64,000 nucleotides of DNA from an uncultured delta proteobacterium (GTDB lineage Bacteria; Desulfobacterota; Binatia; UBA9968). The stretch's first letter is position 1. The number at the start of each line of letters is the position of its first letter. The position numbers were made by a program, and so were the translations under genes. This document shows, piece after piece, positions 1 through 64,000 of this stretch. The DNA is taken from NCBI GenBank assembly GCA_963840855.1, contig CAWJBB010000065.1, forward strand, positions 32,001-96,000, given 5' to 3'. A model generated the notes under the pieces. The model ran no database searches and was not told the DNA's origin. It worked only from the letters and a program-made list of their open reading frames with translations.

Positions 1-991
1 CAACATAAGTGAACACCCAAGTCTCGACATCGGCTTGCCATGGCACGGCTGTGGTAGTTTCAACCAGGCTACGCAAATTCTCCTCGCTCTCGCGGAGAGA
101 TTCCTCTGCAGCTTTGCGCGCCAAAGCGTTGGCGAAGATTTCGCCGAGCAAGCGCTGCCTCTGCAACAACTCCGAGGGCATCTCATGCTCTTCCCAAACG
201 GTGTTGAGGCCTAGAACGCCGATCACCCTTCCGCCCGTCACCATCGGGACGCTGTAGGAGGATCGCACGTGGTATTTCTCATAGGTGGCGCGATCGGTGC
301 GCGCCGCCAGCGGCAGCATCTCCAGACTGCGCAGACAGACGTCGCGACCAGCGAACAATTCCTCAGCCGACCAGGGAAAATCCTTATCGGTGAGACCTGA
401 GGGAATTTCCGGCACTCCCTCCGGTCTCCAGATGTAGGCGACTCGTCCCTGCCCGTCCCGTCCGGTGAATATGGATAACGCGGCGATATCGAACCTCAAC
501 AACCTCGCAACCTGGCCCAGAGCTGAGACAATCTCGTCTTCCACATCCTCCGAAGGCAGGTTGATGAACGTGTTCGACAGCTCTGAAACCAGTTGTTCGA
601 AGCGCAGACGTTCTTCCACTTTCTGTTGCACGAGGCGTCGTCGACGCCGCTCCCGGAGCAAGAAGCTAATTAAAACGGTCTGCAGAACGCACAGCCCCAA
701 GACCAGAATAATCGGCCATTTATACCGCTCCCAGATCGTCGCTCGGCCAAACTCAACGATACTGCCGAGCAGCGGACGGTCCTGATAGATATCGACCGGC
801 TCCCCCAACTCCCGGGCAAGCGTGGTGCGCAAAGCAGATGCGGCGCCATTGAAAGGGGCGACGTCGCGGCCAAAGGAATCGAGAATCAAGACTCTTTTGG
901 GGGGAATATTGGCCGCGCCAAGCGCGTTCAGCATGAAAAGGGAAATCCCAACGATGGCTGACACCAGTACGAGCGATCCGGTTCGAGTCAT
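1..991 (-). CDS. Membrane sensor protein (signal/TM, short periplasmic segment, TM, GAF, start of PAS); probable histidine kinase or sigma54-type sensor, runs off the window start
   Basis: Manual minus-strand translation from ATG 991: MTRTGSLVLVSAIVGISLF...KRVLILDSFGRD...TIWERYKWPIILVLGLCVLQTVLISFLLRERRRRR...RFEQLVSELSNTFINLP (GAF entry)...RESEENLRSLVETTTAVPWQAD (PAS entry). Absent from the ORF track because no stop lies inside the window. Confidence 0.75.
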   Translation of the reverse strand, partial: MTRTGSLVLVSAIVGISLFMLNALGAANIPPKRVLILDSFGRDVAPFNGAASALRTTLARELGEPVDIYQDRPLLGSIVEFGRATIWERYKWPIILVLGLCVLQTVLISFLLRERRRRRLVQQKVEERLRFEQLVSELSNTFINLPSEDVEDEIVSALGQVARLLRFDIAALSIFTGRDGQGRVAYIWRPEGVPEIPSGLTDKDFPWSAEELFAGRDVCLRSLEMLPLAARTDRATYEKYHVRSSYSVPMVTGGRVIGVLGLNTVWEEHEMPSELLQRQRLLGEIFANALARKAAEESLRESEENLRSLVETTTAVPWQADVETWVFTYV

Positions 992-1162
992 TGGCGCGCG
1001 ATAAATCCTCACGGTAGATCAGTTCTTATCATGAAGAGCAAAGAAGGGAAGCGATGAGTATAGAAGCAGCAAGCTTTGTAAACCGGCAGCTGTGTTTTTT
1101 CCATATACCACGTCGGAAAAATGAGATTAATAGCCCCGACGAGCGGGCCGAAAGGTTTCCCT

Positions 1163-1192
1163 CCTGTGCGCGGCAAGCCTGTGCGCGGCAAG
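1163..1192. repeat. 15-bp direct tandem duplication CCTGTGCGCGGCAAG x2
   Basis: Exact duplication read from the sequence in the intergenic region. Confidence 0.85.
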
Positions 1193-1293
1193 CCTTGACG
1201 CATTAGTTGTTAGCCCATAAGGTTCGAACCGGGGTTTGGTTTACTTTATGTAAACACCGCCTCTTGAGGCGCTAACAACGTTATGGGGCGAAG

Positions 1294-1415
1294 CTGTGAA
1301 AAAATCCGTTCATGGTTCGACAGGCTCACCACGAACGGTGTGGCACAGACGGAAATCTAAATAGTTAGCCGTTCGTCCTGAGCTCGTCGAAGGGCGGACG
1401 GCGATTTTTTCACAG
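1294..1415. repeat. REP/MITE-like element with 13-bp terminal inverted repeats (CTGTGAAAAAATC...GATTTTTTCACAG)
   Basis: Core CCGTTCATGGTTCGACAGGCTCACCACGAACGG...CCGTTCGTCCTGAGCTCGTCGAAGGG; related copies near 8570, 22670 and 31935. Confidence 0.75.
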
Positions 1416-1460
1416 GTTCGGGTTCCAAAGGGGGGCGAGCGAAGGGCTTCGTTTATTTTG

Positions 1461-2477
1461 ATGATGGCTGTGCAAGGTTTCGGGAATTTAGGCGTTGGAG
1501 TCGACGGCACAACCTCCACAGCCGAGACTCTGGAGCTTGCCAAGGAGGCCGATGCTTTAGGTTTTCATAGCTTCTGGCTCTCCGAGGGATACCATACTAG
1601 AAGCGCGGTTGTGCGGGCTACGGTTATCGCGACCTCAACCAGCACGATACGGATAGGCCTAGGAATCCTCAGTCCCCACACAAAGCATCCCGCGCTACTC
1701 GCGATGGAGGCAGCTTCCCTTGATGAACTGGCTCGTGGGCGGGTAATCCTAGGTGTGGGAAGGGTCTTAAACGCTCTGCGGAAGCAGGGGCTGGAGCAAG
1801 CGGGAACCACGCAGCTAGTCAAGGAATCGATCGACCTCATCAGAGGATTCTTGAGCGGTCAATGGGTTCAATATAACGGCACTCGATTTAGCATTCCTGC
1901 GCCGGGCAGCCGGCTCGGACTCGAACCGTCCAAAGATTTACCAATCTACGTGGGCGCAACTGGGCCGGCAATGCTCCGGCTGGCTGGCGAGTACGCAGAC
2001 GGAGTCCTTTTCAACTATCCTTGCACCCCGGGCTTCATCGCATACGCAATGCCGTTCCTCGAGGAAGGACTCAGGCGCTCAGGCAGGACGATAGACAATT
2101 TTGATATCGCGGCATACCTGCTCGTCGGGGTGGACGCGGACGAGAAAAGAGCCCTGGGCGCCGCCAAGCAGTTCGTTGCGCAGAAGCTACCGTCCAGGCA
2201 TTCTCAGATGCTTCGACATGCAGGGGTAAGCGAGCCGGAGATCAGTCTCGCTAGAGACCGCCTGGAAAAGCTTGGCCTGGCGGGAGCGGCCGCGGCGCTT
2301 GATGATGCGCTGGCTCGCAAGGTCACGATCGCAGGCACTCCCGACCAAGTTATAGAAGGGCTAAGGCAATATCGCGGTTCAGGTCTTAAGCTACCGATTA
2401 TCTGGGAAATCATCGGCCCGAATCGGCGGCGTTCACTGAGCCTCATAGCTAAAGAGGTGATGCCGAGACTACTTTAG
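1461..2477 (+). CDS. LLM-class (luciferase-like) flavin/F420-dependent oxidoreductase, Mer-like
   Basis: LAKEADALGFHSFWLSE, IRIGLGILSP..HPALLAMEAASLDELARGRVILGVG, PIYVGATGPAMLRLAGEYADGV, IAGTPDQV. Confidence 0.88.
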   Translation: MMAVQGFGNLGVGVDGTTSTAETLELAKEADALGFHSFWLSEGYHTRSAVVRATVIATSTSTIRIGLGILSPHTKHPALLAMEAASLDELARGRVILGVGRVLNALRKQGLEQAGTTQLVKESIDLIRGFLSGQWVQYNGTRFSIPAPGSRLGLEPSKDLPIYVGATGPAMLRLAGEYADGVLFNYPCTPGFIAYAMPFLEEGLRRSGRTIDNFDIAAYLLVGVDADEKRALGAAKQFVAQKLPSRHSQMLRHAGVSEPEISLARDRLEKLGLAGAAAALDDALARKVTIAGTPDQVIEGLRQYRGSGLKLPIIWEIIGPNRRRSLSLIAKEVMPRLL

Positions 2478-2527
2478 ACCGAAGGTACAGAGAGACACAG
2501 CACGTCCCAACGCCGTTTTGCTGTTTC

Positions 2528-2644
2528 GAACTTTGCGTCTTGGCGACTTGGCGGGAGATATATCCGGATTCGGAGAAGAGTTATATCGCGCAAAGCATGT
2601 CCTGAGCCCTTCGGCTGTGCTCAGGATAAACTCCGTCGAAGGGA
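2528..2644. repeat. Cluster of REP-like palindromes (CTTTGCGTCTTGGCGACTTGGCG; CATGTCCTGAGC...GTCGAAGGG with a nested CCTTCGGCTGTGCTCAGG unit)
   Basis: Same motifs recur at about 18975-19055, 25760-25875 and 27203-27310. Confidence 0.6.
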
Positions 2645-2686
2645 TTAACTTTTCAAAAGTATGAATCTGAGGAGGAAAAGCAAATA

Positions 2687-4984
2687 ATGGCTGAGTACAG
2701 GGTGATAGGCACTTCGGTAGAGCGAGTAGATGGTCCAGAGATGCTAACCGGTCAGGCTCTGTATGGACCTGATATGAAGCTGCCCAACATGTTGTGGGGA
2801 AAAATTTTACGGAGCCCGATACCGCACGGAAAAGTTCTGCGCGTCGACGTGGAAAAGGCAAAGAAACAGCCGGGGGTGAAGGCGGTGATTTGCGCGCGCG
2901 ACGTACCGGCGCGCCGATATGGATATGCGATCGAAGATGAATACATTTTTGCCATCGATAAAGTCGTCTATGTCGGACAACCGGTAGCGGCGGTAGCGGC
3001 GCTTGATGAGGAAACCGCCGAAGAAGCGCTGTCCTTGATCGATGTCGATTACGAGGAGTTACCGGCGGTCTTTGAGGCCGAGGAAGCCATCCGTGATGGC
3101 GCGCCGTTAGTTCATGAAGTAGACAAATACAACGCGAGATCCGTCTATCTGGCTTCCTGGCATCCGGTGCCCGGCACCAACATCATTCATCAAGCCTCCA
3201 ACCAACGCGGCGACGTAGAAGCGGCCCTGAAGAAGGCTGACTACGTTTTCGAAGACACTTTTCGCGCCAGCCAGATCCACCACAGCTACATGGAGCCCCA
3301 TGCGACACTCGTCGCGGTCCTCGGCGGCACGATTACCGTGTGGACCTGCTCCCAAGAAGTTTTTGAGCTGCGCACCGTCATGGCCGGCCTTTTCGACGTA
3401 CCGGAAAGCAAAATACGGGTGATCTGTACGAAGGTAGGCGGAGGATTCGGCGGAAAAATTGAACCGCGTCTTGAGCCGATCACCATCGCCCTGGCCATGA
3501 AGAGCGGCAAGCCGGTGAAAATCGTCATGACCAGGACGGACGAATTTACCGCAGCCGCCGGGTCGACGCCGGCATTGGTTAAACTCAAGACCGGCGTCAT
3601 GAAAGACGGGACTCTAGTCGCCAGAGATATCAGTTTTCTCTGGAATACCGGCGCCCACGCCGAAGGATTGGCGCCGAGCAATCGGGCCATGAAGGACGGC
3701 ATCGGCCCCTACCGGATCCCTGACATTCGTGTGACCTCCACTCTGGTATACACGAATAGGATTCGCGGCACGCAACTGCGGGGCTTGGGCGTGCCAGAGG
3801 GAGCGTGGGCCATAGAGTCGCAGATGGATATGATTGCCGAGCGGCTTGGCGTGGATTCGTTGGAGTTGCGGCTGAAAAATATACTTCACGAGGGTGATAT
3901 CAATGCTATAGGCGACGCCGTGCAGAGTATCGGCTTACGGGAATGTCTGGAAAAAGTCGCGGCAGAGATTGGCTGGGGAAAACCCAAACCAAGCAAGGTC
4001 GGGCGAGGCCTGGCGGTGATCGCCAAGTCGCCAACGACGCACTCGAGCATTTCCGGCGCCCATGTTCAGTTCAACGAGGACGGCAGTGCGCAGGTGCTGG
4101 TGGGAGCGTCCGAAATAGGCCAGGGCATGTGTGTGGTCTTATGCCAAATCGCAGCCGAAGCGCTCGGGATTCCGGTTGGGTCTGTGGGAATTACCTGCGC
4201 CGACACCGGCGCAACGCCCTACGACCGCGGGACATTCTCGAGTCGCGTCACGTTTTATACCGGCATGGCGGTCAAAAAAGCTGCCGAGGACGCGAAAAAG
4301 CAGCTCCTCGAAATGGCTTCGAAGATGGCTGAGATTCCAGAAAGCGACCTGGCTGTCGAGAACCAATGCGTTGTGTCGATGAAGCAACCGCAGTTTTCAC
4401 TCCCTTATAGAAAAGTTCTGGAGCAAGCTCACAATCGCGAGAAACCGATCCTGGGCAGGGGCTGGTACGGAGGAAAAGGCGATTACCCATCGCTCCCCCA
4501 CAAAGCGCAGGGAAAAGAATACGTGCCTGGCTGGAAATACGCGGCCCAAGCGGTGGAGGTCGAGGTCGATGACGAAACCGGAATGATCAAAGCCAGAAGA
4601 ATTGCCTCCGCTCACGATGTTGGCACGGCTCTCAATCCGCTGAGCGTCAGGGGTCAGATCACCGGTGGGGTCGTGATGGGACTTGGGTATGCGCTTCATG
4701 AAAGGCTGCAGTTTGAAGACGGGAGGGTCATCAATCCCTCGTTTATGGATTACAAGTTGCCGTCGGCTGAACAAATTCCAGAAATAGTTTCGATCCCTGT
4801 GGAGGTTCCACTGCCGGAAGGGCCCTATGGCGCCAAAGGCATTGGCGAGCTCGCAGTGGTTGGCATTGCTCCCGCCATCGGCAACGCGATCTACGATGCG
4901 TTAAAGGTAAGAATCAAGGAGCTGCCGCTTTTCCCGGAGCGCGTCCTCGCCGCTATTGAGAGTGGAGGCGCGAAAGATACGTGA
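2687..4984 (+). CDS. Xanthine dehydrogenase-family molybdopterin-binding large subunit (CoxL/HcrA-like; not CO dehydrogenase)
   Basis: LRSPIPHG, HSYMEPH, VGGGFGGK, QLRGLG active-site loop, GASEIGQG, GTFSSR, GQITGG..MGLG, GAKGIGE. Confidence 0.92.
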   Translation: MAEYRVIGTSVERVDGPEMLTGQALYGPDMKLPNMLWGKILRSPIPHGKVLRVDVEKAKKQPGVKAVICARDVPARRYGYAIEDEYIFAIDKVVYVGQPVAAVAALDEETAEEALSLIDVDYEELPAVFEAEEAIRDGAPLVHEVDKYNARSVYLASWHPVPGTNIIHQASNQRGDVEAALKKADYVFEDTFRASQIHHSYMEPHATLVAVLGGTITVWTCSQEVFELRTVMAGLFDVPESKIRVICTKVGGGFGGKIEPRLEPITIALAMKSGKPVKIVMTRTDEFTAAAGSTPALVKLKTGVMKDGTLVARDISFLWNTGAHAEGLAPSNRAMKDGIGPYRIPDIRVTSTLVYTNRIRGTQLRGLGVPEGAWAIESQMDMIAERLGVDSLELRLKNILHEGDINAIGDAVQSIGLRECLEKVAAEIGWGKPKPSKVGRGLAVIAKSPTTHSSISGAHVQFNEDGSAQVLVGASEIGQGMCVVLCQIAAEALGIPVGSVGITCADTGATPYDRGTFSSRVTFYTGMAVKKAAEDAKKQLLEMASKMAEIPESDLAVENQCVVSMKQPQFSLPYRKVLEQAHNREKPILGRGWYGGKGDYPSLPHKAQGKEYVPGWKYAAQAVEVEVDDETGMIKARRIASAHDVGTALNPLSVRGQITGGVVMGLGYALHERLQFEDGRVINPSFMDYKLPSAEQIPEIVSIPVEVPLPEGPYGAKGIGELAVVGIAPAIGNAIYDALKVRIKELPLFPERVLAAIESGGAKDT

Positions 4985-6439
4985 CTATCCGCCTCGACAA
5001 GTAAGAGATAATTGGCCGCGAACCGGCTTTTCGCCGCGGCAAGTCTCGACCCCGGCAAAAGGGACGGCTGTCAATGGAGGTTTGAGATGCCTTTCAAGGA
5101 TCTGAGAGAATTTTTGAAGTTACTTGAAGAAAAAGGCGAACTGCTCAAAACCAAAAAACCGGTTGATGTAAAGTTCGAAATTTCGTCGTACATCCGCAAG
5201 ACCAGCGATCAACATGGCCCGGCATTACTCTTCGAGAACGTCAAAAATTTCAATATGCCCGTAGTGGGCGGCGTCTTTGCCACGCGCGAGAGAGCTTTTC
5301 TCGCGCTGGAATCGTCGCCCCAAGACTATGTCAATCGATTTGAACACGCTCTGGACCATGTAGTGCCGCCAAAGTTGGTTTCGACCGCGCCGTGCAAGGA
5401 GGTTGTCCACACCGGCAAGGATGTCGACCTCACGCGGCTTCCCATACCGACTTTTTCGGAAAAGGATCCCGCGCCTTTCATTACGCTCGGCTTATGCATC
5501 AGTCGCGATCCGAAAGGGGGAGGGAAAAATACTTCCATATACAGGCTGCAGCTCAAAGGACGCAACCGGCTGGGAATCATGGCGCAGCAGCTGGTGCGCC
5601 AGCTCACCGAAGCTGAGTCCATCGGGAGGGGTCTACCCATCGCCATCGCCATCGGCACCGATCCGGTGCTTGCGCTCGCCACCCAGTGGATGGCGCCCTA
5701 CGGCACTGATGAGTTGGCCCTGGCCGGGGCGTTGCGAGGCGAGCCGGTGGCAGTGGTCAAGGCGGAAACGGTGGATCTCGAGGTGCCGGCCACGGCTGAA
5801 ATTATTATCGAGGGGATGGTTCTTCCCAACGTTCGGGAAGAAGAAGGGCCGTTCGGCGAAGTGTCGGGTTATTATACACCTGCGAATCCCAAGCCCATCA
5901 TTGAAGTGAGCGCGATCACACACCGCAGAGATCCGATCTATCAGGCCGCGCTCACAGGCATGCCAACCACGGAGAATCATGTTCTCAAGCAGCTGCCTCT
6001 GGAAGCGAGTTTTTATTGGCAGCTCAAAAAGGAATTTCCCGGTGTGACCGCGGTTCATTTTCCCGCCGCCGGCACCGTAGGCATGACTTGCGTGATCGCC
6101 ATGAATCAGGCGTACGAGTGCGAGGCGAGAAACGTCATCGCGGCGATGATCGGCACGCGCCGCAACAAGATCACTATTGTCGTCGATGACGATGTCGATA
6201 TCTTCGACATGGAAAAAGTCTGGTGGGCGATCGCTACTCGGACACAGGCCGATGAAGACGTGATCATTTTCCCCCGCGTGGTGGCGACGGCGATGGACCC
6301 CTCCGTGCGAAAGCTGCGCGTCGGCTCTAGTCTAGTTTCTGTCGCGAAACTCGCAACTCACTGCTAAATCAAGAATTTTTTACTTCTTAGTTTCATTTTT
6401 TACTTGACAAGCATGTATGCCTTATGGCACACATAGAAC

Positions 6440-6787
6440 ATGTCGCGCAAAACTGAAACTGCCGCCGATGTCGAGCAATGGTTCCAAAAACAAGCCGCAG
6501 GGCTGTGGCCGGCTGCGCTGGGGTCGTTGAGCCTGCGGCGAAGTCCCTGCGTGCGCGAACACTGCGCAGCCTGCCGTTCGGGCGAACAGCACCCCAGTCA
6601 TATCCTATACGTGCGCATTAAAGGACGCCGCTTTGCGATTTACATCCCAGAGCCATTGGTCCCAGAGATACGGCTTAGCCTCGACAACGGCCGTGTTCTT
6701 CAGGAGCTGCTGCATCAAACCGCTCTTCGATATACCAAAGCCCTCAAGCATCAAAGGACCACAAAGATTCAAAAGATCAAACCATGA
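6440..6787 (+). CDS. IS accessory protein with a Cys/His cluster (DUF6788-like)
   Basis: GSLSLRRSPCVREHCAACRSGEQHP motif; inside the IS, overlapping the transposase start (ATGA). Confidence 0.7.
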   Translation: MSRKTETAADVEQWFQKQAAGLWPAALGSLSLRRSPCVREHCAACRSGEQHPSHILYVRIKGRRFAIYIPEPLVPEIRLSLDNGRVLQELLHQTALRYTKALKHQRTTKIQKIKP

Positions 6788-8202
6788 CAAGAGTCGTCGA
6801 GCCGCAAGTCAGCTTCGCTGATCTGGAATTTCTCACTCAGGGGATCGATCTCGACCCGATTCTCAAGAGGATGTCCGACTTCCTCGATTATCGGCCACAG
6901 ATCATCGAGCCGGTGCGCCAAGATCTTCAGCGGGGTCTGAAAAAGCCTGCCACCGGCCGCACAGCCATGACCCCGGCGCAGGTGCTTCGGTCGCTGATCC
7001 TGATGCGAGTGAAGAACTGGGACTATCGGGAACTCAGCGAACGAATCGCTGACGGATACACGCTGCGCCGATTCACGGGTTTTTACAGCCGGCGCGTACC
7101 CAAGCATGACGCTTTCAATCGGGCCTTTAATAAACTTCACCCCAAAACCATACAAGCCATCAATGACTTGGTCCTTAAAGCTGCCGTCGATCTGGGACTG
7201 GAGGACGGCAAGAGACTGCGCGTCGATACGACGGTCACCGAAACCGATATCCATCATCCAACCGATAATACTTTGCTCTGGGATATAGTGCGCGTCCTGA
7301 CGCGGCTCATCGATCGTCTCGGAAAACTTCTTCCCAATGGGATCGATAACTTTACTAACCGCACACGCTGTGCACGGCGTCGCATGCAAGAGATCCAACG
7401 CATGACAGCGAGGCAACGCCACACCCAGCAAAAGGGTAAATATCGCCAACTCATCGGGACCACCGAGCAGGTCGTCCAAAATGCCCGAGGGGTGCTCGAA
7501 AAGACCAAAGATCAATGCGCTGTTGACCTGATGGACGACATTATCATTAACGAGCTTCGAAGAAAGATCGATCACTACTGCCAACTCGGCACCCGCGTCA
7601 TCGATCAGAGCAGCCGACGCGTGCTCAAGGGAGAGCAGGTTCCAACCGAGGAGAAAATCTACTCGATCTTTGAACCCCACAGTGATCTGATCAAGCGGGG
7701 GAAAGTACAAAAACCGATGGAGTTCGGCCACAAGATCTTTCTCGCTGAAAGTGCCCGCGGTTTGATCACCCAGTACCGCGTGCTTGAAGGTAATCCCTCC
7801 GATCACATCCACGTCACACCGTCGCTGAAGCGTCATCAGGAGACTTTCGGTTTGGCTCCCGATTGGTACAGTGGTGACCGCGGCTTTTTCAGCGCTGAGA
7901 ACATCAAAGCATGCCAGGATAGCACTGTGAAGCTCGTCTGCATTCCGCAGTGCGGTGGCAAAAGAACCTCCCAACGCGAAGCGCTCGAAAAGAGCTCAGA
8001 GTTCAAGAAAGGACAACGCTTCCGCGCAGGCATTGAGGGCCGCATATCCGTGCTCTTTCGCGGCCGCGGCATGAAGCGCTGTCTGGCCGAGGGACCTGAG
8101 CGCTTTGAGGTGTTGGTCGGCGCCGCTGTGCTTACCAACAACCTCATGAACATCGCTCACCTGTTAAACCAAAAGAACAAACGGCTACGACGAGCGGCGT
8201 AG
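6784..8202 (+). CDS. DDE transposase (IS5/ISNCY-like)
   Basis: RVDTTVTETDIHHPTD, KIYSIFEPHSDLIKRGK..KPMEFGHK, GDRGFFS, FRAGIEGRIS. Confidence 0.92.
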   Translation: MTRVVEPQVSFADLEFLTQGIDLDPILKRMSDFLDYRPQIIEPVRQDLQRGLKKPATGRTAMTPAQVLRSLILMRVKNWDYRELSERIADGYTLRRFTGFYSRRVPKHDAFNRAFNKLHPKTIQAINDLVLKAAVDLGLEDGKRLRVDTTVTETDIHHPTDNTLLWDIVRVLTRLIDRLGKLLPNGIDNFTNRTRCARRRMQEIQRMTARQRHTQQKGKYRQLIGTTEQVVQNARGVLEKTKDQCAVDLMDDIIINELRRKIDHYCQLGTRVIDQSSRRVLKGEQVPTEEKIYSIFEPHSDLIKRGKVQKPMEFGHKIFLAESARGLITQYRVLEGNPSDHIHVTPSLKRHQETFGLAPDWYSGDRGFFSAENIKACQDSTVKLVCIPQCGGKRTSQREALEKSSEFKKGQRFRAGIEGRISVLFRGRGMKRCLAEGPERFEVLVGAAVLTNNLMNIAHLLNQKNKRLRRAA

Positions 8203-8629
8203 CCACTGTCGCTCTCAAACGTTCATTCGACGCTCCCTGGGCGTAGTCTTTTCTGCCATCACTGCGCGGTCCATCGAACACCCCACACGACTCTTTGCTG
8301 TCCACTTTCAGCTCAAAATGATACAACTATGTCAGAGAAAAAACTTGACCCATGTCGCACCCGTAAGATTTTTTGCGAGTTTCGCGACAGAAACTAGTCT
8401 AGGCATCGATGCCACCAAGCCCTTCGGCCAGCGCTTTCCGGAAATCGTCAAGGTGCCGGGCGTGGAGGGCGTTTCGCTGGATGATTTGAGGGACTGAGAA
8501 ATAATGAAGTTAACAAATGCATTGTCACGCCAGTGTCTGTCATCGCGGTCCTCGGGCTGCGCCAGACTGTGTGAAAACTCCGTTCATGGTTCGACTGGGC
8601 TCACCACGAACGGATATCGGACATTACAA

Positions 8630-8767
8630 ATGAAGCTCCTCGGAGCAAAGCTCCGAGGTATCTTTGCGAAATTCTCCGAAGCCCTTCCACCCTCCTTCGC
8701 CAAGGCTACGGAGGGTTCTCCTCACCTTCATCCTCGCAGCAAGCTGCGAGGTATTCGGCGAAGGAGA
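8630..8767 (-). mobile_element. Miniature non-autonomous IS200/IS605-type element (PATE-like), family A copy 1, inserted inside a REP element
   Basis: 138 bp; in minus orientation it follows TTGAT, starts TCTCCTTCGCCGAATA + hairpin CCTCGCAGC-TT-GCTGCGAGG and ends with hairpin CCTCGGAGC-TTT-GCTCCGAGG + AGCTTCAT; no target duplication. Confidence 0.78.
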
Positions 8768-8814
8768 ATCAAGCATATAACCGTTCGCCGCTCGTGATTC
8801 ACGAGGAAGATTAG

Positions 8815-9264
8815 ATGAAGTTTCACGGCGACTTGTTGATCGCGCGACCTGTAGAAGAGGTATGGGAATTTTTGTGGGACATCGAAAAGTTGTCCCGCTG
8901 CATCCCCGGATGCCAGGCTGTCAAGACCGTGAAAGAGCGCGAGAAATACCAATTGAGCGTAAAGGACAGCGTCGGCCCCATCACTGTGCAGTTTGAATTG
9001 TTGGCTGACGTGAAAAAGCTGGAGCCGTTGAAGCGAATCGAGATTGCCATGGAGGGGAAGGATTTCAAGGCGGGAGGCGTGCGCCAGACGATGATCCTCG
9101 CGCTCACCCCAAACGGTAATGATACTCAGGTGGATTTCGAGACCGACGTCAACGTGTTCGGAAGATTAGGCACTCTCGGTTATTCGTTTGTGAAGAGAAA
9201 AGCAGAGGCCGTCATCAAAGAGTTCGGAGACAATGTTAAGGGTGCTATCGAGGCAAATTCCTAA
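8815..9264 (+). CDS. coxG: CoxG/SRPBCC-family protein
   Basis: VEEVWEFLWDIEKLSRCIPGC...VGPI...VFGRLGTLG; directly upstream of CoxM/S/L-type genes. Confidence 0.8.
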   Translation: MKFHGDLLIARPVEEVWEFLWDIEKLSRCIPGCQAVKTVKEREKYQLSVKDSVGPITVQFELLADVKKLEPLKRIEIAMEGKDFKAGGVRQTMILALTPNGNDTQVDFETDVNVFGRLGTLGYSFVKRKAEAVIKEFGDNVKGAIEANS

Positions 9265-9284
9265 ACGGGCGCAAGGGAGTTGTA

Positions 9285-10172
9285 ATGATCGAGAGGAAAT
9301 TAATCCGACCGGATACGTTGGCGGAAGCGTTGGCTCAACGTGAACAATATGAGAAAGACGGATTGCCCATTGCGGGGGGGCAATCACTCTTGGTGTTGTT
9401 GCGCAATAAGCTCATCGATCCCAAAGTTTTGATCGATCTGGAGCGGATTGGAGAGTTGCGCGGCCTGCAGCAGCGGACGGATGGGATGTCGATCGGAGCC
9501 ATGACAACGATCCACAATCTGGCCTCAGCACCCGAGGTGCGAGGGGCGATCCCAATCTTGACTCAGGCGGCATCCAAGGTAGGTTCCACCGCGATTAGAA
9601 ATCTCGGCACGATAGGCGGCAACCTCTGTCACAACGAGCCCGGCGCGGATTTGCCGCCGGCGCTGCTGGCTTTGAATGCCGTTGTCGAACTCCGCAGTCG
9701 AGAGCGAACAAGAAAAGTCCCATTGCCGGAGTTCTTTCGAGGTTATTTCGAGACCACCATCGCGCCCGATGAACTACTCTGCCGCATCGAGATTCCGGTT
9801 TTGCCCGGTAGAGGGTCGGCCGTTTACTTGAAGCATGCGATCAGCTCGGAGGATCTTGCAATTGCGGGAGTAGCTGTGGTTCTGATCCCGGATGAGCAGC
9901 AGCCGCCGAGAGCGCAGGAGATACGGATCGGGTTGGGCGGTGTCGCGCCAATTCCGTTCAGAGCGAGCAAAGCTGAAACCGCCCTGCGCGGTGTAGCGCT
10001 CGATGACTCGGCGATCCGCGCAGCGGGAGAAATTGCCTCATCCGAGGCCGATCCAATGACTGATCTTCACGGTTCGGCGGATTATCGGCGAAAAATGGTC
10101 AAGGTTCTCGTTCGCAGGGCAATATCCGCAGCGATCCGACAATCGGGAAGGAACGGTCATGGCAAAGCTTAA
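9285..10172 (+). CDS. Mo-hydroxylase FAD-binding medium subunit (CoxM/CutM family)
   Basis: PIAGGQSL, IGAMTT, AIRNLGTIGGNL...PGADLPPAL, DLHGSADYRR. Confidence 0.92.
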   Translation: MIERKLIRPDTLAEALAQREQYEKDGLPIAGGQSLLVLLRNKLIDPKVLIDLERIGELRGLQQRTDGMSIGAMTTIHNLASAPEVRGAIPILTQAASKVGSTAIRNLGTIGGNLCHNEPGADLPPALLALNAVVELRSRERTRKVPLPEFFRGYFETTIAPDELLCRIEIPVLPGRGSAVYLKHAISSEDLAIAGVAVVLIPDEQQPPRAQEIRIGLGGVAPIPFRASKAETALRGVALDDSAIRAAGEIASSEADPMTDLHGSADYRRKMVKVLVRRAISAAIRQSGRNGHGKA

Positions 10173-10623
10173 ACTTCAAGTCAACGGCGAGGAAATCGAT
10201 CTCGAGGCAAAAGAGGCGGCGCTGTTGTTGGATGTTCTCAGAGAAGGCTTGGGATTAACCGGTACGAAGCGCGGCTGCGAGACCAGTCACTGCGGCGCGT
10301 GCACCGTTTTGTTGGACGGAATGGCCGTGCATAGCTGCGTGGTTCTGGCCGCTCGATGTGAAGGGAAAGCGATCACGACCGTTGAAGGTCTGGGCGAGGG
10401 CGGAGAACTGAACGAGCTGCAGCGGCAGTTTCTCAAGCACGGCGCGTTACAGTGCGGTTATTGCACCCCCGGGATGTTGATGGCCGCAACGGCCTTGCTA
10501 CGGCGCACGCCGCGACCGAGCTTGGAGGAAATTAAGCTCGGGCTTGACGGCAACTTATGCCGTTGCACGGGTTATACAGGGATCTTCGACGCGATTCAGG
10601 CGTGCGCGCTGGGGAGCAAATGA
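10159..10623 (+). CDS. Mo-hydroxylase 2Fe-2S small subunit (CoxS/CutS family)
   Basis: GTKRGCETSHCGACTV...SC, QCGYCTPG, GNLCRCTGY. Confidence 0.94.
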   Translation: MAKLKLQVNGEEIDLEAKEAALLLDVLREGLGLTGTKRGCETSHCGACTVLLDGMAVHSCVVLAARCEGKAITTVEGLGEGGELNELQRQFLKHGALQCGYCTPGMLMAATALLRRTPRPSLEEIKLGLDGNLCRCTGYTGIFDAIQACALGSK

Positions 10624-10798
10624 AGCTCCTCGGAGCAAAGCTCCGAGGTATCTTGCGAAATTCTCCGAAGCCCTTCCACCCTCCTTGCCTACTCAGCCGA
10701 AGCAGTCGCTTCGGCTGCGAAGGCCGGGCGCCAAGGCTACGGAGGGTTCTCCTCACCTTCATCCTCGCAGCAAGCTGCGAGGTATTCGGCGAAGGAGA
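10620..10798 (-). mobile_element. Miniature IS200/IS605-type element, family A copy 2, carrying a nested 42-bp hairpin insertion (10687-10728)
   Basis: Same ends as copy 1; preceded by TTTAT in element orientation; supplies the TGA of the CoxS-like gene. Confidence 0.78.
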
Positions 10799-10919
10799 AT
10801 AAAGCCAGCGCGCGGTTCGAGATACAACGTCAAGTTCCGGAAGGACATTGAACCCAGATTCCGCAGTCGCGATCGCCGCAAAGAGCGAGGCGAACCCTTC
10901 CATAGCGAAGGTCAACGCA

Positions 10920-13214
10920 ATGCAAACGGCAAGGAATAAAAAAGTCAAACCGCGGAGCTTTACTTCAATCGGCAAACCGGCGCCCAAAATCGAGGGGCTG
11001 CAAAAAGTTTCCGGCACAGCGCTCTATACGGCGGATAATCTGATTCCCGGAACAATTTGGGGCAAAGTTTTGCGCAGCCCCTATGCTCACGCCCGTATCG
11101 TCCGCGTGGACGCTTCACGGGTAAAATCACGGCCAGGGGTCATGGCCGTTATCACCGCGCTGGATATCCCCGACCTGTTGACCGGACGCCGGCTGCGCGA
11201 CATGCCGATGCTGGCGCGCGATCGCGCCCGTTTCATCGGCGAGAAAGTGGCGGTGGTGGCAGCAGAGGACCGCAATATTGCGGAAGAGGCGGCCCAACTG
11301 ATCGAGGTGGAGTATGAGCCGTTGCCGGCGGTGTTCGATCCGCTGGTCGCTGTCACCGCGGGGGCGCCGCAGCTTCATGAAAAGCTCAAGGACTATCAGG
11401 GGCTGCCGAAACTCGCCTCTTCAATCAATAATGTATACTCGCATGACGAGTGGCGTATTGGCGATGTCGAGCGGGGGTTTCGCGAGTCCGATCAAATTTT
11501 CGAGGATACGTTCACGACGCAGCATGTTCATCAATCGTATCTGGAGCCCCATTCGAGCGTGCTATCCATAGACAAACACACCGGCTCCGTCCTTGTCTGG
11601 GTGAGCAACAAGGCTCCGTACCAGACCAAGCAAAGTCTTGCGCACGCGATTGGCGTCCCCGCCGAAAAAATCGTCATCCACGTCTCTGCGATAGGCGGTG
11701 ACTTTGGCGGTAAGGGTGCGCTCATGGACCTTCCCCTCTGTTATTTCCTCGCTGAGCGGACGGGCCGGCCGGTGCGGATGATCATGACTTATACCGAAGA
11801 GCTCATGGCGGGAAATCCTCGGCACGCGGCGGTTATCGTCGTGAAGACGGGTGTTAAAAAAGATGGAACGATTATGGCGAGACAGGTCAGGGCTTTTTGG
11901 AATGGCGGCGCCTATGGCGCGATGAAGCCGATTCCGTCGGTGAACTTGCCGGGCGCCGTCAAAGCCGCCGGCTCCTATCGTATTCCAAACGTGAAGATCG
12001 ACTCCTACGCGGTTTACACCAACAGTGTCCCCTGCGGTCATTTCCGCTCTCCGGGAATGGTACAACTGGTTTTTGCCGGCGAATCCCAGATGGATATGAT
12101 CGCCGAATCGCTGCAGATCGATCCTCTCGAGATTCGAATCCGCAACGCTCTTCAAGACGGCGATCCGACGCCGGGGGAGAACAAGCATGGCCTGATCGAC
12201 GTTAAGTGCCGGGATGTGCTCGAGTCGGCCGGCGAGGTTTCCAGATGGAAGACGTTTAGAAAAGCACCTCATGTGGGCCGCGGGGTTGCGCTATCCTATC
12301 GCAACGTTGGCATCGGCGACGCCAATGCGCGATTGAGTTTAGGTACCGACGGCATCGTCTCGTTATTGATCACCTACGCCGACACCGGCACCGGCGCGCA
12401 TACGATCCTTTGTCAGATGATTGCCGAGGTCTTGGACATTCCGTTAGATCGAGTGAGATTGGAAGTAGGAACAACGGACTCTTTCCGCTCCGAATCCGGC
12501 ACTGGCGCCAGCCGTGTGACCTTTGTGTTAGGACAGGCTGTGTTGAAGGCCGTCGACCAGTTAAAGGCCCTGCTGCGCCAGCGTGCCGCGAAAATGCTCG
12601 GCGTATCGGCCGACGGGATCGCGATCAAAAATGGCAAGGCGGCCGTGGAAGGCCGTAGCGCGCCATCTTTGTCTCTAGCTCAAATGGCCGCCGCTGCCGC
12701 AGCCGAAGGCGAGCGTCTCGAGGTGGAAAGCTATTACGAAGCCACTGAGACGCCCCCGGAAGGAGTATTCACTGCCTGCGTCGCCGAGGTGTATGTCGAC
12801 ACGGAGACCGGGCAAGTCCACTTACGGAAACTCAATACGGTTCATGACGTTGCGACGATTCTCAATCCCGTCGGACACCAGGGACAGATCGACAGCGGTA
12901 TCATGCAAGGGGTGGGTTATGCTCTCACCGAAGAAATGGTGATGGCGGATGGGCAAGTTACGACCCTGAGCCTTGGCGACTACAAGATACCGAACATCAA
13001 GGATATTTCCGCCTTGCAAACGACCCTCGTCCGAGGCGATGTCGGCGCGGCGCCGTTCCAAAGCAAGGAGATCGGCGAAAGCGCCATTTCCCAAGTCGCG
13101 CCGGCGATCGCCAACGCCGTTTATGACGCGGTGGGCGTGCGCATTAAGGATCTGCCCATTACGGCCGAGAAAGTTTTCCGCGCTTTACAGGAAAGTCGCG
13201 CTCGCGCGTCGTAG
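10920..13214 (+). CDS. Second xanthine dehydrogenase-family molybdopterin-binding large subunit
   Basis: LRSPYAHA, HQSYLEPH, IGGDFGGKG, GHFRSPG loop, GTGASR, GQIDSG..QGVG, SKEIGE. ATG 10920 preferred over TTG 10848. Confidence 0.9.
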   Translation: MQTARNKKVKPRSFTSIGKPAPKIEGLQKVSGTALYTADNLIPGTIWGKVLRSPYAHARIVRVDASRVKSRPGVMAVITALDIPDLLTGRRLRDMPMLARDRARFIGEKVAVVAAEDRNIAEEAAQLIEVEYEPLPAVFDPLVAVTAGAPQLHEKLKDYQGLPKLASSINNVYSHDEWRIGDVERGFRESDQIFEDTFTTQHVHQSYLEPHSSVLSIDKHTGSVLVWVSNKAPYQTKQSLAHAIGVPAEKIVIHVSAIGGDFGGKGALMDLPLCYFLAERTGRPVRMIMTYTEELMAGNPRHAAVIVVKTGVKKDGTIMARQVRAFWNGGAYGAMKPIPSVNLPGAVKAAGSYRIPNVKIDSYAVYTNSVPCGHFRSPGMVQLVFAGESQMDMIAESLQIDPLEIRIRNALQDGDPTPGENKHGLIDVKCRDVLESAGEVSRWKTFRKAPHVGRGVALSYRNVGIGDANARLSLGTDGIVSLLITYADTGTGAHTILCQMIAEVLDIPLDRVRLEVGTTDSFRSESGTGASRVTFVLGQAVLKAVDQLKALLRQRAAKMLGVSADGIAIKNGKAAVEGRSAPSLSLAQMAAAAAAEGERLEVESYYEATETPPEGVFTACVAEVYVDTETGQVHLRKLNTVHDVATILNPVGHQGQIDSGIMQGVGYALTEEMVMADGQVTTLSLGDYKIPNIKDISALQTTLVRGDVGAAPFQSKEIGESAISQVAPAIANAVYDAVGVRIKDLPITAEKVFRALQESRARAS

Positions 13215-13269
13215 GGCGCGAGCCGCTTTGAGAATTGCGTTGGCAGTTCGCATTGCCGAGGAGGTAACG

Positions 13270-14220
13270 ATGATCCCGATGATTGTCCTATCGCTCTGCT
13301 GGTTCTTGCTCTTTCCATATCTCGCGACAGCTCAGCCGCTGAAGGAACTTCGCATCGGTTCCAGCGACGTCACCGTCAGCAACTTGTGCACGTTTTACGC
13401 GCGGGATCGAAAATATTTCGAAGCCGAAGGCTTTGACGTCAAGATCATCATCATCAAAACAGAAGCGGCCCTGGCCGCGTTGGGGGTCGGAGATCTCGAT
13501 TATTCGACCTTGAGCACTTCGTCTATTGAAGCCACGCTCAAAGGAATGCCGTTGCGTCTGATCGCCGTGACGAACCGGCAACCTTTGCTAGGTTTGTTGG
13601 TTCGCAAGGGAATCAATAACGTGTCGGAGCTGCGCGGCAAGAAATTATCGATCAGTTCTTTCGGCGGCGCGATTTACGGCGCCGCGGTGTATTTACTCAA
13701 GAACCACGGGCTTAGACCAAAGGAGGACGTTGTTATACTGGCGGGAGGTTCCAACTCGGCGCGCGCTGCCGCGCTTAAACAGGGCGCGGTGGATGCCGCG
13801 CTCTTGAGTTCTCCGGATGACATAAGAGCCGCCGGAGAAGGGTTCCGTATCTTGCTTGACGTTGGCAACGATTATCGGCTGCCGTGGGGCGGCGTCAGCA
13901 CGACCCTGGGGAAAATTCGCGGCAATGGCTCTGAAGTCGAAAAGGTTCTGCGTGCTGTTCTGCGCGCCACCAGGGCGATTACCGATCCGCACCATAAGGA
14001 TGATGTGACGGGGTGGATAGGGAAATTTTTCAAGCTCGATCGGGCCATGTCCGAAGAGTTCTATCGCAGGCTTGTTCCCTCTCTAAGCCCTACCGGGTTC
14101 GTGGAGCGTGACAAAATCAAGCTGGTGATCGACAACGCTGTCGAGCGCGGCTTGACCGACAAGCCTCTCGATCCGGATGCGGTGACGGACTTTTCCATCG
14201 CAAGGCAACTGCGTTTCTAA
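13270..14220 (+). CDS. ABC-type solute-binding protein, NMT1/THI5/SsuA-like
   Basis: RBS GGAGG, signal peptide, YFEAEGFDVKII, ELRGKKLSISSFG, ARAAALKQGAVDA. Confidence 0.85.
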   Translation: MIPMIVLSLCWFLLFPYLATAQPLKELRIGSSDVTVSNLCTFYARDRKYFEAEGFDVKIIIIKTEAALAALGVGDLDYSTLSTSSIEATLKGMPLRLIAVTNRQPLLGLLVRKGINNVSELRGKKLSISSFGGAIYGAAVYLLKNHGLRPKEDVVILAGGSNSARAAALKQGAVDAALLSSPDDIRAAGEGFRILLDVGNDYRLPWGGVSTTLGKIRGNGSEVEKVLRAVLRATRAITDPHHKDDVTGWIGKFFKLDRAMSEEFYRRLVPSLSPTGFVERDKIKLVIDNAVERGLTDKPLDPDAVTDFSIARQLRF

Positions 14221-14238
14221 ATCAAGGGAGCGAATCTT

Positions 14239-14739
14239 ATGAAGGCTGAGGCGAGTGAAGCCATCGTTAGAGGTCTCAAATCGGCGGGCGTGGACTTGGT
14301 CGCTATTCTGCCGGATCATGGGTTCGATCGAGTGCAAAGGAAAATCGCTGAAGATGACAGCTTTACCTTCGTGCCGGTGAGCAACGAAAGCATCGGCGTG
14401 GGCATATGCGCTGGAGCGTTCTTCGGCGGCAAGTCCCCTGCGCTGATGATTCCTACGTCCGGTTTTTTAGTTGCAGCATGGCCTCTGGCGAGCCTGCACA
14501 ATCTATGGAACATTCCGCTCCTGTTACTGATCCCGTACCGCGGCGAAATCGGCGACGCGCAGCCCGTAATGAGGACGTATCAGTTTACCACCGAGCCGAT
14601 TCTACGGGACTTGCAGATACCCTTTGTCAACGTGAGCGAGATTCCGAAAATTGAAGGCGCCATCAAGGACGCGGTAAGTTCGGCTTTTGCATGGCAGAAT
14701 CCGATTTGTATTTTATTCTCGGGGGAGACACTACGATGA
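14239..14739 (+). CDS. ThDP-dependent decarboxylase alpha subunit (sulfopyruvate decarboxylase ComD-like), pair 1
   Basis: GLKSAGVDLVAILPD, VPVSNESIGVGICAGAFFGGK, IPLLLLIPYRG. Confidence 0.82.
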   Translation: MKAEASEAIVRGLKSAGVDLVAILPDHGFDRVQRKIAEDDSFTFVPVSNESIGVGICAGAFFGGKSPALMIPTSGFLVAAWPLASLHNLWNIPLLLLIPYRGEIGDAQPVMRTYQFTTEPILRDLQIPFVNVSEIPKIEGAIKDAVSSAFAWQNPICILFSGETLR

Positions 14740-15350
14740 AGCGATTCGATTGTCTGAAAGCTCTGGCCACCGTCGTGCGCGAGGACGATCTGGTCGTCAC
14801 CAACCTGGGAAACACAATGCACGAGTGGCTTACCGTCCGGCCGTCGCGCGCGAATCTGTACAATATGAACCTTGGTCAGTGCACCCCGGTCGCTTTCGGA
14901 CTCGCATTGGCTCTACCCCATCGAAGGATCCTGGCGCTGGATGGAGATGGCAACCTCCTTTTGAATCTGGCTTCATTGGCCGACGTCGCGCATAGCAAAC
15001 CGGCTAACCTGCGAATCTTCGTATTCGACAACGAGGCCTACGAATCGCCGGGAGGAATGCCGAGCGCCACGGCCCATGGGGTGGATCTCGTCCAGATCGC
15101 CAAGGGCTGCGGCATCAACAAGAGTTTTGTGGTCTCGACGATTGAAGAATTCAAACAAAGGCTCCAGTTAGTCGACGAGAGCGGACTATTGTTTATTACC
15201 GCGAAAATCGAGCTCGGCACGATTGAAAGACCGCCCTACGCGGCCATGGATCACAAGTATAATAAGTACATTTTTGCGTCCTATATTGAGGAAACAGAAA
15301 AAAAACCGGTGCTGCGCTTGCGCTCCAGATCGCCGTTCACCGAAAAGTAA
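14736..15350 (+). CDS. ThDP-dependent decarboxylase beta subunit (ComE-like), pair 1
   Basis: MKRFDCL start overlaps the alpha stop (ATGA); GLALALPHRRILALDGDGNLL...FDNEAYE ThDP motif. Confidence 0.82.
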   Translation: MKRFDCLKALATVVREDDLVVTNLGNTMHEWLTVRPSRANLYNMNLGQCTPVAFGLALALPHRRILALDGDGNLLLNLASLADVAHSKPANLRIFVFDNEAYESPGGMPSATAHGVDLVQIAKGCGINKSFVVSTIEEFKQRLQLVDESGLLFITAKIELGTIERPPYAAMDHKYNKYIFASYIEETEKKPVLRLRSRSPFTEK

Positions 15351-15419
15351 AACCCGAGCGCAACGACACGGGACGGAAGGCAAAGTTATCGCTGCTGACA
15401 TAGTCAAGGGAGAAAAATT

Positions 15420-16418
15420 ATGTCCTGGATGCCATCGCTTTTTTTGGTTCTGTTGTTGATATATCCGTCGTGGGCTCCGGCCCAGTCAACAAAACTGGAA
15501 TCAGTGAAAATCGGCTACAGCGGCGTAGGTATTGCGCATGACCTGCTTAAAATCATGGGCAACAAGTTCGTCTTCGAAAAACACGGACTGAACGCGCAAA
15601 GCATCTACATCGGCAGCGGTTCGCTGATGAATCAGGCGGTGGTGGGCGGGAGTATTCAGTTCACCACCTCTGATCTTCCCTCGCAAATCCAATCGGCGCT
15701 CGCGGGCATAGATTTCAAGATCATCAGCGTTACCATCGACAGACTTGACGGCGCGATCATGGCTCGGAAAGGGATCCGAACCCCGCAGGAACTCAAAGGG
15801 AAAAAAATAGCCATCAGCCGGTTTGGCTCGGTGTCCGATATCGTGACGCGCATGGTCCTCAGGCATTGGGGCTTGGACGTCAAGGACGTTACTTTGATGC
15901 AAGTAGGCAATACACCGACTCGCATCGCGGCAATCTTGAGCGGCCAGGTGGACGGTGGGCTAATCAATCCGACCGACGTTGACAGACTGGCCGCCAGCGG
16001 TTGCTGTGTTTTGCTGGCAGACTTAAGCGCTCTGGATATTCCCTATGCGAGATTTGGCGTGGCCGGCTTGGGAAGTTATTTCAAAGCGAATCCTGACACC
16101 GCAGCCCGAGTATTGGCTGCCTTTACGGATGGAATTCATTATTACAAGACTCACCCGGACGACGGTATTGCTGCCCTGCGAAGCAGAGGCGGCGATGCGC
16201 AGATGTCCAAGGAGATATACCAAAAGGTGGCGGATTCTTATCGCGCCCGGCCCGACCCGGATCTGGTCAGCATCAAAGGCGTTTTGGACTCTCTGGCTGA
16301 TGAACGAACCAAAAAAATCCGCCCGGAAACACTGGTCGACCCCACGCCCTGGGAGAGAGTGGCAAAAAGCGGCCTGGTGGAAAGGCTCTATGGCAAGAAA
16401 GATCCTTCAACAAAATAA
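15420..16418 (+). CDS. ABC-type solute-binding protein, NMT1/SsuA-like
   Basis: Signal peptide, FEKHGLN, ELKGKKIAISRFGSVSD, RIAAILSGQVDG. Confidence 0.85.
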   Translation: MSWMPSLFLVLLLIYPSWAPAQSTKLESVKIGYSGVGIAHDLLKIMGNKFVFEKHGLNAQSIYIGSGSLMNQAVVGGSIQFTTSDLPSQIQSALAGIDFKIISVTIDRLDGAIMARKGIRTPQELKGKKIAISRFGSVSDIVTRMVLRHWGLDVKDVTLMQVGNTPTRIAAILSGQVDGGLINPTDVDRLAASGCCVLLADLSALDIPYARFGVAGLGSYFKANPDTAARVLAAFTDGIHYYKTHPDDGIAALRSRGGDAQMSKEIYQKVADSYRARPDPDLVSIKGVLDSLADERTKKIRPETLVDPTPWERVAKSGLVERLYGKKDPSTK

Positions 16419-16520
16419 CCGTGTCGGCAAAATCCGACTGATCCAGAGGCGCCGGCATCCGAAGTCTTGAGGGATCTCATGTTTAGCGGGACGCAAATTT
16501 CTCGGGTAAGAGGTTAACCT

Positions 16521-17030
16521 ATGAAAGAGACCATAGCTAAAGAAGTCGTTGACGGACTCAAAGACGCAGGGGTGAAGTTTGCTTCCTATTTGCCCGACAG
16601 TTGGCTGAAACCGATTTACCGCCGTCTATCAGAGGATCCGCATTTCATCACAATGCCCGTTTCCAACGAGGGGGTCGGCGTTGGATTGTGCTGCGGCGCC
16701 TGGCTGGGCGGAATGAAGGCGGTGATGTTGATGGAGAATACCGGTGTGCGCATGGCCTGTGATCAACTGGCTCGCCTGGGGATCAGCATCGGACTGCCCT
16801 GTTTCATGATCATTCCATACCGCGGAGATTTCGGCGATAAGCTGACCTATGCCGTAGCGCATGGCCAGACCATGCTTCCGGTTCTCGACGCGCTGCGCAT
16901 ACCCTACCATATAGTTCGCGAGGAAGACCGCATTCGTCAATCGATCCGCCGCTGTCTGACGACGATGAGCGTCACCAACTATCACGTGGCCATGATCATG
17001 GGCGCCGAAGTATGCGTCGAGAATCTTTGA
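16521..17030 (+). CDS. ComD-like ThDP decarboxylase alpha subunit, pair 2
   Basis: GLKDAGVKFASYLPDSW, PVSNEGVGVGLCCGAWLGG, MENTG, IIPYRGDFG. Confidence 0.82.
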   Translation: MKETIAKEVVDGLKDAGVKFASYLPDSWLKPIYRRLSEDPHFITMPVSNEGVGVGLCCGAWLGGMKAVMLMENTGVRMACDQLARLGISIGLPCFMIIPYRGDFGDKLTYAVAHGQTMLPVLDALRIPYHIVREEDRIRQSIRRCLTTMSVTNYHVAMIMGAEVCVENL

Positions 17031-17052
17031 TGCGGCGAAGGAGAAATTAATC

Positions 17053-17646
17053 GTGGAAAGAATCGATTGTCTGAAGGCCCTGGTTCCCTATATCAAAGAT
17101 CAGTTGGTCGTGGTCTCTTTAGGCCGAACGCCGCAGGAATGGGCCGAGGTCTGCCCGCGCGACGGCAACATGTTCAACTCGGGAATGGGCAATCATATCC
17201 CGGTAGCTTTGGGTTTGGCGAAGGCGCTGCCGCATCGCCAGATTATTCTCCTGGATACCGATGGCAGCGTGCTCATGCTGCTTTCGGCCCTGACCACTTT
17301 GGGATCTTACCCGGCGCCCAACTTGAAGGTTTTTGTCTTCGACAACGAAGCTTACGAGGGCACCGGCGGCCAGCCGACGGATACGTCACGGATGGCAGAC
17401 ATCGCCGCCATCGCGCAAGGCGCCGGCGTGGGCGGAGCCATAACGATCAAAGATTTGGATTCCTTTAAGGCCGCGGCGCGGAGCGCTTTGACCCAAGAGG
17501 GAATGACTTTCATCGTAGTCAAAGTCGAACTGGCAAAGGGACCGGCGCCGCGCAAGGCGGTTGGCCATAAGGAAGACCTGGTGCGGTTTGTGAGATACGT
17601 CGAGAAAACCGAGAACGTAACGATTCTTCACGCCGAGCATTCTTGA
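17053..17646 (+). CDS. ComE-like ThDP decarboxylase beta subunit, pair 2
   Basis: GMG...LGLAKALPHRQIILLDTDGSVLM...FDNEAYEGTGGQPT. Confidence 0.82.
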   Translation: MERIDCLKALVPYIKDQLVVVSLGRTPQEWAEVCPRDGNMFNSGMGNHIPVALGLAKALPHRQIILLDTDGSVLMLLSALTTLGSYPAPNLKVFVFDNEAYEGTGGQPTDTSRMADIAAIAQGAGVGGAITIKDLDSFKAAARSALTQEGMTFIVVKVELAKGPAPRKAVGHKEDLVRFVRYVEKTENVTILHAEHS

Positions 17647-17699
17647 AATTCGCGCGGAAACATCGGTAGTGCTTCAGTCTGATTTCAACGCCGGAAAAT

Positions 17700-17756
17700 G
17701 TAGGGGCACGCCCCTGTGCGTGCCCTCGTTGGGCGACCACGGGGGGTCGCCCCTAC
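17700..17756. repeat. GTAG-type REP doublet (REPIN-like) between convergent genes
   Basis: GTAGGGGCACGCCCCTGTGCGTGCCC ... GGGCGACCACGGGGGGTCGCCCCTAC. Confidence 0.75.
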
Positions 17757-17814
17757 AAACAAATTATTCTGAAACTGAACCGCGACGGAAACACTATCGC
17801 AAGAACGCGGGTTC

Positions 17815-18795
17815 TTATTTGAAAACCCGGTCGAGAAAGCCGCTCTGATCCAGTTCCTTCAGATAGCGCAGCGCGAAAAAATCTTCGGGTTTGAATTTTT
17901 TGGCGAGGGGCTCACGAATGGCGATGGCGTCCAATACCGCCTGCATTCCCTTCTCGCTGCCGTAAGGTTTTCGGGGCAGGATCTTTAGCAGGTAATCGTA
18001 AGTCTCGTCGAGGGCTTCCCGGTCCTCGAGACGCATCCAACGGCTCAACGTGACGAGGCTTTCTTCTTTGTTCTTGTGAATATAAGCGATGGCTTCAACG
18101 AAGCCGCTCAGAAAACCAAGTACCGTCTGGTGATTCTTCTGAGCAAAATCAGAAGTCACATCGATGGAATTATACGCCCAGGTAAGGCCGGCTTCTTGAA
18201 AACTGGTGATCTGCGTGAAGCCCATCTTTCTGGCGGTTACGGTGAGCGGGGGAGAAATCACCGTGGCGTCGACAGAGCCGGACCGTAGCGCGGAGAAGCG
18301 CGCGGTCTGGTCTCCGATACCCAATATCACCGCCTCCTTTTCCGGGTTGACTCCCAGGTTTCTCAAAGCGATTCGCAGCGACAGATCGGACACGGATCCC
18401 AACCGGCTGATCGCGAATCGTTTTCCTTTGAGTTGACCGGCGGACTTGATCGTCTGGGCGGAGACCAGAGTGTAGGGCAGAGTGTCGATGAACACAGCGA
18501 TGGTCGCCATATCGGCGCCGCGCATTTTAGCCTCGACGATCGAGCTGGTTCCACCGGCGTGAAACTGGACGGAGCCCGAGAGCAACGCCTGGACCGCGAG
18601 AGGCCCGCCCTGGATCGTAATGACTTCAGTATCGAGTCCGTGCTTCTTGAACAGGCGCCGGTCTTGGGCGATCCAGAGCGGCAACAACTCGCCGCTCAAC
18701 CCGGCGCTAGCGATGCGTATAGGCACGGCGTAAGCATGGGACAATACCGAAGAGACAGATAGCCCCAGCACAAGGCCTAGCAAGATCCGTCGCAT
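17815..18795 (-). CDS. ABC-type solute-binding protein, NMT1/SsuA-like
   Basis: MRRILLGLVLG signal, LPLWIAQDRRLFKKHGLD, LKGKRFAISRLGSVSD, ELDQSGF C-terminus. Confidence 0.85.
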   Translation of the reverse strand: MRRILLGLVLGLSVSSVLSHAYAVPIRIASAGLSGELLPLWIAQDRRLFKKHGLDTEVITIQGGPLAVQALLSGSVQFHAGGTSSIVEAKMRGADMATIAVFIDTLPYTLVSAQTIKSAGQLKGKRFAISRLGSVSDLSLRIALRNLGVNPEKEAVILGIGDQTARFSALRSGSVDATVISPPLTVTARKMGFTQITSFQEAGLTWAYNSIDVTSDFAQKNHQTVLGFLSGFVEAIAYIHKNKEESLVTLSRWMRLEDREALDETYDYLLKILPRKPYGSEKGMQAVLDAIAIREPLAKKFKPEDFFALRYLKELDQSGFLDRVFK

Positions 18796-18974
18796 TTTAC
18801 CCTCCTGGAACAACATCATTTGATGCGCGTCGCTTCGGCGAGTGAGCCCTCACCCTTTTCCCCCTCTCCAGAGACGGGCGAGGGGGAACCGTTTAGGCGT
18901 AGTCTCTTACACTCCGAGGTCTGAGAATTTGTCTCTAACATTTCATGCTCTTCAATGAACTGACAAGAATGTTG

Positions 18975-19055
18975 TCGCGCCAAGACGCTAAGCTCGCAAA
19001 GAAAGATTTTTACCTATTGCTCCGAACCTTGGCGCCTTTGCGCCTTTGCGCGAGA
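18975..19055. repeat. REP-like inverted element (CGCCAAGACGCTAAGCTCGCAAAG ... CTTGGCGCCTTTGCGCCTTTGCGCG)
   Basis: Inverted arrangement of 9-bp units; related copies at about 25760-25875 and 27203-27310. Confidence 0.65.
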
Positions 19056-19124
19056 CACAGTTTTTCCGATCTTCTCTTCATCCGAATTCAAATATATCTG
19101 GCTAGTTTTCGGACCTTCTCGGGC

Positions 19125-20591
19125 TCAGTCGTAGAGAAATTGACTGCCGGGCTTTCGCGGAACATAACGACCCACCGGGTCGCCGACCATTTCCATGCTA
19201 TTGCTTCGGTCCGACCACTCGGCGACGACGTTGCCGCGGACGATCGTCATCACTGGCCAGCCGGTGAACTCCCACCCTTCATAGATGGACCACCCGGAAG
19301 AGGTGTAGAGCATGTCCGGCTTCATGGTCGCTTTCTTGTTTAAGTCCACAACCACGATATCGCCATCGGAGCCTGTCCGAATGGTACCTTTTTTTGGGAA
19401 CAGGCCGAACACTTTGGCGTTGTTTTCACAGCAGCACTCCACCATTCGCTCCAAAGAAATCCGCCCCTGGTTGACTCCCAAGCTAAGCATCACTTGCAGG
19501 TACGCTTCCACGCGGGACGAGAAGCCGCTGACGCTCTTCCAGACATCGCCTTTGACTTCCATCTCACCGCGTGGAACTCCATGATTGACGTGGTCCGTGC
19601 CGACACAGTGAATTCGTCCCTCTCTCAGTCCCGTCCAGATTCTCTCGATGGTCTCTCTGCTGCGCAGCGGAACATTGAGCTTCCAGGCGTCCTTGGCGAG
19701 AGAGAGGTAGCAGGGAGCGGTTTGGGCGAAAATCGTTATCCCTTCTTTGCGCGCCTTTTCCACTTCGTCCATGGTTTCATCGCAAGTGCAGTGCTGGATG
19801 TAAAGCGGGCACTTCAGCAATCCGGCGAAATAGGCGAACTGCCGGACATGAGCCGCCTCCGCGAAATGTGGCGACCGGTCGTCCCAGGCGCCGATATCCA
19901 TGCGCCCCTGTTTTCTGAGTCGCTCCTCGAGGACTCGAACAATGCCCCAATTCTCGCAGTGCAGGCTGACGATGCACGGCGGCCCGAGCCTGGCCACGTG
20001 TTCCATGCCCCGGTACACGGTGCCGTCATCGAAGCCAAAAAATCCCATGCGCTTCTGCGACAGCCAGCCGGAATTTTCCGGGCGCATCATGTGGAGATAG
20101 TATTTGAACGAAGTGATGCCGAATTTCTCCGCGTATTCCGGAATCTCCTCGGCCTGGCTGTCGTTGGCGAGGATCGGGGTTAAAAAGAAATCTACCCGCG
20201 AGTGGGTCTCGCCGGCCTGTTTGAAGTTTGGGAACACGTCCTTGAAAGAGACGATGTCGTTGGGATTGTTCTCCAACTTGTGCTTCATCTGCATGTTGGG
20301 GCTGGTAAGCTGCATACCCCAGGTGGTAACTCCGGTGGAAGCGGCGGCCTTAGTTTCGCTGATGAGATCGTCGGTGATCGGCCGGTGGATTCCCAGATGG
20401 ACCTCCGGATCGATCAAACCCGGAAGAATATGTTTTCCGCCGACGTCGATCACTCGTTGCCCGTCGGGCAACGCGGAGTCTTTGCCGACGGCGACAAACT
20501 TGCCGTCTTTTATCGCCACCCCGCCTTCGATGATACCCTGTGAAGAAACTATCTTTCCGTTCTTGACGACCAAATCAGCGCGGTCCGCCAT
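19125..20591 (-). CDS. Cyclic amidohydrolase (dihydropyrimidinase/allantoinase/dihydroorotase family)
   Basis: ILPGLIDPEVHLG, GVTT, SFKYY (carbamate Lys), LHCEN, IQHCT, GTDH, KKGTIRTGSDGDIV, GWPVMTIVRG. Confidence 0.88.
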   Translation of the reverse strand: MADRADLVVKNGKIVSSQGIIEGGVAIKDGKFVAVGKDSALPDGQRVIDVGGKHILPGLIDPEVHLGIHRPITDDLISETKAAASTGVTTWGMQLTSPNMQMKHKLENNPNDIVSFKDVFPNFKQAGETHSRVDFFLTPILANDSQAEEIPEYAEKFGITSFKYYLHMMRPENSGWLSQKRMGFFGFDDGTVYRGMEHVARLGPPCIVSLHCENWGIVRVLEERLRKQGRMDIGAWDDRSPHFAEAAHVRQFAYFAGLLKCPLYIQHCTCDETMDEVEKARKEGITIFAQTAPCYLSLAKDAWKLNVPLRSRETIERIWTGLREGRIHCVGTDHVNHGVPRGEMEVKGDVWKSVSGFSSRVEAYLQVMLSLGVNQGRISLERMVECCCENNAKVFGLFPKKGTIRTGSDGDIVVVDLNKKATMKPDMLYTSSGWSIYEGWEFTGWPVMTIVRGNVVAEWSDRSNSMEMVGDPVGRYVPRKPGSQFLYD

Positions 20592-20623
20592 CTTACTTCC
20601 TCCGTCTCGTTGCGCCCGATCGT

Positions 20624-22111
20624 TTAAGCCCCTATCGGATACGTTGCGTATCCAAGCTTCCGGGCCTGGTACTTTCCTCTGGGCTTACCGACGATGCTGT
20701 GCTTCTGTTCTCTCTCATTCCACTCCGACGCAACCTCGCCCCGCAGTATTACCTGATACGGCCAACCCGTGACCTGCCAACCTTCGAAGATCGACCAGCC
20801 GGCGGAGGTTAACAGCATATCTTTATGGATCGTTTGCTTCTTTTTCAGGTCGACCAATACGATGTCAGCATCGGCGCCCACTCTGAGCACCCCCTTCTTG
20901 GGAAACAGCCCGAAGGCTTTCGCCGGATTCTCGCAGCAAAATTCCACGCACCGGGGCAGTGTGATTCGCCCCTTGTTGACGCCTTCGCTCAGCATGACCG
21001 GGAGCATCGCCTCGACGCGAGAGGAGAATCCGCTCACGGTCTTCCACACGTCACCCTTGACCTCCATCTCTTCCCTGGGAACGCCGTGGTTCACATGATC
21101 GGATCCCACGCAATCGACATCTCCATTGGCCACAGCCTTCCATAGCTGTTCCATCGTCTGCCGATCTCGCAGCGGGACGTTTATTTTATAGGCGTCATGG
21201 TCAAGCGACAGATAGACAAAGCCGGTCTCGCCGATGACTTTGACCCCTTCGTTGCGGGCGTGTTTGATCTCATCGATGCTTTCCTGGGTGGTGGTGTGCA
21301 CGATGTAGAGAGGGGAGTTGGTGACTTTAGCGAGATAGGCGTACTGGCGCACGTGGGTGGCTTCGACAAAGTGCGGGCACCGCTCATCCCAGGCAGCGTT
21401 ATCCTTGCGCCCTTGCTTGATCAAACGCGCCTGAAAAACCCGAATGAGCTCCCAGTTTTCCGGATGAATACAGGTGATGCAGGGAGGACCCAACCGTCCG
21501 ACATGCTCCATGCCGATGTAGACGGTCCCATCGTCGAAGCCGTAGATGCCGATCTTCTTCTGCGGCTCCCAATGTCCCAAGGTATCCTGCCCGCGCTTGA
21601 GATGAAGATAGTACTTGTAAGAAGTGGCGCCATATTTTTCCGCCAACAGTGGAATTTCTTCGACCTGGGCGTCGTTGGCGACGAGCGGGGTTAAAAAATA
21701 ATCCACCCTGGAGTGCGCGTTGCCCATGTCTTCGTATGCCGACATGACCTGACTGAAAGGGACGCTGTCCTCAACGTCTTTGACCGGTTTGAAGCTGCGG
21801 CTAATGGTTGGGCTGGTCAGCATCATTCCCCAGGTCGTGACTCCCCCGGCAATGGCGGCCTTCGTTTCAGAAATAAAATCGTCTTCCAAAGAACGGTGCA
21901 CGCCCAGGTGCGTTTCCGGATCCACGACACCCGGAAGAACATAGTTTCCCTTGGCGTCGATGGTTTTTTTCGCTGGGAAGCCGCTCAAATCGGTTGCGAT
22001 CGCCGCGATCTTCTCCCCTTTGATCCCGATACTCGAGGATATAATGTCCGGCGGGATAACCAGCTTGCCATTTGTGATTACTAAATCAAACTCCATAGGT
22101 GCATTGGCCAT
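20624..22111 (-). CDS. Cyclic amidohydrolase paralog (tandem)
   Basis: VLPGVVDPETHLG, SYKYY, IHPEN, IVHTT, GSDH, KKGVLRVGADADIV; long shared segments with 19125-20591. Confidence 0.88.
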   Translation of the reverse strand: MANAPMEFDLVITNGKLVIPPDIISSSIGIKGEKIAAIATDLSGFPAKKTIDAKGNYVLPGVVDPETHLGVHRSLEDDFISETKAAIAGGVTTWGMMLTSPTISRSFKPVKDVEDSVPFSQVMSAYEDMGNAHSRVDYFLTPLVANDAQVEEIPLLAEKYGATSYKYYLHLKRGQDTLGHWEPQKKIGIYGFDDGTVYIGMEHVGRLGPPCITCIHPENWELIRVFQARLIKQGRKDNAAWDERCPHFVEATHVRQYAYLAKVTNSPLYIVHTTTQESIDEIKHARNEGVKVIGETGFVYLSLDHDAYKINVPLRDRQTMEQLWKAVANGDVDCVGSDHVNHGVPREEMEVKGDVWKTVSGFSSRVEAMLPVMLSEGVNKGRITLPRCVEFCCENPAKAFGLFPKKGVLRVGADADIVLVDLKKKQTIHKDMLLTSAGWSIFEGWQVTGWPYQVILRGEVASEWNEREQKHSIVGKPRGKYQARKLGYATYPIGA

Positions 22112-22150
22112 AGATCTTCCTTTCTACAAAATCATAGTTGTAAACCAATG

Positions 22151-22287
22151 ATGAAGCTCCTCGGAGCAAAGCTCCGAGGTATCTTGCGAAATTCTCCGAA
22201 GCCCTTCCACCCTCCTTCGCCAAGGCTACGGAGGGTTCTCCTCACCTTCATCCTCGCAGCAAGCTGCGAGGTATTCGGCGAAGGAGA
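22151..22287 (-). mobile_element. Miniature IS200/IS605-type element, family A copy 3
   Basis: Near-identical to 8630-8767; preceded by TTTAT in element orientation; 39 bp upstream of the amidohydrolase start. Confidence 0.78.
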
Positions 22288-22447
22288 ATAAATTTCCGCT
22301 TTGTCTTACGGGAGGTATAACATGAAACTGTCATTGTCAATTTGAAAACGACTTTAACGTTTTGAACCCCGTTTGCTGTACCGTGGGCCATGTTGGCAGA
22401 AAAAGCGCGCTGTGATAGAGCAACAAAACAATGAAAAGTGCGGCGAT

Positions 22448-22599
22448 GATTGGACGCTGTGGAGGGGAGAGAGATGAAAGGCTGGCCGGTGATGACCATG
22501 CGCCGCGGCAAGACAATCGCGGAGTGGCCCGACGGGGGAAAGAGACCGGAAATCGTCTCCAAGCCGCTCGGACGCTACCAACCCCGTTCGCTGGGCTGA
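22448..22599 (+). pseudogene. C-terminal remnant of a third cyclic amidohydrolase paralog
   Basis: DWTLW(E, 1-nt deletion)GREMKGWPVMTMRRGKTIAEWPDGGKRPEIVSKPLGRYQPRSLG* aligns with WSIYEGWEFTGWPVMTIVRGNVVAEW...PVGRYVPRKPG of the neighbour. Confidence 0.78.
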
Positions 22600-22648
22600 G
22601 GCTGATTTTTAGCATCTATGCGCGGCGCGCGCAGGTCTAAGCTATTGA

Positions 22649-22745
22649 ACTGTAACAGCTACATAGTGTTTGCCGTTCATGGTTCGAGAGCCTCACCACG
22701 AACGGCTTGTGCCTTGACCGTTCACCCTGAGCGTGTCGAAGGGTT
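22649..22745. repeat. REP element ACTGTAACAGCTACATAG...CCGTTCATGGTTCGAGAGCCTCACCACGAACGG...CCTGAGCGTGTCGAAGGG
   Basis: About 75 bp nearly identical to 31911-31986. Confidence 0.75.
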
Positions 22746-22859
22746 CTTCGAACTTAGACGCGAATCAATTGTTACAGCTCACTCGACGCGGTCAAGCGAC
22801 CTTGTCAGGGCGGAGTAAAAATATTTCAAAAACCTGGGTTCGCACGCTCCGATCGTCTC

Positions 22860-24209
22860 ATGACTACTCTCCTTGAACACGCCACCATCGTCACGATGAA
22901 CGCGAAGAAAGAGGTTCTCCAAGACGGCCATGTGCTGATTCAGGATGGTCGGATTGCGAGTGTGGGGCTTGCGGAGTCTAGCAAAGCCAATCAAGTCATC
23001 GATTGCCAGGGTAAGATTATTATTCCTGGCCTCATAAGCGCCCACTCCCATCTTACAGGACTGCTTCAACGCGGGTTGTGGGATGAGAACAGTTTCGAAT
23101 CCTGGTCGGAAAAATCTACGGCAACGGAAAAGTCATTCGATGCTTCTCCAGAAGATATCTATAACCTCCATTGTGGCGCTTGTGTCGAGTTCATCAGGCA
23201 CGGCGCAACGACGGTTCTCAACATGTTTACCGTTCCCTCGCACGTCCCGCTGGAACTGATCGATGCTTCGTGTCGCGCGCTCCGGGATAGCGGCATCAGG
23301 GGCATTCTAGCGCTTTCGGTCAAAGATCAATCGCCGGACAATCCTGCCATTGGTCTTGATTCTATTCATGCCGACTCCTGGGGTGCGCGAGCCAAGGAAG
23401 CCGCCGCGTGCGTCAGCACCTTTGGCCCGAGAGTATCCTTCATGGTGGCACCTTCAGCGCCGCAACGCTGCAGCGACAACCTCCTGATACGATGTAAAGA
23501 GCTGGCGGAAGAGCTCGGCGTGGGTGTTCATACACACCTTGCCGAAACCAAATCTCACGCGCAGGTGGCAAGAAGTCTCTACGGACAGCCGATGGTAAAG
23601 CATCTGGAGAAAATCGGCTTTCTTGGGCCTCATCTTTCCGTGGCGCACTCGATCTGGTTGGATGAAGAAGAGATTGACACCTTGAGCCGCTATCGGGTTA
23701 ACGTCGTTCATAATCCATCGAGCAATATGAAGCTCGGCAGTGGAGCCGCCAGAATCAAAAAGATGCTCGACCGAGGTATCACCGTTGGCCTAGGAGCCGA
23801 CAGCGTGAATGCGGGCACCGTTTACTCAATCTTCGAGCAAATGAAACTGTCCGTGTTGCTGCCAAGGGCCGTTTGGCAACCCGAGGATTGGATTTCGCCC
23901 GACGAGGCGTTTGAAATGGGATGCCTCGGCGGAGCGAGGGCAATGCTTCTAGGCGATGAAATCGGGTCCATTGAACAGGGAAAGAAAGCCGATCTCGTGG
24001 TGCTGAAACTTTCGACCAGCCTTTTGCCGGCAAATAATCTGACAGCGCAGCTTGCACTGTGTGAGGGCGGTGAGTCTATTGAGACCGTCTTTGTCGACGG
24101 AGAGCCTATCTTGCTTAACGGTCGTTGCACGAAGATCGATGAAGGTGCCGTTCTTGAAGCGCTTTCATCTTTCACACCCAGAATCGCCGCAATTGTTCCT
24201 CAGACGTAA
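22860..24209 (+). CDS. Amidohydrolase, MTA/SAH deaminase-chlorohydrolase (TRZ/ATZ) family
   Basis: PGLISAHSH, GVHTHLAET, VAHSIWL, HNPSSNMKLGSG, GLGAD, IGSIEQGKKADLV. Confidence 0.9.
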   Translation: MTTLLEHATIVTMNAKKEVLQDGHVLIQDGRIASVGLAESSKANQVIDCQGKIIIPGLISAHSHLTGLLQRGLWDENSFESWSEKSTATEKSFDASPEDIYNLHCGACVEFIRHGATTVLNMFTVPSHVPLELIDASCRALRDSGIRGILALSVKDQSPDNPAIGLDSIHADSWGARAKEAAACVSTFGPRVSFMVAPSAPQRCSDNLLIRCKELAEELGVGVHTHLAETKSHAQVARSLYGQPMVKHLEKIGFLGPHLSVAHSIWLDEEEIDTLSRYRVNVVHNPSSNMKLGSGAARIKKMLDRGITVGLGADSVNAGTVYSIFEQMKLSVLLPRAVWQPEDWISPDEAFEMGCLGGARAMLLGDEIGSIEQGKKADLVVLKLSTSLLPANNLTAQLALCEGGESIETVFVDGEPILLNGRCTKIDEGAVLEALSSFTPRIAAIVPQT

Positions 24210-24227
24210 TCTCGTGAATAATCCGGG

Positions 24228-25703
24228 CTACGGCAGGAAACGTAAGGGTAATCCTTTTGCAGCAAAGGACTTTTTATATAGCTCACGAATCGTTCGGTGG
24301 GAACGGTCCGGCTTGTTTTTGATGCGGCCATAGAGGCGGTGCATTTTCTTGCTGATCGGTTCGACTCTTCGGATCAATGCCTCCTCGTCAACGCCGATGA
24401 GACGGCCGCCCTCCACTACCACCTTGCCGTCGACCAAAACGGTGTCAACCGACTGACCTCCTTCACAAAAGACCAGTTGGTGTACGATATCCCTTAGCGG
24501 ACGGAGTCGGAGACTGGGTTTTAATAGAACAAGGTCGGCACGGTAACCCGTCTTGATCCGCCCGATCTTACCACGCCAGGCGGGAACAGCCTGGGCGCCG
24601 TTAACGGTTCCCATTCTCAGGGCATCAAAGGCGGTGATCCAATTGTCCGGATCCCGCGCGACGATTCGGGATAGAAAAGCAGCCAATCTCATCTGCTCGA
24701 AGATGGAGTAACTGTCGCTCGTATCTCCGCCGTCGGTACCAAGAGCCACATTGACACCATGGGTTTTCAATTTGGCAACCGGGGCGATGCCGCTGCCCAG
24801 CTTGAGATTGCTGGCGGGGTTGTGAACGACGCTGGCGCCGGATGAAGCCAAAAGATCCATTTCTCTCTCGTCCAGCCAAACGCTATGCGCCCCTGAAACC
24901 CGAGAAGAAAGAAAGCCGATATCCGCGAGATGAGCGCACAAAGGCTTCTTATAAAACTTACGGGCCGCCCAGCATTGCAGTCGTGTCTCCAGAAGATGCG
25001 TGTGGATGCCCAAGTCAAATTGCTCGGCAACCCCGACGACTTCGCGGAGCAACCCGTCGCTGCAGTTCATTGGCGAGGAAGGTCCCAGCATGATACCCGA
25101 AATAGTGCGGGCGTGGCGCAGGCGCGCGAGAATGGTCAGCACTTCCTCTTTCCAGGGTTCACGCGGCGTTTTGTCAGCCGCGTTTCTGCGCTTCGGCGCT
25201 CGTGTCATCAAGCGAATAAGATCCTGATCGCGCAGCGAGGGAACAAGCATGCCTCGGAGACCGGTTTTTTCGAACGCGCCAAGAATAGCTGCCATTTTGT
25301 CTACGCTGAGTCCTGGCCGCGTCGAGAAATGATCCACCACCGCCGTCACTCCGTTCTTGAGCATTTCGGAACACGCTAGCTCGGCTGCCGTGCCAATCTC
25401 CTCGGGCGTCAAATGGGCTAGATCCTCTGTCATAGCTCTGTAACCGCGCCAGATTTCCATCCGCGCGTTATCGCGAAAGCTCTTTTGGAGAATCTCCGTC
25501 AGATGACAGTGAGCATTGATCAGGCCCGGCATTACGATCATTTCCGAGCAGTCGATTCGCTTTGTGATCGGCAGCCCATTTGTGTGAATCCTCGTTCCCA
25601 GGCGAGCGATGGTTCCCTCATGAATGAGCAGCTGCTGCGCTTCGAGAACCGGCTTGGCGGCGTTCAGTGTGACGACGGACGCGTTTTCCAACAGGATTGT
25701 CAT
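24228..25703 (-). CDS. Second TRZ/ATZ-family amidohydrolase, convergent with the first
   Basis: PGLINAHCH, GIHTHLLET, GAHSVWL, HNPASNLKLGSG, LGTDG. Start MTILLENA at 25703 mirrors MTTLLEHA of the paralog. Confidence 0.88.
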   Translation of the reverse strand: MTILLENASVVTLNAAKPVLEAQQLLIHEGTIARLGTRIHTNGLPITKRIDCSEMIVMPGLINAHCHLTEILQKSFRDNARMEIWRGYRAMTEDLAHLTPEEIGTAAELACSEMLKNGVTAVVDHFSTRPGLSVDKMAAILGAFEKTGLRGMLVPSLRDQDLIRLMTRAPKRRNAADKTPREPWKEEVLTILARLRHARTISGIMLGPSSPMNCSDGLLREVVGVAEQFDLGIHTHLLETRLQCWAARKFYKKPLCAHLADIGFLSSRVSGAHSVWLDEREMDLLASSGASVVHNPASNLKLGSGIAPVAKLKTHGVNVALGTDGGDTSDSYSIFEQMRLAAFLSRIVARDPDNWITAFDALRMGTVNGAQAVPAWRGKIGRIKTGYRADLVLLKPSLRLRPLRDIVHQLVFCEGGQSVDTVLVDGKVVVEGGRLIGVDEEALIRRVEPISKKMHRLYGRIKNKPDRSHRTIRELYKKSFAAKGLPLRFLP

Positions 25704-25964
25704 AAGGGAGGATTCACCACAGCGACTCAGCGCGGCAGGATCGCAACCGAAATTCGGAATATTTCCCGCAAAGACGCCAAGGCCGCAAAGGTCGGACGAC
25801 AACGGTGAAACTTTTCTGATAGACTATTCATCATTCCCCTCCGAACTTGGCGTACTTTGCGCCTTGGCGCGAGTAAATCTCCGTCTTCGAATTCAGGTCA
25901 GCGGAAAATTTGCTCCAACGGCGCAATCGTTCAACAGAGTTCGCAACGGTTCTGAGTCACCGAG

Positions 25965-26978
25965 CTAGCGCGCGTAAAGGGCGTCGATGAATCCGCTCTG
26001 ATCCAGCTCTCGGATAAAGCGCAGATCGACAAGATCTTCCGGTTTAACACCCCGCGCCTTGGGATCCTTCTCTCCCAAGGTCGTTAAGACGGTCTTGATC
26101 CCCTCCAGTGTTGGATACTGTTTGCGGGGAAGCTTATCTTCACTGATATAGCGCGTGTAACTCTTCTCCATACTCTCTTGGTCTCTCGTCCGCCCGAAAT
26201 ACTTGGCGGCGACCTTTAGTCCCATGTCGCGATCTGACTTGATCCGGTGGACGGCTTCGACATGAGATTTTATATACCTGCGCACAACGTCAGGATGTTG
26301 AAGGATGAACCTGCGGGACGTGGCGACGCCGGCATGCTGAAAGGCCAGGCCGAGAGCAGAGACATCGGCGATAAGATTGAGGCCGCTTTTCTGGGCAATA
26401 AACATGGTGGGCGGATTCAATACGGTTGCTTCCACCCGTCTTGCGGCGAGCGCGGCCAAGCGGTCGGTTGTCGTGCCGAGCTGGACGATGCCGACGTCCT
26501 TGTCGGGGACGAGACCGGTCCGTTGCAGCGCGAACCTGGCGATGAAATCGGAGACCGATCCAAAACGGCTGATGGCCACAGACCCTCCCCGTAGCTGCTC
26601 AGGGCCTTTGATGTCGGCGCGGCTCATCAACCAATAATCGAGCGTGACCGTTCCTCCGGCAATCAGCACAGGATCTGATCCGCCTATGTATGCATTCGCC
26701 ACCTCCGGGCCGGCATTTTGCGACATGGCGATATCTCCCGAGACCAGGGCCATGACCGCCGTCGTCCCGCCTGTAAAATAAACCAGCTGGACGTCAAGGC
26801 CATTTTTTGTAAAGAGGCCGGTTTCCTTTCCAACCCAGGCCGGCAGCTGATCAAAGCTGATTGCGCTGTAACCGACGATCAGCTTGGTCGGCTTTTCCGC
26901 GCATTGTACCGCTGGACTCCAAACGGTGCTGAAGAGAATCCCGGCGAGGATTATGGTTTTCAAAGCGCGGCGAGTCAT
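25965..26978 (-). CDS. ABC-type solute-binding protein, NMT1/SsuA-like
   Basis: Signal peptide, LPAWVGKETGLFTKNGLDV, AISRFGSVSD, ELDQSGFIDALY. Confidence 0.85.
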   Translation of the reverse strand: MTRRALKTIILAGILFSTVWSPAVQCAEKPTKLIVGYSAISFDQLPAWVGKETGLFTKNGLDVQLVYFTGGTTAVMALVSGDIAMSQNAGPEVANAYIGGSDPVLIAGGTVTLDYWLMSRADIKGPEQLRGGSVAISRFGSVSDFIARFALQRTGLVPDKDVGIVQLGTTTDRLAALAARRVEATVLNPPTMFIAQKSGLNLIADVSALGLAFQHAGVATSRRFILQHPDVVRRYIKSHVEAVHRIKSDRDMGLKVAAKYFGRTRDQESMEKSYTRYISEDKLPRKQYPTLEGIKTVLTTLGEKDPKARGVKPEDLVDLRFIRELDQSGFIDALYAR

Positions 26979-27068
26979 CTGGAGTTTTTCCCTTATTTCT
27001 GTAGTGCTTGGTTTTTCGTAACCGGCTTGCCTCGTTGTAGATCAGGCTTCCACTCCAAAGAATTTTAT

Positions 27069-27202
27069 TCTCCTTCGCCGAATACCTCGCAGCTTGCTGC
27101 GGGGATGAAGGCGAGGAGAACCCTCCGTAGCCTTGGCGAAGGAGGGTAGCGGCTTCGGGGAATTTTGCAGGATACCCCGCAGCTTGCTGCGGGGAGCTTC
27201 AT
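27069..27202 (+). mobile_element. Miniature IS200/IS605-type element, family A copy 4 (diverged)
   Basis: Follows TTTAT (27064-27068); right hairpin reads CCCCGCAGC-TT-GCTGCGGGG; ends AGCTTCAT. Confidence 0.75.
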
Positions 27203-27380
27203 TCTCGCGCCAAGCATGTCCTGAGCAACGTCGAAGGGACGCCAAGAACGCAAAGAAAATCCTCCTTATCCCACTCTGAACTTGGCGCCCTTTGCGCCTT
27301 TGCGCGAATCATAATCGGCGTTCGTGATATTTGTGACGGCTAATTTGGACAAGAGTGAAAACAGTTGAAACCAGGCCTCA

Positions 27381-28811
27381 TCAGGAAAGTACGTGCCGCC
27401 ATTTTTCGGCGACTTTCGCGCGCTCTTGCGGAGTCAACGCGTGGTCCTTCGAGAAGTCTTTGATCCAGCGAAATGGTCGGCAGGCGTCGATGACGGCGCG
27501 CGAGTTGGTGAAATCGCCCTGGCTTCTTCGCTCCGGAGGAATTCTCGGATCGATGGGGCTGCTCCAGCAGCCACGCATAATCTCGATGGACGTTTCCGGG
27601 TCGCACCTCGTAGCGATCGCCCACAAAACGTCGGCCATGTTGGACGGGTCGATGTCGTCGTCAACGACGATCACGAAGCGGCCCAGGTATCCGCCCTCAC
27701 GGGCGCCAAGAGCGACATGAGCCGCTTGCCGCGCGTGGCCGCCGTAACGTTGCCTGAGGGAGATGACTTGTAGAAATCTCATTCCGGATTCGAGCTGCCA
27801 GACACCCTTGACGTCGGTGACGCCGCACTTTTCCAGTTCGTTCCAGATTTCGGCGGAGCGAAAAAGCAGCGACAGATAGCTATCGAGAGGATAGATCTTC
27901 AGATCTCCAACCACGGTGATGATCGGATCGGTTCGATAATACACGCGCTTGACATGAATCACTGGCGCCGGGCGCGTTCCCGAAGCGTAGTAACCCGTCC
28001 ATTCGCCAAACGGGCCTTCGGGCCGCGATTCTACGTCAGGTGGCGGCATCTCGCCTTCCAGAACGATTTCCGCGTTCGCCGGAATCGGCAGCCCGGTGTG
28101 CTCGCCGGTGACGACTTCGAAGGGCTTTCCTGCGACATGACCGGCAAAATCATATTCCGAAACGCCCCAGGGTAGCCCCAGAGTTGCGGCCGCAAACAAT
28201 ACGGGCTCGATGCCGCAGACAACCGCTACGGGGCAGGCTTGCTTTTTCATCCAGTACTGCTCGGCGATCAACCGTGTTTGTTTGCCGGGAGATATATATA
28301 TGCTCACAAGTCCAGGCTCTTGGACCTGCACTCTTGCAGTGCCGAGGTTCACCCAACCTCCTTCCGGGTCTTTCGTGATGACGGCATCCTGCGTGCCGAT
28401 GTATCTTCCTCCATCATCCTTGTGGAGCTTGGGAGCGGGGAACATGCAGACGTCGATGTCTTTACCCTTTTGGATGTGTTCCGTGATCGGTCCCGAAGCG
28501 ACCAGCTTGGGTGGAACAGGCTTGTGATCCTCCGTCCGTTTTCGGATCGCGTCAACCAAAGCGGGGCCTCTGAGGGTATCGGTAACTCCCAATGCCTGCG
28601 CTGTGCGGTGTTGAGTTTGAAACATGTTGATCAACACCCGATAGCCGGGGGGATAGCCTTTAATCTTGTCGAACAGTAAAGCGGGAGGGGCGCTTCCTAA
28701 ACCCGACACTTCAGCCAGGGCGCCAATGTCAACATCCGCGTCCGCGCCTTCGACCACTTTCAGCTGGCCACTGGCTTGCCAATCGTCGATCAATCCTCGT
28801 AAGTCGCGCAT
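27381..28811 (-). CDS. UbiD-family (de)carboxylase, intact
   Basis: LLFDKIKGY, DGGRYIGT, NLGTARVQ, EIVLEG, PEGPFGEWTGYY, IVVDDDIDP, WAIATRCDP, IDACRP. Confidence 0.92.
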   Translation of the reverse strand: MRDLRGLIDDWQASGQLKVVEGADADVDIGALAEVSGLGSAPPALLFDKIKGYPPGYRVLINMFQTQHRTAQALGVTDTLRGPALVDAIRKRTEDHKPVPPKLVASGPITEHIQKGKDIDVCMFPAPKLHKDDGGRYIGTQDAVITKDPEGGWVNLGTARVQVQEPGLVSIYISPGKQTRLIAEQYWMKKQACPVAVVCGIEPVLFAAATLGLPWGVSEYDFAGHVAGKPFEVVTGEHTGLPIPANAEIVLEGEMPPPDVESRPEGPFGEWTGYYASGTRPAPVIHVKRVYYRTDPIITVVGDLKIYPLDSYLSLLFRSAEIWNELEKCGVTDVKGVWQLESGMRFLQVISLRQRYGGHARQAAHVALGAREGGYLGRFVIVVDDDIDPSNMADVLWAIATRCDPETSIEIMRGCWSSPIDPRIPPERRSQGDFTNSRAVIDACRPFRWIKDFSKDHALTPQERAKVAEKWRHVLS

Positions 28812-28850
28812 GCGTTTGCTCCTTTTGGTTCTGACGCAGAAAAAATCACC

Positions 28851-29192
28851 TTAGGCGTTGGAACGCTCGTCATCAATGGCACTCAGAAAAAGTTTTCCGT
28901 CTTCTTCGGTGACAGCGTACCGCTCGATGCTGTAGCCCGGGCAGTTCAATCCTTCTCCGGTTTCGAGATCAAAAGTAAAGGCGTGCTGGCCGCAGCGGAT
29001 CATCTTGTCCCAAACATTGCCTTTTTCCAACGGCGCGCCCTCGTGCGGGCACCTTCTTTGAATCGCGTAGAGAATCCCCGAGCAGCGCAGAACCAGCACA
29101 TCTTTCCCGTCGGGCAGCCTGGCAGTAAAATAACCTTCCTCTTCCAGGGCGGAAAGCTCTCCGGCAAAAAAACTTTTCATGGCTCTGCTCAT
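28851..29192 (-). CDS. Rieske 2Fe-2S ferredoxin
   Basis: CPHEGAPL...CGQHAFTFDLETG (CxH...CxxH). Start may be 29180. Confidence 0.88.
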   Translation of the reverse strand: MSRAMKSFFAGELSALEEEGYFTARLPDGKDVLVLRCSGILYAIQRRCPHEGAPLEKGNVWDKMIRCGQHAFTFDLETGEGLNCPGYSIERYAVTEEDGKLFLSAIDDERSNA

Positions 29193-29261
29193 CGGTAGTC
29201 TTGGCTCATTGGACGGTTCCTGATCTCCTAATGGATGCCAGTCCGACTGTCAAGTTCGCGT

Positions 29262-30254
29262 TTATCGGTATAGTTTCTGAACCAGGCCGCTTGTTTCCAG
29301 CTCTTTCAGGAAGCGCGTGTCCATGAAGGTTTCCGGCTTGACGCCTTTGGCTTTGGGATCTTTCTTGGCGATTTCGTTCAGCACATTCTGGATTCCCTGC
29401 ACATCGGGATAGGGAACTCTGGGATAGATTTCCTTGTAATGGCGGTAGGTTTCTTCGGCCATGTCGACCTCTCCGAGGCGCGCGAAAGCGTCCATGGACT
29501 TGAGGCTGGCTTCTCTCTGGGTCTTGAAGAAATGAATTCCCTCGACGATGGACTTCATGACTCGCCGGGTGAGGTCTTGGTTATTTGACGCACTGGAGGC
29601 GGTGCTGACGATGGAGGTATTCGGGTAAGCAAGGTTGAGTTGCTCGGGCGTTGCGACTTCATTGAAGCCGGCCTTACGGGCAACGATATTGGCGGGCGGT
29701 CCAACAATGGTTCCGTGAACGATGCCGCTCTTGAGAGCCGTGAATCGTGCAGGTTGGCTACCGATCTGCAAAATCGCAACATTCCGATCCGGAACAAGCC
29801 CCCATTTCTCGAGCGCGTAGCGAACGACAAAATCGGTGGATGAGCCGAAGCGGCTGACCGCCAGTTTTTTCCCTTTAAGTTCCTGGGGTTTCTTTACCTC
29901 CGGCGCGGTAATAATGCTGAAGTCTACGATATTGATCAAACCACCCAGGATAACCGTATCGGCGCCCTGCAGGCGCGCCAATATCGAAGGCTCACCGCTA
30001 ACAACCGCGATCGGCAAATCGCCGGCAACAAGGGCTTGAACAATGCCGCTTCCTCCGGCGATAAGGACCAGACTGACATCGAGTCCATTTCGCTGGAAGA
30101 TTCCCGCATCCTTAATCACCCGAAGAATTGCCTGAGAACCGGATATGGACGAATATCCAAGATTGAGACGGATTGGTTTGTCTTGGGCTCGGCCGGGAAG
30201 AGGAGACAGACAAGCCATCCATAGGGCGATCAGTGCGGCACTGAGATATCTCAT
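29262..30254 (-). CDS. ABC-type solute-binding protein, NMT1/SsuA-like
   Basis: RBS GGAGG then MRYLSAALIALW signal; GIFQRNGLDV, ELKGKKLAVSRFGSSTD, ELETSG. Confidence 0.85.
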   Translation of the reverse strand: MRYLSAALIALWMACLSPLPGRAQDKPIRLNLGYSSISGSQAILRVIKDAGIFQRNGLDVSLVLIAGGSGIVQALVAGDLPIAVVSGEPSILARLQGADTVILGGLINIVDFSIITAPEVKKPQELKGKKLAVSRFGSSTDFVVRYALEKWGLVPDRNVAILQIGSQPARFTALKSGIVHGTIVGPPANIVARKAGFNEVATPEQLNLAYPNTSIVSTASSASNNQDLTRRVMKSIVEGIHFFKTQREASLKSMDAFARLGEVDMAEETYRHYKEIYPRVPYPDVQGIQNVLNEIAKKDPKAKGVKPETFMDTRFLKELETSGLVQKLYR

Positions 30255-30276
30255 ACGGCCTCCGTCCGTTGTGGCA

Positions 30277-30427
30277 GTGGAGCCCCACGGCCTTACGGCC
30301 GTGGTACCTCTCCAGACACTTCGTAGGGCGGAACCCTCCGAAGCGTACCCCCCTTCGCCAAGGCTACGGAGGGTACCCACCTCGCATTCATCCACGGGTT
30401 TACTCCCGTGGCCTTCTGCGAAGGAGG
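30277..30427 (-). mobile_element. Miniature IS200/IS605-type element, family B
   Basis: In minus orientation it follows TTTAC; CCTCCTTCGCAGAAGG + hairpin CCACGGG-AGTAAA-CCCGTGG, the same central CCCTCCGTAGCCTTGGCGAAGG as family A, and right hairpin CCACGGCC-GTAA-GGCCGTGG + GGCTCCAC. Confidence 0.7.
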
Positions 30428-30557
30428 GTAAAAGGCAGCGTTTCTTGACTTGATTCTCCAGATGTATATCACTGCTTCCTCTACTCGTGTCAATTTTTTA
30501 AGAAAGTCCAAAGAGTCACTGCCGTGTTGTCTCCAAAAGTCCGTTAGATAAATCAAT

Positions 30558-30646
30558 CGTCATTCCGGGCAGCTGGCGATAGCTAGCGCGACCCGGAATC
30601 CAGGAATCTGATTGAATCTGGATTCCCCGCTTGCGCGGGAATGACG
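30558..30646. repeat. CGTC-type REP doublet
   Basis: CGTCATTCCGGGC...CCCGGAATCCAG ... CTGGATTCCCCGCTTGCGCGGGAATGACG. Confidence 0.75.
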
Positions 30647-30724
30647 ACCGAAGGCCTTGCAGTAACGTGACGAAAATTTTGAGGCACTACGCGAAATCCA
30701 GGTAAAGTGACGCAACAGAGTGCC

Positions 30725-30753
30725 TTGACATCGGCGTTACCTTTTTTTATACG
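30725..30753 (+). promoter_or_regulatory. Putative sigma70 promoter of ComDE-like pair 3
   Basis: TTGACA-17 bp-TATACG, 18 bp upstream of the GTG start. Confidence 0.45.
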
Positions 30754-30771
30754 CAGTTCATTGGTGCAACG

Positions 30772-31278
30772 GTGGAAGCGGAGCTTGCAACCAGAATTGT
30801 CGGCGCGTTAAAAGAGTCGGGGATCAGTTTTGTTTCGTATCTGCCAGAAACAAGGCTGAGTCAAATCATGCCGCTGCTGCGCGAAGATCCGTCTTTCATG
30901 CTGGTTCCTGTTGCCAATGAGTCGGAGGGGGTTTCGATAGCCGCAGGCGCCTCATTAGGTGGCAGGCCGGCTGCGGTATACATGGAGGGCAGCGGCGTTT
31001 ACGTCTCGTCATACAACCTCCTGGTGCTTGGCAAGCGGCTCGGCGTTCCCCTGCTGCTGCTTGTCGCATATTACGGGAGCATCCTGGATGCGCGAAACAG
31101 TTTTCTTTACGCGTTTCCCGGCATACACCTAATTCCCATACTCCAATCGCTCGATATCCAGTATGAAGTTTTTCACAACGGTGACTCTTTAGAGGACAAG
31201 ATTAAAGGCGCCGTGAAGATGATGCACGCCATCAAGCAGCCCGTGGCTCTGCTCTTTACAGGAGCATTCACGGCATGA
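30772..31278 (+). CDS. ComD-like ThDP decarboxylase alpha subunit, pair 3
   Basis: ALKESGISFVSYLPE, VPVANESEGVSIAAGASLGG, MEGSG, VPLLLLVAY. Confidence 0.8.
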   Translation: MEAELATRIVGALKESGISFVSYLPETRLSQIMPLLREDPSFMLVPVANESEGVSIAAGASLGGRPAAVYMEGSGVYVSSYNLLVLGKRLGVPLLLLVAYYGSILDARNSFLYAFPGIHLIPILQSLDIQYEVFHNGDSLEDKIKGAVKMMHAIKQPVALLFTGAFTA

Positions 31279-31874
31279 ATCGTTACGACTGTTTTGAGTT
31301 TTTGGCGCCGCTGATCAAGGACCAGCTCGTGATCGGCTCGCTAAGCGGGCAACGGGTCGAGTGGGGGCATCTGTGCCGCCACGAAGGTAACCTATTAGTA
31401 GCCTCCATGGGGGCCGCTTTGGGGATAGGCGTAGGCCTAGCGTTGGTCCTGCCCCATCGGAAGGTCATCGTGTTGGAATCTGATGGGAGCTTACTGCTGT
31501 CCCTGTACAATCTTCCTACTTTAGGTAATTTGAGCCTTCCCAACCTTGTAGTTTTCGTATTCGACAATGAAGTGTACAGCGGCACGCGGATCAGCGAGCC
31601 GAGCGCAACCGCCGGAAAAACCGATCTCGCTGGAGTGGCCCGGAGCTGCGGTATCGAAGGAGCGACGACGGTGCGCGAGGTCGATTCTTTTAAGCGTGAA
31701 TCGAAAAAAGCTCTAGAAGAAAATGTGCTCCGTTTTGTTGTCTGTAAAGTAGATGCGACAACAGGGCATCGCCAAATCGAGCGACCTAACGAAGATCTAT
31801 GGGAGCATAAATATCGGTTTGTTAGATATCTCGAAAGAACCGAAGGCAAGAAGATTTTTTTAGGTCGCGGGTAA
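31275..31874 (+). CDS. ComE-like ThDP decarboxylase beta subunit, pair 3
   Basis: ATGA overlap; SMG...GLALVLPHRKVIVLESDGSLLL...FDNEVY. Confidence 0.8.
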   Translation: MNRYDCFEFLAPLIKDQLVIGSLSGQRVEWGHLCRHEGNLLVASMGAALGIGVGLALVLPHRKVIVLESDGSLLLSLYNLPTLGNLSLPNLVVFVFDNEVYSGTRISEPSATAGKTDLAGVARSCGIEGATTVREVDSFKRESKKALEENVLRFVVCKVDATTGHRQIERPNEDLWEHKYRFVRYLERTEGKKIFLGRG

Positions 31875-32076
31875 GTGACTTCTGCTCTTTCGTATCACGA
31901 TCACCAGTGTACTGTAACAGCTACATAGCGTTTGCCGTTCATGGTTCGAGACCCTCACCACGAACGGCTTGCCCCTTGACCGTTCAAGTTCGTTTACAAA
32001 GTTAGGAGTCCGAGTCTGTCATTCTCGCCCCGTGGAAGATCAGCCATTCTTCCACGGGGAATCCAGAACCCCCACT

Positions 32077-32106
32077 TGTAAGGGACGGTCGCGACCGTCC
32101 CTTACA
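32077..32106. repeat. Perfect 30-bp palindrome TGTAAGGGACGGTCGCGACCGTCCCTTACA (GTAG-like REP; possible terminator between convergent genes)
   Basis: Self-complementary as read. Confidence 0.7.
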
Positions 32107-32152
32107 AAGTTTGCTCAGGGGGAGAAGAAGAGGATCTAACGCCCGAGTGTCG

Positions 32153-32392
32153 TCAGGCTTGATTTCTGGATTCCGTCGCTCTCCGGGCCTCTGCCTGATG
32201 CCGGTCGCACCAGTCCTCGGTCCAGCGCTCGATTTCCTCCTTCCGATCGCCGTACCTTTTCTGCATGAGGCCGACAAATTTGTCGTAGTTTCCTTCGACC
32301 TCGAGCAAGTCGTTGTCAGTAAACTCCCCCCATTTTTTCTTGAGATCGCCCTTAAATTGGCGCCAGCTCCCTTTGAATTGGTCTTTGTTCAT
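32153..32392 (-). CDS. CsbD/YjbJ-family stress protein
   Basis: MNKDQFKGSWRQFKGDLKKKWGEFTDNDL...GLMQKRYG. Confidence 0.88.
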   Translation of the reverse strand: MNKDQFKGSWRQFKGDLKKKWGEFTDNDLLEVEGNYDKFVGLMQKRYGDRKEEIERWTEDWCDRHQAEARRATESRNQA

Positions 32393-32475
32393 AACGTACC
32401 TCCTTGTGTTGGCAGTCTATATTTCTTCCTCTTACGCATCTCTCCTAGCACCATCAATAATTGTCCCGGCGGTAA

Positions 32476-32640
32476 CTAAATCGGCGGCCTTCGACCCAGA
32501 ACCAAGCCCACGACGAACAAAATTATGAAAACTACGAACAAGATCCATGCGATCTCAGTCGCGGCGCCGGCAACCCCGGTCGCGCCCAAGACACCGGCAA
32601 TAAGCGCAATCACCAAAAAAGTTACTGCCCAACTTAGCAT
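32476..32640 (-). CDS. DUF1328 (UPF0391/YtjA-like) small membrane protein, 54 aa
   Basis: Manual translation [54 protein letters not shown]; RBS GGAGGAG; below the ORF-track cutoff. Confidence 0.85.
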
Positions 32641-32697
32641 ATTGGCTCCTCCATTCGGCGATGCCGATTATCGCACCGTGGAACGGCGCGCCGCGCG

Positions 32698-32835
32698 TCA
32701 CATTTTCATCAGTCCCAATATTCCCGTGACGATTAAGTAAATAGCCACGATGTAGTTCAATAACCTTGGGATCATCAGAATCAGTATTCCCGCTATCAAC
32801 GCCACCACCGGTTGCAACGCAACATAGATTTGCAT
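32698..32835 (-). CDS. DUF3096 small membrane protein, 45 aa
   Basis: MQIYVALQPVVALIAGILILMIPRLLNYIVAIYLIVTGILGL; RBS GGAGG. Confidence 0.82.
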   Translation of the reverse strand: MQIYVALQPVVALIAGILILMIPRLLNYIVAIYLIVTGILGLMKM

Positions 32836-33311
32836 TGGCTTAGCCTCCAAACCGATCAACGAATCACTGAGGGCGAGAGTTGTATCTTTTGAAAGCTGGT
32901 GCAAGCAACATGCCACGAAACGATGCCCGGACGATTCTCCATAATTAAGAAGAAGTTTATTCGATTTTGGCACTTTCAAGTTGGCGAACGGAGTCAGTAT
33001 ATTTCCTCCAATCGTCAGGATTGAGCAGTCGAGTGTAAGCTTATTATTAACGAACCGGAACTAGCAAAAGGCGAGCGATAGCCGTGGTGATCCGAACCTA
33101 AGAGGATTTTTTCCTATCCAGCTGTCGACAATCCTCCTACACTGAATTTTCGGGCCGGCCTGATGTGGCGACCATGCCTCGAAAAACAAACAATTTTATT
33201 TTTGCCTCTCTCTAGTGGCATGGCTTTTGTACTTGTTACTAAATTAGAGCCGTAAGTTAACGGCGTTCCTCGTCAGGAGTCTCAACTTAAGAAATCAGGG
33301 AGGAAGAATTT

Positions 33312-33638
33312 ATGGATTCCAGAACTTTTAGACCTATCGTTTTATCGATGGCGCTGGCGTTTGTTGTATCGATTGCCGGCTGTACGTCCATGACCGGCCA
33401 AACCGCCGGACAATATGTCGATGATTCGACGATTACCGCCTCGGTGAAATCTAAGCTGGTTGCCGATAAAATCGCCAACCTTACCCGCGTGGATGTCGAT
33501 ACCACCAACAAAGTGGTTTCTCTGAACGGCGTGGTAGAATCACCCGATCAAAAGACACGCGCCGAGGAACTGGCGACGCAGGTCGCCGGCGTGAGCCGAG
33601 TAGAAAACCAGCTGCAGATCCAGAAAAAAGCCAACTAA
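33312..33638 (+). CDS. BON-domain (OsmY-like) lipoprotein
   Basis: Lipobox IAGC; GQYVDDSTITASVKSKL...VDVDT..VVSLNG.V...VAGVSRVENQL. Confidence 0.9.
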   Translation: MDSRTFRPIVLSMALAFVVSIAGCTSMTGQTAGQYVDDSTITASVKSKLVADKIANLTRVDVDTTNKVVSLNGVVESPDQKTRAEELATQVAGVSRVENQLQIQKKAN

Positions 33639-33699
33639 AGCGGGTTTCGCTCCGGATACGCTCTGGGCGGCAGCCAGCCAGACAGGGATCCTACGACTC

Positions 33700-33944
33700 A
33701 GGCTGCCGCCTTTTCTCGTGTCCAGCAACCTATTTCCGCCACGGTGCAACTCTTCCCGCTTTTTGTAGAGCAATTTGCCCATCGGAAACCCTTTTTGCAG
33801 CATTGCCTTTTGGCGCTGAACAATCGCCTCATCCTCCTTCTCAGAAACTTTGAGCAGCACAACCGCCTCCGCGCCTTCCGCTCCCTCCGGTGTCTCCTCC
33901 AAGATTACCGTATTCCCTTTTACAATCCCTCGGTATGGCTTCAT
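33700..33944 (-). pseudogene. Antitoxin-like small gene (DUF104/AF2212-like) running into a truncated PIN-toxin start
   Basis: RBS AGGAGG, MKPYRGIVKGNTVILEE...GFPMGKLLYKKREELHR, then RLLDT (PIN-like LLDT) and read-through into the antisense of the BON gene. Confidence 0.5.
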
Positions 33945-34128
33945 TCTCCCTCCTGTATTTCTTTCGGTCCGATCCCGATCGATATCTATCTTGTCGTTTT
34001 TCACTTCGACCTTTAACTCAATGGCGCCGCCGCGGCCACGCTGACGAACACAAGCACGGTCCTGCCCGCTCCGCCGAGGGAAACGCGCTGCCAAGTCCGC
34101 CCCGGATCCTTTGGGTCGAACTGGTATT

Positions 34129-34357
34129 TCAAAGCACAACCACCAGGTCTTCAGGAATTTTGCCTACATAGATTATCGCCGTGTGAGCGTCCTTCCGTCT
34201 ATGTGCCTTTTTGTAGACTTCGTCCCGGTCCTTGCTGTGGAACACCAGTTCCCCCCCGAATAGGCTCCATCAGCTTGTCATGAACTGGATTTACCAAAAG
34301 CACCCACTCGCCCGAATATCGAAATTCAAGCTCCTTCATCGTGAAAACTTTGTTCAT
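34129..34357 (-). pseudogene. DUF5678-like small protein, frameshifted in a G7 run
   Basis: MNKVFTMKELEFRYSGEWVLLVNP...EPIRG continues as ELVFHSKDRDEVYKKA...AIIYVGKIPEDLVVVL* if one G at 34251-34257 is removed. Confidence 0.65.
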
Positions 34358-34424
34358 AGCTGGCTCGCTCCCTTTTTGTGCCATGAGGCGACCCAAATAG
34401 CCCGCACAAACTGTACAACGCGAG

Positions 34425-35570
34425 TCATTCCAGGAGCTTCGCCTTTTGAAACCTTTCAATCAGAGTACTCTTGCCTGAGTTCTGGCGCTGCAGCGCGCCC
34501 ATACGAAATTTGAAATCGGAGCCCTTGCCTTTTAGCGCGGCGAGATCATGCAAATCTTGAAGGAGCGATACCGCCTGGTCGTATCGCTTCGGTTGCTTGG
34601 TGGCAATGAGCTTATCGACCGTCGACCAGAGATCGTTCTCCTTGCCGGCGAGTGATTCGAGCCGCTGCTTTCGCGCTTCAGCTTCGGCTCGCTCGCGCCT
34701 GGCCTTTTCTCTCGCGCACTGCTCAGCCTCCTTCCTTTTCCGCTCCGCCGCTATGGTCTCCGCACGTGTGCGGATCTCACCAGCCGTCCTCCCCGGCCGC
34801 TCGTCCGGCCGCACTGCGCCGCGTATCTCGAAGATCGCACGCTGCCGGACCTCGGCCGACAAGTGCGCGGCGTCGCCGTCGATCAGCCTCGTGACAATCG
34901 CGTCTTTCTCAGCGCTCGAAAGTGCTCGAACCCACTCACCGATTTCGTCCCCGGAAAGGACTGGAGATTCCTGGTGAGCACTACGCTCCGCTGCTGCTGA
35001 AATGAGATCGGGATCGATGCCCAAGAATTCGGCGAGACAATCAAGAGAATCACTCAGGTCACCGAGTCCCGGCGGCACAGGAGGCTCAAGAACGTCGTCG
35101 GTGACTTCTTCGAATTGCACGGCAAGCAGCCAGCCAAGGTACAGAGCGCGGTGGTCGCCGCGCATCAAGTCGGAGCGTATTGGCACAAGCGACGCCAGCC
35201 GGCTCTTTTCGCCCTCCCATTGGTAACCCTCGAGCTCAGCCTCGAAGGACAGCACGATATAGTCATCCTTCTGGCGATAGGAAAAATTTCCGTCCTGGGA
35301 GTAGGCTGCTACGGTCTTCGGATCAAGCAGTTTCTGTGGTAATCGCAGCATGAACCGGCGGGACCCCCAGTTAGCAAAATAGAGGAAGGCATCGAAATAC
35401 CGCTCCATCCACTGGCTCGGATTCCCTTTGAAGTCGCCCCAGTTATATTCGTTAACGAAGCTGTAGGGAGTGATCTGGGCGCGAGAAGAGAAGGCTCTCA
35501 GCTGCGACGTCTGTTCTTGTGTCAGCGGCCGGTCCAACGCCTGGAATTCGTAGTACTGGTATTCGCTCAT
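34425..35570 (-). CDS. Conserved hypothetical protein (MSEYQYYEF family), 381 aa, helical C-terminus
   Basis: MSEYQYYEFQALDRPLT...LRAFSSRAQIT..SFVNEYNWGDFKG...YFDAFLYFANWG; intact ORF with RBS; function unknown. Confidence 0.8.
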   Translation of the reverse strand: MSEYQYYEFQALDRPLTQEQTSQLRAFSSRAQITPYSFVNEYNWGDFKGNPSQWMERYFDAFLYFANWGSRRFMLRLPQKLLDPKTVAAYSQDGNFSYRQKDDYIVLSFEAELEGYQWEGEKSRLASLVPIRSDLMRGDHRALYLGWLLAVQFEEVTDDVLEPPVPPGLGDLSDSLDCLAEFLGIDPDLISAAAERSAHQESPVLSGDEIGEWVRALSSAEKDAIVTRLIDGDAAHLSAEVRQRAIFEIRGAVRPDERPGRTAGEIRTRAETIAAERKRKEAEQCAREKARRERAEAEARKQRLESLAGKENDLWSTVDKLIATKQPKRYDQAVSLLQDLHDLAALKGKGSDFKFRMGALQRQNSGKSTLIERFQKAKLLE

Positions 35571-35586
35571 TGAATCCTCAACTCCG

Positions 35587-36015
35587 TCATCTCTTTTTTC
35601 CGGCGATGCGGCTTCGCCCTTTACTTGCCGCACTCCTGTGTCGGCTCTTGGGGTGTGCTGGAACCCTAGGAAGATAAGGTTTGACGCCGAGCCATTTTCG
35701 GTAGGCAGCTACATATCGAGCGGCTCTCGATTTTTCCGGAAAGACCACGTCGGCTGCTCCGACAAGATGCACCAAACCATCCGCACGGCGGCACTTCGCT
35801 GTTAGCCCGCGCCGTTCGTTGCCATCGTAATCGATCTCGACGACTGCGACAGGCTCCCCGATGACGAACCCATTGGCCGGTAAGGAGATCTCGTCCTCAA
35901 GGACCTGCCGAAAGGCCCACAGTTGCTCGTCCTCGCCATACGCATCGACGGTGATCTCTTCAATCAGCTCATCCAGACCCGCAAGGTCGTTGTCTCGTCG
36001 GCCTTTGCGGCTCAT
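35587..36015 (-). CDS. CcbP-like ('calcium-binding' family) acidic protein
   Basis: LDELIEEITVDAYGEDEQLWAF...GEPVAV...YVAAYRKWLG. Confidence 0.68.
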   Translation of the reverse strand: MSRKGRRDNDLAGLDELIEEITVDAYGEDEQLWAFRQVLEDEISLPANGFVIGEPVAVVEIDYDGNERRGLTAKCRRADGLVHLVGAADVVFPEKSRAARYVAAYRKWLGVKPYLPRVPAHPKSRHRSAASKGRSRIAGKKR

Positions 36016-36225
36016 CGCCCCGCCTCGGCGCAAGGATTGCGCTTTTTTCTCGATAACGCGGACAAGACTTCCACGGGAGTGATCGCCGAGGACAACAGGT
36101 CGTGCCGAGCTAGCAAGGACACAATTTCAGCCGAGCCCCGCGCTCTGACATAGCGCTTCACCAATAGGTCCCCGTTTCAGAGCCGGTCGCAGCAAGCCCT
36201 CCTCGACACACGTTTCAGCTTTTTT
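36012..36225 (-). pseudogene. Collapsed vapB-vapC (antitoxin-PIN) remnant
   Basis: VEEGLLRPALKRG (antitoxin-tail-like) joined to LLVKRYVRARGSAEIVSLLARHDLLSSAITPVEVLSALSRK (PIN interior lacking the N-terminal D motif and the C-terminus). Confidence 0.55.
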
Positions 36226-36409
36226 GGGTGTTCCACTCCGGCTGGAAAATCAGCCTCTCCCATTTTTACTCGGCTCCGATTTTTTGCTCACGAGCACGAT
36301 TACGTCCACGCTCCGAGTCAGAAGAAATCCCCTTGTCTGCCTCACGCCTCACGCCTCGCGCCTCTTGTCATCGCCTGTTGCTCCTCTTTTGCCAGCAAAA
36401 AAATATACT

Positions 36410-36587
36410 GTGCTCAACGCCTTTCGGCATCTCAGATTCTTTCACACGTTTCTGTGGATTCGGACTCAGGAGAACATCCAGTGCTCAACGCCTTTCGGCA
36501 TCTCAGATTCTTTCACGCTAATATCAGCGCGGCCACCGGACTGAAGTATCAGTGCTCAACGCCTTTCGGCATCTCAGATTCTTTCAC
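36410..36587 (-). CRISPR. CRISPR array: 3 identical 36-bp repeats, 2 spacers of 35 bp
   Basis: Repeat on +: GTGCTCAACGCCTTTCGGCATCTCAGATTCTTTCAC at 36410, 36481 and 36552. Likely transcribed from the minus strand (ends GATGCCGAAAGGCGTTGAGCAC), with the leader between cas2 and the array. Confidence 0.95.
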
Positions 36588-36833
36588 CGTTCGTCCATAA
36601 CTGCGCGTCCTTCCGATAGATTTTTACGGTCGCTTCAAGGACCGGCCCGAACTGATTGACCAATCCGATGGTCGGGGCCGGAAAAATCAGATCCATGAGG
36701 GAATTCCAAGGTTTTCTTGCTTCAGGCATCTTTCTTTTTCGATAGATCTTTTTTTGCTTATGTCGACGCGACTTGAAGCAACTCGGTCAATTGGTATAGC
36801 GAACACGGAGAGATACTTGAGTCGATTCTTCTT
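36588..36833 (-). promoter_or_regulatory. CRISPR leader
   Basis: Non-coding stretch between the cas2 stop and the first repeat; repeated GCTTCA(A/G)G / CTTGAAGC motifs. Confidence 0.6.
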
Positions 36834-37136
36834 TCACGCTGCACCAACGATTCGAAATTTCGGTTCTTCCTGCAGGTACTCATTTCTGGTGTTTCTCGCA
36901 ATAACCTTCGCGTGGCAGCCCGCGCATAATCCCGCAATCATCAAGCTATCTTCGTCTGAGAGTTCTTTTTCGAGCTCCCAGCGCATTCGTTCTAACTCCC
37001 GCCTGGTCAGCCGGCATTCAAAAATCGAATACTGCAAGCTTTTACCGTAGCCCCTTAAAGGTTTGTACGATCGTCGCCATCTCTTCGGGTCACGGATGTC
37101 GTAACAAATCAGATACAAGAATTTTTCCTCGGCCAT
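36834..37136 (-). CDS. cas2: CRISPR-associated endoribonuclease Cas2
   Basis: YLICYDIRDPKRWRR...GYGKSLQYSIFEC. Confidence 0.95.
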   Translation of the reverse strand: MAEEKFLYLICYDIRDPKRWRRSYKPLRGYGKSLQYSIFECRLTRRELERMRWELEKELSDEDSLMIAGLCAGCHAKVIARNTRNEYLQEEPKFRIVGAA

Positions 37137-37140
37137 AGCG

Positions 37141-38774
37141 TCACCTCAATCGCATCCTGGCAAATAACCCCGACTCGCCCGTCCATTCCTTTTCGAGCAA
37201 CCGGCACTCAAGTTCGATCAACCGTGCATAGGACAGTGAATAACCCGTGACGGGATGCTTCCACTGATCGTCTTTTCGTCGCTCATAAACCTCGATTGCT
37301 TTCTGGCGTCCCTTGTCGCTCAACCAAACCTGAATTCCCGCATACGTAAAGTCATCGTCAGGGTTCCACTGCTGGCGATTCACTGAAGCCACCAGCGGCA
37401 TATCCCAAAGCGGAACGCGAAAGAGTTCCATCAGATCGAGCGCGAGCGGGTGAGCAGCCGAACGCGGCGTATGAAAAAACCCAAAAGAGGGTTCCAAAGC
37501 GACCGCAATAATGGCCTGCATGACATCGCGATAGAGTAGAGCGTACCCGAAACTGAGTAAGGCATTAAAACAGTCCCGCGGCGGCCTACGGTTACGTCCG
37601 TGGAACTGCAAACGTTCATCCAGATCGTCTCTCAACAGCATTGGAAGAGCGGAAAAGTAAAGCCTTCCTGCTTCTCCCTCAAATCCTCGAAGGCTATCGA
37701 TTCCTTCCGCTTGATTCATTGACCTCAACGCCGTCCGAATTCCTCCAAGGGCATCGTCGACCTCAGCACCACGACCTTTTTCTCGGGAGGCACGCAGCAG
37801 GAAACCCAACTGGCTAGCCGAGCGCGCGGAAGCAAGCTTCTTAGCCAACTTGAAAGAAAAGCCCGGCTCACGAAGTGCTTCATATTGACGAATGCGCCGC
37901 TGCACCGGGCTGGCGCCCGCCATAATGCTTCCGACGTAACGTCCGCCTCCCGTCATCCAATGGACTCCGACCTCTTGATGAGCACATAGGTGAATGGCTT
38001 GAGTCGTATCTGCGCACTCCCGTGTAATACCAATTCGCCGACCTCGCGGATGGGCAAGGTCTCCTTGGTCTTGTCGGTTCGAACTATCGCGAGAGTATCC
38101 CCGGCCCGCGTCACCCGGGCTCCGTGATCAATCACATGAATCGTTTGGCGCTCTTTGTCTTTCGGAAACAAACGGACCGGAGCCCAGTCGCGGTCCCGAG
38201 CTAGACGTTCTTCCTCAGGCAGGCATACCCGAGCGAGGGAACAGCGGAGACAAAGGCGCTCATTGTCCGTTACCGGCGGCCGTTGCACGGATTGCCTCAA
38301 CTCACGCACTCGCTGGACTGCCCAGTGAACTTTCTCCCGAGCCGGTTGATCCACCGCAAGCCGCACGGTCGCATTATCGCCATGGTACCGGATTCTCGCT
38401 TCTTCGATAGCCGTGCCGGTGTGCTCTTCCAGGAGCATCGTGTATGCATAGACCTGAAGCCGATCACTCGGCCAAGCCTCCGCGCCGTCGTCCCCCTTAC
38501 GCGACCGCCCGCGCTTGTGCTCGTAAGGAATAAGCTGCCCGTTCCTTCTGCGGAGACAGTCAACCTTCCCTTTCAATCCCAATTTTTCGCTCTCCAAAAC
38601 CAGGCTCACCATCTCGCCCTCTTCAGCCGACAATTCTTCATGGAGGCGACGTCCCGCATAGACCGATGCGTCGGCAACGCGGATTTCCTCGACTTCTTCC
38701 AGATAGAAAAGCCGCTCGCAGTACAGCAGCGCGTGCAGCGCCATGACGCGGATAAGAGGCTCAGATTCACTCAC
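37141..38774 (-). pseudogene. cas1: Cas4-Cas1 fusion (MYXAN-type) with a 1-nt deletion frameshift at about 38007
   Basis: Cas4: YCERLFYLEEVE, GKVD, PYEHKRG, CLRCSLARVCLP. Cas1: LRGFEGEAGRLYF, RNRRPPRD, NALLSFGY, GFFH, LDLMELFR. Adding one base restores HGSAQI-TTQAIHLCAHQEVGVHWMTGGG. Confidence 0.9.
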
Positions 38775-39508
38775 TTCTTTTTTCTGCCTTTTGTAACCGA
38801 TAGTGTCTCTGAGGGCGGAGCAATAAGTGTCCAGGCTTCTTCAGGGACGGCGGCTACAATGTCTTTTGTGGGCGCGTATAGGTACGCCACAGTGCGGCTC
38901 ATATCGGCACGATCAATCCATGCCGTTAGTCGACAGCGTCCCGTTATGGGGCCTAGTTCCCCCGTCAACCGTCTGTACCAAAACGCTGGTCCAAGGACGG
39001 GCTCCTCTCGAAGCACATCAATCATAAAGTTGTTGTCACCCAAGAACGGAATGCCATAACGTGGCCGACCCTCGCACAAGGACCGCCCGCCCTGACGTAA
39101 ACCCTCCCTAACTTGCTCCTCCAAACGTTCGTTTCCTCGAAGACACAAATACGCATCTAGCCCGGAAAGGAACTCGCGTTGAACAGGTTGAATGTTGTAC
39201 TTAGCTCCTTTGGTTTCGGGCGCGCGATCCTTACTCATAGCTCCAACCGGGTAGTTGTGAAGTTGCTGATATATGCTTTGAGTCTCTGGAAAGGTAATGG
39301 CCCCAAGCGCTACTTCCACCCGCGGTAAGCCGAATTTCATTAATGTCATGGTAGCCTGACCGTCGTCGTACCGAGACTCAATTCCTGCAACGTTCAGAAT
39401 CAGTCCGTAAGCGGCACTTGGTGTAATAAATGGGGCAGTAGGGCGATACGATCCGGCAGTAAACGTGCGAAAGGCGCCGAAGGGGGCCTTAAGACGGAGG
39501 TGCAGCAT
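38771..39508 (-). CDS. cas5: Cas5 (DevS/Cmx5-like)
   Basis: LKAPFGAFR...TPSAAYGLILNVAG, QQLHNYPVG, KYNIQPVQREFL, PFLGDNNF. Confidence 0.9.
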   Translation of the reverse strand: MLHLRLKAPFGAFRTFTAGSYRPTAPFITPSAAYGLILNVAGIESRYDDGQATMTLMKFGLPRVEVALGAITFPETQSIYQQLHNYPVGAMSKDRAPETKGAKYNIQPVQREFLSGLDAYLCLRGNERLEEQVREGLRQGGRSLCEGRPRYGIPFLGDNNFMIDVLREEPVLGPAFWYRRLTGELGPITGRCRLTAWIDRADMSRTVAYLYAPTKDIVAAVPEEAWTLIAPPSETLSVTKGRKKK

Positions 39509-40517
39509 TAGCGGTCTCCTCCCATTCTCTTTCTTTTTCAAGAAAGCCGGTCCCGCAGACTTTCCTTGCAACGGCGCTGAGGGCCTCATTAGCCATCCTG
39601 AAAAGGTTCAGACCCTTTGTTTTCAGGTTCTTATTTCTGTCCTGATTAAGTGTATTCTTTACGATCAGGCCTCCAATATAGAATTCACTACCTGGATAGT
39701 CGCCATGAAGTATGCCGTCCACTACTTCAGGAAACCCCCCGTCCGGTTTAAAACCGTAGGTCTCATAGCCTGCTACCAAAGAGTCCGTAAGTCGTATAAC
39801 GATACTTGCGGGAGCCATCTCAAAGTAGCTGCGCGCGTGGTTGCCTGCCACGTCGTTCAGTTCAGAGACGGCCCGCAGCAAATGACGAAGCCAATCTTTA
39901 TGTTGTTCCCCGCAGCTTGAATATGCTTTGCCATCTGGGGCTTTCGCACCATCCGCCGGCTTCCCTTTATCGTCCAGGCCGCAGTCGATAACATTCAGTG
40001 CAAAAGGGTACTGGAACGCAGTAACAACAGTTTCACGGTGAAGAAGTGCAGAAGTCGTTGCATTTTGCCACGGGCTCTTCTCGTTCTTTATTGTCAGCGG
40101 AGATTGAGTAAAAAGCGCATCATGCCTATACGGCTCGACCGATCTTGCGAGATTCATGCGTAGCACAGAGTCACGTTTGAATTGAAAGTGGCGATCTTTG
40201 ACCACTTTATCTGGAATCTGTCCACGAGCGGCAACGAAGTAGCCAAAGAAGAAATCGTCGGCAAATTTTTCGGGGAATGGATAGTCTTCGAATCGAACAG
40301 CGAGCTGCTCTTCGTTATGAAGTCGCTCCCGGTTACGGGGCAAACCATATCTAGAAAGAGTTTCTCGAAGCGCGTTGCGCATCGCCTCTGGCGAGATTAT
40401 GGGATACTCGAACCGTCCGTAGGTTACCTTTTGAATGACACTTCGATTTTCCTCGGACTCCCCACGATAGTTCGCTGACGGGGCCGGATATGTCAAAACG
40501 GTTGCGAAAATGTTCAT
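39489..40517 (-). CDS. cas7: Cas7 (DevR/Cst2-like)
   Basis: APSANYRGESEENRSVIQK, ISPEAMRNALRE, KRDSVLRMN, ALLHRE..TAFQYPFALN, VAGNHARSYF. Confidence 0.9.
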   Translation of the reverse strand: MNIFATVLTYPAPSANYRGESEENRSVIQKVTYGRFEYPIISPEAMRNALRETLSRYGLPRNRERLHNEEQLAVRFEDYPFPEKFADDFFFGYFVAARGQIPDKVVKDRHFQFKRDSVLRMNLARSVEPYRHDALFTQSPLTIKNEKSPWQNATTSALLHRETVVTAFQYPFALNVIDCGLDDKGKPADGAKAPDGKAYSSCGEQHKDWLRHLLRAVSELNDVAGNHARSYFEMAPASIVIRLTDSLVAGYETYGFKPDGGFPEVVDGILHGDYPGSEFYIGGLIVKNTLNQDRNKNLKTKGLNLFRMANEALSAVARKVCGTGFLEKEREWEETANAAPPS

Positions 40518-40539
40518 CTTAACCTCCGCTTTGAACGCA

Positions 40540-40941
40540 TTAGATTCTTGAGAAACTCGACAGCGCCAGCATTGCAAGCGCTTTGACTTCTTCCCACCGC
40601 ACATCGCTCAGGATCGCCTCGGCCACGGCTTGATATTCAGCATCCGGCAAGTAGTGCGGGACCGAGCAAATAGTCCCAGTGAAGTAGGACACAAAATCCT
40701 CCTTTGCGTGGCAAGCGCGAAACCTCAAAAAGGCATCCGTGCAAACCCTTTCACGTGCTTCGCGGTACCTCTGCGGCACGTCTATCCTTTCCCGATTAGT
40801 GCGGGAATCTGTCACTTTCTTATCTTTGAAGTCGTCCCACTTTATACCTGATTTAGTCTCTGTTTTTCGAAACACGTAAGCTTGTACGAGCTTATAAACT
40901 CGCTCTGTAATGTCACTCTCGACAGATGAAACGCTTGTCAT
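40540..40941 (-). CDS. cas11: Stand-alone small subunit Cas11 (matches the Cmx8 C-terminal helical domain)
   Basis: Own RBS AGGAGG and ATG; YREARERVCTDAFLRFR...DFVSYFTGTICSVPHYL...WEEVKALAMLALS resembles Cmx8 C-termini. Confidence 0.72.
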   Translation of the reverse strand: MTSVSSVESDITERVYKLVQAYVFRKTETKSGIKWDDFKDKKVTDSRTNRERIDVPQRYREARERVCTDAFLRFRACHAKEDFVSYFTGTICSVPHYLPDAEYQAVAEAILSDVRWEEVKALAMLALSSFSRI

Positions 40942-40958
40942 CTAAGCCTCCTTTCACC

Positions 40959-42185
40959 TCATTCGGCTTCAAAGCCTCTCCTACTATCTGTTGAAAACCA
41001 ATCTGCCTTTGAACCAATAAACCGCTGGGAGTTATTGCGAGAGAAAAGTTGGTCGAATCTGTGATACCAAGGTTCTCCGCGCAGCAAATTAAAAATTCTT
41101 TGGCGCTTGAATAATGGATCACGGTAGAATTCCCGAAGACTCTCATATTTTTCTAACTGGCTGGGTGTCACGGACAGTCGGTCCGCACCGAGCATGCGAA
41201 TATTATTCCCTTGCTTTTGCAGGTGGTAAATATCGACACCAGCAATGCTATACGCCAGGGCGCCTCTTCCAGCCCTAGCTTTTGCAAGACGAGTAAGATG
41301 GTGAAGATATTCCAGGCCTCCCTCCTGAGGAAGAGAAATGACCGCCTCCCTTGGACGATAACCGGCTAACTCCGATTTCAATTGAGCGGTGATATCCGGA
41401 AAATCTTGGACGAATCCATCAAGGTCGGACACATCAGGTACAACAAGCACATAACTACTCGTAAATTTGCGCCCACCCTCACGGTCGATTACTTGGGGAG
41501 CATAGACACCCATCACCGCAGGCCAAAAGTGAAGCAGAAAAACCTCGTCTGCCTTACCACGGAAAGGAACCCGTTCGGCACTGGCGGCCTGAGCCCCAAT
41601 GAAGATAGAACTCGCGATATTTACGGTATAAATCTCGTTTTGTGCCCGGCGCTGCTGGAACTTTTGCAACTCCCTCCATGTGGCTTCCGCTTCGCTGACC
41701 GTTCCCCTCGCCGCACGTTGTTCGTACGGAATACGAGTCCTATGGACGCCTCGCAGTGTTTCCCAAATTGCCTCTCGCCAAAGTTTGAGCCAAACCTGAG
41801 GCATACCGAAAGCGGCAAGAAACGCCGCCTTGGGGACGATTTGAGGGTATATAAAAACCGTCATCTCTTTGCCTGTCTTCGGATCAGCTCGTTTTTCCTC
41901 GCGCAATGGTTTGATTTCCCTTTTCTTCTTATCCTTCCTTTTACGCGGGTATGCTCTTTCCTCTGTGGCCGCGTCATAAAGGTCGTTAAAAGTAGTTGCA
42001 AGAGACTTCCTTGTCAAAGAAACTGTAACCGTGGCATCTGCGCGAACGGATATTTCAGGCACTACCTTAATCTTTCGCCGCCGCATCGACTCGACGAGGA
42101 CCAAGAACCCAGCAAGGCCCGCGCGGTGTTGTGCAGTGGGAAGCACAAACGGGTCGTAAGTAAGCTCAATCACTTCTTCAGCCAT
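40959..42185 (-). CDS. cas8: Cas8 large subunit (Cmx8-like) ending before the C-terminal domain
   Basis: LPTAQHRAGLAG, WLKLWREAIW, IGAQAASAERVPF, FLLHFWP, VLVVPDVSDL, YRPREAVISLPQEGGL. Confidence 0.88.
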   Translation of the reverse strand: MAEEVIELTYDPFVLPTAQHRAGLAGFLVLVESMRRRKIKVVPEISVRADATVTVSLTRKSLATTFNDLYDAATEERAYPRKRKDKKKREIKPLREEKRADPKTGKEMTVFIYPQIVPKAAFLAAFGMPQVWLKLWREAIWETLRGVHRTRIPYEQRAARGTVSEAEATWRELQKFQQRRAQNEIYTVNIASSIFIGAQAASAERVPFRGKADEVFLLHFWPAVMGVYAPQVIDREGGRKFTSSYVLVVPDVSDLDGFVQDFPDITAQLKSELAGYRPREAVISLPQEGGLEYLHHLTRLAKARAGRGALAYSIAGVDIYHLQKQGNNIRMLGADRLSVTPSQLEKYESLREFYRDPLFKRQRIFNLLRGEPWYHRFDQLFSRNNSQRFIGSKADWFSTDSRRGFEAE

Positions 42186-44492
42186 GTTGACTTCTCCTCA
42201 TCCAAAAAACCAAAATCAGGATGGTATTGGTCGACCGGTGCTTCGCGAAGGTATCGGCCAAGTTTTGCATTTTCTCGGGCGAAACGCCTTGGTACCGGAA
42301 CAACATAGCCATCCGCCTCTGATTCCCTAGCGTTACGTTTGAGCAAATACTCGTCAATGTCAGAATCAAGCACGCAGTCGACGGTGAAATCGTCCCCTTC
42401 GCGAAACGACTCATCTTGAGCCATTGCGTAGGGTCCGGCATCCAAAAATCCTATGTAACCGCCTTCGATGAAGGGATCTGTCACCTGCATAGCCGCCAAG
42501 TAGTTTGCGAGATCGGCGTGGCTAAACTGCTTTTTACCCGCTGACAACGTTTCAACGAAGATCTTTCCTGCCTCTATTTCTTCTTTATCGTATGGTTTTA
42601 CGCCGCTGGGCAAGTAAACATAGACCTTTCCAATACGCCCATTTTTCGGAACGGGTTCCCTGCAACAACGACCCATACGCTGAATAATAGAGGCGACAGG
42701 AGCAATCTCCGTGATAAGAACGTCTGCGTCCAAATCTAAGCTCATTTCACAGACCTGCGTGGCAACGACAACGGTGCCCTTATCGAACTCTTGGACCACG
42801 TCGCCTGTCACAAAGTTTGAAACGACTGTGGTAGCAAAATACTCTGCCGGAATCAGCGAGATGTGCTTTAAGATCCCGCGCTCTTTTCTGACAGCGTGAG
42901 ACCGTATTAACCACCCAAAGCACTTTCTTACCGCTGGCAATCGCATCTTTAACGATGTCCAATAGCCTGTTTTTCTCAACAACGGAAAGGTTGTAACGCT
43001 CGCATTCCGACTGCCGTCGTAGATCTTCAAACGCCTCCTTGGAATCTGGAAATACCTGCAAACCACAGCCATCACGAAGTGCCTCTAGCCGGTCGGATGG
43101 AAGACTGGCGGTCATGCAAAGAACTGGGATATTAAAAAACTTTAGGAACCATTCAAGCGCCGTAAACATGCTGCGGTCAAAGCTGTGGACCTCGTCGACT
43201 ACCACAACACTGTCAGCAAGAACTGGCAAAAGACAAAGAGATGCGTACTGATTCCGCACGAAAGCCAAGAAACTATCCACAGTTGCGCTGAAAACCCGTT
43301 TCGGCCAATAGCCAAGAGCGAAAAGTCGTTCCTGGACATGATAGTCACCGCCGTGGCGAGGATCGCCAGGATTTGGAAACATGCCAGCGAGATCGTACGC
43401 GGCAGTGCCATGTAACAGCGTTGCGTCTTCTCCTCCAGCCCATGAGACATAATCACGAAAACCTTCGGTCGCCGTAGAACGAGTCGGGTAGAGAAAAATC
43501 ACCCGCGATGCTGGTCGCTGACGCAATTGGTTTTTGATCCAATTCCATGCTGCAAGTGTTTTTCCCGTTCCGCATCCCGAAAGAAGCAGAGCACGCGTGC
43601 CTAGTTCTCCAGCAGCGATCTGAAAGTCGTGCCATTCGAATGCACAATCTGATTTTCTTTCAATTTCACTAATTCTCTGCCGAATGATTTTCTTTTCGAC
43701 CCAATCTGCTGTCAGTGGGTCATATTCAAAACAGTTGTTTATCCACTTTTCGAGTGAATGTCCTTCGCGGATCAGCGCCGAGCCTGCCGAGTCAGCGGCG
43801 ATAAGGCCTGCTTTCACAGCAACCAGAAGACGGTGTCGCTCTGAACCTTTTCGGAGTTTGCGTTTGAAATTATGCATTGCACGACCCAAATCCCCAGAAG
43901 GTCCTTTCCGTGGATCGACGTCGTGCTCGAATGACCACAACCGATCATAAGCAGACAAATCAGGGGGCGGGGCGCCAACGATCGGCTCTGCGAGTCGGAG
44001 GCATTTGACGAAATCTGCGTCTTGGGTAAACACATTAAAAGTGTCAACTCCAGGAAGAAGTCTCTTGGCAAATTCTTGGTCGTTCACCTTTAAGTGGTGA
44101 GAAACAACAGCCGATAGGACAGTTTCAAAGTCGATCCCAGCGGAACCGTCTCGACACAACCAATCGCGGATTGGCTCAAGGTAAAGCACTAACGCTGAAA
44201 GATGTTCGTGACGGATAGCTTGCTGACCTCGGTGGCGGAGGGTAGCTTGAAATCCGTCGTTAGCTTTGCCCAGATCATGAAATAATGCGGCCAACTGCAG
44301 GTTCGTTAAGAATTTGGGTAATTGACCTGTGGTTAGGCCGAAAAATCGGAGCCATTCTGCTCCCAGTCGGGTTGGTTGGCTAGGTGAGCCAAAGAGGTAT
44401 TGAACGGCATAGCTGACTGTCGTCACGTGCTCGGAGAGACTAATTTGTTGCCCTTTGATAGGGCTCTTTGCAAGAATGACTTCAGTCACCAT
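42170..44492 (-). pseudogene. cas3: Cas3 HD-nuclease/helicase with a frameshift at about 42800
   Basis: LFHDLGKAN, GCGTGKT, LYPTR, VVDEVH, MTAS, VVNTV, YHSRF; motifs ATQVCEMSLDLDAD and QRMGR lie in another frame after KLCDR. Confidence 0.9.
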
Positions 44493-45073
44493 TACCTCCG
44501 CCACGGTACAAACATCCCACAGCCCATATGTCTGCGACCGCCGAGCCCATTTTCTTGCAACCGTAAAGATTCTTCGGCATCGAGTTCTAACGCTGCTAAT
44601 TCAAATCCCACGACCTGTTTCTCCTTGACTCGTAGGGTCCGCCGTTCGCCCACCTTGATTTCTGCCTCTATTCCAAGTTTTTCAAGCTGTCGCTTGGCTG
44701 CATCCAAGAAAGCTGGAGGCTCCATAAATCCCTTGATCGTGACAAGGCGCGAGTAAAGTGAGGCACGCGAACGCAGAAGGCGAACCTCTGGGACGCCGAC
44801 CTGGAGAATGTGACTGTCTATGTCTAATCTTTCGCCGGCCAATTTCAAAAATTCTCCGATGCGCTCGCTTTCCAGTCTTATGACTAATCGCGATGAATCT
44901 CTCAGAATTAATTCGCCATTGCCGGAATACGTGCCCCGGATAGGTTGCACGCCAATGTTCTTCGCTCCATGAATCGCCGGCAAAAGTCGGCTGATCGCCG
45001 AATAGAGCGCGTATCCGTGGTCCACAAGCACCTTGCTGCCGGTCAATCTAAACGCCAAATCCACGTAGGGCAT
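44492..45073 (-). CDS. cas6: Cas6 (Cmx6, MYXAN-type)
   Basis: VDHGYALYSAIS, SRLVTIKGF, SLRLQENGLGGRRHMGCGMF. Confidence 0.93.
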   Translation of the reverse strand: MPYVDLAFRLTGSKVLVDHGYALYSAISRLLPAIHGAKNIGVQPIRGTYSGNGELILRDSSRLVIRLESERIGEFLKLAGERLDIDSHILQVGVPEVRLLRSRASLYSRLVTIKGFMEPPAFLDAAKRQLEKLGIEAEIKVGERRTLRVKEKQVVGFELAALELDAEESLRLQENGLGGRRHMGCGMFVPWRR

Positions 45074-45096
45074 CGCACTTCCTTATTCCAAATCCG

Positions 45097-45162
45097 AGCT
45101 TACAATACGTCGTTGACACATAAGGTCACGGTCTTTAAATTTGTTTTGACATTTGAGGTCAC
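45097..45162 (-). promoter_or_regulatory. cas operon promoter with two TGAC-N7-GTCA boxes (45114-45128, 45147-45161) and candidate -10 TAAGCT (45097-45102)
   Basis: Minus strand GTGACCTCAAATGTCAA and GTGACCTTATGTGTCAA, 33 bp apart. Confidence 0.6.
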
Positions 45163-45173
45163 AACCTTTGGTC

Positions 45174-45263
45174 GGTTCAAAGTTCAATGTTCAAGGTTCA
45201 ACGTGATCGACCGTTCAAGACGTTCCAGTCGTTCAAATCGTTCCAACCGTTCAACCGTTCAAC
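45174..45263. repeat. Degenerate 7-9 bp tandem repeats built on GTTCAA/GTTCCA
   Basis: GGTTCAAAGTTCAATGTTCAAGGTTCAACG...CGTTCAAGACGTTCCAGTCGTTCAAATCGTTCCAACCGTTCAACC; similar tracts near 45340, 46135, 50897 and 57641. Confidence 0.75.
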
Positions 45264-45417
45264 GGTTTTGCTCCGTCGAAGTGGTTCAATGACTCCTAAA
45301 ACAAGGTCTTCAGCGGGACGATGGCCGAGAGCACCTCCCGGTTCCAGTCGTTCCAGGGTTCCAGGCGTTCCATTCCTTTCGATTCGTTCGTCAGTACCAC
45401 TCAGGTTGGACCGCCGG

Positions 45418-45967
45418 TCAGCGTTTTCCGTAACGCGCCGCTCTTTCCTTAGCCAAAAAGCCGATCTTCCGCTTGTTGGGCTGCGGTGGGGTCATCATCT
45501 GGCGTATCGCGTCGAAGACCACCTTGAACTGAGCATCGTATTTCCGTTCCAGCGTTTCGAGCTTGATTGCCAGATCTTTGTGAGTAGCCAATATTTCCCT
45601 TAACCGCACAAAGGCTCTCATGATTTTCAATGTTAACAGCAACGGCTCGTTTACTCCGTAGAACGCTGGAAAGCATGGCAACCCCTTGTTCGGTAAATGC
45701 GTAAGGAAGGTATTTCCGATGTCGTCCCCGGCCCGTTTCTAAGGTCACAATTTGTGACCTTAGAGCAACGAACTCCTCGTTTGTTAGCTGAAACATGAAG
45801 TCGGCGGGGAACCGGTCTTTATTGCGTTTAACGGCTTGGTTGAAAACTTTGGTCGGCACTTCGTAAAGCTCTGCCAGGTTGGCATCCAGCATTACTTTCT
45901 GACTGCGGATGAGAAAGATGGACTTCTCGATCCGCTCGGAAGGAATGATTTGATCTTTATCGGGCAT
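45418..45967 (-). pseudogene. ORF6N (KilA-N-like) DNA-binding protein, frameshifted by one extra A at 45624-45627
   Basis: [61 protein letters not shown]; continues [12 protein letters not shown]...FDAIRQMM...KRKIGF in the other frame. Confidence 0.88.
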
Positions 45968-46241
45968 ATTTGCTGGGGATATTATGCAATCTGGCGGCGC
46001 GAGGGCAAGTCGGTTTTCTGCGGCCTACTTCGGCCCGATGCTATACGTGCATCGACCAACCCCTTCCGTTTCTTGCCACTGTTTTGATCCATCAACAGGT
46101 TTGCTTCGTCACCTTACTCCATAAGGAAACTACCGTTCCAATGGTTCCACTTGCTCTCACCCCCAGATCCACCGTCCCCGTTCCAATTGTTCAAGGGCTT
46201 TTGCCGGTTTGATACGATGAACGAGCCAATTCAAACCGCAA

Positions 46242-47227
46242 TTACGGACTGGAACCGAGCACTTTCCTGGCCTCTTCTCTCACTTTTTGTCTCACCGCCT
46301 CAGGTCCCACGACCGTCACCTCACCCCCAAAGCTCAATATCCATCCGACCAGCTCGTCGTTGTCCGCGACTTTCAAGATCATTTTGAGCCGGCCGTCCTT
46401 CAAGAGTTTGGTTTCCTGGCTCGGGTGCCAGCTTTTGTCTTTGACCCAGGCGGAGGCTTTTTGGAAAACAGCAGCTCGACTTCGATGCGGCGGCCGCGCA
46501 TGACGTTCAGCGCGTCCTGGACGTATTCCTGAACGTTGAACCCGAGCGGCAATTGGTAGGGATGGTCGGTGTGCGCGATCGTGCGGATTCGTTCGACGGC
46601 GAACAGCCGCACGTCTTTGCGCAAGTGACAGTAGGCGATCAAATAGAGCCCGCCGGCGGCGAACCAGAGATGATACGGATCGACTTCGCGCCGTCCGGTG
46701 TTGTCGCGCGAGGCTGAGTAGTAGCGCATTTGCGCCGTGCGCCGTTTGTCGATGGCTTGGGAAATGAGATCGACGGTTTGCCGGTGCTCGCGGTAGCTCT
46801 TGTGCGGGCCGAGGCCGACTGTAAACATCTGTTCCATGGACCGCACGTACTCGTGGCCCTGGGGTGGCAGGGCCGCGGATGCTTTAGACAGGGCGGAGTT
46901 GAGAGACTCGGAAATCTCTGTGCCTTCGAGCGGTTTTAGAAGATTGCGGCTAAGGAGCAATGCCATCAGCTCGGTGGCGGAAAAGCCCAGCGCGGGAATA
47001 GCGCGAAAACCTTCCATCAATCGCCAGCGGGTCTGGCCGTTGTGACGTTCGGTGATGACGGGAAACCCGACCGCTTCCAGGGCCTCTAAATCGCGCCGCA
47101 CTGTGCGGGCGTTTTTCGGGAAATCTTCAGGTACGGATTCGACAAGTGCCTGCAGAGTCAGGCCGTTCGCGCCTTCGAGACGGCGCAATAGATGCCACTG
47201 CCGGGTGATCTGGTCGTTTCGCGGCAT
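46242..47227 (-). pseudogene. HTH-WYL-WCX transcriptional regulator (PafBC/DriD-like), frameshifted by a 1-nt deletion in an A run at 46458-46462
   Basis: RTVRRDLEALEAVGFPV (wHTH), REVDPYHL...LYLIAYCHLRKDVRLFAVERI (WYL); WCX tail AWVKDKSWHPSQ...ELVGWILSFGGEVTVVGPEAVR lies in the shifted frame, ending TAA 46242. Confidence 0.88.
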
Positions 47228-47431
47228 AAGTCCGCCCGTACACTACGGGATACGCGCGGCAAACGTCAACTGCGCGGGGATCGACAGTGATTCCGAAAGG
47301 CAAATATTCGATGCACCGCCATAGGGTACTGGCAAGACTGGCCCTGCCCGCTATTTGCCGACCAAACATCAGGTGGTCGTTGGTCCTTCCACTTGGCGGA
47401 GGGTAAGTTGATACTGGTGGTAGCCAATCTG

Positions 47432-47977
47432 TCAGGCAAAATCTCTAGGCAGGGTATCGGACAGGGGATCGCTCCGCATCAGCATGTCCGTGAGCTGCGC
47501 CCGATGATTGGCTTCTTCGGCGAGGATGCGACGCAAGGTTGTCGCGGTCTCGGCATCGAATGGCTCGACCATCGGCAGCCGGTCGGTCAGGTCCCATAAG
47601 TGGCGCTTCTTTGCCGTAAGATCGAGGCGCAAATCCTCCCAAGTGTTCGAGCCGTCTTCTATTGCGGACGAAATTTCCGGGATCTCACCTCCCAGGGCGA
47701 GAATCCTTTCCTTAAGCCACTGGGCGTGCTTTTCTTCGTCTTCGGCGATTCGCAAGAGCTTCTCACGAAAATGCTTATAGCGCATTTGCTCCGCATGGCG
47801 CCTGTACTGGAATGCGTCTTTCATTTTATCGACATACTCTTGGGAAAGCAGCGCGAGAATCTCTTTCCGCGGATCGTGGGTCAGGACGCGCTGGACTCGA
47901 CCCCAGATGCTTTTCAACGCGCTAGAGAGAGACACAGGGCCTCCATTATCGTCTTGGTGAAAGTTACCGGTCTTCAT
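47432..47977 (-). CDS. Ferritin-like (rubrerythrin-type di-iron) protein
   Basis: IAEDEEKHAQWLKERILALGG and ILAEEANH (two ExxH motifs). Start uncertain. Confidence 0.72.
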   Translation of the reverse strand: MKTGNFHQDDNGGPVSLSSALKSIWGRVQRVLTHDPRKEILALLSQEYVDKMKDAFQYRRHAEQMRYKHFREKLLRIAEDEEKHAQWLKERILALGGEIPEISSAIEDGSNTWEDLRLDLTAKKRHLWDLTDRLPMVEPFDAETATTLRRILAEEANHRAQLTDMLMRSDPLSDTLPRDFA

Positions 47978-48228
47978 GTAAAGTGCGAAAATACGTTGTG
48001 GCTTCTTTCCCCGGGCCTTCCCCCTTTTTGTAGCGCGGTCCGGGCAGATAAAAGACTGAGGACTGTCCGTCACGCGGTTGCCGGTACAAGCCTGGTCAGT
48101 TGAAAGACTTCCTCCGGCATCTCCGTGCTGAGACAATCACCTCTCTTTCTTGGGCTAGTCTGATCACGAAGCTTCGTAACCTGTGCGCAATCCTACTGGA
48201 GTGATGCATTTCGAACCCAATACTCCGT

Positions 48229-50871
48229 CTACGCCGCCGCGGCGCCGCGGTCGGCCTCCGCGCGGCTCTCGACGCTGAATTTCAGCTCGCCGCTGGCACG
48301 GTCGTGGTCGACGATCACCGTCTGGCCGTCCTTGACTTCGCCTTTGAGTAAGAGCCGGCCCAAAGGCGTCTCGATCTCCTTCTGGATCGCCCGTTTCAAC
48401 GGCCGGGCGCCGTAGCTGGGATCGTAACCGCTGACAGCCAAATGCTCGCGCGCCCGCTCGGTGAGATCGAGGGTAATGTGGCGCTCGGCCAGCCGGGCCC
48501 GCAGCCGCTCGAGCTGGATCTCGACGATCTGCTTCAGATGCTCCCGCGCCAGGCTGTGGAAGACCACGATCTCATCGACCCGGTTGAGAAACTCCGGCCG
48601 GAATTGCTGCCGCAGCGCGTCCAGCACTTCCTTCTTCATCATTTCGTAGGAATCGGTATCGCCGCCGCCCCGATAGGCGAGAATCAGCTGGCTGCCGACG
48701 TTGGAGGTCATGATCACCACCGTGTTCTTGAAATCCACCGTGCGCCCGTGGCCGTCGGTGAGCCGGCCGTCATCGAGAATTTGCAATAACACATTGAACA
48801 CGTCGGTATGCGCCTTCTCGATCTCGTCGAATAGCACCACGGTGTAGGGCCGCCGCCGCACCGCCTCGGTTAACTGGCCGCCTTCGTCGTAACCGACGTA
48901 GCCCGGCGGCGCGCCTATCAAGCGGGCCACGGTATGTCTTTCCTGGAACTCGGACATGTCGAGGCGCACCATATTTTTCTCGTCGTCGAATAGAAACTCC
49001 GCCAGGGCGCGTGCCAACTCCGTCTTACCTACTCCCGTGGGGCCGAGAAAAATAAATGAACCGATGGGACGATTGGGATCTTTCAGTCCCGAGCGAGCGC
49101 GCACCACCGCGTCGGCGACGGCTTCAACCGCTTCGTCCTGGCCAACGACGCGCTTGTGCAGATGTTCGCCCAGCTGGAGCAGTTTTTCTTTCTCGCCTTC
49201 GAGTAGTTTCGAAACCGGAATGCCCGTCCAGCGCGCCACCACCGCCGCAATGTCGTCCTCGTCGACCTCTTCCTTGATCAGCTGCATGCTGCCCTGTTCG
49301 TGCAGCCGTTTCTCTTCGGCGGCCAAGTCGCGTTCGAGCTGAGCCAGCTTGCCGTATTTGAGCTCGGCGGCGCGATTGAGATCGTACTGCCGCTCCGCCT
49401 GCTCGATGGCCAATTTGGCTTTCTCTATTTCTTCCTTGAGGCTGCGCAGACGGGTTAGGGCTTGCTTTTCCACCTCCCAGCGCGCTTTCAGTTCTTGTTG
49501 CTGGGCTTTCAAGTCCGCCAGCTCCTTTTCCAATTTGACCAGCCGTTCGCGCGACGCCGCGTCGCTTTCCTTGCGCAGCGCCTCGCGTTCGATTTCCAGT
49601 TGCATGACCCGGCGTGAAACGTTGTCGAGCTCCGTCGGCATCGACTCGATCTCGGTGCGCAGCTTGGCGGCCGCCTCATCGACCAGATCAATGGCCTTGT
49701 CGGGCAAGAACCGGTCGGTGATATAGCGATGCGAGAGCACCGCGGCGGTGACCAGCGCGGCGTCTTTAATGCGCACGCCGTGGTGAACTTCGTAGCGCTC
49801 GCGCAGGCCGCGCAGGATCGAGATGGTATCCTCGACGCTGGGCTGATCGACAAACACCGGCTGGAAGCGCCGCTCCAGCGCCCGGTCTTTTTCGACGTGC
49901 TTTCGGTACTCATCCAGGGTGGTGGCGCCAATGCAGTGCAGCTCGCCGCGCGCCAGCAGCGGCTTGAGCAGGTTGGAAGCGTCCATGGAGCCCTCCGCGG
50001 CCCCCGCCCCCACCACGGTGTGCAGTTCGTCGATGAACAGGATGACTTCCCCCTGGGATTCCTGGACCTCTTTGAGCACCGCCTTGAGCCGCTCTTCAAA
50101 TTCGCCGCGGTACTTCGCCCCGGCGATCAGCGCGCCCATATCCAACGAAATAAGCCGTTTGTTCTTGAGGCTTTCGGGTACATCACCGCGCAAAATGCGC
50201 TGGGCCAAGCCTTCGACGATGGCGGTCTTGCCGACACCGGGGTCGCCGATCAGCACGGGATTATTTTTGCTGCGCCGGGAGAGCACTTGGACCACGCGGC
50301 GAATTTCTTCGTCGCGGCCAATCACCGGGTCGAGCTTGCCTTGAGCGGCGAGCTTGGTGAAGTCGCGGCCGTATTTTTCCAGAGCCTGATATGTCGCCTC
50401 AGGATTCTGCGATGTCACCCGCTGGTTGCCCCGTATATCTTTCAACGCCCCGGCCAATTTTTCGCGGCTCACGCCGAATTCCTTGAGAACCCGTCCGGCG
50501 GCGCCGCCATCTTCCGTCATGGCGAGCAGCAGATGTTCTATGGAGATGAATTCATCCTTGAGGTTTTTCGCCTCGTCTTCGGCCTGCGCCAGCAGGCGAT
50601 TCAAACGGCCGGTGATGTAAATTTGCTCGGGCGCGCCCCCGGCTTGTGACACCCTGGGCATGCGCTCGAGCTCTTGCTCGACGCGCCGCTTGAAGCCATC
50701 AGCGTTGACGCCGGCCTTGCCCAAAATCGACGCCGCCAGACCGTTCTCCTGTTCGAGCAGCACCGCCAGCAAATGCTCTACGTCAACCTGCTGATGGCTG
50801 TAACGGGCAGCTTTGGTTTGTGCCGCGCTGATGGCTTCTTGAGCTTTTTGCGTAAAGCGGTTGATGTCCAT
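48229..50871 (-). CDS. clpB: ATP-dependent disaggregase ClpB
   Basis: [34 protein letters not shown]-domain coiled coil with [22 protein letters not shown]. Confidence 0.97.
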
Positions 50872-51055
50872 GGCAACTCTCCTTTGCTGAGTTGGAGTTC
50901 AAGGTTCAACGTCCGAATCGAATTACAACTTTGAACATTGAACCATAGCTTTCAAAGCCGGTCTTGACGTACTATCGCCAACCCTGTCTCCCCTTACGAA
51001 GGCGAGATTCAGTGGGGAGTCACCACGACGTGAACGGCGCGCAACCGAAAGCTGC

Positions 51056-51544
51056 TCACTGCGCGACTCGGACGCGCGCGGGCCTGAGCACTTCGTCGCC
51101 CCAGCGATAACCGCGCTGCAACTCCTCTGTGACTGTGCCCGGTTCGACCTCCGCGCTTCGCACCGAGCCGATGGCGTCGTGGAGTTCGGGGTCAAAAGTC
51201 TCGCCCAAACTTTTGAGCGGACTGACGCCGTGGGCTTCGAGCAGACCGAGGAGTTGGCGGTGCAGCAACCGCAAACCCTCCGACACCGATGAGGGTCTTT
51301 CGCCTATGTGAGTGAGCGCGCGGTCGAAGCCGTCCATCACTTCAAGCAGCGACAGTATGACGTCGCGCTTGCCGCTATGGGCCGCGCTGGAACGCTCCCG
51401 CTCCACCCGCCGGCGATAATTGTCAAAGTCGGCCAGCGCGCGCAGATACATATCATGCTCGCGGCGCAACTCTTCTTTGAGCCTCTCGGTTTCGGCGGCA
51501 GCGTCCGTCGTTGGACGATTTTTGTTTTGCTCGGTGGCTTCCAT
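51056..51544 (-). CDS. grpE: Nucleotide exchange factor GrpE
   Basis: YLRALADFDNYRRR, GETFDPELHDAI, QRGY...VLRPARVRV. Confidence 0.95.
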   Translation of the reverse strand: MEATEQNKNRPTTDAAAETERLKEELRREHDMYLRALADFDNYRRRVERERSSAAHSGKRDVILSLLEVMDGFDRALTHIGERPSSVSEGLRLLHRQLLGLLEAHGVSPLKSLGETFDPELHDAIGSVRSAEVEPGTVTEELQRGYRWGDEVLRPARVRVAQ

Positions 51545-51570
51545 TATTTCCTTAAAGAGTTTCGGAGCGC

Positions 51571-51632
51571 TGGAGCAATGGAGTAGTGGAATTAAAACCC
51601 AATCCTCCAGTACTCCAATACTCCATGACTCC
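51571..51632. repeat. Inverted 8-mer tandem tract (TGGAGCAA/TGGAGTAG ... TACTCCAA) between dnaK and grpE
   Basis: TGGAGCAATGGAGTAGTGGA faces TCCAGTACTCCAATACTCCA; can form a hairpin. Confidence 0.65.
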
Positions 51633-51638
51633 GTTCTT

Positions 51639-53525
51639 CTAAGTTTCTTTGAACTCCGCGTCGATCACGTCGTCATCGCCGCCAGGCCGGCCGCCGCCTT
51701 GCGCGCCGCCCGAAGTCCTCTGGCCGCCACCCGCCGCCGACGCCAAACCGTAAGCCACCTGCTGCAGGTCGCCGGTGAGCTGGCGCAGCCGCGCGATGTC
51801 CGACGAGTTGTTCTTCACCAGTTCGCGTATCTCGGCGATCAGCTGCTCGGCGCGCGCTTTGTCGTTGAGCGCCACGCGGTCGCCGAGATCGCGTATCTGC
51901 CGTTCGACTTGGTACGCTATCGAGTCGGCGCTGTTGCGCGCTTCAACCTCTTCGCGCCGCCTGCGGTCTTCGTCGGCGTGGGACTGCGCGTCGGCGACCA
52001 TGCGGTCGATCTCTTCCTTAGCCAGTTGAGTCGAGCCGCTGATGGTGATTTTCTGCTCCTTGCCGCTTTGTTTGTCTTTTGCGGTCACCGTCAAGATGCC
52101 GTTGGCATCGATGTCGAATGTCACTTCGATTTGCGCCGCTCCCCGCGGCGCCGGTTGGATACCTTCAAGGCGGAAATTGCCGAGAGTACGGTTGTCGCGC
52201 GCCAGCTCACGCTCGCCTTGGAGCACGTGGATGTCGACCGCGGCTTGGTTATCCTCGGCGGTGGAGAAGGTTTCCGACTTGCGCGCGGGTATAGTGGTGT
52301 TGCGCTCGATGAGCTTGGTCATGACTCCGCCGAGGGTCTCGACGCCGAGAGAGAGCGGCGTCACGTCGAGCAGCAGTACGTTTTTAACTTCGCCGGCCAG
52401 CACACCCGCCTGGATCGCTGCGCCAACGGCGACGACTTCGTCCGGATTGACCGATTGGTTAGCCTCTTTGCCGCCGGTCAGACGACGGACGAGGGTCTGA
52501 ACCGCCGGAATACGCGTCGAGCCGCCCACCAGGATGACTTCATCGATGTCCTTCTCGGTGATCTTGGCATCCTCAAGTGCCCGCTTCACCGGTCCGACGC
52601 AGCGCTCTACCAGATCCGCCGTGAGTTGATCGAACTTGGCGCGCGTAAGCTTCATCTCCAGGTGTTTCGGCCCCGTCGCGTCAGCGGTAACGAATGGCAA
52701 ACTGATGGTCGTCTCAATGGCGCTCGAAAGCTCTATCTTCGCCTTCTCCGCCGCTTCGGTTAATCGCTGCAGTGCCTGGCGGTCTTTGCGCAGATCGATC
52801 CCCTGATCGCGGCGAAACTCTTCCGCCATCCAATCCACCAGCCGCTTGTCAAAATCGTCGCCGCCCAGGTGCGTATCGCCGGAGGTTGAGTGAACTTCGA
52901 ACAGCCCGTCGCCGACGTCGAGTATCGAGACGTCAAAGGTGCCGCCGCCGAGATCGAACACCAGGATGGTTTCATTTTTCTTTTTGTCGAGTCCGTAGGC
53001 CAGCGACGCCGCCGTCGGCTCGTTGATAATGCGCAGCACATTGAGTCCGGCGATTTTGCCGGCATCTTTGGTCGCCTGGCGCTGCGCGTCATTAAAATAA
53101 GCCGGCACGGTGATCACCGCGTCGCCGACTTTCTCGCCGAGATATTTTGCCGCATCGTCGGCGAGCTTGCGCAGCACCAGCGCGGAAATCTCTTCGGGGG
53201 CGTATTGTTTGCCCGTGATATCGAAGCGCACGGCGTCATTGGGGCCGGCGACCACTTTGTAGGGAACGTTCTTAAGTTCCGACTGGACCTCGGAGTAACG
53301 CCGTCCGATGAAACGCTTGGCGGAGTAGATGGTATTTTCCGGGTTGAGTACGGCCTGGCGCTTGGCGATCTGCCCGACCAGCCGTTCGCCCGTCTTGGTG
53401 AAGGCGACAACCGAGGGAGTGAGGCGGCTACCCTCGCTGTTGATGATCACGGTGGGCTTTCCGCCCTCCATGACTGCTACCACGGAATTCGTGGTACCGA
53501 GGTCTATGCCAATTGCCTTTGCCAT
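51639..53525 (-). CDS. dnaK: Chaperone DnaK (Hsp70)
   Basis: [61 protein letters not shown]. Confidence 0.97.
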
Positions 53526-53653
53526 AACAACTCCTCCTTTAAATTAAATCATGCTGCATCTATTTGACCCGCACGTTTTATTCTCCGTTTAGAGCGCGTC
53601 CTGGCCGCGCGCCATAGAGCAAAAGATTGACGGCGGATTTTTTTCCATCGTCG

Positions 53654-54361
53654 TCATCGGAAATCTTGCCCGTAACCCGCTCCATAAGCCACGCGGATAT
53701 GCACGCGCAGATAGAAATCGTGCACGCCGAGGCCGCGCAGAGGAACCTCCATGAGCGTGCCGTCACCAACCATGGGCGGAATACAGATGCGCACGGTCTC
53801 CTGTTCTTCAATGAGTCCTTCCCCGTCACAGCCACTGCAGGGAAACATGCTTTCTCGTCCCGATCCGCCGCAGCGCTCGCAAGGAAAACAGGTTGGCAGG
53901 CCAAGGAACACAATCCCGCCGCGCGCGGCCTCATCGCTTGATAGAATAATGCGCGCGGTGAGCGGCTCCGGGATTTCCTTCGCGGGCAGTTCGGCGGCAG
54001 TAAGACTGCCGCTCACTCGAGCCAACGCTGCTTCGAACACCGCATCTTTTATCGAAAGGGCGCGCAAAACGGCGGCTGCCTGTGGCAAGCTCCTATCCAC
54101 TTCGACCCCCAGGGAAATAGCTGCGGGCGAAATTTCCGCTCCGGCGCCCGCCTGTTCGAGCCCGCGGTCGTACTGGCTGCGCCGCGCGGGGTCTGCAAGA
54201 ACATGATACGCTTCCAGAATTCTCTGGAAAAAATGCAAACGTTCAGGGCCCAAGCGATCAGGGCGGTAGCGTTTCGCCAAGTCCAGGAAGGCCTCGCGGA
54301 TCCCCTGGGTAGTCTCGTTGCGCGAAACTCCCAATATCAAGTAGTAACTCTTTCGCACCAT
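53654..54361 (-). CDS. DnaJ-like protein (J-like domain with RPD, one zinc-finger pair, DnaJ C-terminal fragment)
   Basis: YYLILGVSR...LAKRYRPD...EAYHVLADPARRSQYD; CERCGGSG...CSGCDGEG; VRICIPP. Confidence 0.8.
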   Translation of the reverse strand: MVRKSYYLILGVSRNETTQGIREAFLDLAKRYRPDRLGPERLHFFQRILEAYHVLADPARRSQYDRGLEQAGAGAEISPAAISLGVEVDRSLPQAAAVLRALSIKDAVFEAALARVSGSLTAAELPAKEIPEPLTARIILSSDEAARGGIVFLGLPTCFPCERCGGSGRESMFPCSGCDGEGLIEEQETVRICIPPMVGDGTLMEVPLRGLGVHDFYLRVHIRVAYGAGYGQDFR

Positions 54362-54556
54362 TCCTTCTTCGCTCTTCAATAATTCGATTCGCAGCAACCC
54401 TTATGCCAAACTGAAATATCCGTGGATCCTTTCCAAAATCCACTTCTCACTCAATCGTTTAGATAAACTGCGACTGTTTTTTGATAATGAGTTGTATCGG
54501 AATTGGGTCAAAGGCCGCATCGATATATCGAGCGAGTCGATCCGCCCGGACCTGGT

Positions 54557-55009
54557 CTAAGGTGCCCTTAGAGCCGCGCTGGTGCCGATAATTTCGGCAA
54601 ATTTGTGCTGTGGAATGCCCAGCCGCTGTTGCCGCGCTCTGCGCGCAATCCCCTGATGGATCGCGTCAAGAAATACCTGATTGTCGAAGGGTTTTGTGAA
54701 GAACTCCAGAGCCCCTGCCTTGATGGCCCGCACCGACATCGGGATGTCGCCGTGAGCGGTGATGAAAAAGATCGGAATCGCGACCTTGGCCTTGGCCAAC
54801 TGCTGCTGCAGGTCAAGACCGCTCAGCCCGGGCAGGTGCACGTCGAGCACCAGGCAGCTGGGCACGTCGGGGCGATGATATATCAGGAAGTCTTGCGCCG
54901 AGGCGAATGTTCGCGCGCTGAGCCCGTCCGAGGCCAAGAGACTTACCAGGGCCTCGCGCATCGAGGGGTCATCATCAACGATAAAAACTATCGGGGATTG
55001 CTCTCCCAT
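54557..55009 (-). pseudogene. Response regulator receiver domain followed by a truncated sigma54-activator linker
   Basis: IVDDD, LVLDV, FITAHG, FFTKPF, then KFAEIIGTSAALRA and a stop, at the point where an AAA+ domain normally starts. Confidence 0.68.
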
Positions 55010-55366
55010 GCTCCAATCCTTCCCCCCAGCGCTGGCGGAAGATTTCCAGTCGCTGGTTCGACTTGCTGCTACGATCTCGGCGGCCTAAACAACGAAACTC
55101 AGGGCACAGTTGGGCGCAGCTTCCGACGTTGCGCTTGACGCCCCGGGTGGTGGTCACCACCAACAGAAGCGACGGTTACGATCTAACTTTTAGGGAAAAT
55201 GGAAAGGGAAAACAAGGACAATATCGTTAATTTTTAAACAACAGGGATGAGAATGATCGCGAGATGGTGATAACGTTCTCCAGCATTAGACCGGCCCGAT
55301 GCCAGAACCGCCTCGGGCCGAAAGATCGTAGCGTAATCCCCGAGCCCTGGTTTGAGGAGCCCCAGT

Positions 55367-55723
55367 TTACTTCTCGCTGGCTCTCTTTGCCCTCCAGTAA
55401 GCCTTCAACTTGGCCGATAACTTCGCTTTGGTTGCCCTACTCATCGCCTTCTTCTTTGCGGTCGCAGCAGGTTTAACTGAAAGCGTCGCTGGATTAGCTC
55501 GGCGAAGGCTCGACCATCTTGCTCTTTGAGCAGTGGCAATCTTCTTTTTCACCGCAGCGCTCATGCCCCGCTTTTTCTTTGACACAGCGCCAGATTTGGC
55601 TGACGCACCGAGAATCCTGCCGAGCTCTTTGTTCAGAGCCTCGACTTGTTGCTTAATCGCGGCAGCCCGTTTGAGTTGGTTAATTGTCAGGTCTAGTGGA
55701 TTCATGCGGTCATTCATTAGCAT
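55367..55723 (-). CDS. Small basic Lys/Ala-rich putative nucleoid/DNA-binding protein
   Basis: Coiled coil LTINQLKRAAAIKQQVEALNKEL, then two repeats: KKRGMSAAVKKKIATAQRARW and KKKAMSRATKAKLSAKLKAYW. Confidence 0.68.
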   Translation of the reverse strand: MLMNDRMNPLDLTINQLKRAAAIKQQVEALNKELGRILGASAKSGAVSKKKRGMSAAVKKKIATAQRARWSSLRRANPATLSVKPAATAKKKAMSRATKAKLSAKLKAYWRAKRASEK

Positions 55724-55861
55724 TCAACGCCAGTGAAAATCAAGCGCCCTGATGGAAATTACGTCCCGGCAGGATGGGACCTTCGGTTCTTGCTGGCATC
55801 TCGGGACTCATGACCTGTTTTTTCCTAATAAGACGGAATTGCGGTAAGGAACTCTTTTGAT

Positions 55862-55999
55862 TCTCCTTCGCCGAATACCTCGCAGCTTGCTGCGAGGATG
55901 AAGGTGAGGAGAACCCTCCGTAGCCTTGGCGAAGGAGGGTTGAAGGGCTTCGAAGAATTTCGCAAAGATACCTCGGAGCTTTGCTCCGAGGAGCTTCAT
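55862..55999 (+). mobile_element. Miniature IS200/IS605-type element, family A copy 5
   Basis: Follows TTGAT (55857-55861); near-identical to copy 1; ends AGCTTCAT. Confidence 0.78.
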
Positions 56000-56229
56000 T
56001 CTGCTGAAAACGGCCTATTCAAAAAACACGAGGAAAAATATTTCGCTCACAGACGCGATTTAACGCACGATCGGGGCTTGGTTAATGATCTACTCCAGAC
56101 CGAATTTTCATGAATACGAAGCTTTTTCAGCCAAATCCATGCCATTGGCCGGATTCCGCTTTAGCTGCAGGCGAAGGTGGGCTCTTTGTCGGGTAAACGT
56201 GTCTACTGCTGACCATTGATGACGCGATG

Positions 56230-57612
56230 TTACGCGACCAGAATAATCCGCAGATCCATCACGTTGGTGAAAGTCGGGCCGGTGATTAACAAGTTCCCGA
56301 GGCGCTGAAAGAAATGGTACGAGTCGTTATTGTCGAGAAACACATTGGCGTCGAGTCCCAGCTCTTTCGCCCGCGCCAGCGTCGTGCCATCCGCCAACGC
56401 GCCGGCGGCATCCGTCGGGCCGTCGCTTCCGTCCGTGCCGCCGCTGAGAATCACGACGCTATCGAGGCCGGCAATCGCGCCGGCCGCCGCAAGCGCGAAT
56501 TCTTGATTGCGGCCGCCCAACCCAGAGCCGCGAACGGTCACGGTGGTTTCGCCGCCGGAAATCACACAGGCAGGTCGAGGAATGGGATTGCCCGTTGCGA
56601 CGATCTCCTTGGCGATGGCGCCGTGAAGCGCCGCCACGATCCTGGTTTCCCCTTCGATACAACTTGACAGCTGCAAACATTTGTAACCCAACTCTTCAGC
56701 CCTTCGTTGCGCGGCTGCCAAGGCCAGACGGTTGCTGCCGACAATTACATTCTGGACATTTTGAAAGACAAGGTCACCGGGTTTCGGAGTGTCCTCGACA
56801 AGACCGTTAGTGCCCCGCCGCAAGAATTGCAAAACCGCCGGCGGAATTCTTTCTTCAATTCCGTATCGGCGAATGAGGCCCAAGCAATCCGCAAAAGTCG
56901 TCGAATCCGGGGCGGTAGGACCGGACGCGATGCTGTCGAGAGAGTCGCCGATCACGTCGGAAAGAATCAGCGCAATCACCGTTGCCGGGAAAGCCAACCT
57001 GGCCAGCCGACCGCCCTTTACTTTTGAAATATGTTTCCTGATCGCGTTGATCTCCTGAATCGTGGCGCCGCAATCGAGCAGGACTTGCGTGGTTTGTTGT
57101 TTATCGCCCAGCATGATCCCGTCGGCTGGACAGGGAAGTAACGCCGAGCCGCCGCCGGAAATCACACAAAAAATAACGTCGCGCTCCCCCGCCTGCTGCG
57201 CCAACTCAATAATCTCGCGTGCCCCGCGGTGGCCCGCGTCGTCTGGCAAGGGATGGCCCGCCTCGTTTACTTTCACCGCGCGCAAGGGCACGGCGTGGCC
57301 GTACTTGACGTTTACGACTCCCGCCGCAACTCTATTTCCCAATAGGTCTTCCAACGCCTGAGCCATACGCGCCGATGCTTTGCCGGCGCCGACGATCAGC
57401 ACGCGCTGATAATTGTTGAGATCGTAGACCATCTGCGCCCCTATCTTTGTCCTCTCCCCTGTTGCGGCGGAGAGGTAGGAGGACGGCGAGAGGAATAGGA
57501 CGCCATTATCGATGCTCGTGTGGCGCTCGATTGCGCGATAAGGATCGGCGGCCGCGAGTCCAGCGTCGAAGATCGCTCTGGCATCCTGCCTCATCTGTGC
57601 GAGCGGACGCAT
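56230..57612 (-). CDS. Glycerate 2-kinase (MOFRL/TtuD family)
   Basis: VGAGKAS, EAGHPLPD, ISGGGSALL, IRKHISKVKGG, SDVIGD..IASGPT, GGETTV, GGRNQE, GTDGSDGPTDAAG, TGPTFTNVMD. Confidence 0.93.
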   Translation of the reverse strand: MRPLAQMRQDARAIFDAGLAAADPYRAIERHTSIDNGVLFLSPSSYLSAATGERTKIGAQMVYDLNNYQRVLIVGAGKASARMAQALEDLLGNRVAAGVVNVKYGHAVPLRAVKVNEAGHPLPDDAGHRGAREIIELAQQAGERDVIFCVISGGGSALLPCPADGIMLGDKQQTTQVLLDCGATIQEINAIRKHISKVKGGRLARLAFPATVIALILSDVIGDSLDSIASGPTAPDSTTFADCLGLIRRYGIEERIPPAVLQFLRRGTNGLVEDTPKPGDLVFQNVQNVIVGSNRLALAAAQRRAEELGYKCLQLSSCIEGETRIVAALHGAIAKEIVATGNPIPRPACVISGGETTVTVRGSGLGGRNQEFALAAAGAIAGLDSVVILSGGTDGSDGPTDAAGALADGTTLARAKELGLDANVFLDNNDSYHFFQRLGNLLITGPTFTNVMDLRIILVA

Positions 57613-57640
57613 GTCGTTAGCCTAACCCCGAGTGACCCTT

Positions 57641-57741
57641 AAGTTCAACGTTCAATGTTCAAAGTTCAAGGTGGAGACGGGTCGTTAAACCTTGAACCTG
57701 AAACTTGAACCGCGCCGAAGGCGCCACGTTGGACTTTGAAC
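57641..57741. repeat. Inverted heptamer tract (AAGTTCA/GTTCAA ... TTGAACC)
   Basis: AAGTTCAACGTTCAATGTTCAAAGTTCAAGG facing CCTTGAACCTGAAACTTGAACC. Confidence 0.7.
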
Positions 57742-57813
57742 CTGCGGTCTAGAAAACTACCGACTCCAGATCGGAAGCAGTGACGGAAAGTAAATGCCGA
57801 TGAAGAGGAAACT

Positions 57814-58191
57814 TTAGAAAAGCTTAAAGCCGCCGAAGCCATACTCACCGATAAGCTTGCCAGAGGAGGAGTCAAAAATATCGATGAGCATGTTCTTGTC
57901 TGGATGGCCGGCGAGAAAACGCGAGAAAACTTCTATGAAGTTTTCTTTTTCTTGATAATCCGCGCTCCGAAATCCTTCACCGATGTAGAGCCGGTGCGGC
58001 CGCTTTGTGCTATCGAGCCGCACCCATAGGCGGGTACCGTTTGACCCGGCCCGGTCGAGCCAATTGCGGTACTCCAGCAGCCGCGCGTCAATTTCTTTGA
58101 AGCTAAGATTTTGCGCGAAGGATAGGGTGGAAAAAAGTAATGCGGACGCCAATAGAATGGTTTTCATTCCAATTGACGTCCGCATTTTCAT
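57814..58191 (-). CDS. Hypothetical exported protein
   Basis: Signal peptide MKTILLASALLFSTLSFA; immediately downstream of the OmpA gene on the same strand. Confidence 0.6.
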   Translation of the reverse strand: MKMRTSIGMKTILLASALLFSTLSFAQNLSFKEIDARLLEYRNWLDRAGSNGTRLWVRLDSTKRPHRLYIGEGFRSADYQEKENFIEVFSRFLAGHPDKNMLIDIFDSSSGKLIGEYGFGGFKLF

Positions 58192-58206
58192 GGTGGCGCT
58201 TATAGC

Positions 58207-58923
58207 TTAGTCGACCTTGATTTCAACCCGGCGGTTCTTCGCCCGGCCTTCTTTAGTCTTGTTGTCGGCAATGGGCTTAGATTCGCCGAATCCCTGACCG
58301 GAGATGCTGCCACTAGCTACGCCCTTCTTAACCACATAGTCTCTGACCGAATTCACGCGCCGCTCCGACAGCTTCTGGTTGTAAGCATCCGAGCCGACAT
58401 TATCGGTGTGCCCGGAAAGTGCCGCCTTCTTGTCTTTGTTCTCATTCAGGAAGGCAACCAAGCGATCTAAAATTGCCGCGGCTTCCGGCTTCACGTTGCT
58501 CCTGTCGAAATCAAAGAGCACGTCATCGAGGATTATCGTCCGCTCGACCTTCGGAGCCGGTTTCGGCGCCGGTGGTGGAGGAGGCGGTGGTGGCGGTGGC
58601 GGTGGCGGTGCCGGCGGTGGTGGTGGCGGCGGTGGAGGTGGAGGAGGTGGTGGTGGTGGCGGTGGCGGTTTTGGGTCTTCCGTCAATAGCCACGCAAGCC
58701 CGCCGCAGACCAAAGCGCCGGTAACTGCGCCGATCGCGGCTGAGGCCGCAATCGTCTTCCCGCCCTGATCCTGATTGTAACGCGTGGCGGCGCCACCCAG
58801 TCCCCCTATCGTTGCGCAAGTTGCGGCGCCGACCAGTGCCGCCTCGTTTTTCCTCATTACGCCCGTGCAGCTCGATAAGAATAACCCCGCCGCACTAAGA
58901 ACAAGCAATTTGTTTTTTAGCAT
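58207..58923 (-). CDS. OmpA-family peptidoglycan-binding lipoprotein with glycine zipper and polyproline linker
   Basis: Lipobox LSSC, Gly/Ala zipper, P19-A-P13, VLFDFDRS, GHTDNVGSDAYNQKLSERR, GFGESKPIADN..GRAKNRRVEI. Confidence 0.92.
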   Translation of the reverse strand: MLKNKLLVLSAAGLFLSSCTGVMRKNEAALVGAATCATIGGLGGAATRYNQDQGGKTIAASAAIGAVTGALVCGGLAWLLTEDPKPPPPPPPPPPPPPPPPPPPAPPPPPPPPPPPPPAPKPAPKVERTIILDDVLFDFDRSNVKPEAAAILDRLVAFLNENKDKKAALSGHTDNVGSDAYNQKLSERRVNSVRDYVVKKGVASGSISGQGFGESKPIADNKTKEGRAKNRRVEIKVD

Positions 58924-58960
58924 CTCGGCCCCCCCTTTGTCCTGGCTCGAAATTTTGCCT

Positions 58961-58989
58961 AAAGTAATTTAAGTAAGAATTGTTGTCAA
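58961..58989 (-). promoter_or_regulatory. Putative sigma70 promoter of the OmpA gene
   Basis: Minus strand TTGACA-17 bp-TACTTT in AT-rich DNA. Confidence 0.5.
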
Positions 58990-59212
58990 GTGAAAAATTG
59001 TTATTTTCATAATTTCTTTAGATAGCCAAATTGCGTCCAAAAGTGCCCAAAAGCGGTCAAAAGTCATATCTTCGTGCAACTATCGTCTAGGGTGTACGCC
59101 AGAGGCTCCACGCCGGTTATGCCGAGCAGACTGGCCGCGCCGCGCACCGCATCAGGTGTTACCGCACGAATCCCAACTGCTGGCCGATGCCGATTGGCGA
59201 ACTCACCCAGCC

Positions 59213-59385
59213 CTAGAGGGGGCAGGGCGTTGCTTTGAGCGCAATATTTGAAAAACAGTGCGGGCAGTCTTTGGTCGCGGCGCCGGCCTCGCCGTGGGCT
59301 TCTGCATTCGGTTGATTTGCTTGATCAACAAAAAATCGCAAACGCAATGAGGGTGGCCGCGCCGGCCGCTTTTGCCGCGGCCACC
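59213..59385 (-). pseudogene. mscL: Remnant of large-conductance mechanosensitive channel with C-terminal Cys ribbon
   Basis: Across frames: AAAKAAGAATL / IAFAIF / LIKQINRMQK / ATKDCPHCFSNIALKATPCP. The N-terminus and the NYG segment are missing. Confidence 0.6.
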
Positions 59386-59617
59386 TGGGGTAGTCCTCCA
59401 TCTTTGAGCATAAATGGCCGTCTCCTTGATCGTGAATTTCCGTCTGATTTCACGTGCTTGCGACTGCCGGTTCGCCGAACCCAGGGGTGATTTATATGGC
59501 CGCCGAGAACGAAAAGTCTAAACCAATTGCCACGCTACGGATGCCGATAACCCAAACTCGTGGCGCGCAACTATGCCGCTGATTGCTCGTCCAAGCTTCA
59601 GCAGGTATCGTTGAACT

Positions 59618-62539
59618 ATGACGGCTTTGAAGCCTGCGGCGTTCAGAGCGACGGTTTGCATTCTCGCCATCTTGCTTTTCACTTACATTGCGCTTCTGGC
59701 AACCGTTAATTCTGCGCGCTTCCAGGAATGGCTTAAGATCGAGCTGGCGGAACGGACCGGTTATGAGGTCGCCGCCGGGCAGTTATGGCTAGATCCGCTG
59801 CTACGGCTGACCTTAACCGCGGTGACGGCTTCAAAAGCCTCTAGACCGGTTCTGCAGGCCCACCGAATTAGCGTGACGCTTAGCCCTATGACCCTGTTTT
59901 CGAAAAGCATCCATCGTCTGCGCCTCGAAAAGCCGACTCTAATCCTGGATCTCGATGAACTGACGCAGGCGACCAAAGAACCGCCCTTGGACATCAGCAT
60001 TCGGCATCTGAATATCGAAGACGGCGTGCTCGTCTTTAGACTAGACAGCGGTAATTCCGTCGATTTCCGATCTTTGGCCATGAATGCGGAGAATGTAAAT
60101 CTCGGCCAGGCAAGCGGCTTAAATTTGCGCGCGGATGTCCCGTGGCTCCAGGGCGTTGCCGAGGTCGTGATCACAGGCGATGGAATGGAGAAACTAGCTA
60201 CGGTCCGCGTCGAGCAGCCGCCGAGCAAAGCCTTAAGGAATTACGTACAGCCCAAGCAGCGCGCGCCCGACGCGCTCGAGGCCGAGATCAAGTTCAGCAA
60301 AAAAGACGACGAATCTCTGCGCATCGGCGCCACCGGCAAGTCAAACGGGATGATGATGGAAGGCGAAAAATTCAGCGGCCATTTCGACCTGCGCGCCGAC
60401 CTTGGCGCAGATCGCAAGGAGGCCGATGTCGATGCCAAAATCGTCGCAACGGAACTGCCTCCACAAATGCGTTTTTTACCCATCGCCCTGCCCAAAGGAA
60501 TAACCACGCTCGTTCTCGAAGGGAATTTCGTGACGGCTGATAAGAAGTTGGAACTGCGATCCTTTAGCTTGCAGTCCCCCCTTGGCGATGTCAGCGGAAC
60601 GGGGCAAGTTGAATTCATCCCGGAGGTCACTTTCTCCAAGACCAAAGTAAGTCTCCGCAAGGTTCCGCTCGAGGCGTTAAAGTCTTTGCTTCCCAGCCCG
60701 GCAAACGTGCTCGCTTCCGATGGGCTTCTCGACGCTGACCTGGAGCTTCGCGGCGCTTGGCGCTCCGTGGCGATCCTGGGCACTGTCCAAGGTTCGGGCA
60801 TGCAACTTCGAAGCGAGCAGTTCTCTCTGGCGACGCTCAGTTTCAAAGCGCCGGTGCAATGGGTTAACTCTTCATTTCGTGCCGCCGATGTGCAGATTTC
60901 AGGGCAAAAACTGCGGGTCCGGCAAAAAAGTCAGACGCCTATTGCGGCTGAAGAGCTGCGCATCAATGGAACATGGGAAGCCAATGTCCGCGAATCCATG
61001 AAGGCCGCCGGCCAGATCCGGATCAATCAAGGTCGATTCGCGTCGCTAGATGGCACCCGTGTGGGCGAAAACCTGACCCTCGCCGGTCGCTTCGAAATAT
61101 CAAGCCACCAGGACACAAAAGAAACTTCCATAACCGGCAAACTGGATATCGAACAGGGAGAAATGCTCTGGGGAAAATTCTATGGCGATTTGAAATCGCA
61201 GCGCCCCTCGTTGCAAATCGATGGCGACTACGTTCCCGGCGCGGACGTTCTCAGAATGCGTCAGTTGAATCTTGCCTTGGCAACTGTCGGCAGGGTCGTC
61301 GCTCGGGGTGACATTGAACAAGCCTCGCAGATCCCGGTCCTGCGCCTCGAAATTAAAAGCGCCGACATTCAGCCTGCGGGATTTTTCGAGTTCTTCATTC
61401 GGCACACACTGAACAGGAGCTTTCCGGTACTGGATCAGCTAGCGGTTGGAGGTCGGCTGGGTTTCGCGGTGAAAACGCAGGGCACCCTTGATAATCTATC
61501 CGTCGAAGGCGCTATTCAATTGCGCGGCGGTGAGGTTCAAAACAAGTCTAAAAATTGGCAGGTCGGACCGTTACAGCTCGAACTGCCGTTCCGCATTCAG
61601 TACCCGGCAGCGGGCTTGTCTCCAACGCCGTCGAATATACCCACGGGCACTCTGACCATCGAGTCGGCCCGTTTTGGGGCCGAGGCGATGCCGGCCACAA
61701 AGACGGCGGTATCTTTGTGGAACAATGCTCTGCGGTTTCGCCAGCCGATTCGTTTGCCGATCTATGGCGGCATCTTGGAAATTTCCGACCTGGCATTCAG
61801 GGATCTTATAGAAGATCCCCAGGCGGTCTCGCTTTCGCTGGAGACGAAGAATCTGCAATTGCAGAGACTCACGGAAGCGTTGGGCTGGTATCGGTTCGGC
61901 GGCACGCTGTCCGGCTCTATACCCAAGATCGAATGGGCCGGCGGTTCTTTGCGCAGCCAAGGTCAGATTCAAGTGGACGTATTTGGTGGACGCGTGCAGA
62001 TCAGCAAGCTGGAGGTGGAGAGCCCATTTTCTTCTGTTCCGTCGGTCAAGTTGGATGCGCTGTTCCGCGATATCGATCTGGAGCAAGCTTCTGAGACTTT
62101 TGCATTCGGACGGATCTCGGGCACTCTGGAGGGGACACTCAATGAACTTGTGATGACAGCTGGACAACCGTCGCAATTTCGCGCAGACGTTCGCAGCACA
62201 GAAAAGCCCGGCGTCAGTCAACGCATCAGCGTCGACTCGTTGAACAAGATCACCGTGCTGAGCTCAGGCAACGATGCCGGAGCTCTCTATGGCGGGATCG
62301 CCGGTTTTTTCGATAGCTTTCGCTATAGCAAACTCGGCTTCAAGGCGACCCTGAAGAACGACAATCTCTCGCTGCGGGGCGTGGAGAGTCGTGGGGACAG
62401 CGAATATCTCGTCGTCGGCAGCCTGCTTCCGCCATCGGTCAACGTCGTCAGCCACACGCAAGCAATCGCCTTCACCGAGCTGCTGCTCCGACTGGAGCGC
62501 ATACAAGAATCCAAACCGCTGGAGAAGTCAGCCAACTAG
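59618..62539 (+). CDS. AsmA-like/YdbH-family intermembrane bridge protein
   Basis: N-terminal TM, beta-rich repeats (LPIYGG.LEI, VFGGRVQI, FGRISGTLEG, FRYSKLGF); followed by a YdbL-like gene. Confidence 0.7.
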   Translation: MTALKPAAFRATVCILAILLFTYIALLATVNSARFQEWLKIELAERTGYEVAAGQLWLDPLLRLTLTAVTASKASRPVLQAHRISVTLSPMTLFSKSIHRLRLEKPTLILDLDELTQATKEPPLDISIRHLNIEDGVLVFRLDSGNSVDFRSLAMNAENVNLGQASGLNLRADVPWLQGVAEVVITGDGMEKLATVRVEQPPSKALRNYVQPKQRAPDALEAEIKFSKKDDESLRIGATGKSNGMMMEGEKFSGHFDLRADLGADRKEADVDAKIVATELPPQMRFLPIALPKGITTLVLEGNFVTADKKLELRSFSLQSPLGDVSGTGQVEFIPEVTFSKTKVSLRKVPLEALKSLLPSPANVLASDGLLDADLELRGAWRSVAILGTVQGSGMQLRSEQFSLATLSFKAPVQWVNSSFRAADVQISGQKLRVRQKSQTPIAAEELRINGTWEANVRESMKAAGQIRINQGRFASLDGTRVGENLTLAGRFEISSHQDTKETSITGKLDIEQGEMLWGKFYGDLKSQRPSLQIDGDYVPGADVLRMRQLNLALATVGRVVARGDIEQASQIPVLRLEIKSADIQPAGFFEFFIRHTLNRSFPVLDQLAVGGRLGFAVKTQGTLDNLSVEGAIQLRGGEVQNKSKNWQVGPLQLELPFRIQYPAAGLSPTPSNIPTGTLTIESARFGAEAMPATKTAVSLWNNALRFRQPIRLPIYGGILEISDLAFRDLIEDPQAVSLSLETKNLQLQRLTEALGWYRFGGTLSGSIPKIEWAGGSLRSQGQIQVDVFGGRVQISKLEVESPFSSVPSVKLDALFRDIDLEQASETFAFGRISGTLEGTLNELVMTAGQPSQFRADVRSTEKPGVSQRISVDSLNKITVLSSGNDAGALYGGIAGFFDSFRYSKLGFKATLKNDNLSLRGVESRGDSEYLVVGSLLPPSVNVVSHTQAIAFTELLLRLERIQESKPLEKSAN

Positions 62540-62551
62540 ATGGGAGAAACC

Positions 62552-63136
62552 ATGTTAAAGAGGAGCTGTTTTGTTGTCGTATTTCTGCTGAGTGCGTGCG
62601 TTACGGTAAACATTTACTTCCCCGCGGCGGCCGTTGAAAGAGCCGCGGATCAGATCGTCAAGGAGACGTGGGGCAGCGGCCCCACAGAACCGGATAAAAA
62701 AGGGCAACCCCAAAGCAGGATTTTCAAGCCCGATGCGGCCACCGTGCTGTTTCACTTTGTCAACGAAGCGCACGCGCAAGAAGCCGATATCAATGTTTCA
62801 AACCCGGCGATTCGCGCGTTAAAGGATTCGATCAAAAATCGCAGCGAATTGCTCAAACCGTACATGGATCGCGGCAATGTCGGGATTACGCGCGATGGAC
62901 CGCTCGCGGTGCGCGCGACAGACGGTCTGAGTCTAAAGGAACGCGCCGAAGTCCAGCAGCTTGCAGATGCGGAAAATCGTGATCGCGAAGCGCTCTATCT
63001 CGAAATCGCCAAGGCCAATAACATTGCCAAGGAATCCGTGCCCAAGATCAAGGCGATTTTCGCCAAAAGCTGGGTCGAACAGGCAAGACCGGGCTGGTGG
63101 ATCCAAGACGCGCAGGGAAACTGGAGAAGAAAATAG
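62552..63136 (+). CDS. YnbE/YdbL (DUF1318)-type lipoprotein
   Basis: Lipobox LSAC then VTVNIYFPAAA; ENRDREALYLEIAKAN...FAKSW...PGWWIQDAQGNW. Confidence 0.8.
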   Translation: MLKRSCFVVVFLLSACVTVNIYFPAAAVERAADQIVKETWGSGPTEPDKKGQPQSRIFKPDAATVLFHFVNEAHAQEADINVSNPAIRALKDSIKNRSELLKPYMDRGNVGITRDGPLAVRATDGLSLKERAEVQQLADAENRDREALYLEIAKANNIAKESVPKIKAIFAKSWVEQARPGWWIQDAQGNWRRK

Positions 63137-63466
63137 TCGTATAATAGCGCGGACCCTGCAGGTTGCGCGTTGTCATTTCGAACGAAGAAAGAAAACTTTC
63201 TCTAGCGAATTGCCAACCTCTCAAGACAAGGGCGGGTTTGAAACCCGGATTCCGCAGTTAAAGCTAACGGCACGTGAGCGAGGCGCAAGCCTGGAGTAGC
63301 GAAGGCACTCAACTCCGAAATTTCAAAGTCCTTTTCGATGTTTCACACCGTTGTGACTCTTGAATTTCTCATCAAAGCACCGCTGATCGATATCCTCTCA
63401 GAGGCATAGACCCATTGACTTCGCTACGGAGGGGTTGCGTCTCGCTCTTTGCGTCGATCGCGAACT

Positions 63467-64000
63467 CTACCCTTTCCCTAGTTCCCGCGATCGCTCGGTG
63501 GCGTTGACCACGGCTTTCATCACCGTGCCCCGAAAGCCGCCTTGTTCGAGGGCATAGATGCCCGCGATGGTGGTGCCGCCCGGCGACGCTACTTCGTCTT
63601 TCAACTCACCGAGGTGCTTCGAGCTTTCGAGCGCCATGCGCGCAGCGCCGTAAACCGTTTGCATCGCCAGCTTGAGCGCTACGTCGCGCGCCAACCCCGC
63701 CTGCACGCCACCGTCGGCCAAGGCTTCCATAAAAAGAAAAACATAAGCCGGCCCACTGCCGCTCAGGCCGGTCACGGCATCCAAGTATCTCTCCTCCACC
63801 AGCATGGCGACGCCGAAACTGTTGAGAATCGAACCGACATGCTCAAGGTCTTGAGCCGTGGCGTGCGCCCCGCCGGCGTAACCGGCCGCTCCGGCACCTA
63901 CGACGCAAGGGATATTAGGCATGACGCGCACGACCCGGGCCTCCGGCGCGAGATTCGCTTCGAGCCGGGATAGCGGAACGCCCGCCGCCACCGAGACCAG
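63467..64000 (-). CDS. proC: Pyrroline-5-carboxylate reductase, 5' part outside the window
   Basis: VRVMPN, DAVTGLSGSGPAYVFLFMEALADGG, LKDEVASPGGTTIAG. Confidence 0.95.
   Translation of the reverse strand: MVSVAAGVPLSRLEANLAPEARVVRVMPNIPCVVGAGAAGYAGGAHATAQDLEHVGSILNSFGVAMLVEERYLDAVTGLSGSGPAYVFLFMEALADGGVQAGLARDVALKLAMQTVYGAARMALESSKHLGELKDEVASPGGTTIAGIYALEQGGFRGTVMKAVVNATERSRELGKG

Follow-up and report, generated by a model that had tools for sequence, protein, structure and literature searches.

The large-subunit gene cmx8/cas8b of a CRISPR-Cas operon located on the 64,000-nt stretch of DNA analysed here (the window) appears to have been divided by a genuine and selected fission at the position where fused relatives start the internal translation of Cas11b, a reading drawn from sequence comparison and held with a probability of roughly 90%. 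The predicted 408-aa product of the first gene is a large subunit lacking the Cas11-like domain at its C-terminus, and the predicted 133-aa product of the second is this domain, encoded as a gene of its own with its own AGGAGG motif and ATG. Comparison between loci demonstrates conservation of the coding layout, under purifying selection, across a broad set of loci from multiple phyla, and judged from the databases searched it is widespread in environmental bacteria and not special to this genome. The advance is incremental, and the system is not of a new kind; as far as the literature searches and the accessible parts of the sources reach, the split layout for type I-B is undescribed in print.

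The features of the operon are located on the minus strand in the order cas6-cas3-cas8b-cas11b-cas7-cas5-cas4/cas1-cas2-array, and by its gene and profile content the operon is a type I-B (MYXAN) CRISPR-Cas system. The setting is chromosomal, with clpB and dnaK. The cas6 gene (Cmx6, 193 aa; 44492..45073) matched TIGR02807 (cas6_cmx6) with an E-value of 5.3e-62 and 209.3 bits at a cut-off of 98.85, and also Pfam Cas6. For cas3 two pieces were found, namely a 574-aa ORF ended by a frameshift (42780..44504), which carries the HD nuclease and the first helicase part (cas3_HD and cas3_core), and a C-terminal piece in another frame (42170..42800), which was recognised by positions 273-349 of the cas3_core profile, by Cas3-like_C_2 and by alignment to the related locus L084; the ORF listed for the latter spans 42170..43075, of which only the part below about 42800 is homologous. 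They are followed by cas8b (408 aa; 40959..42185), a 17-nt spacer (40942..40958) and cas11b (133 aa; 40540..40941). The cas7 gene (Cst2/DevR type, 342 aa; 39489..40517) matched TIGR02585 with E 1.5e-13 and 50.5 bits, below the cut-off of 72.75; its likely start at 40517 (MNIFATV) was inferred from the translation, and its length equals that of cas7 in L084. For cas5 (Cmx5/DevS type; 38771..39589) the match to TIGR02586 (E 2.1e-28, 99.2 bits) was below the cut-off of 111.5 and that to the Cas5 domain TIGR02593 above its cut-off; the coordinates are those of the longest ORF, and the true start is probably located further inside. A cas4-cas1 fusion gene broken by a frameshift is represented by cas4 with the first part of cas1 (37953..38774; TIGR00372 above cut-off, cas1_MYXAN positions 1-66) and by the remainder of cas1 (37141..37956; TIGR03983 cas1_MYXAN positions 76-347, 410.9 bits, cut-off 358). 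The operon is completed by cas2 (100 aa; 36834..37136; TIGR01573, E 1.1e-11, above cut-off) and by a CRISPR array (36410..36587) of three identical 36-nt repeats and two spacers of 35 nt, for which 100 shuffles gave 0 matches.

Read 5' to 3' on the minus strand, the junction between the two genes is ...GAA GCC GAA TGA ggtgaaAGGAGGcttag ATG ACA.... The TGA of cas8b occupies 40959-40961 and the ATG of cas11b 40939-40941, and by direct reading the 17 nt between them contain the Shine-Dalgarno (SD) motif AGGAGG at 40947-40952, 5 nt ahead of the ATG. Over the 30 nt upstream, the cas11b frame contains three stops (TGA, TGA, TAG), the last of which abuts the ATG. All elements named in an earlier sequence-only reading of this DNA (a 408-aa cas8, TGA, 17 nt, AGGAGG, a 133-aa ORF and three upstream stops) were thus found again, on the minus strand. 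It had further claimed that no single substitution or indel could fuse the two ORFs, which holds for base changes and for single-base indels because the frames of cas8b and cas11b differ, whereas a precise 20-nt deletion would fuse them. The nested in-frame cas11 layout of canonical I-B is not found at this junction.

Recoding, either by read-through of the TGA or by a programmed frameshift, could in principle still yield a Cas8b-Cas11b fusion and make the split only apparent; the junction stop is indeed a TGA, and the overlapping stop/start arrangements (-4 and -8) of many relatives bring both frames onto one short stretch. However, read-through of the TGA would give six residues before an in-frame TGA is reached again, the cas11 frame is closed by the TGA, TGA and TAG within the 30 nt before its ATG, and the junction stop varies between loci (TGA, TAA or TAG), which does not fit a single reassigned codon. 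Recoding is therefore regarded as very improbable. Past its TGA the cas8b frame continues with GGT GAA AGG AGG CTT AGA TGA and ends on ATGA, the motif at which relatives of 413-415 aa terminate. The 17-nt spacer is probably secondary, the product of a nonsense codon that arose six codons ahead of an older overlap of stop and start (ATGA).

The two ORFs were aligned collinearly on one family profile, a split pattern which is beyond chance. On TIGR04413 (537 positions) the 408-aa ORF covered positions 3-404 (E 1.1e-110, 370.9 bits, cut-off 150) and the 133-aa ORF positions 421-536 (E 9.7e-32, 110.3 bits). The same division was obtained with Pfam (Cas8b_N and Cas8b_C 1-92 for the larger ORF, Cas8b_C 105-227 for the smaller one), with the PADLOC Cas8b model of 510 positions (2-387 and 398-509) and with the 551-aa Cmx8 chain 8ip0_J (residues 7-420 with E 1.9e-59, then 433-540), so that the alignment of both ORFs to full-length Cmx8, which had been proposed as a check, came out collinear. 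The identification of the small ORF as the Cmx8 C-terminus was substantiated by TIGR04413 positions 421-536 and, moreover, by a match to the 124-aa chain 8h67_M, designated 'Cas11b', of the Synechocystis I-B Cascade 8H67, in which residues 6-129 of the ORF were placed on residues 6-113 (E 1.5e-9). A small alpha-helical bundle, the fold expected of a Cas11, would agree with the length of 133 aa and with this sequence match. None of the three profile libraries scanned gave the 133-aa ORF a Cas11 model of its own, and the profiles of Cse2 and Csa5 had no match. 'Cmx8' and 'hypothetical protein' are the names under which annotation pipelines list the small gene, and a Cas11 model of its own is missing; split loci can therefore be mistaken for broken operons.

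Stand-alone forms of both proteins were frequent among the homologues retrieved. Of the best 120 among 581 homologues of the 408-aa ORF, 89 had a length of 395-460 aa, 20 comprised at least 500 aa and 11 were fragments, while 87 of the 99 clusters homologous to the 133-aa ORF had lengths of 125-147 aa. The dN/dS ratio of the 133-aa ORF was 0.13 in comparison with locus L004 and 0.19 in comparison with L084. Cas11b as a separate polypeptide is predicted from the ATG, the AGGAGG and the upstream in-frame stops, and from the same arrangement in 43 other loci.

These 43 cleanly split loci belong to several phyla, and in every one of them cas11 starts with ATG behind a GGAGG-like site; the search for other split loci, which had been suggested as a check, was thus productive. 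For the 44 junctions including that of the window, the spacing was -8 (13 loci), -4 with ATGA (12), 17 (12), 5 (3), 10 (2), 13 (1) or 16 nt (1). One locus with a fused gene and a frameshift inside the Cas11 domain (L036) and one ambiguous locus (L106) were left out of this compilation, and 14 metagenome loci, in which the end of the N-terminal part was not on the contig, as well as 3 genome loci with no Cas11 match (truncated contig or gene) were unclassifiable. Among species-representative genomes 5 of the 77 classifiable loci were cleanly split; every search was seeded with a split-form query, and the split share among the matches overstates the frequency. A Cmx8 match was present in 0 of 36 genomes of the same family and in 1 of 24 genomes of the same order (G037, fused, with a 558-aa open frame), and hence the split is not traceable within the organism's own lineage. 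The sequence-only reading had implied that the split is rare, which is contradicted by the split in 43 further loci of several phyla and by the 87 clusters of stand-alone small proteins (125-147 aa); what it had named as speaking against itself, split forms being common in the subtype, holds for the sequence databases but was not encountered in the searchable literature.

The assembly of this genome comprises 93 contigs at a contamination of 8.27%, and two further genes of the operon carry frameshifting deletions that are absent from relatives. Compared with L084, which has 85% nucleotide identity to the window operon over 8.4 kb and shows the same split, cas3 contains a 14-nt deletion at about 42799-42801 (one 789-aa ORF in L084) and cas4-cas1 a 1-nt deletion at about 38007 (one 544-aa ORF in L084). 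Ten sequencing runs (X1-X10), with no RNA run listed among them, were available for comparison; each contained at most 9% of the sampled words, and the four examined (X1, X3, X5 and X7) yielded mostly relatives at 85-95% likeness. Contigs of X1, X3 and X7 contain the 14 nt of cas3, as does a near-identical piece from X5, and the additional base of cas4-cas1 was seen in contigs of both X3 and X7. Due to the broken cas3 and cas4-cas1 genes and the presence of only two spacers, the function of the operon in this organism is doubtful, and in this assembly it may be inactive unless both deletions are assembly errors. The sequence-only reading had mentioned neither these breaks nor the secondary nature of the 17-nt spacer.

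With such an assembly and two such breaks, recent pseudogenisation or an assembly error might also be suspected for cmx8 itself, i.e. a fused gene that was broken here with the small ORF as its leftover tail. Against this, the same stop, 17-nt spacer, SD motif and ATG occur in L004, L084, L085, L086 and L087, and the junction is spanned without indel by soil contigs from three runs, each belonging to a different study (X1 record 5, X3 record 12 and X7 record 27); the few near-identical 151-nt pieces of X5 did not extend across the cas8/cas11 junction. Other clean junctions exist in more distant loci, the dN/dS values of 0.13-0.19 are those given above, and L084 is split though its cas3 and cas4-cas1 are intact. 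A broken gene or an erroneous assembly is accordingly judged to be extremely improbable at this junction, and the view of the sequence-only reading that a true fission and not an error is present gains support from the shared junction in relatives and soil contigs and from the dN/dS ratios. A comparably small chance is given to the idea that the shortened Cas8 is not the working large subunit but acts as a decoy or regulator, a 'half Cas8' resembling an anti-CRISPR, and that the small ORF has another role, as both genes are at their usual position within a complete cas operon beside its own array, the setting with clpB and dnaK is chromosomal, and the genome holds two Cmx8 matches, which are the two halves, and no second, full-length cmx8.

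The fission reading is further connected with the structure of fused relatives. An in-frame ATG was found at the homologous linker site in 91 of 98 fused relatives; at 73 of these 91 it is preceded by a strong SD-like motif, compared with 18 of 400 other in-frame ATGs used as control, and in 56 of the 91 the sequence at the linker ATG reads ATGA. The linker in which this SD motif and ATG are located is poorly conserved. A tree of 110 proteins required at least six changes between the split and the fused state, and a tree of 115 locus-verified rows at least five; the placement of the 29 split rows in one clade was rejected (AU p 3.9e-8) in a test whose group was set by the trait and which was run after the tree had been seen. 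Whether a given change was a fission or a re-fusion was read from a midpoint-rooted, quickly built tree in which 35 of 112 inner forks are unresolved.

On this background the boundary between Cas8b and Cas11b in the Cmx8 family may be regarded as an evolutionary toggle, at which single indels split and re-fuse the gene and have done so at least five times; we lean slightly towards this proposal. One indel upstream of the linker SD motif would move the reading frame of cas8 to the TGA within ATGA and thereby create two coupled genes, and a compensating indel would restore the fused gene, which together would account for the repeated switches between both states on the tree. A later nonsense codon six codons before the overlap stop would then have produced the 17-nt spacer of the window. 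Cas11b would be made by independent translation, probably in larger amounts than Cas8b, and would occupy all Cas11-fold positions in the belly of Cascade and support the non-target strand. By analogy with 8H67, with one Cas8b C-terminal domain and three Cas11b, four belly positions would be expected; stoichiometry and docking of Cas11b beside the shortened Cas8b are inferred from the fused homologue at about 30% identity.

According to the accessible parts of papers up to 2026, types I-B, I-C and I-D have no stand-alone cas11 and use internal translation only (PMC11899642, PMC13199841, McBride et al.). Type I-B is treated as being without a separate cas11 in the available text of McBride et al. 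(2020, bioRxiv 10.1101/2020.04.18.045682), and in that of Makarova et al. (2011, PMC3150331) the small subunit is absent from I-B operons and a split is not mentioned. The statement of the sequence-only reading that Cas11 is normally made internally in I-B agrees with these sources as far as their text was available (PMC11096372, PMC11899642, PMC13199841 and the preprint of McBride et al.). No description of a natural stand-alone cas11 in I-B was found in the literature searched, within the accessible portions of the papers; alignments in supplements may show split forms. Within the structurally solved Cmx8-type family of I-B, the operon of the window is part of a natural lineage of considerable size that departs from the rule of no stand-alone cas11, and does so exactly at the internal start. 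This bears on two open remarks in the accessible text of McBride et al., namely whether fusions reverted to separate genes and whether nucleation of the Cas11 filament is a role of the fused C-terminal domain. If the toggle proposal is true, the broad split lineages would show that the covalent Cas11-like domain is dispensable for type I-B Cascade and would allow the 'nucleation' role proposed for the Cas8b C-terminal domain to be tested in a natural setting. Moreover, natural pairs of Cas11b and Cas8b lacking the C-terminal domain are ready-made two-gene designs for genome editing.

Several known systems can be compared with the window. Csx13 (TIGR03485/TIGR03486) sets a precedent among curated models, being a Cas8-like protein with separate models for its N- and C-region, of which cas_csx13_C with 152 positions has about the size of Cas11. 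In one species, according to the model description, the protein is encoded by two tandem genes. Csx13 is, however, a different family from Cmx8; neither ORF of the window matched a Csx13 model, and TIGR03486 had no match in this genome.

The type I-B (MYXAN) system of Synechocystis sp. PCC 6714 (PDB 8H67/8H7Q/8IP0) shares with the window the Cmx8/Cas8b family and the remaining subunits, and its repeat-spacer unit likewise measures 71 nt. In the available text of Lu et al. (2024, PMC11096372), an internal RBS in cas8b yields Cas11b and the Cascade has the composition Cas8b1-Cas7b7-Cas5b1-Cas6b1-Cas11b3. Cas11b corresponds there to the last ~124 residues of Cmx8, and the small ORF of the window begins at the same residue. 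In Synechocystis, however, cas11b is in frame inside cas8b and the domain is kept on Cas8b, whereas in the window a stop and a frame change intervene and Cas8b ends before the domain. With the internal translation of I-B, I-C and I-D, as presented in the accessible parts of McBride et al. (2020) and for Haloferax Cas11b (PMC11899642), the family has in common the same boundary with SD motif and ATG, seen in the 91 of 98 fused relatives; in contrast to the I-B of McBride et al., the Cmx8 family holds both split and fused forms with at least five switches. The layout resembles those of I-E (cse1-cse2-cas7) and I-A (cas8a-csa5) in having large subunit, small subunit and Cas7 backbone in that order, and the sequence-only reading had aptly called it I-E/I-A-like with a compact Cas8, given the order cas8-cas11-cas7 and a large subunit devoid of the Cas11 domain. 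In I-E and I-A, the consulted sections of PMC11899642 and PMC13199841 describe a helical small subunit of ~15 kDa which is translated independently from a separate gene; the Cas11 families of these types have no significant sequence similarity to the Cas11b of the window, and unlike theirs, its separate gene demonstrably descends from a fused form of the same family or can be interconverted with one.

The cas8/cas11 region is located on the minus strand of the window, where the ORF listing gives a large ORF of 408 aa (cmx8/cas8b, 40959..42185) followed by a small ORF of 133 aa (cas11b, 40540..40941). By direct reading of the minus strand in the 5′ to 3′ direction, the junction is GAA GCC GAA TGA ggtgaaAGGAGGcttag ATG ACA. 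The cas8 gene stops at a TGA (40959-40961), the spacer to the cas11 ATG comprises 17 nt, and an AGGAGG motif is positioned 5 nt upstream of this ATG. The two genes lie in different reading frames, and in the frame of the cas11 ATG the 30 nt upstream contain TGA, TGA and TAG, the last of which abuts the ATG. All of these details, which the sequence-only reading had put forward for a cas11 gene split from cas8, were borne out.

The homology of the small ORF to the C-terminus of Cmx8, proposed at the same time, was confirmed with profile models. In the Cmx8 model TIGR04413, which has 537 positions, the 408-aa protein covers 3-404 (E 1.1e-110) and the 133-aa protein covers 421-536 (E 9.7e-32). The same division was obtained with Pfam (large ORF, Cas8b_N and Cas8b_C 1-92; small ORF, Cas8b_C 105-227) and with the 510-position Cas8b model of PADLOC (2-387 and 398-509, respectively). 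Besides the two ORFs, no second Cmx8 match was found in the source genome. In the three profile libraries scanned, Pfam and PADLOC included, the small ORF was matched by no Cas11 model of its own, and in source records its product is labelled 'Cmx8' or 'hypothetical protein'. TIGR03486 (cas_csx13_C) provides a curated precedent of a Cas8-like family modelled in two parts. At the structural level, the small protein aligns from its residue 6 onward, starting at residue 6 of the 124-aa chain 8h67_M (E 1.5e-9), deposited as Cas11b of the type I-B Cascade of Synechocystis PCC 6714. The 551-aa Cmx8 chain 8ip0_J is aligned at residues 7-420 with the large protein and at residues 433-540 with the small protein. 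According to Lu et al. 2024 (PMC11096372), an internal ribosome-binding site in cas8b of Synechocystis PCC 6714 yields a Cas11b identical to the C-terminal portion of Cas8b, and the complex has the composition Cas8b1-Cas7b7-Cas5b1-Cas6b1-Cas11b3. To within a few residues, the cut in the window therefore coincides with this known internal start. The two genes have their homologues in the first and second part of a large subunit, and this second part is known to act as free Cas11b as well.

The split is neither an error nor a private mutation. The closest long relative, the locus L084, shows 85% nucleotide identity over 8.4 kb and has an identical cas8/cas11 junction. The junction is also spanned, with no gap there, by contigs of three soil sequencing runs, one from each of three studies; these contigs represent relatives of about 90-95% likeness. 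For the small ORF, dN/dS was 0.13 relative to the fetched locus L004 and 0.19 relative to L084. Both genes carry their own start signal and are kept under purifying selection, and the true fission claimed in the sequence-only reading is upheld by these data.

The rarity implied by that reading did not hold, and the split is a type I-B variant widespread in databases. A protein search restricted to 73-233 aa returned 99 clusters homologous to the small ORF, all 99 with the Cas8b_C Pfam domain, and 87 of them were stand-alone proteins of 125-147 aa starting with Met. Among the best 120 of 581 matches to the large ORF, 89 had 395-460 aa, 20 had at least 500 aa and 11 were fragments; in the alignment, the short Cmx8 forms all stop in the linker just upstream of the first Cas11 helix. 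In Nitrospira sp. SG-bin1 the pair bears the neighbouring locus tags A4E19_02210 and A4E19_02215. Additionally, two profiles made here were used to class each of 80 loci fetched from species-representative genomes and a further 80 of metagenome origin. Of the genome loci, 71 were fused, 6 scored as 'split' and 3 could not be classified. One of the six, L036, was rejected, as it is a fused cmx8 (5923-7727) broken by a frameshift inside the Cas11 domain, a genuine lesion that contrasts with the clean splits. Of the metagenome loci, 27 were fused and 39 split, with L106 an ambiguous case among the latter, and the other 14 were too short for a call. The proportions in both sets are skewed by the use of split-form queries, and the 5/77 clean splits among classifiable genome loci are the fairer figure. 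In 44 clean junctions, the window included, the ATG stands behind a GGAGG-like site in 44/44. The spacing was 17 nt (12), a 4-nt ATGA overlap (12), an 8-nt overlap (13), 5 nt (3), 10 nt (2), 13 nt (1) or 16 nt (1), and the stop codon was TGA, TAA or TAG depending on the locus. Split forms occur in named records of Verrucomicrobia, Sumerlaeota, Vampirovibrionales, Chloroflexota and Archangium and, by protein names, in Waddliaceae, Nitrospira, Bryobacteraceae and a cyanobacterium.

The fission of cas8b into cas8b(ΔCTD) and cas11b is real, selected and repeatedly evolved. In a first tree, computed from the N-terminal part of 110 proteins whose split or fused state was set by length, at least 6 changes of state were required, five of which were forced by well-supported branches. 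For a second tree, built from 115 distinct sequences with a locus-verified state (85 fused and 30 split), 6 changes were required, or 5 with L036 taken as a broken fused gene. Its well-supported split group of 21 rows includes the window, junction types 17, -4, -8, 10 and 13 and two nested fused forms; a second well-supported split group, comprising 8 rows, has 44 fused rows as its sister group, and the lone split rows L080 and L101 are placed elsewhere. Within the second split clade the cas8-cas11 spacer is 5 or 17 nt and the stop codons differ (L151, L152 and L157 versus L145, L146 and L159). Forcing the 29 split rows into one group cost 216 log-likelihood units (AU p 3.9e-8) in a test run after the tree had been inspected. 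Since the trees were quick and midpoint-rooted and left many forks unresolved, these changes are not separable event by event into fission and re-fusion.

The fused relatives point to a probable origin of the split. An in-frame ATG is present in the linker at the split-form start position in 91/98, with a strong SD-like motif at -16..-4 in 73/91, as compared with 18/400 for in-frame ATG codons elsewhere in these genes. The linker site is the internal start described by McBride et al. (bioRxiv 10.1101/2020.04.18.045682). The linker ATG reads ATGA in 56/91, and a cas8 frame shift in the poorly conserved linker upstream would lead to a stop on the overlapping TGA, giving the -4 class. Many split forms end in '...RRSA', which is simply the translated SD (AGG AGG TCC GCA). 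Beyond its TGA, the window cas8 frame continues GGT GAA AGG AGG CTT AGA TGA and ends on the cas11 ATGA, the overlap at which the 413-415-aa relatives of window cas8 terminate. Hence the 17-nt spacer is best read as a probable later nonsense codon, six codons upstream of an older overlap stop. Judging from the second split clade, the junction goes on evolving after fission.

By profile matches, the window operon is predicted to be a complete type I-MYXAN (type I-B) gene set on the minus strand: cas6/cmx6 (44492-45073), cas3, cmx8/cas8b, cas11b, cas7 (likely start 40517), cas5, cas4-cas1 and cas2 (36834-37136), with cas3 and cas4-cas1 each in two pieces. In comparison with L084, where cas3 (789 aa) and the MYXAN-type fusion cas4-cas1 (544 aa) are intact, 14 nt are missing in cas3 at about 42800 (42795-42805) and 1 nt in cas4-cas1 at about 38007 (38000-38010), and both frames are shifted; taken together, the cas4-cas1 pieces of 273 and 271 aa equal the 544 aa of the L084 fusion. 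Either interference and adaptation genes are decaying in this strain or the assembly is wrong at both points. The missing 14 nt were found in contigs of the soil metagenome runs X1, X3 and X7, and they also occur in the loose end of a 151-nt piece of run X5 that matches the window exactly over the 128 nt ending at 42799; the extra base at 38006 was found in X3 and X7 contigs. The short array (36410-36587; three 36-nt repeats, two 35-nt spacers) would fit decay, and the operon is possibly defective. The cas8/cas11 split is independent of whether these deletions are real. The L084 array is long, with many repeat matches at 10911-13323 of that locus. Just past the window array, the minus-strand ORFs of 402 and 148 aa (34425-36033) had no Pfam match at E 0.001. 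Upstream of cas6 are an ORF6N-domain gene (45449-45967) and a WYL-domain/HTH regulator (46400-47227), the latter possibly a transcriptional regulator of the cas operon.

In the portions consulted of PMC11899642 and PMC13199841 (2026), a separate cas11 is assigned to I-A and I-E and none to I-B, I-C and I-D, and the consulted parts of the McBride preprint and Makarova 2011 give the same division. A full-text literature search found no description of a natural stand-alone cas11 in I-B, and as far as could be found the split form is undiscussed in print. Its interest is moderate and concerns Cascade assembly, evolution, annotation and engineering. The strong SD of cas11b would drive separate translation of this gene, probably yielding more Cas11b than Cas8b, and free Cas11b may occupy every Cas11-fold position of the Cascade belly and support the non-target strand, while the 408-aa Cas8b would retain PAM recognition and Cas3 recruitment. 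In 8H67 these positions are taken by one Cas8b C-terminal domain and three Cas11b, and the repeat-spacer unit of that system is 71 nt, the same as in the window. In Synechocystis PCC 6714 Cas11b is made from an internal start in cas8b, whereas in the window it is encoded by a separate gene cut at that start.
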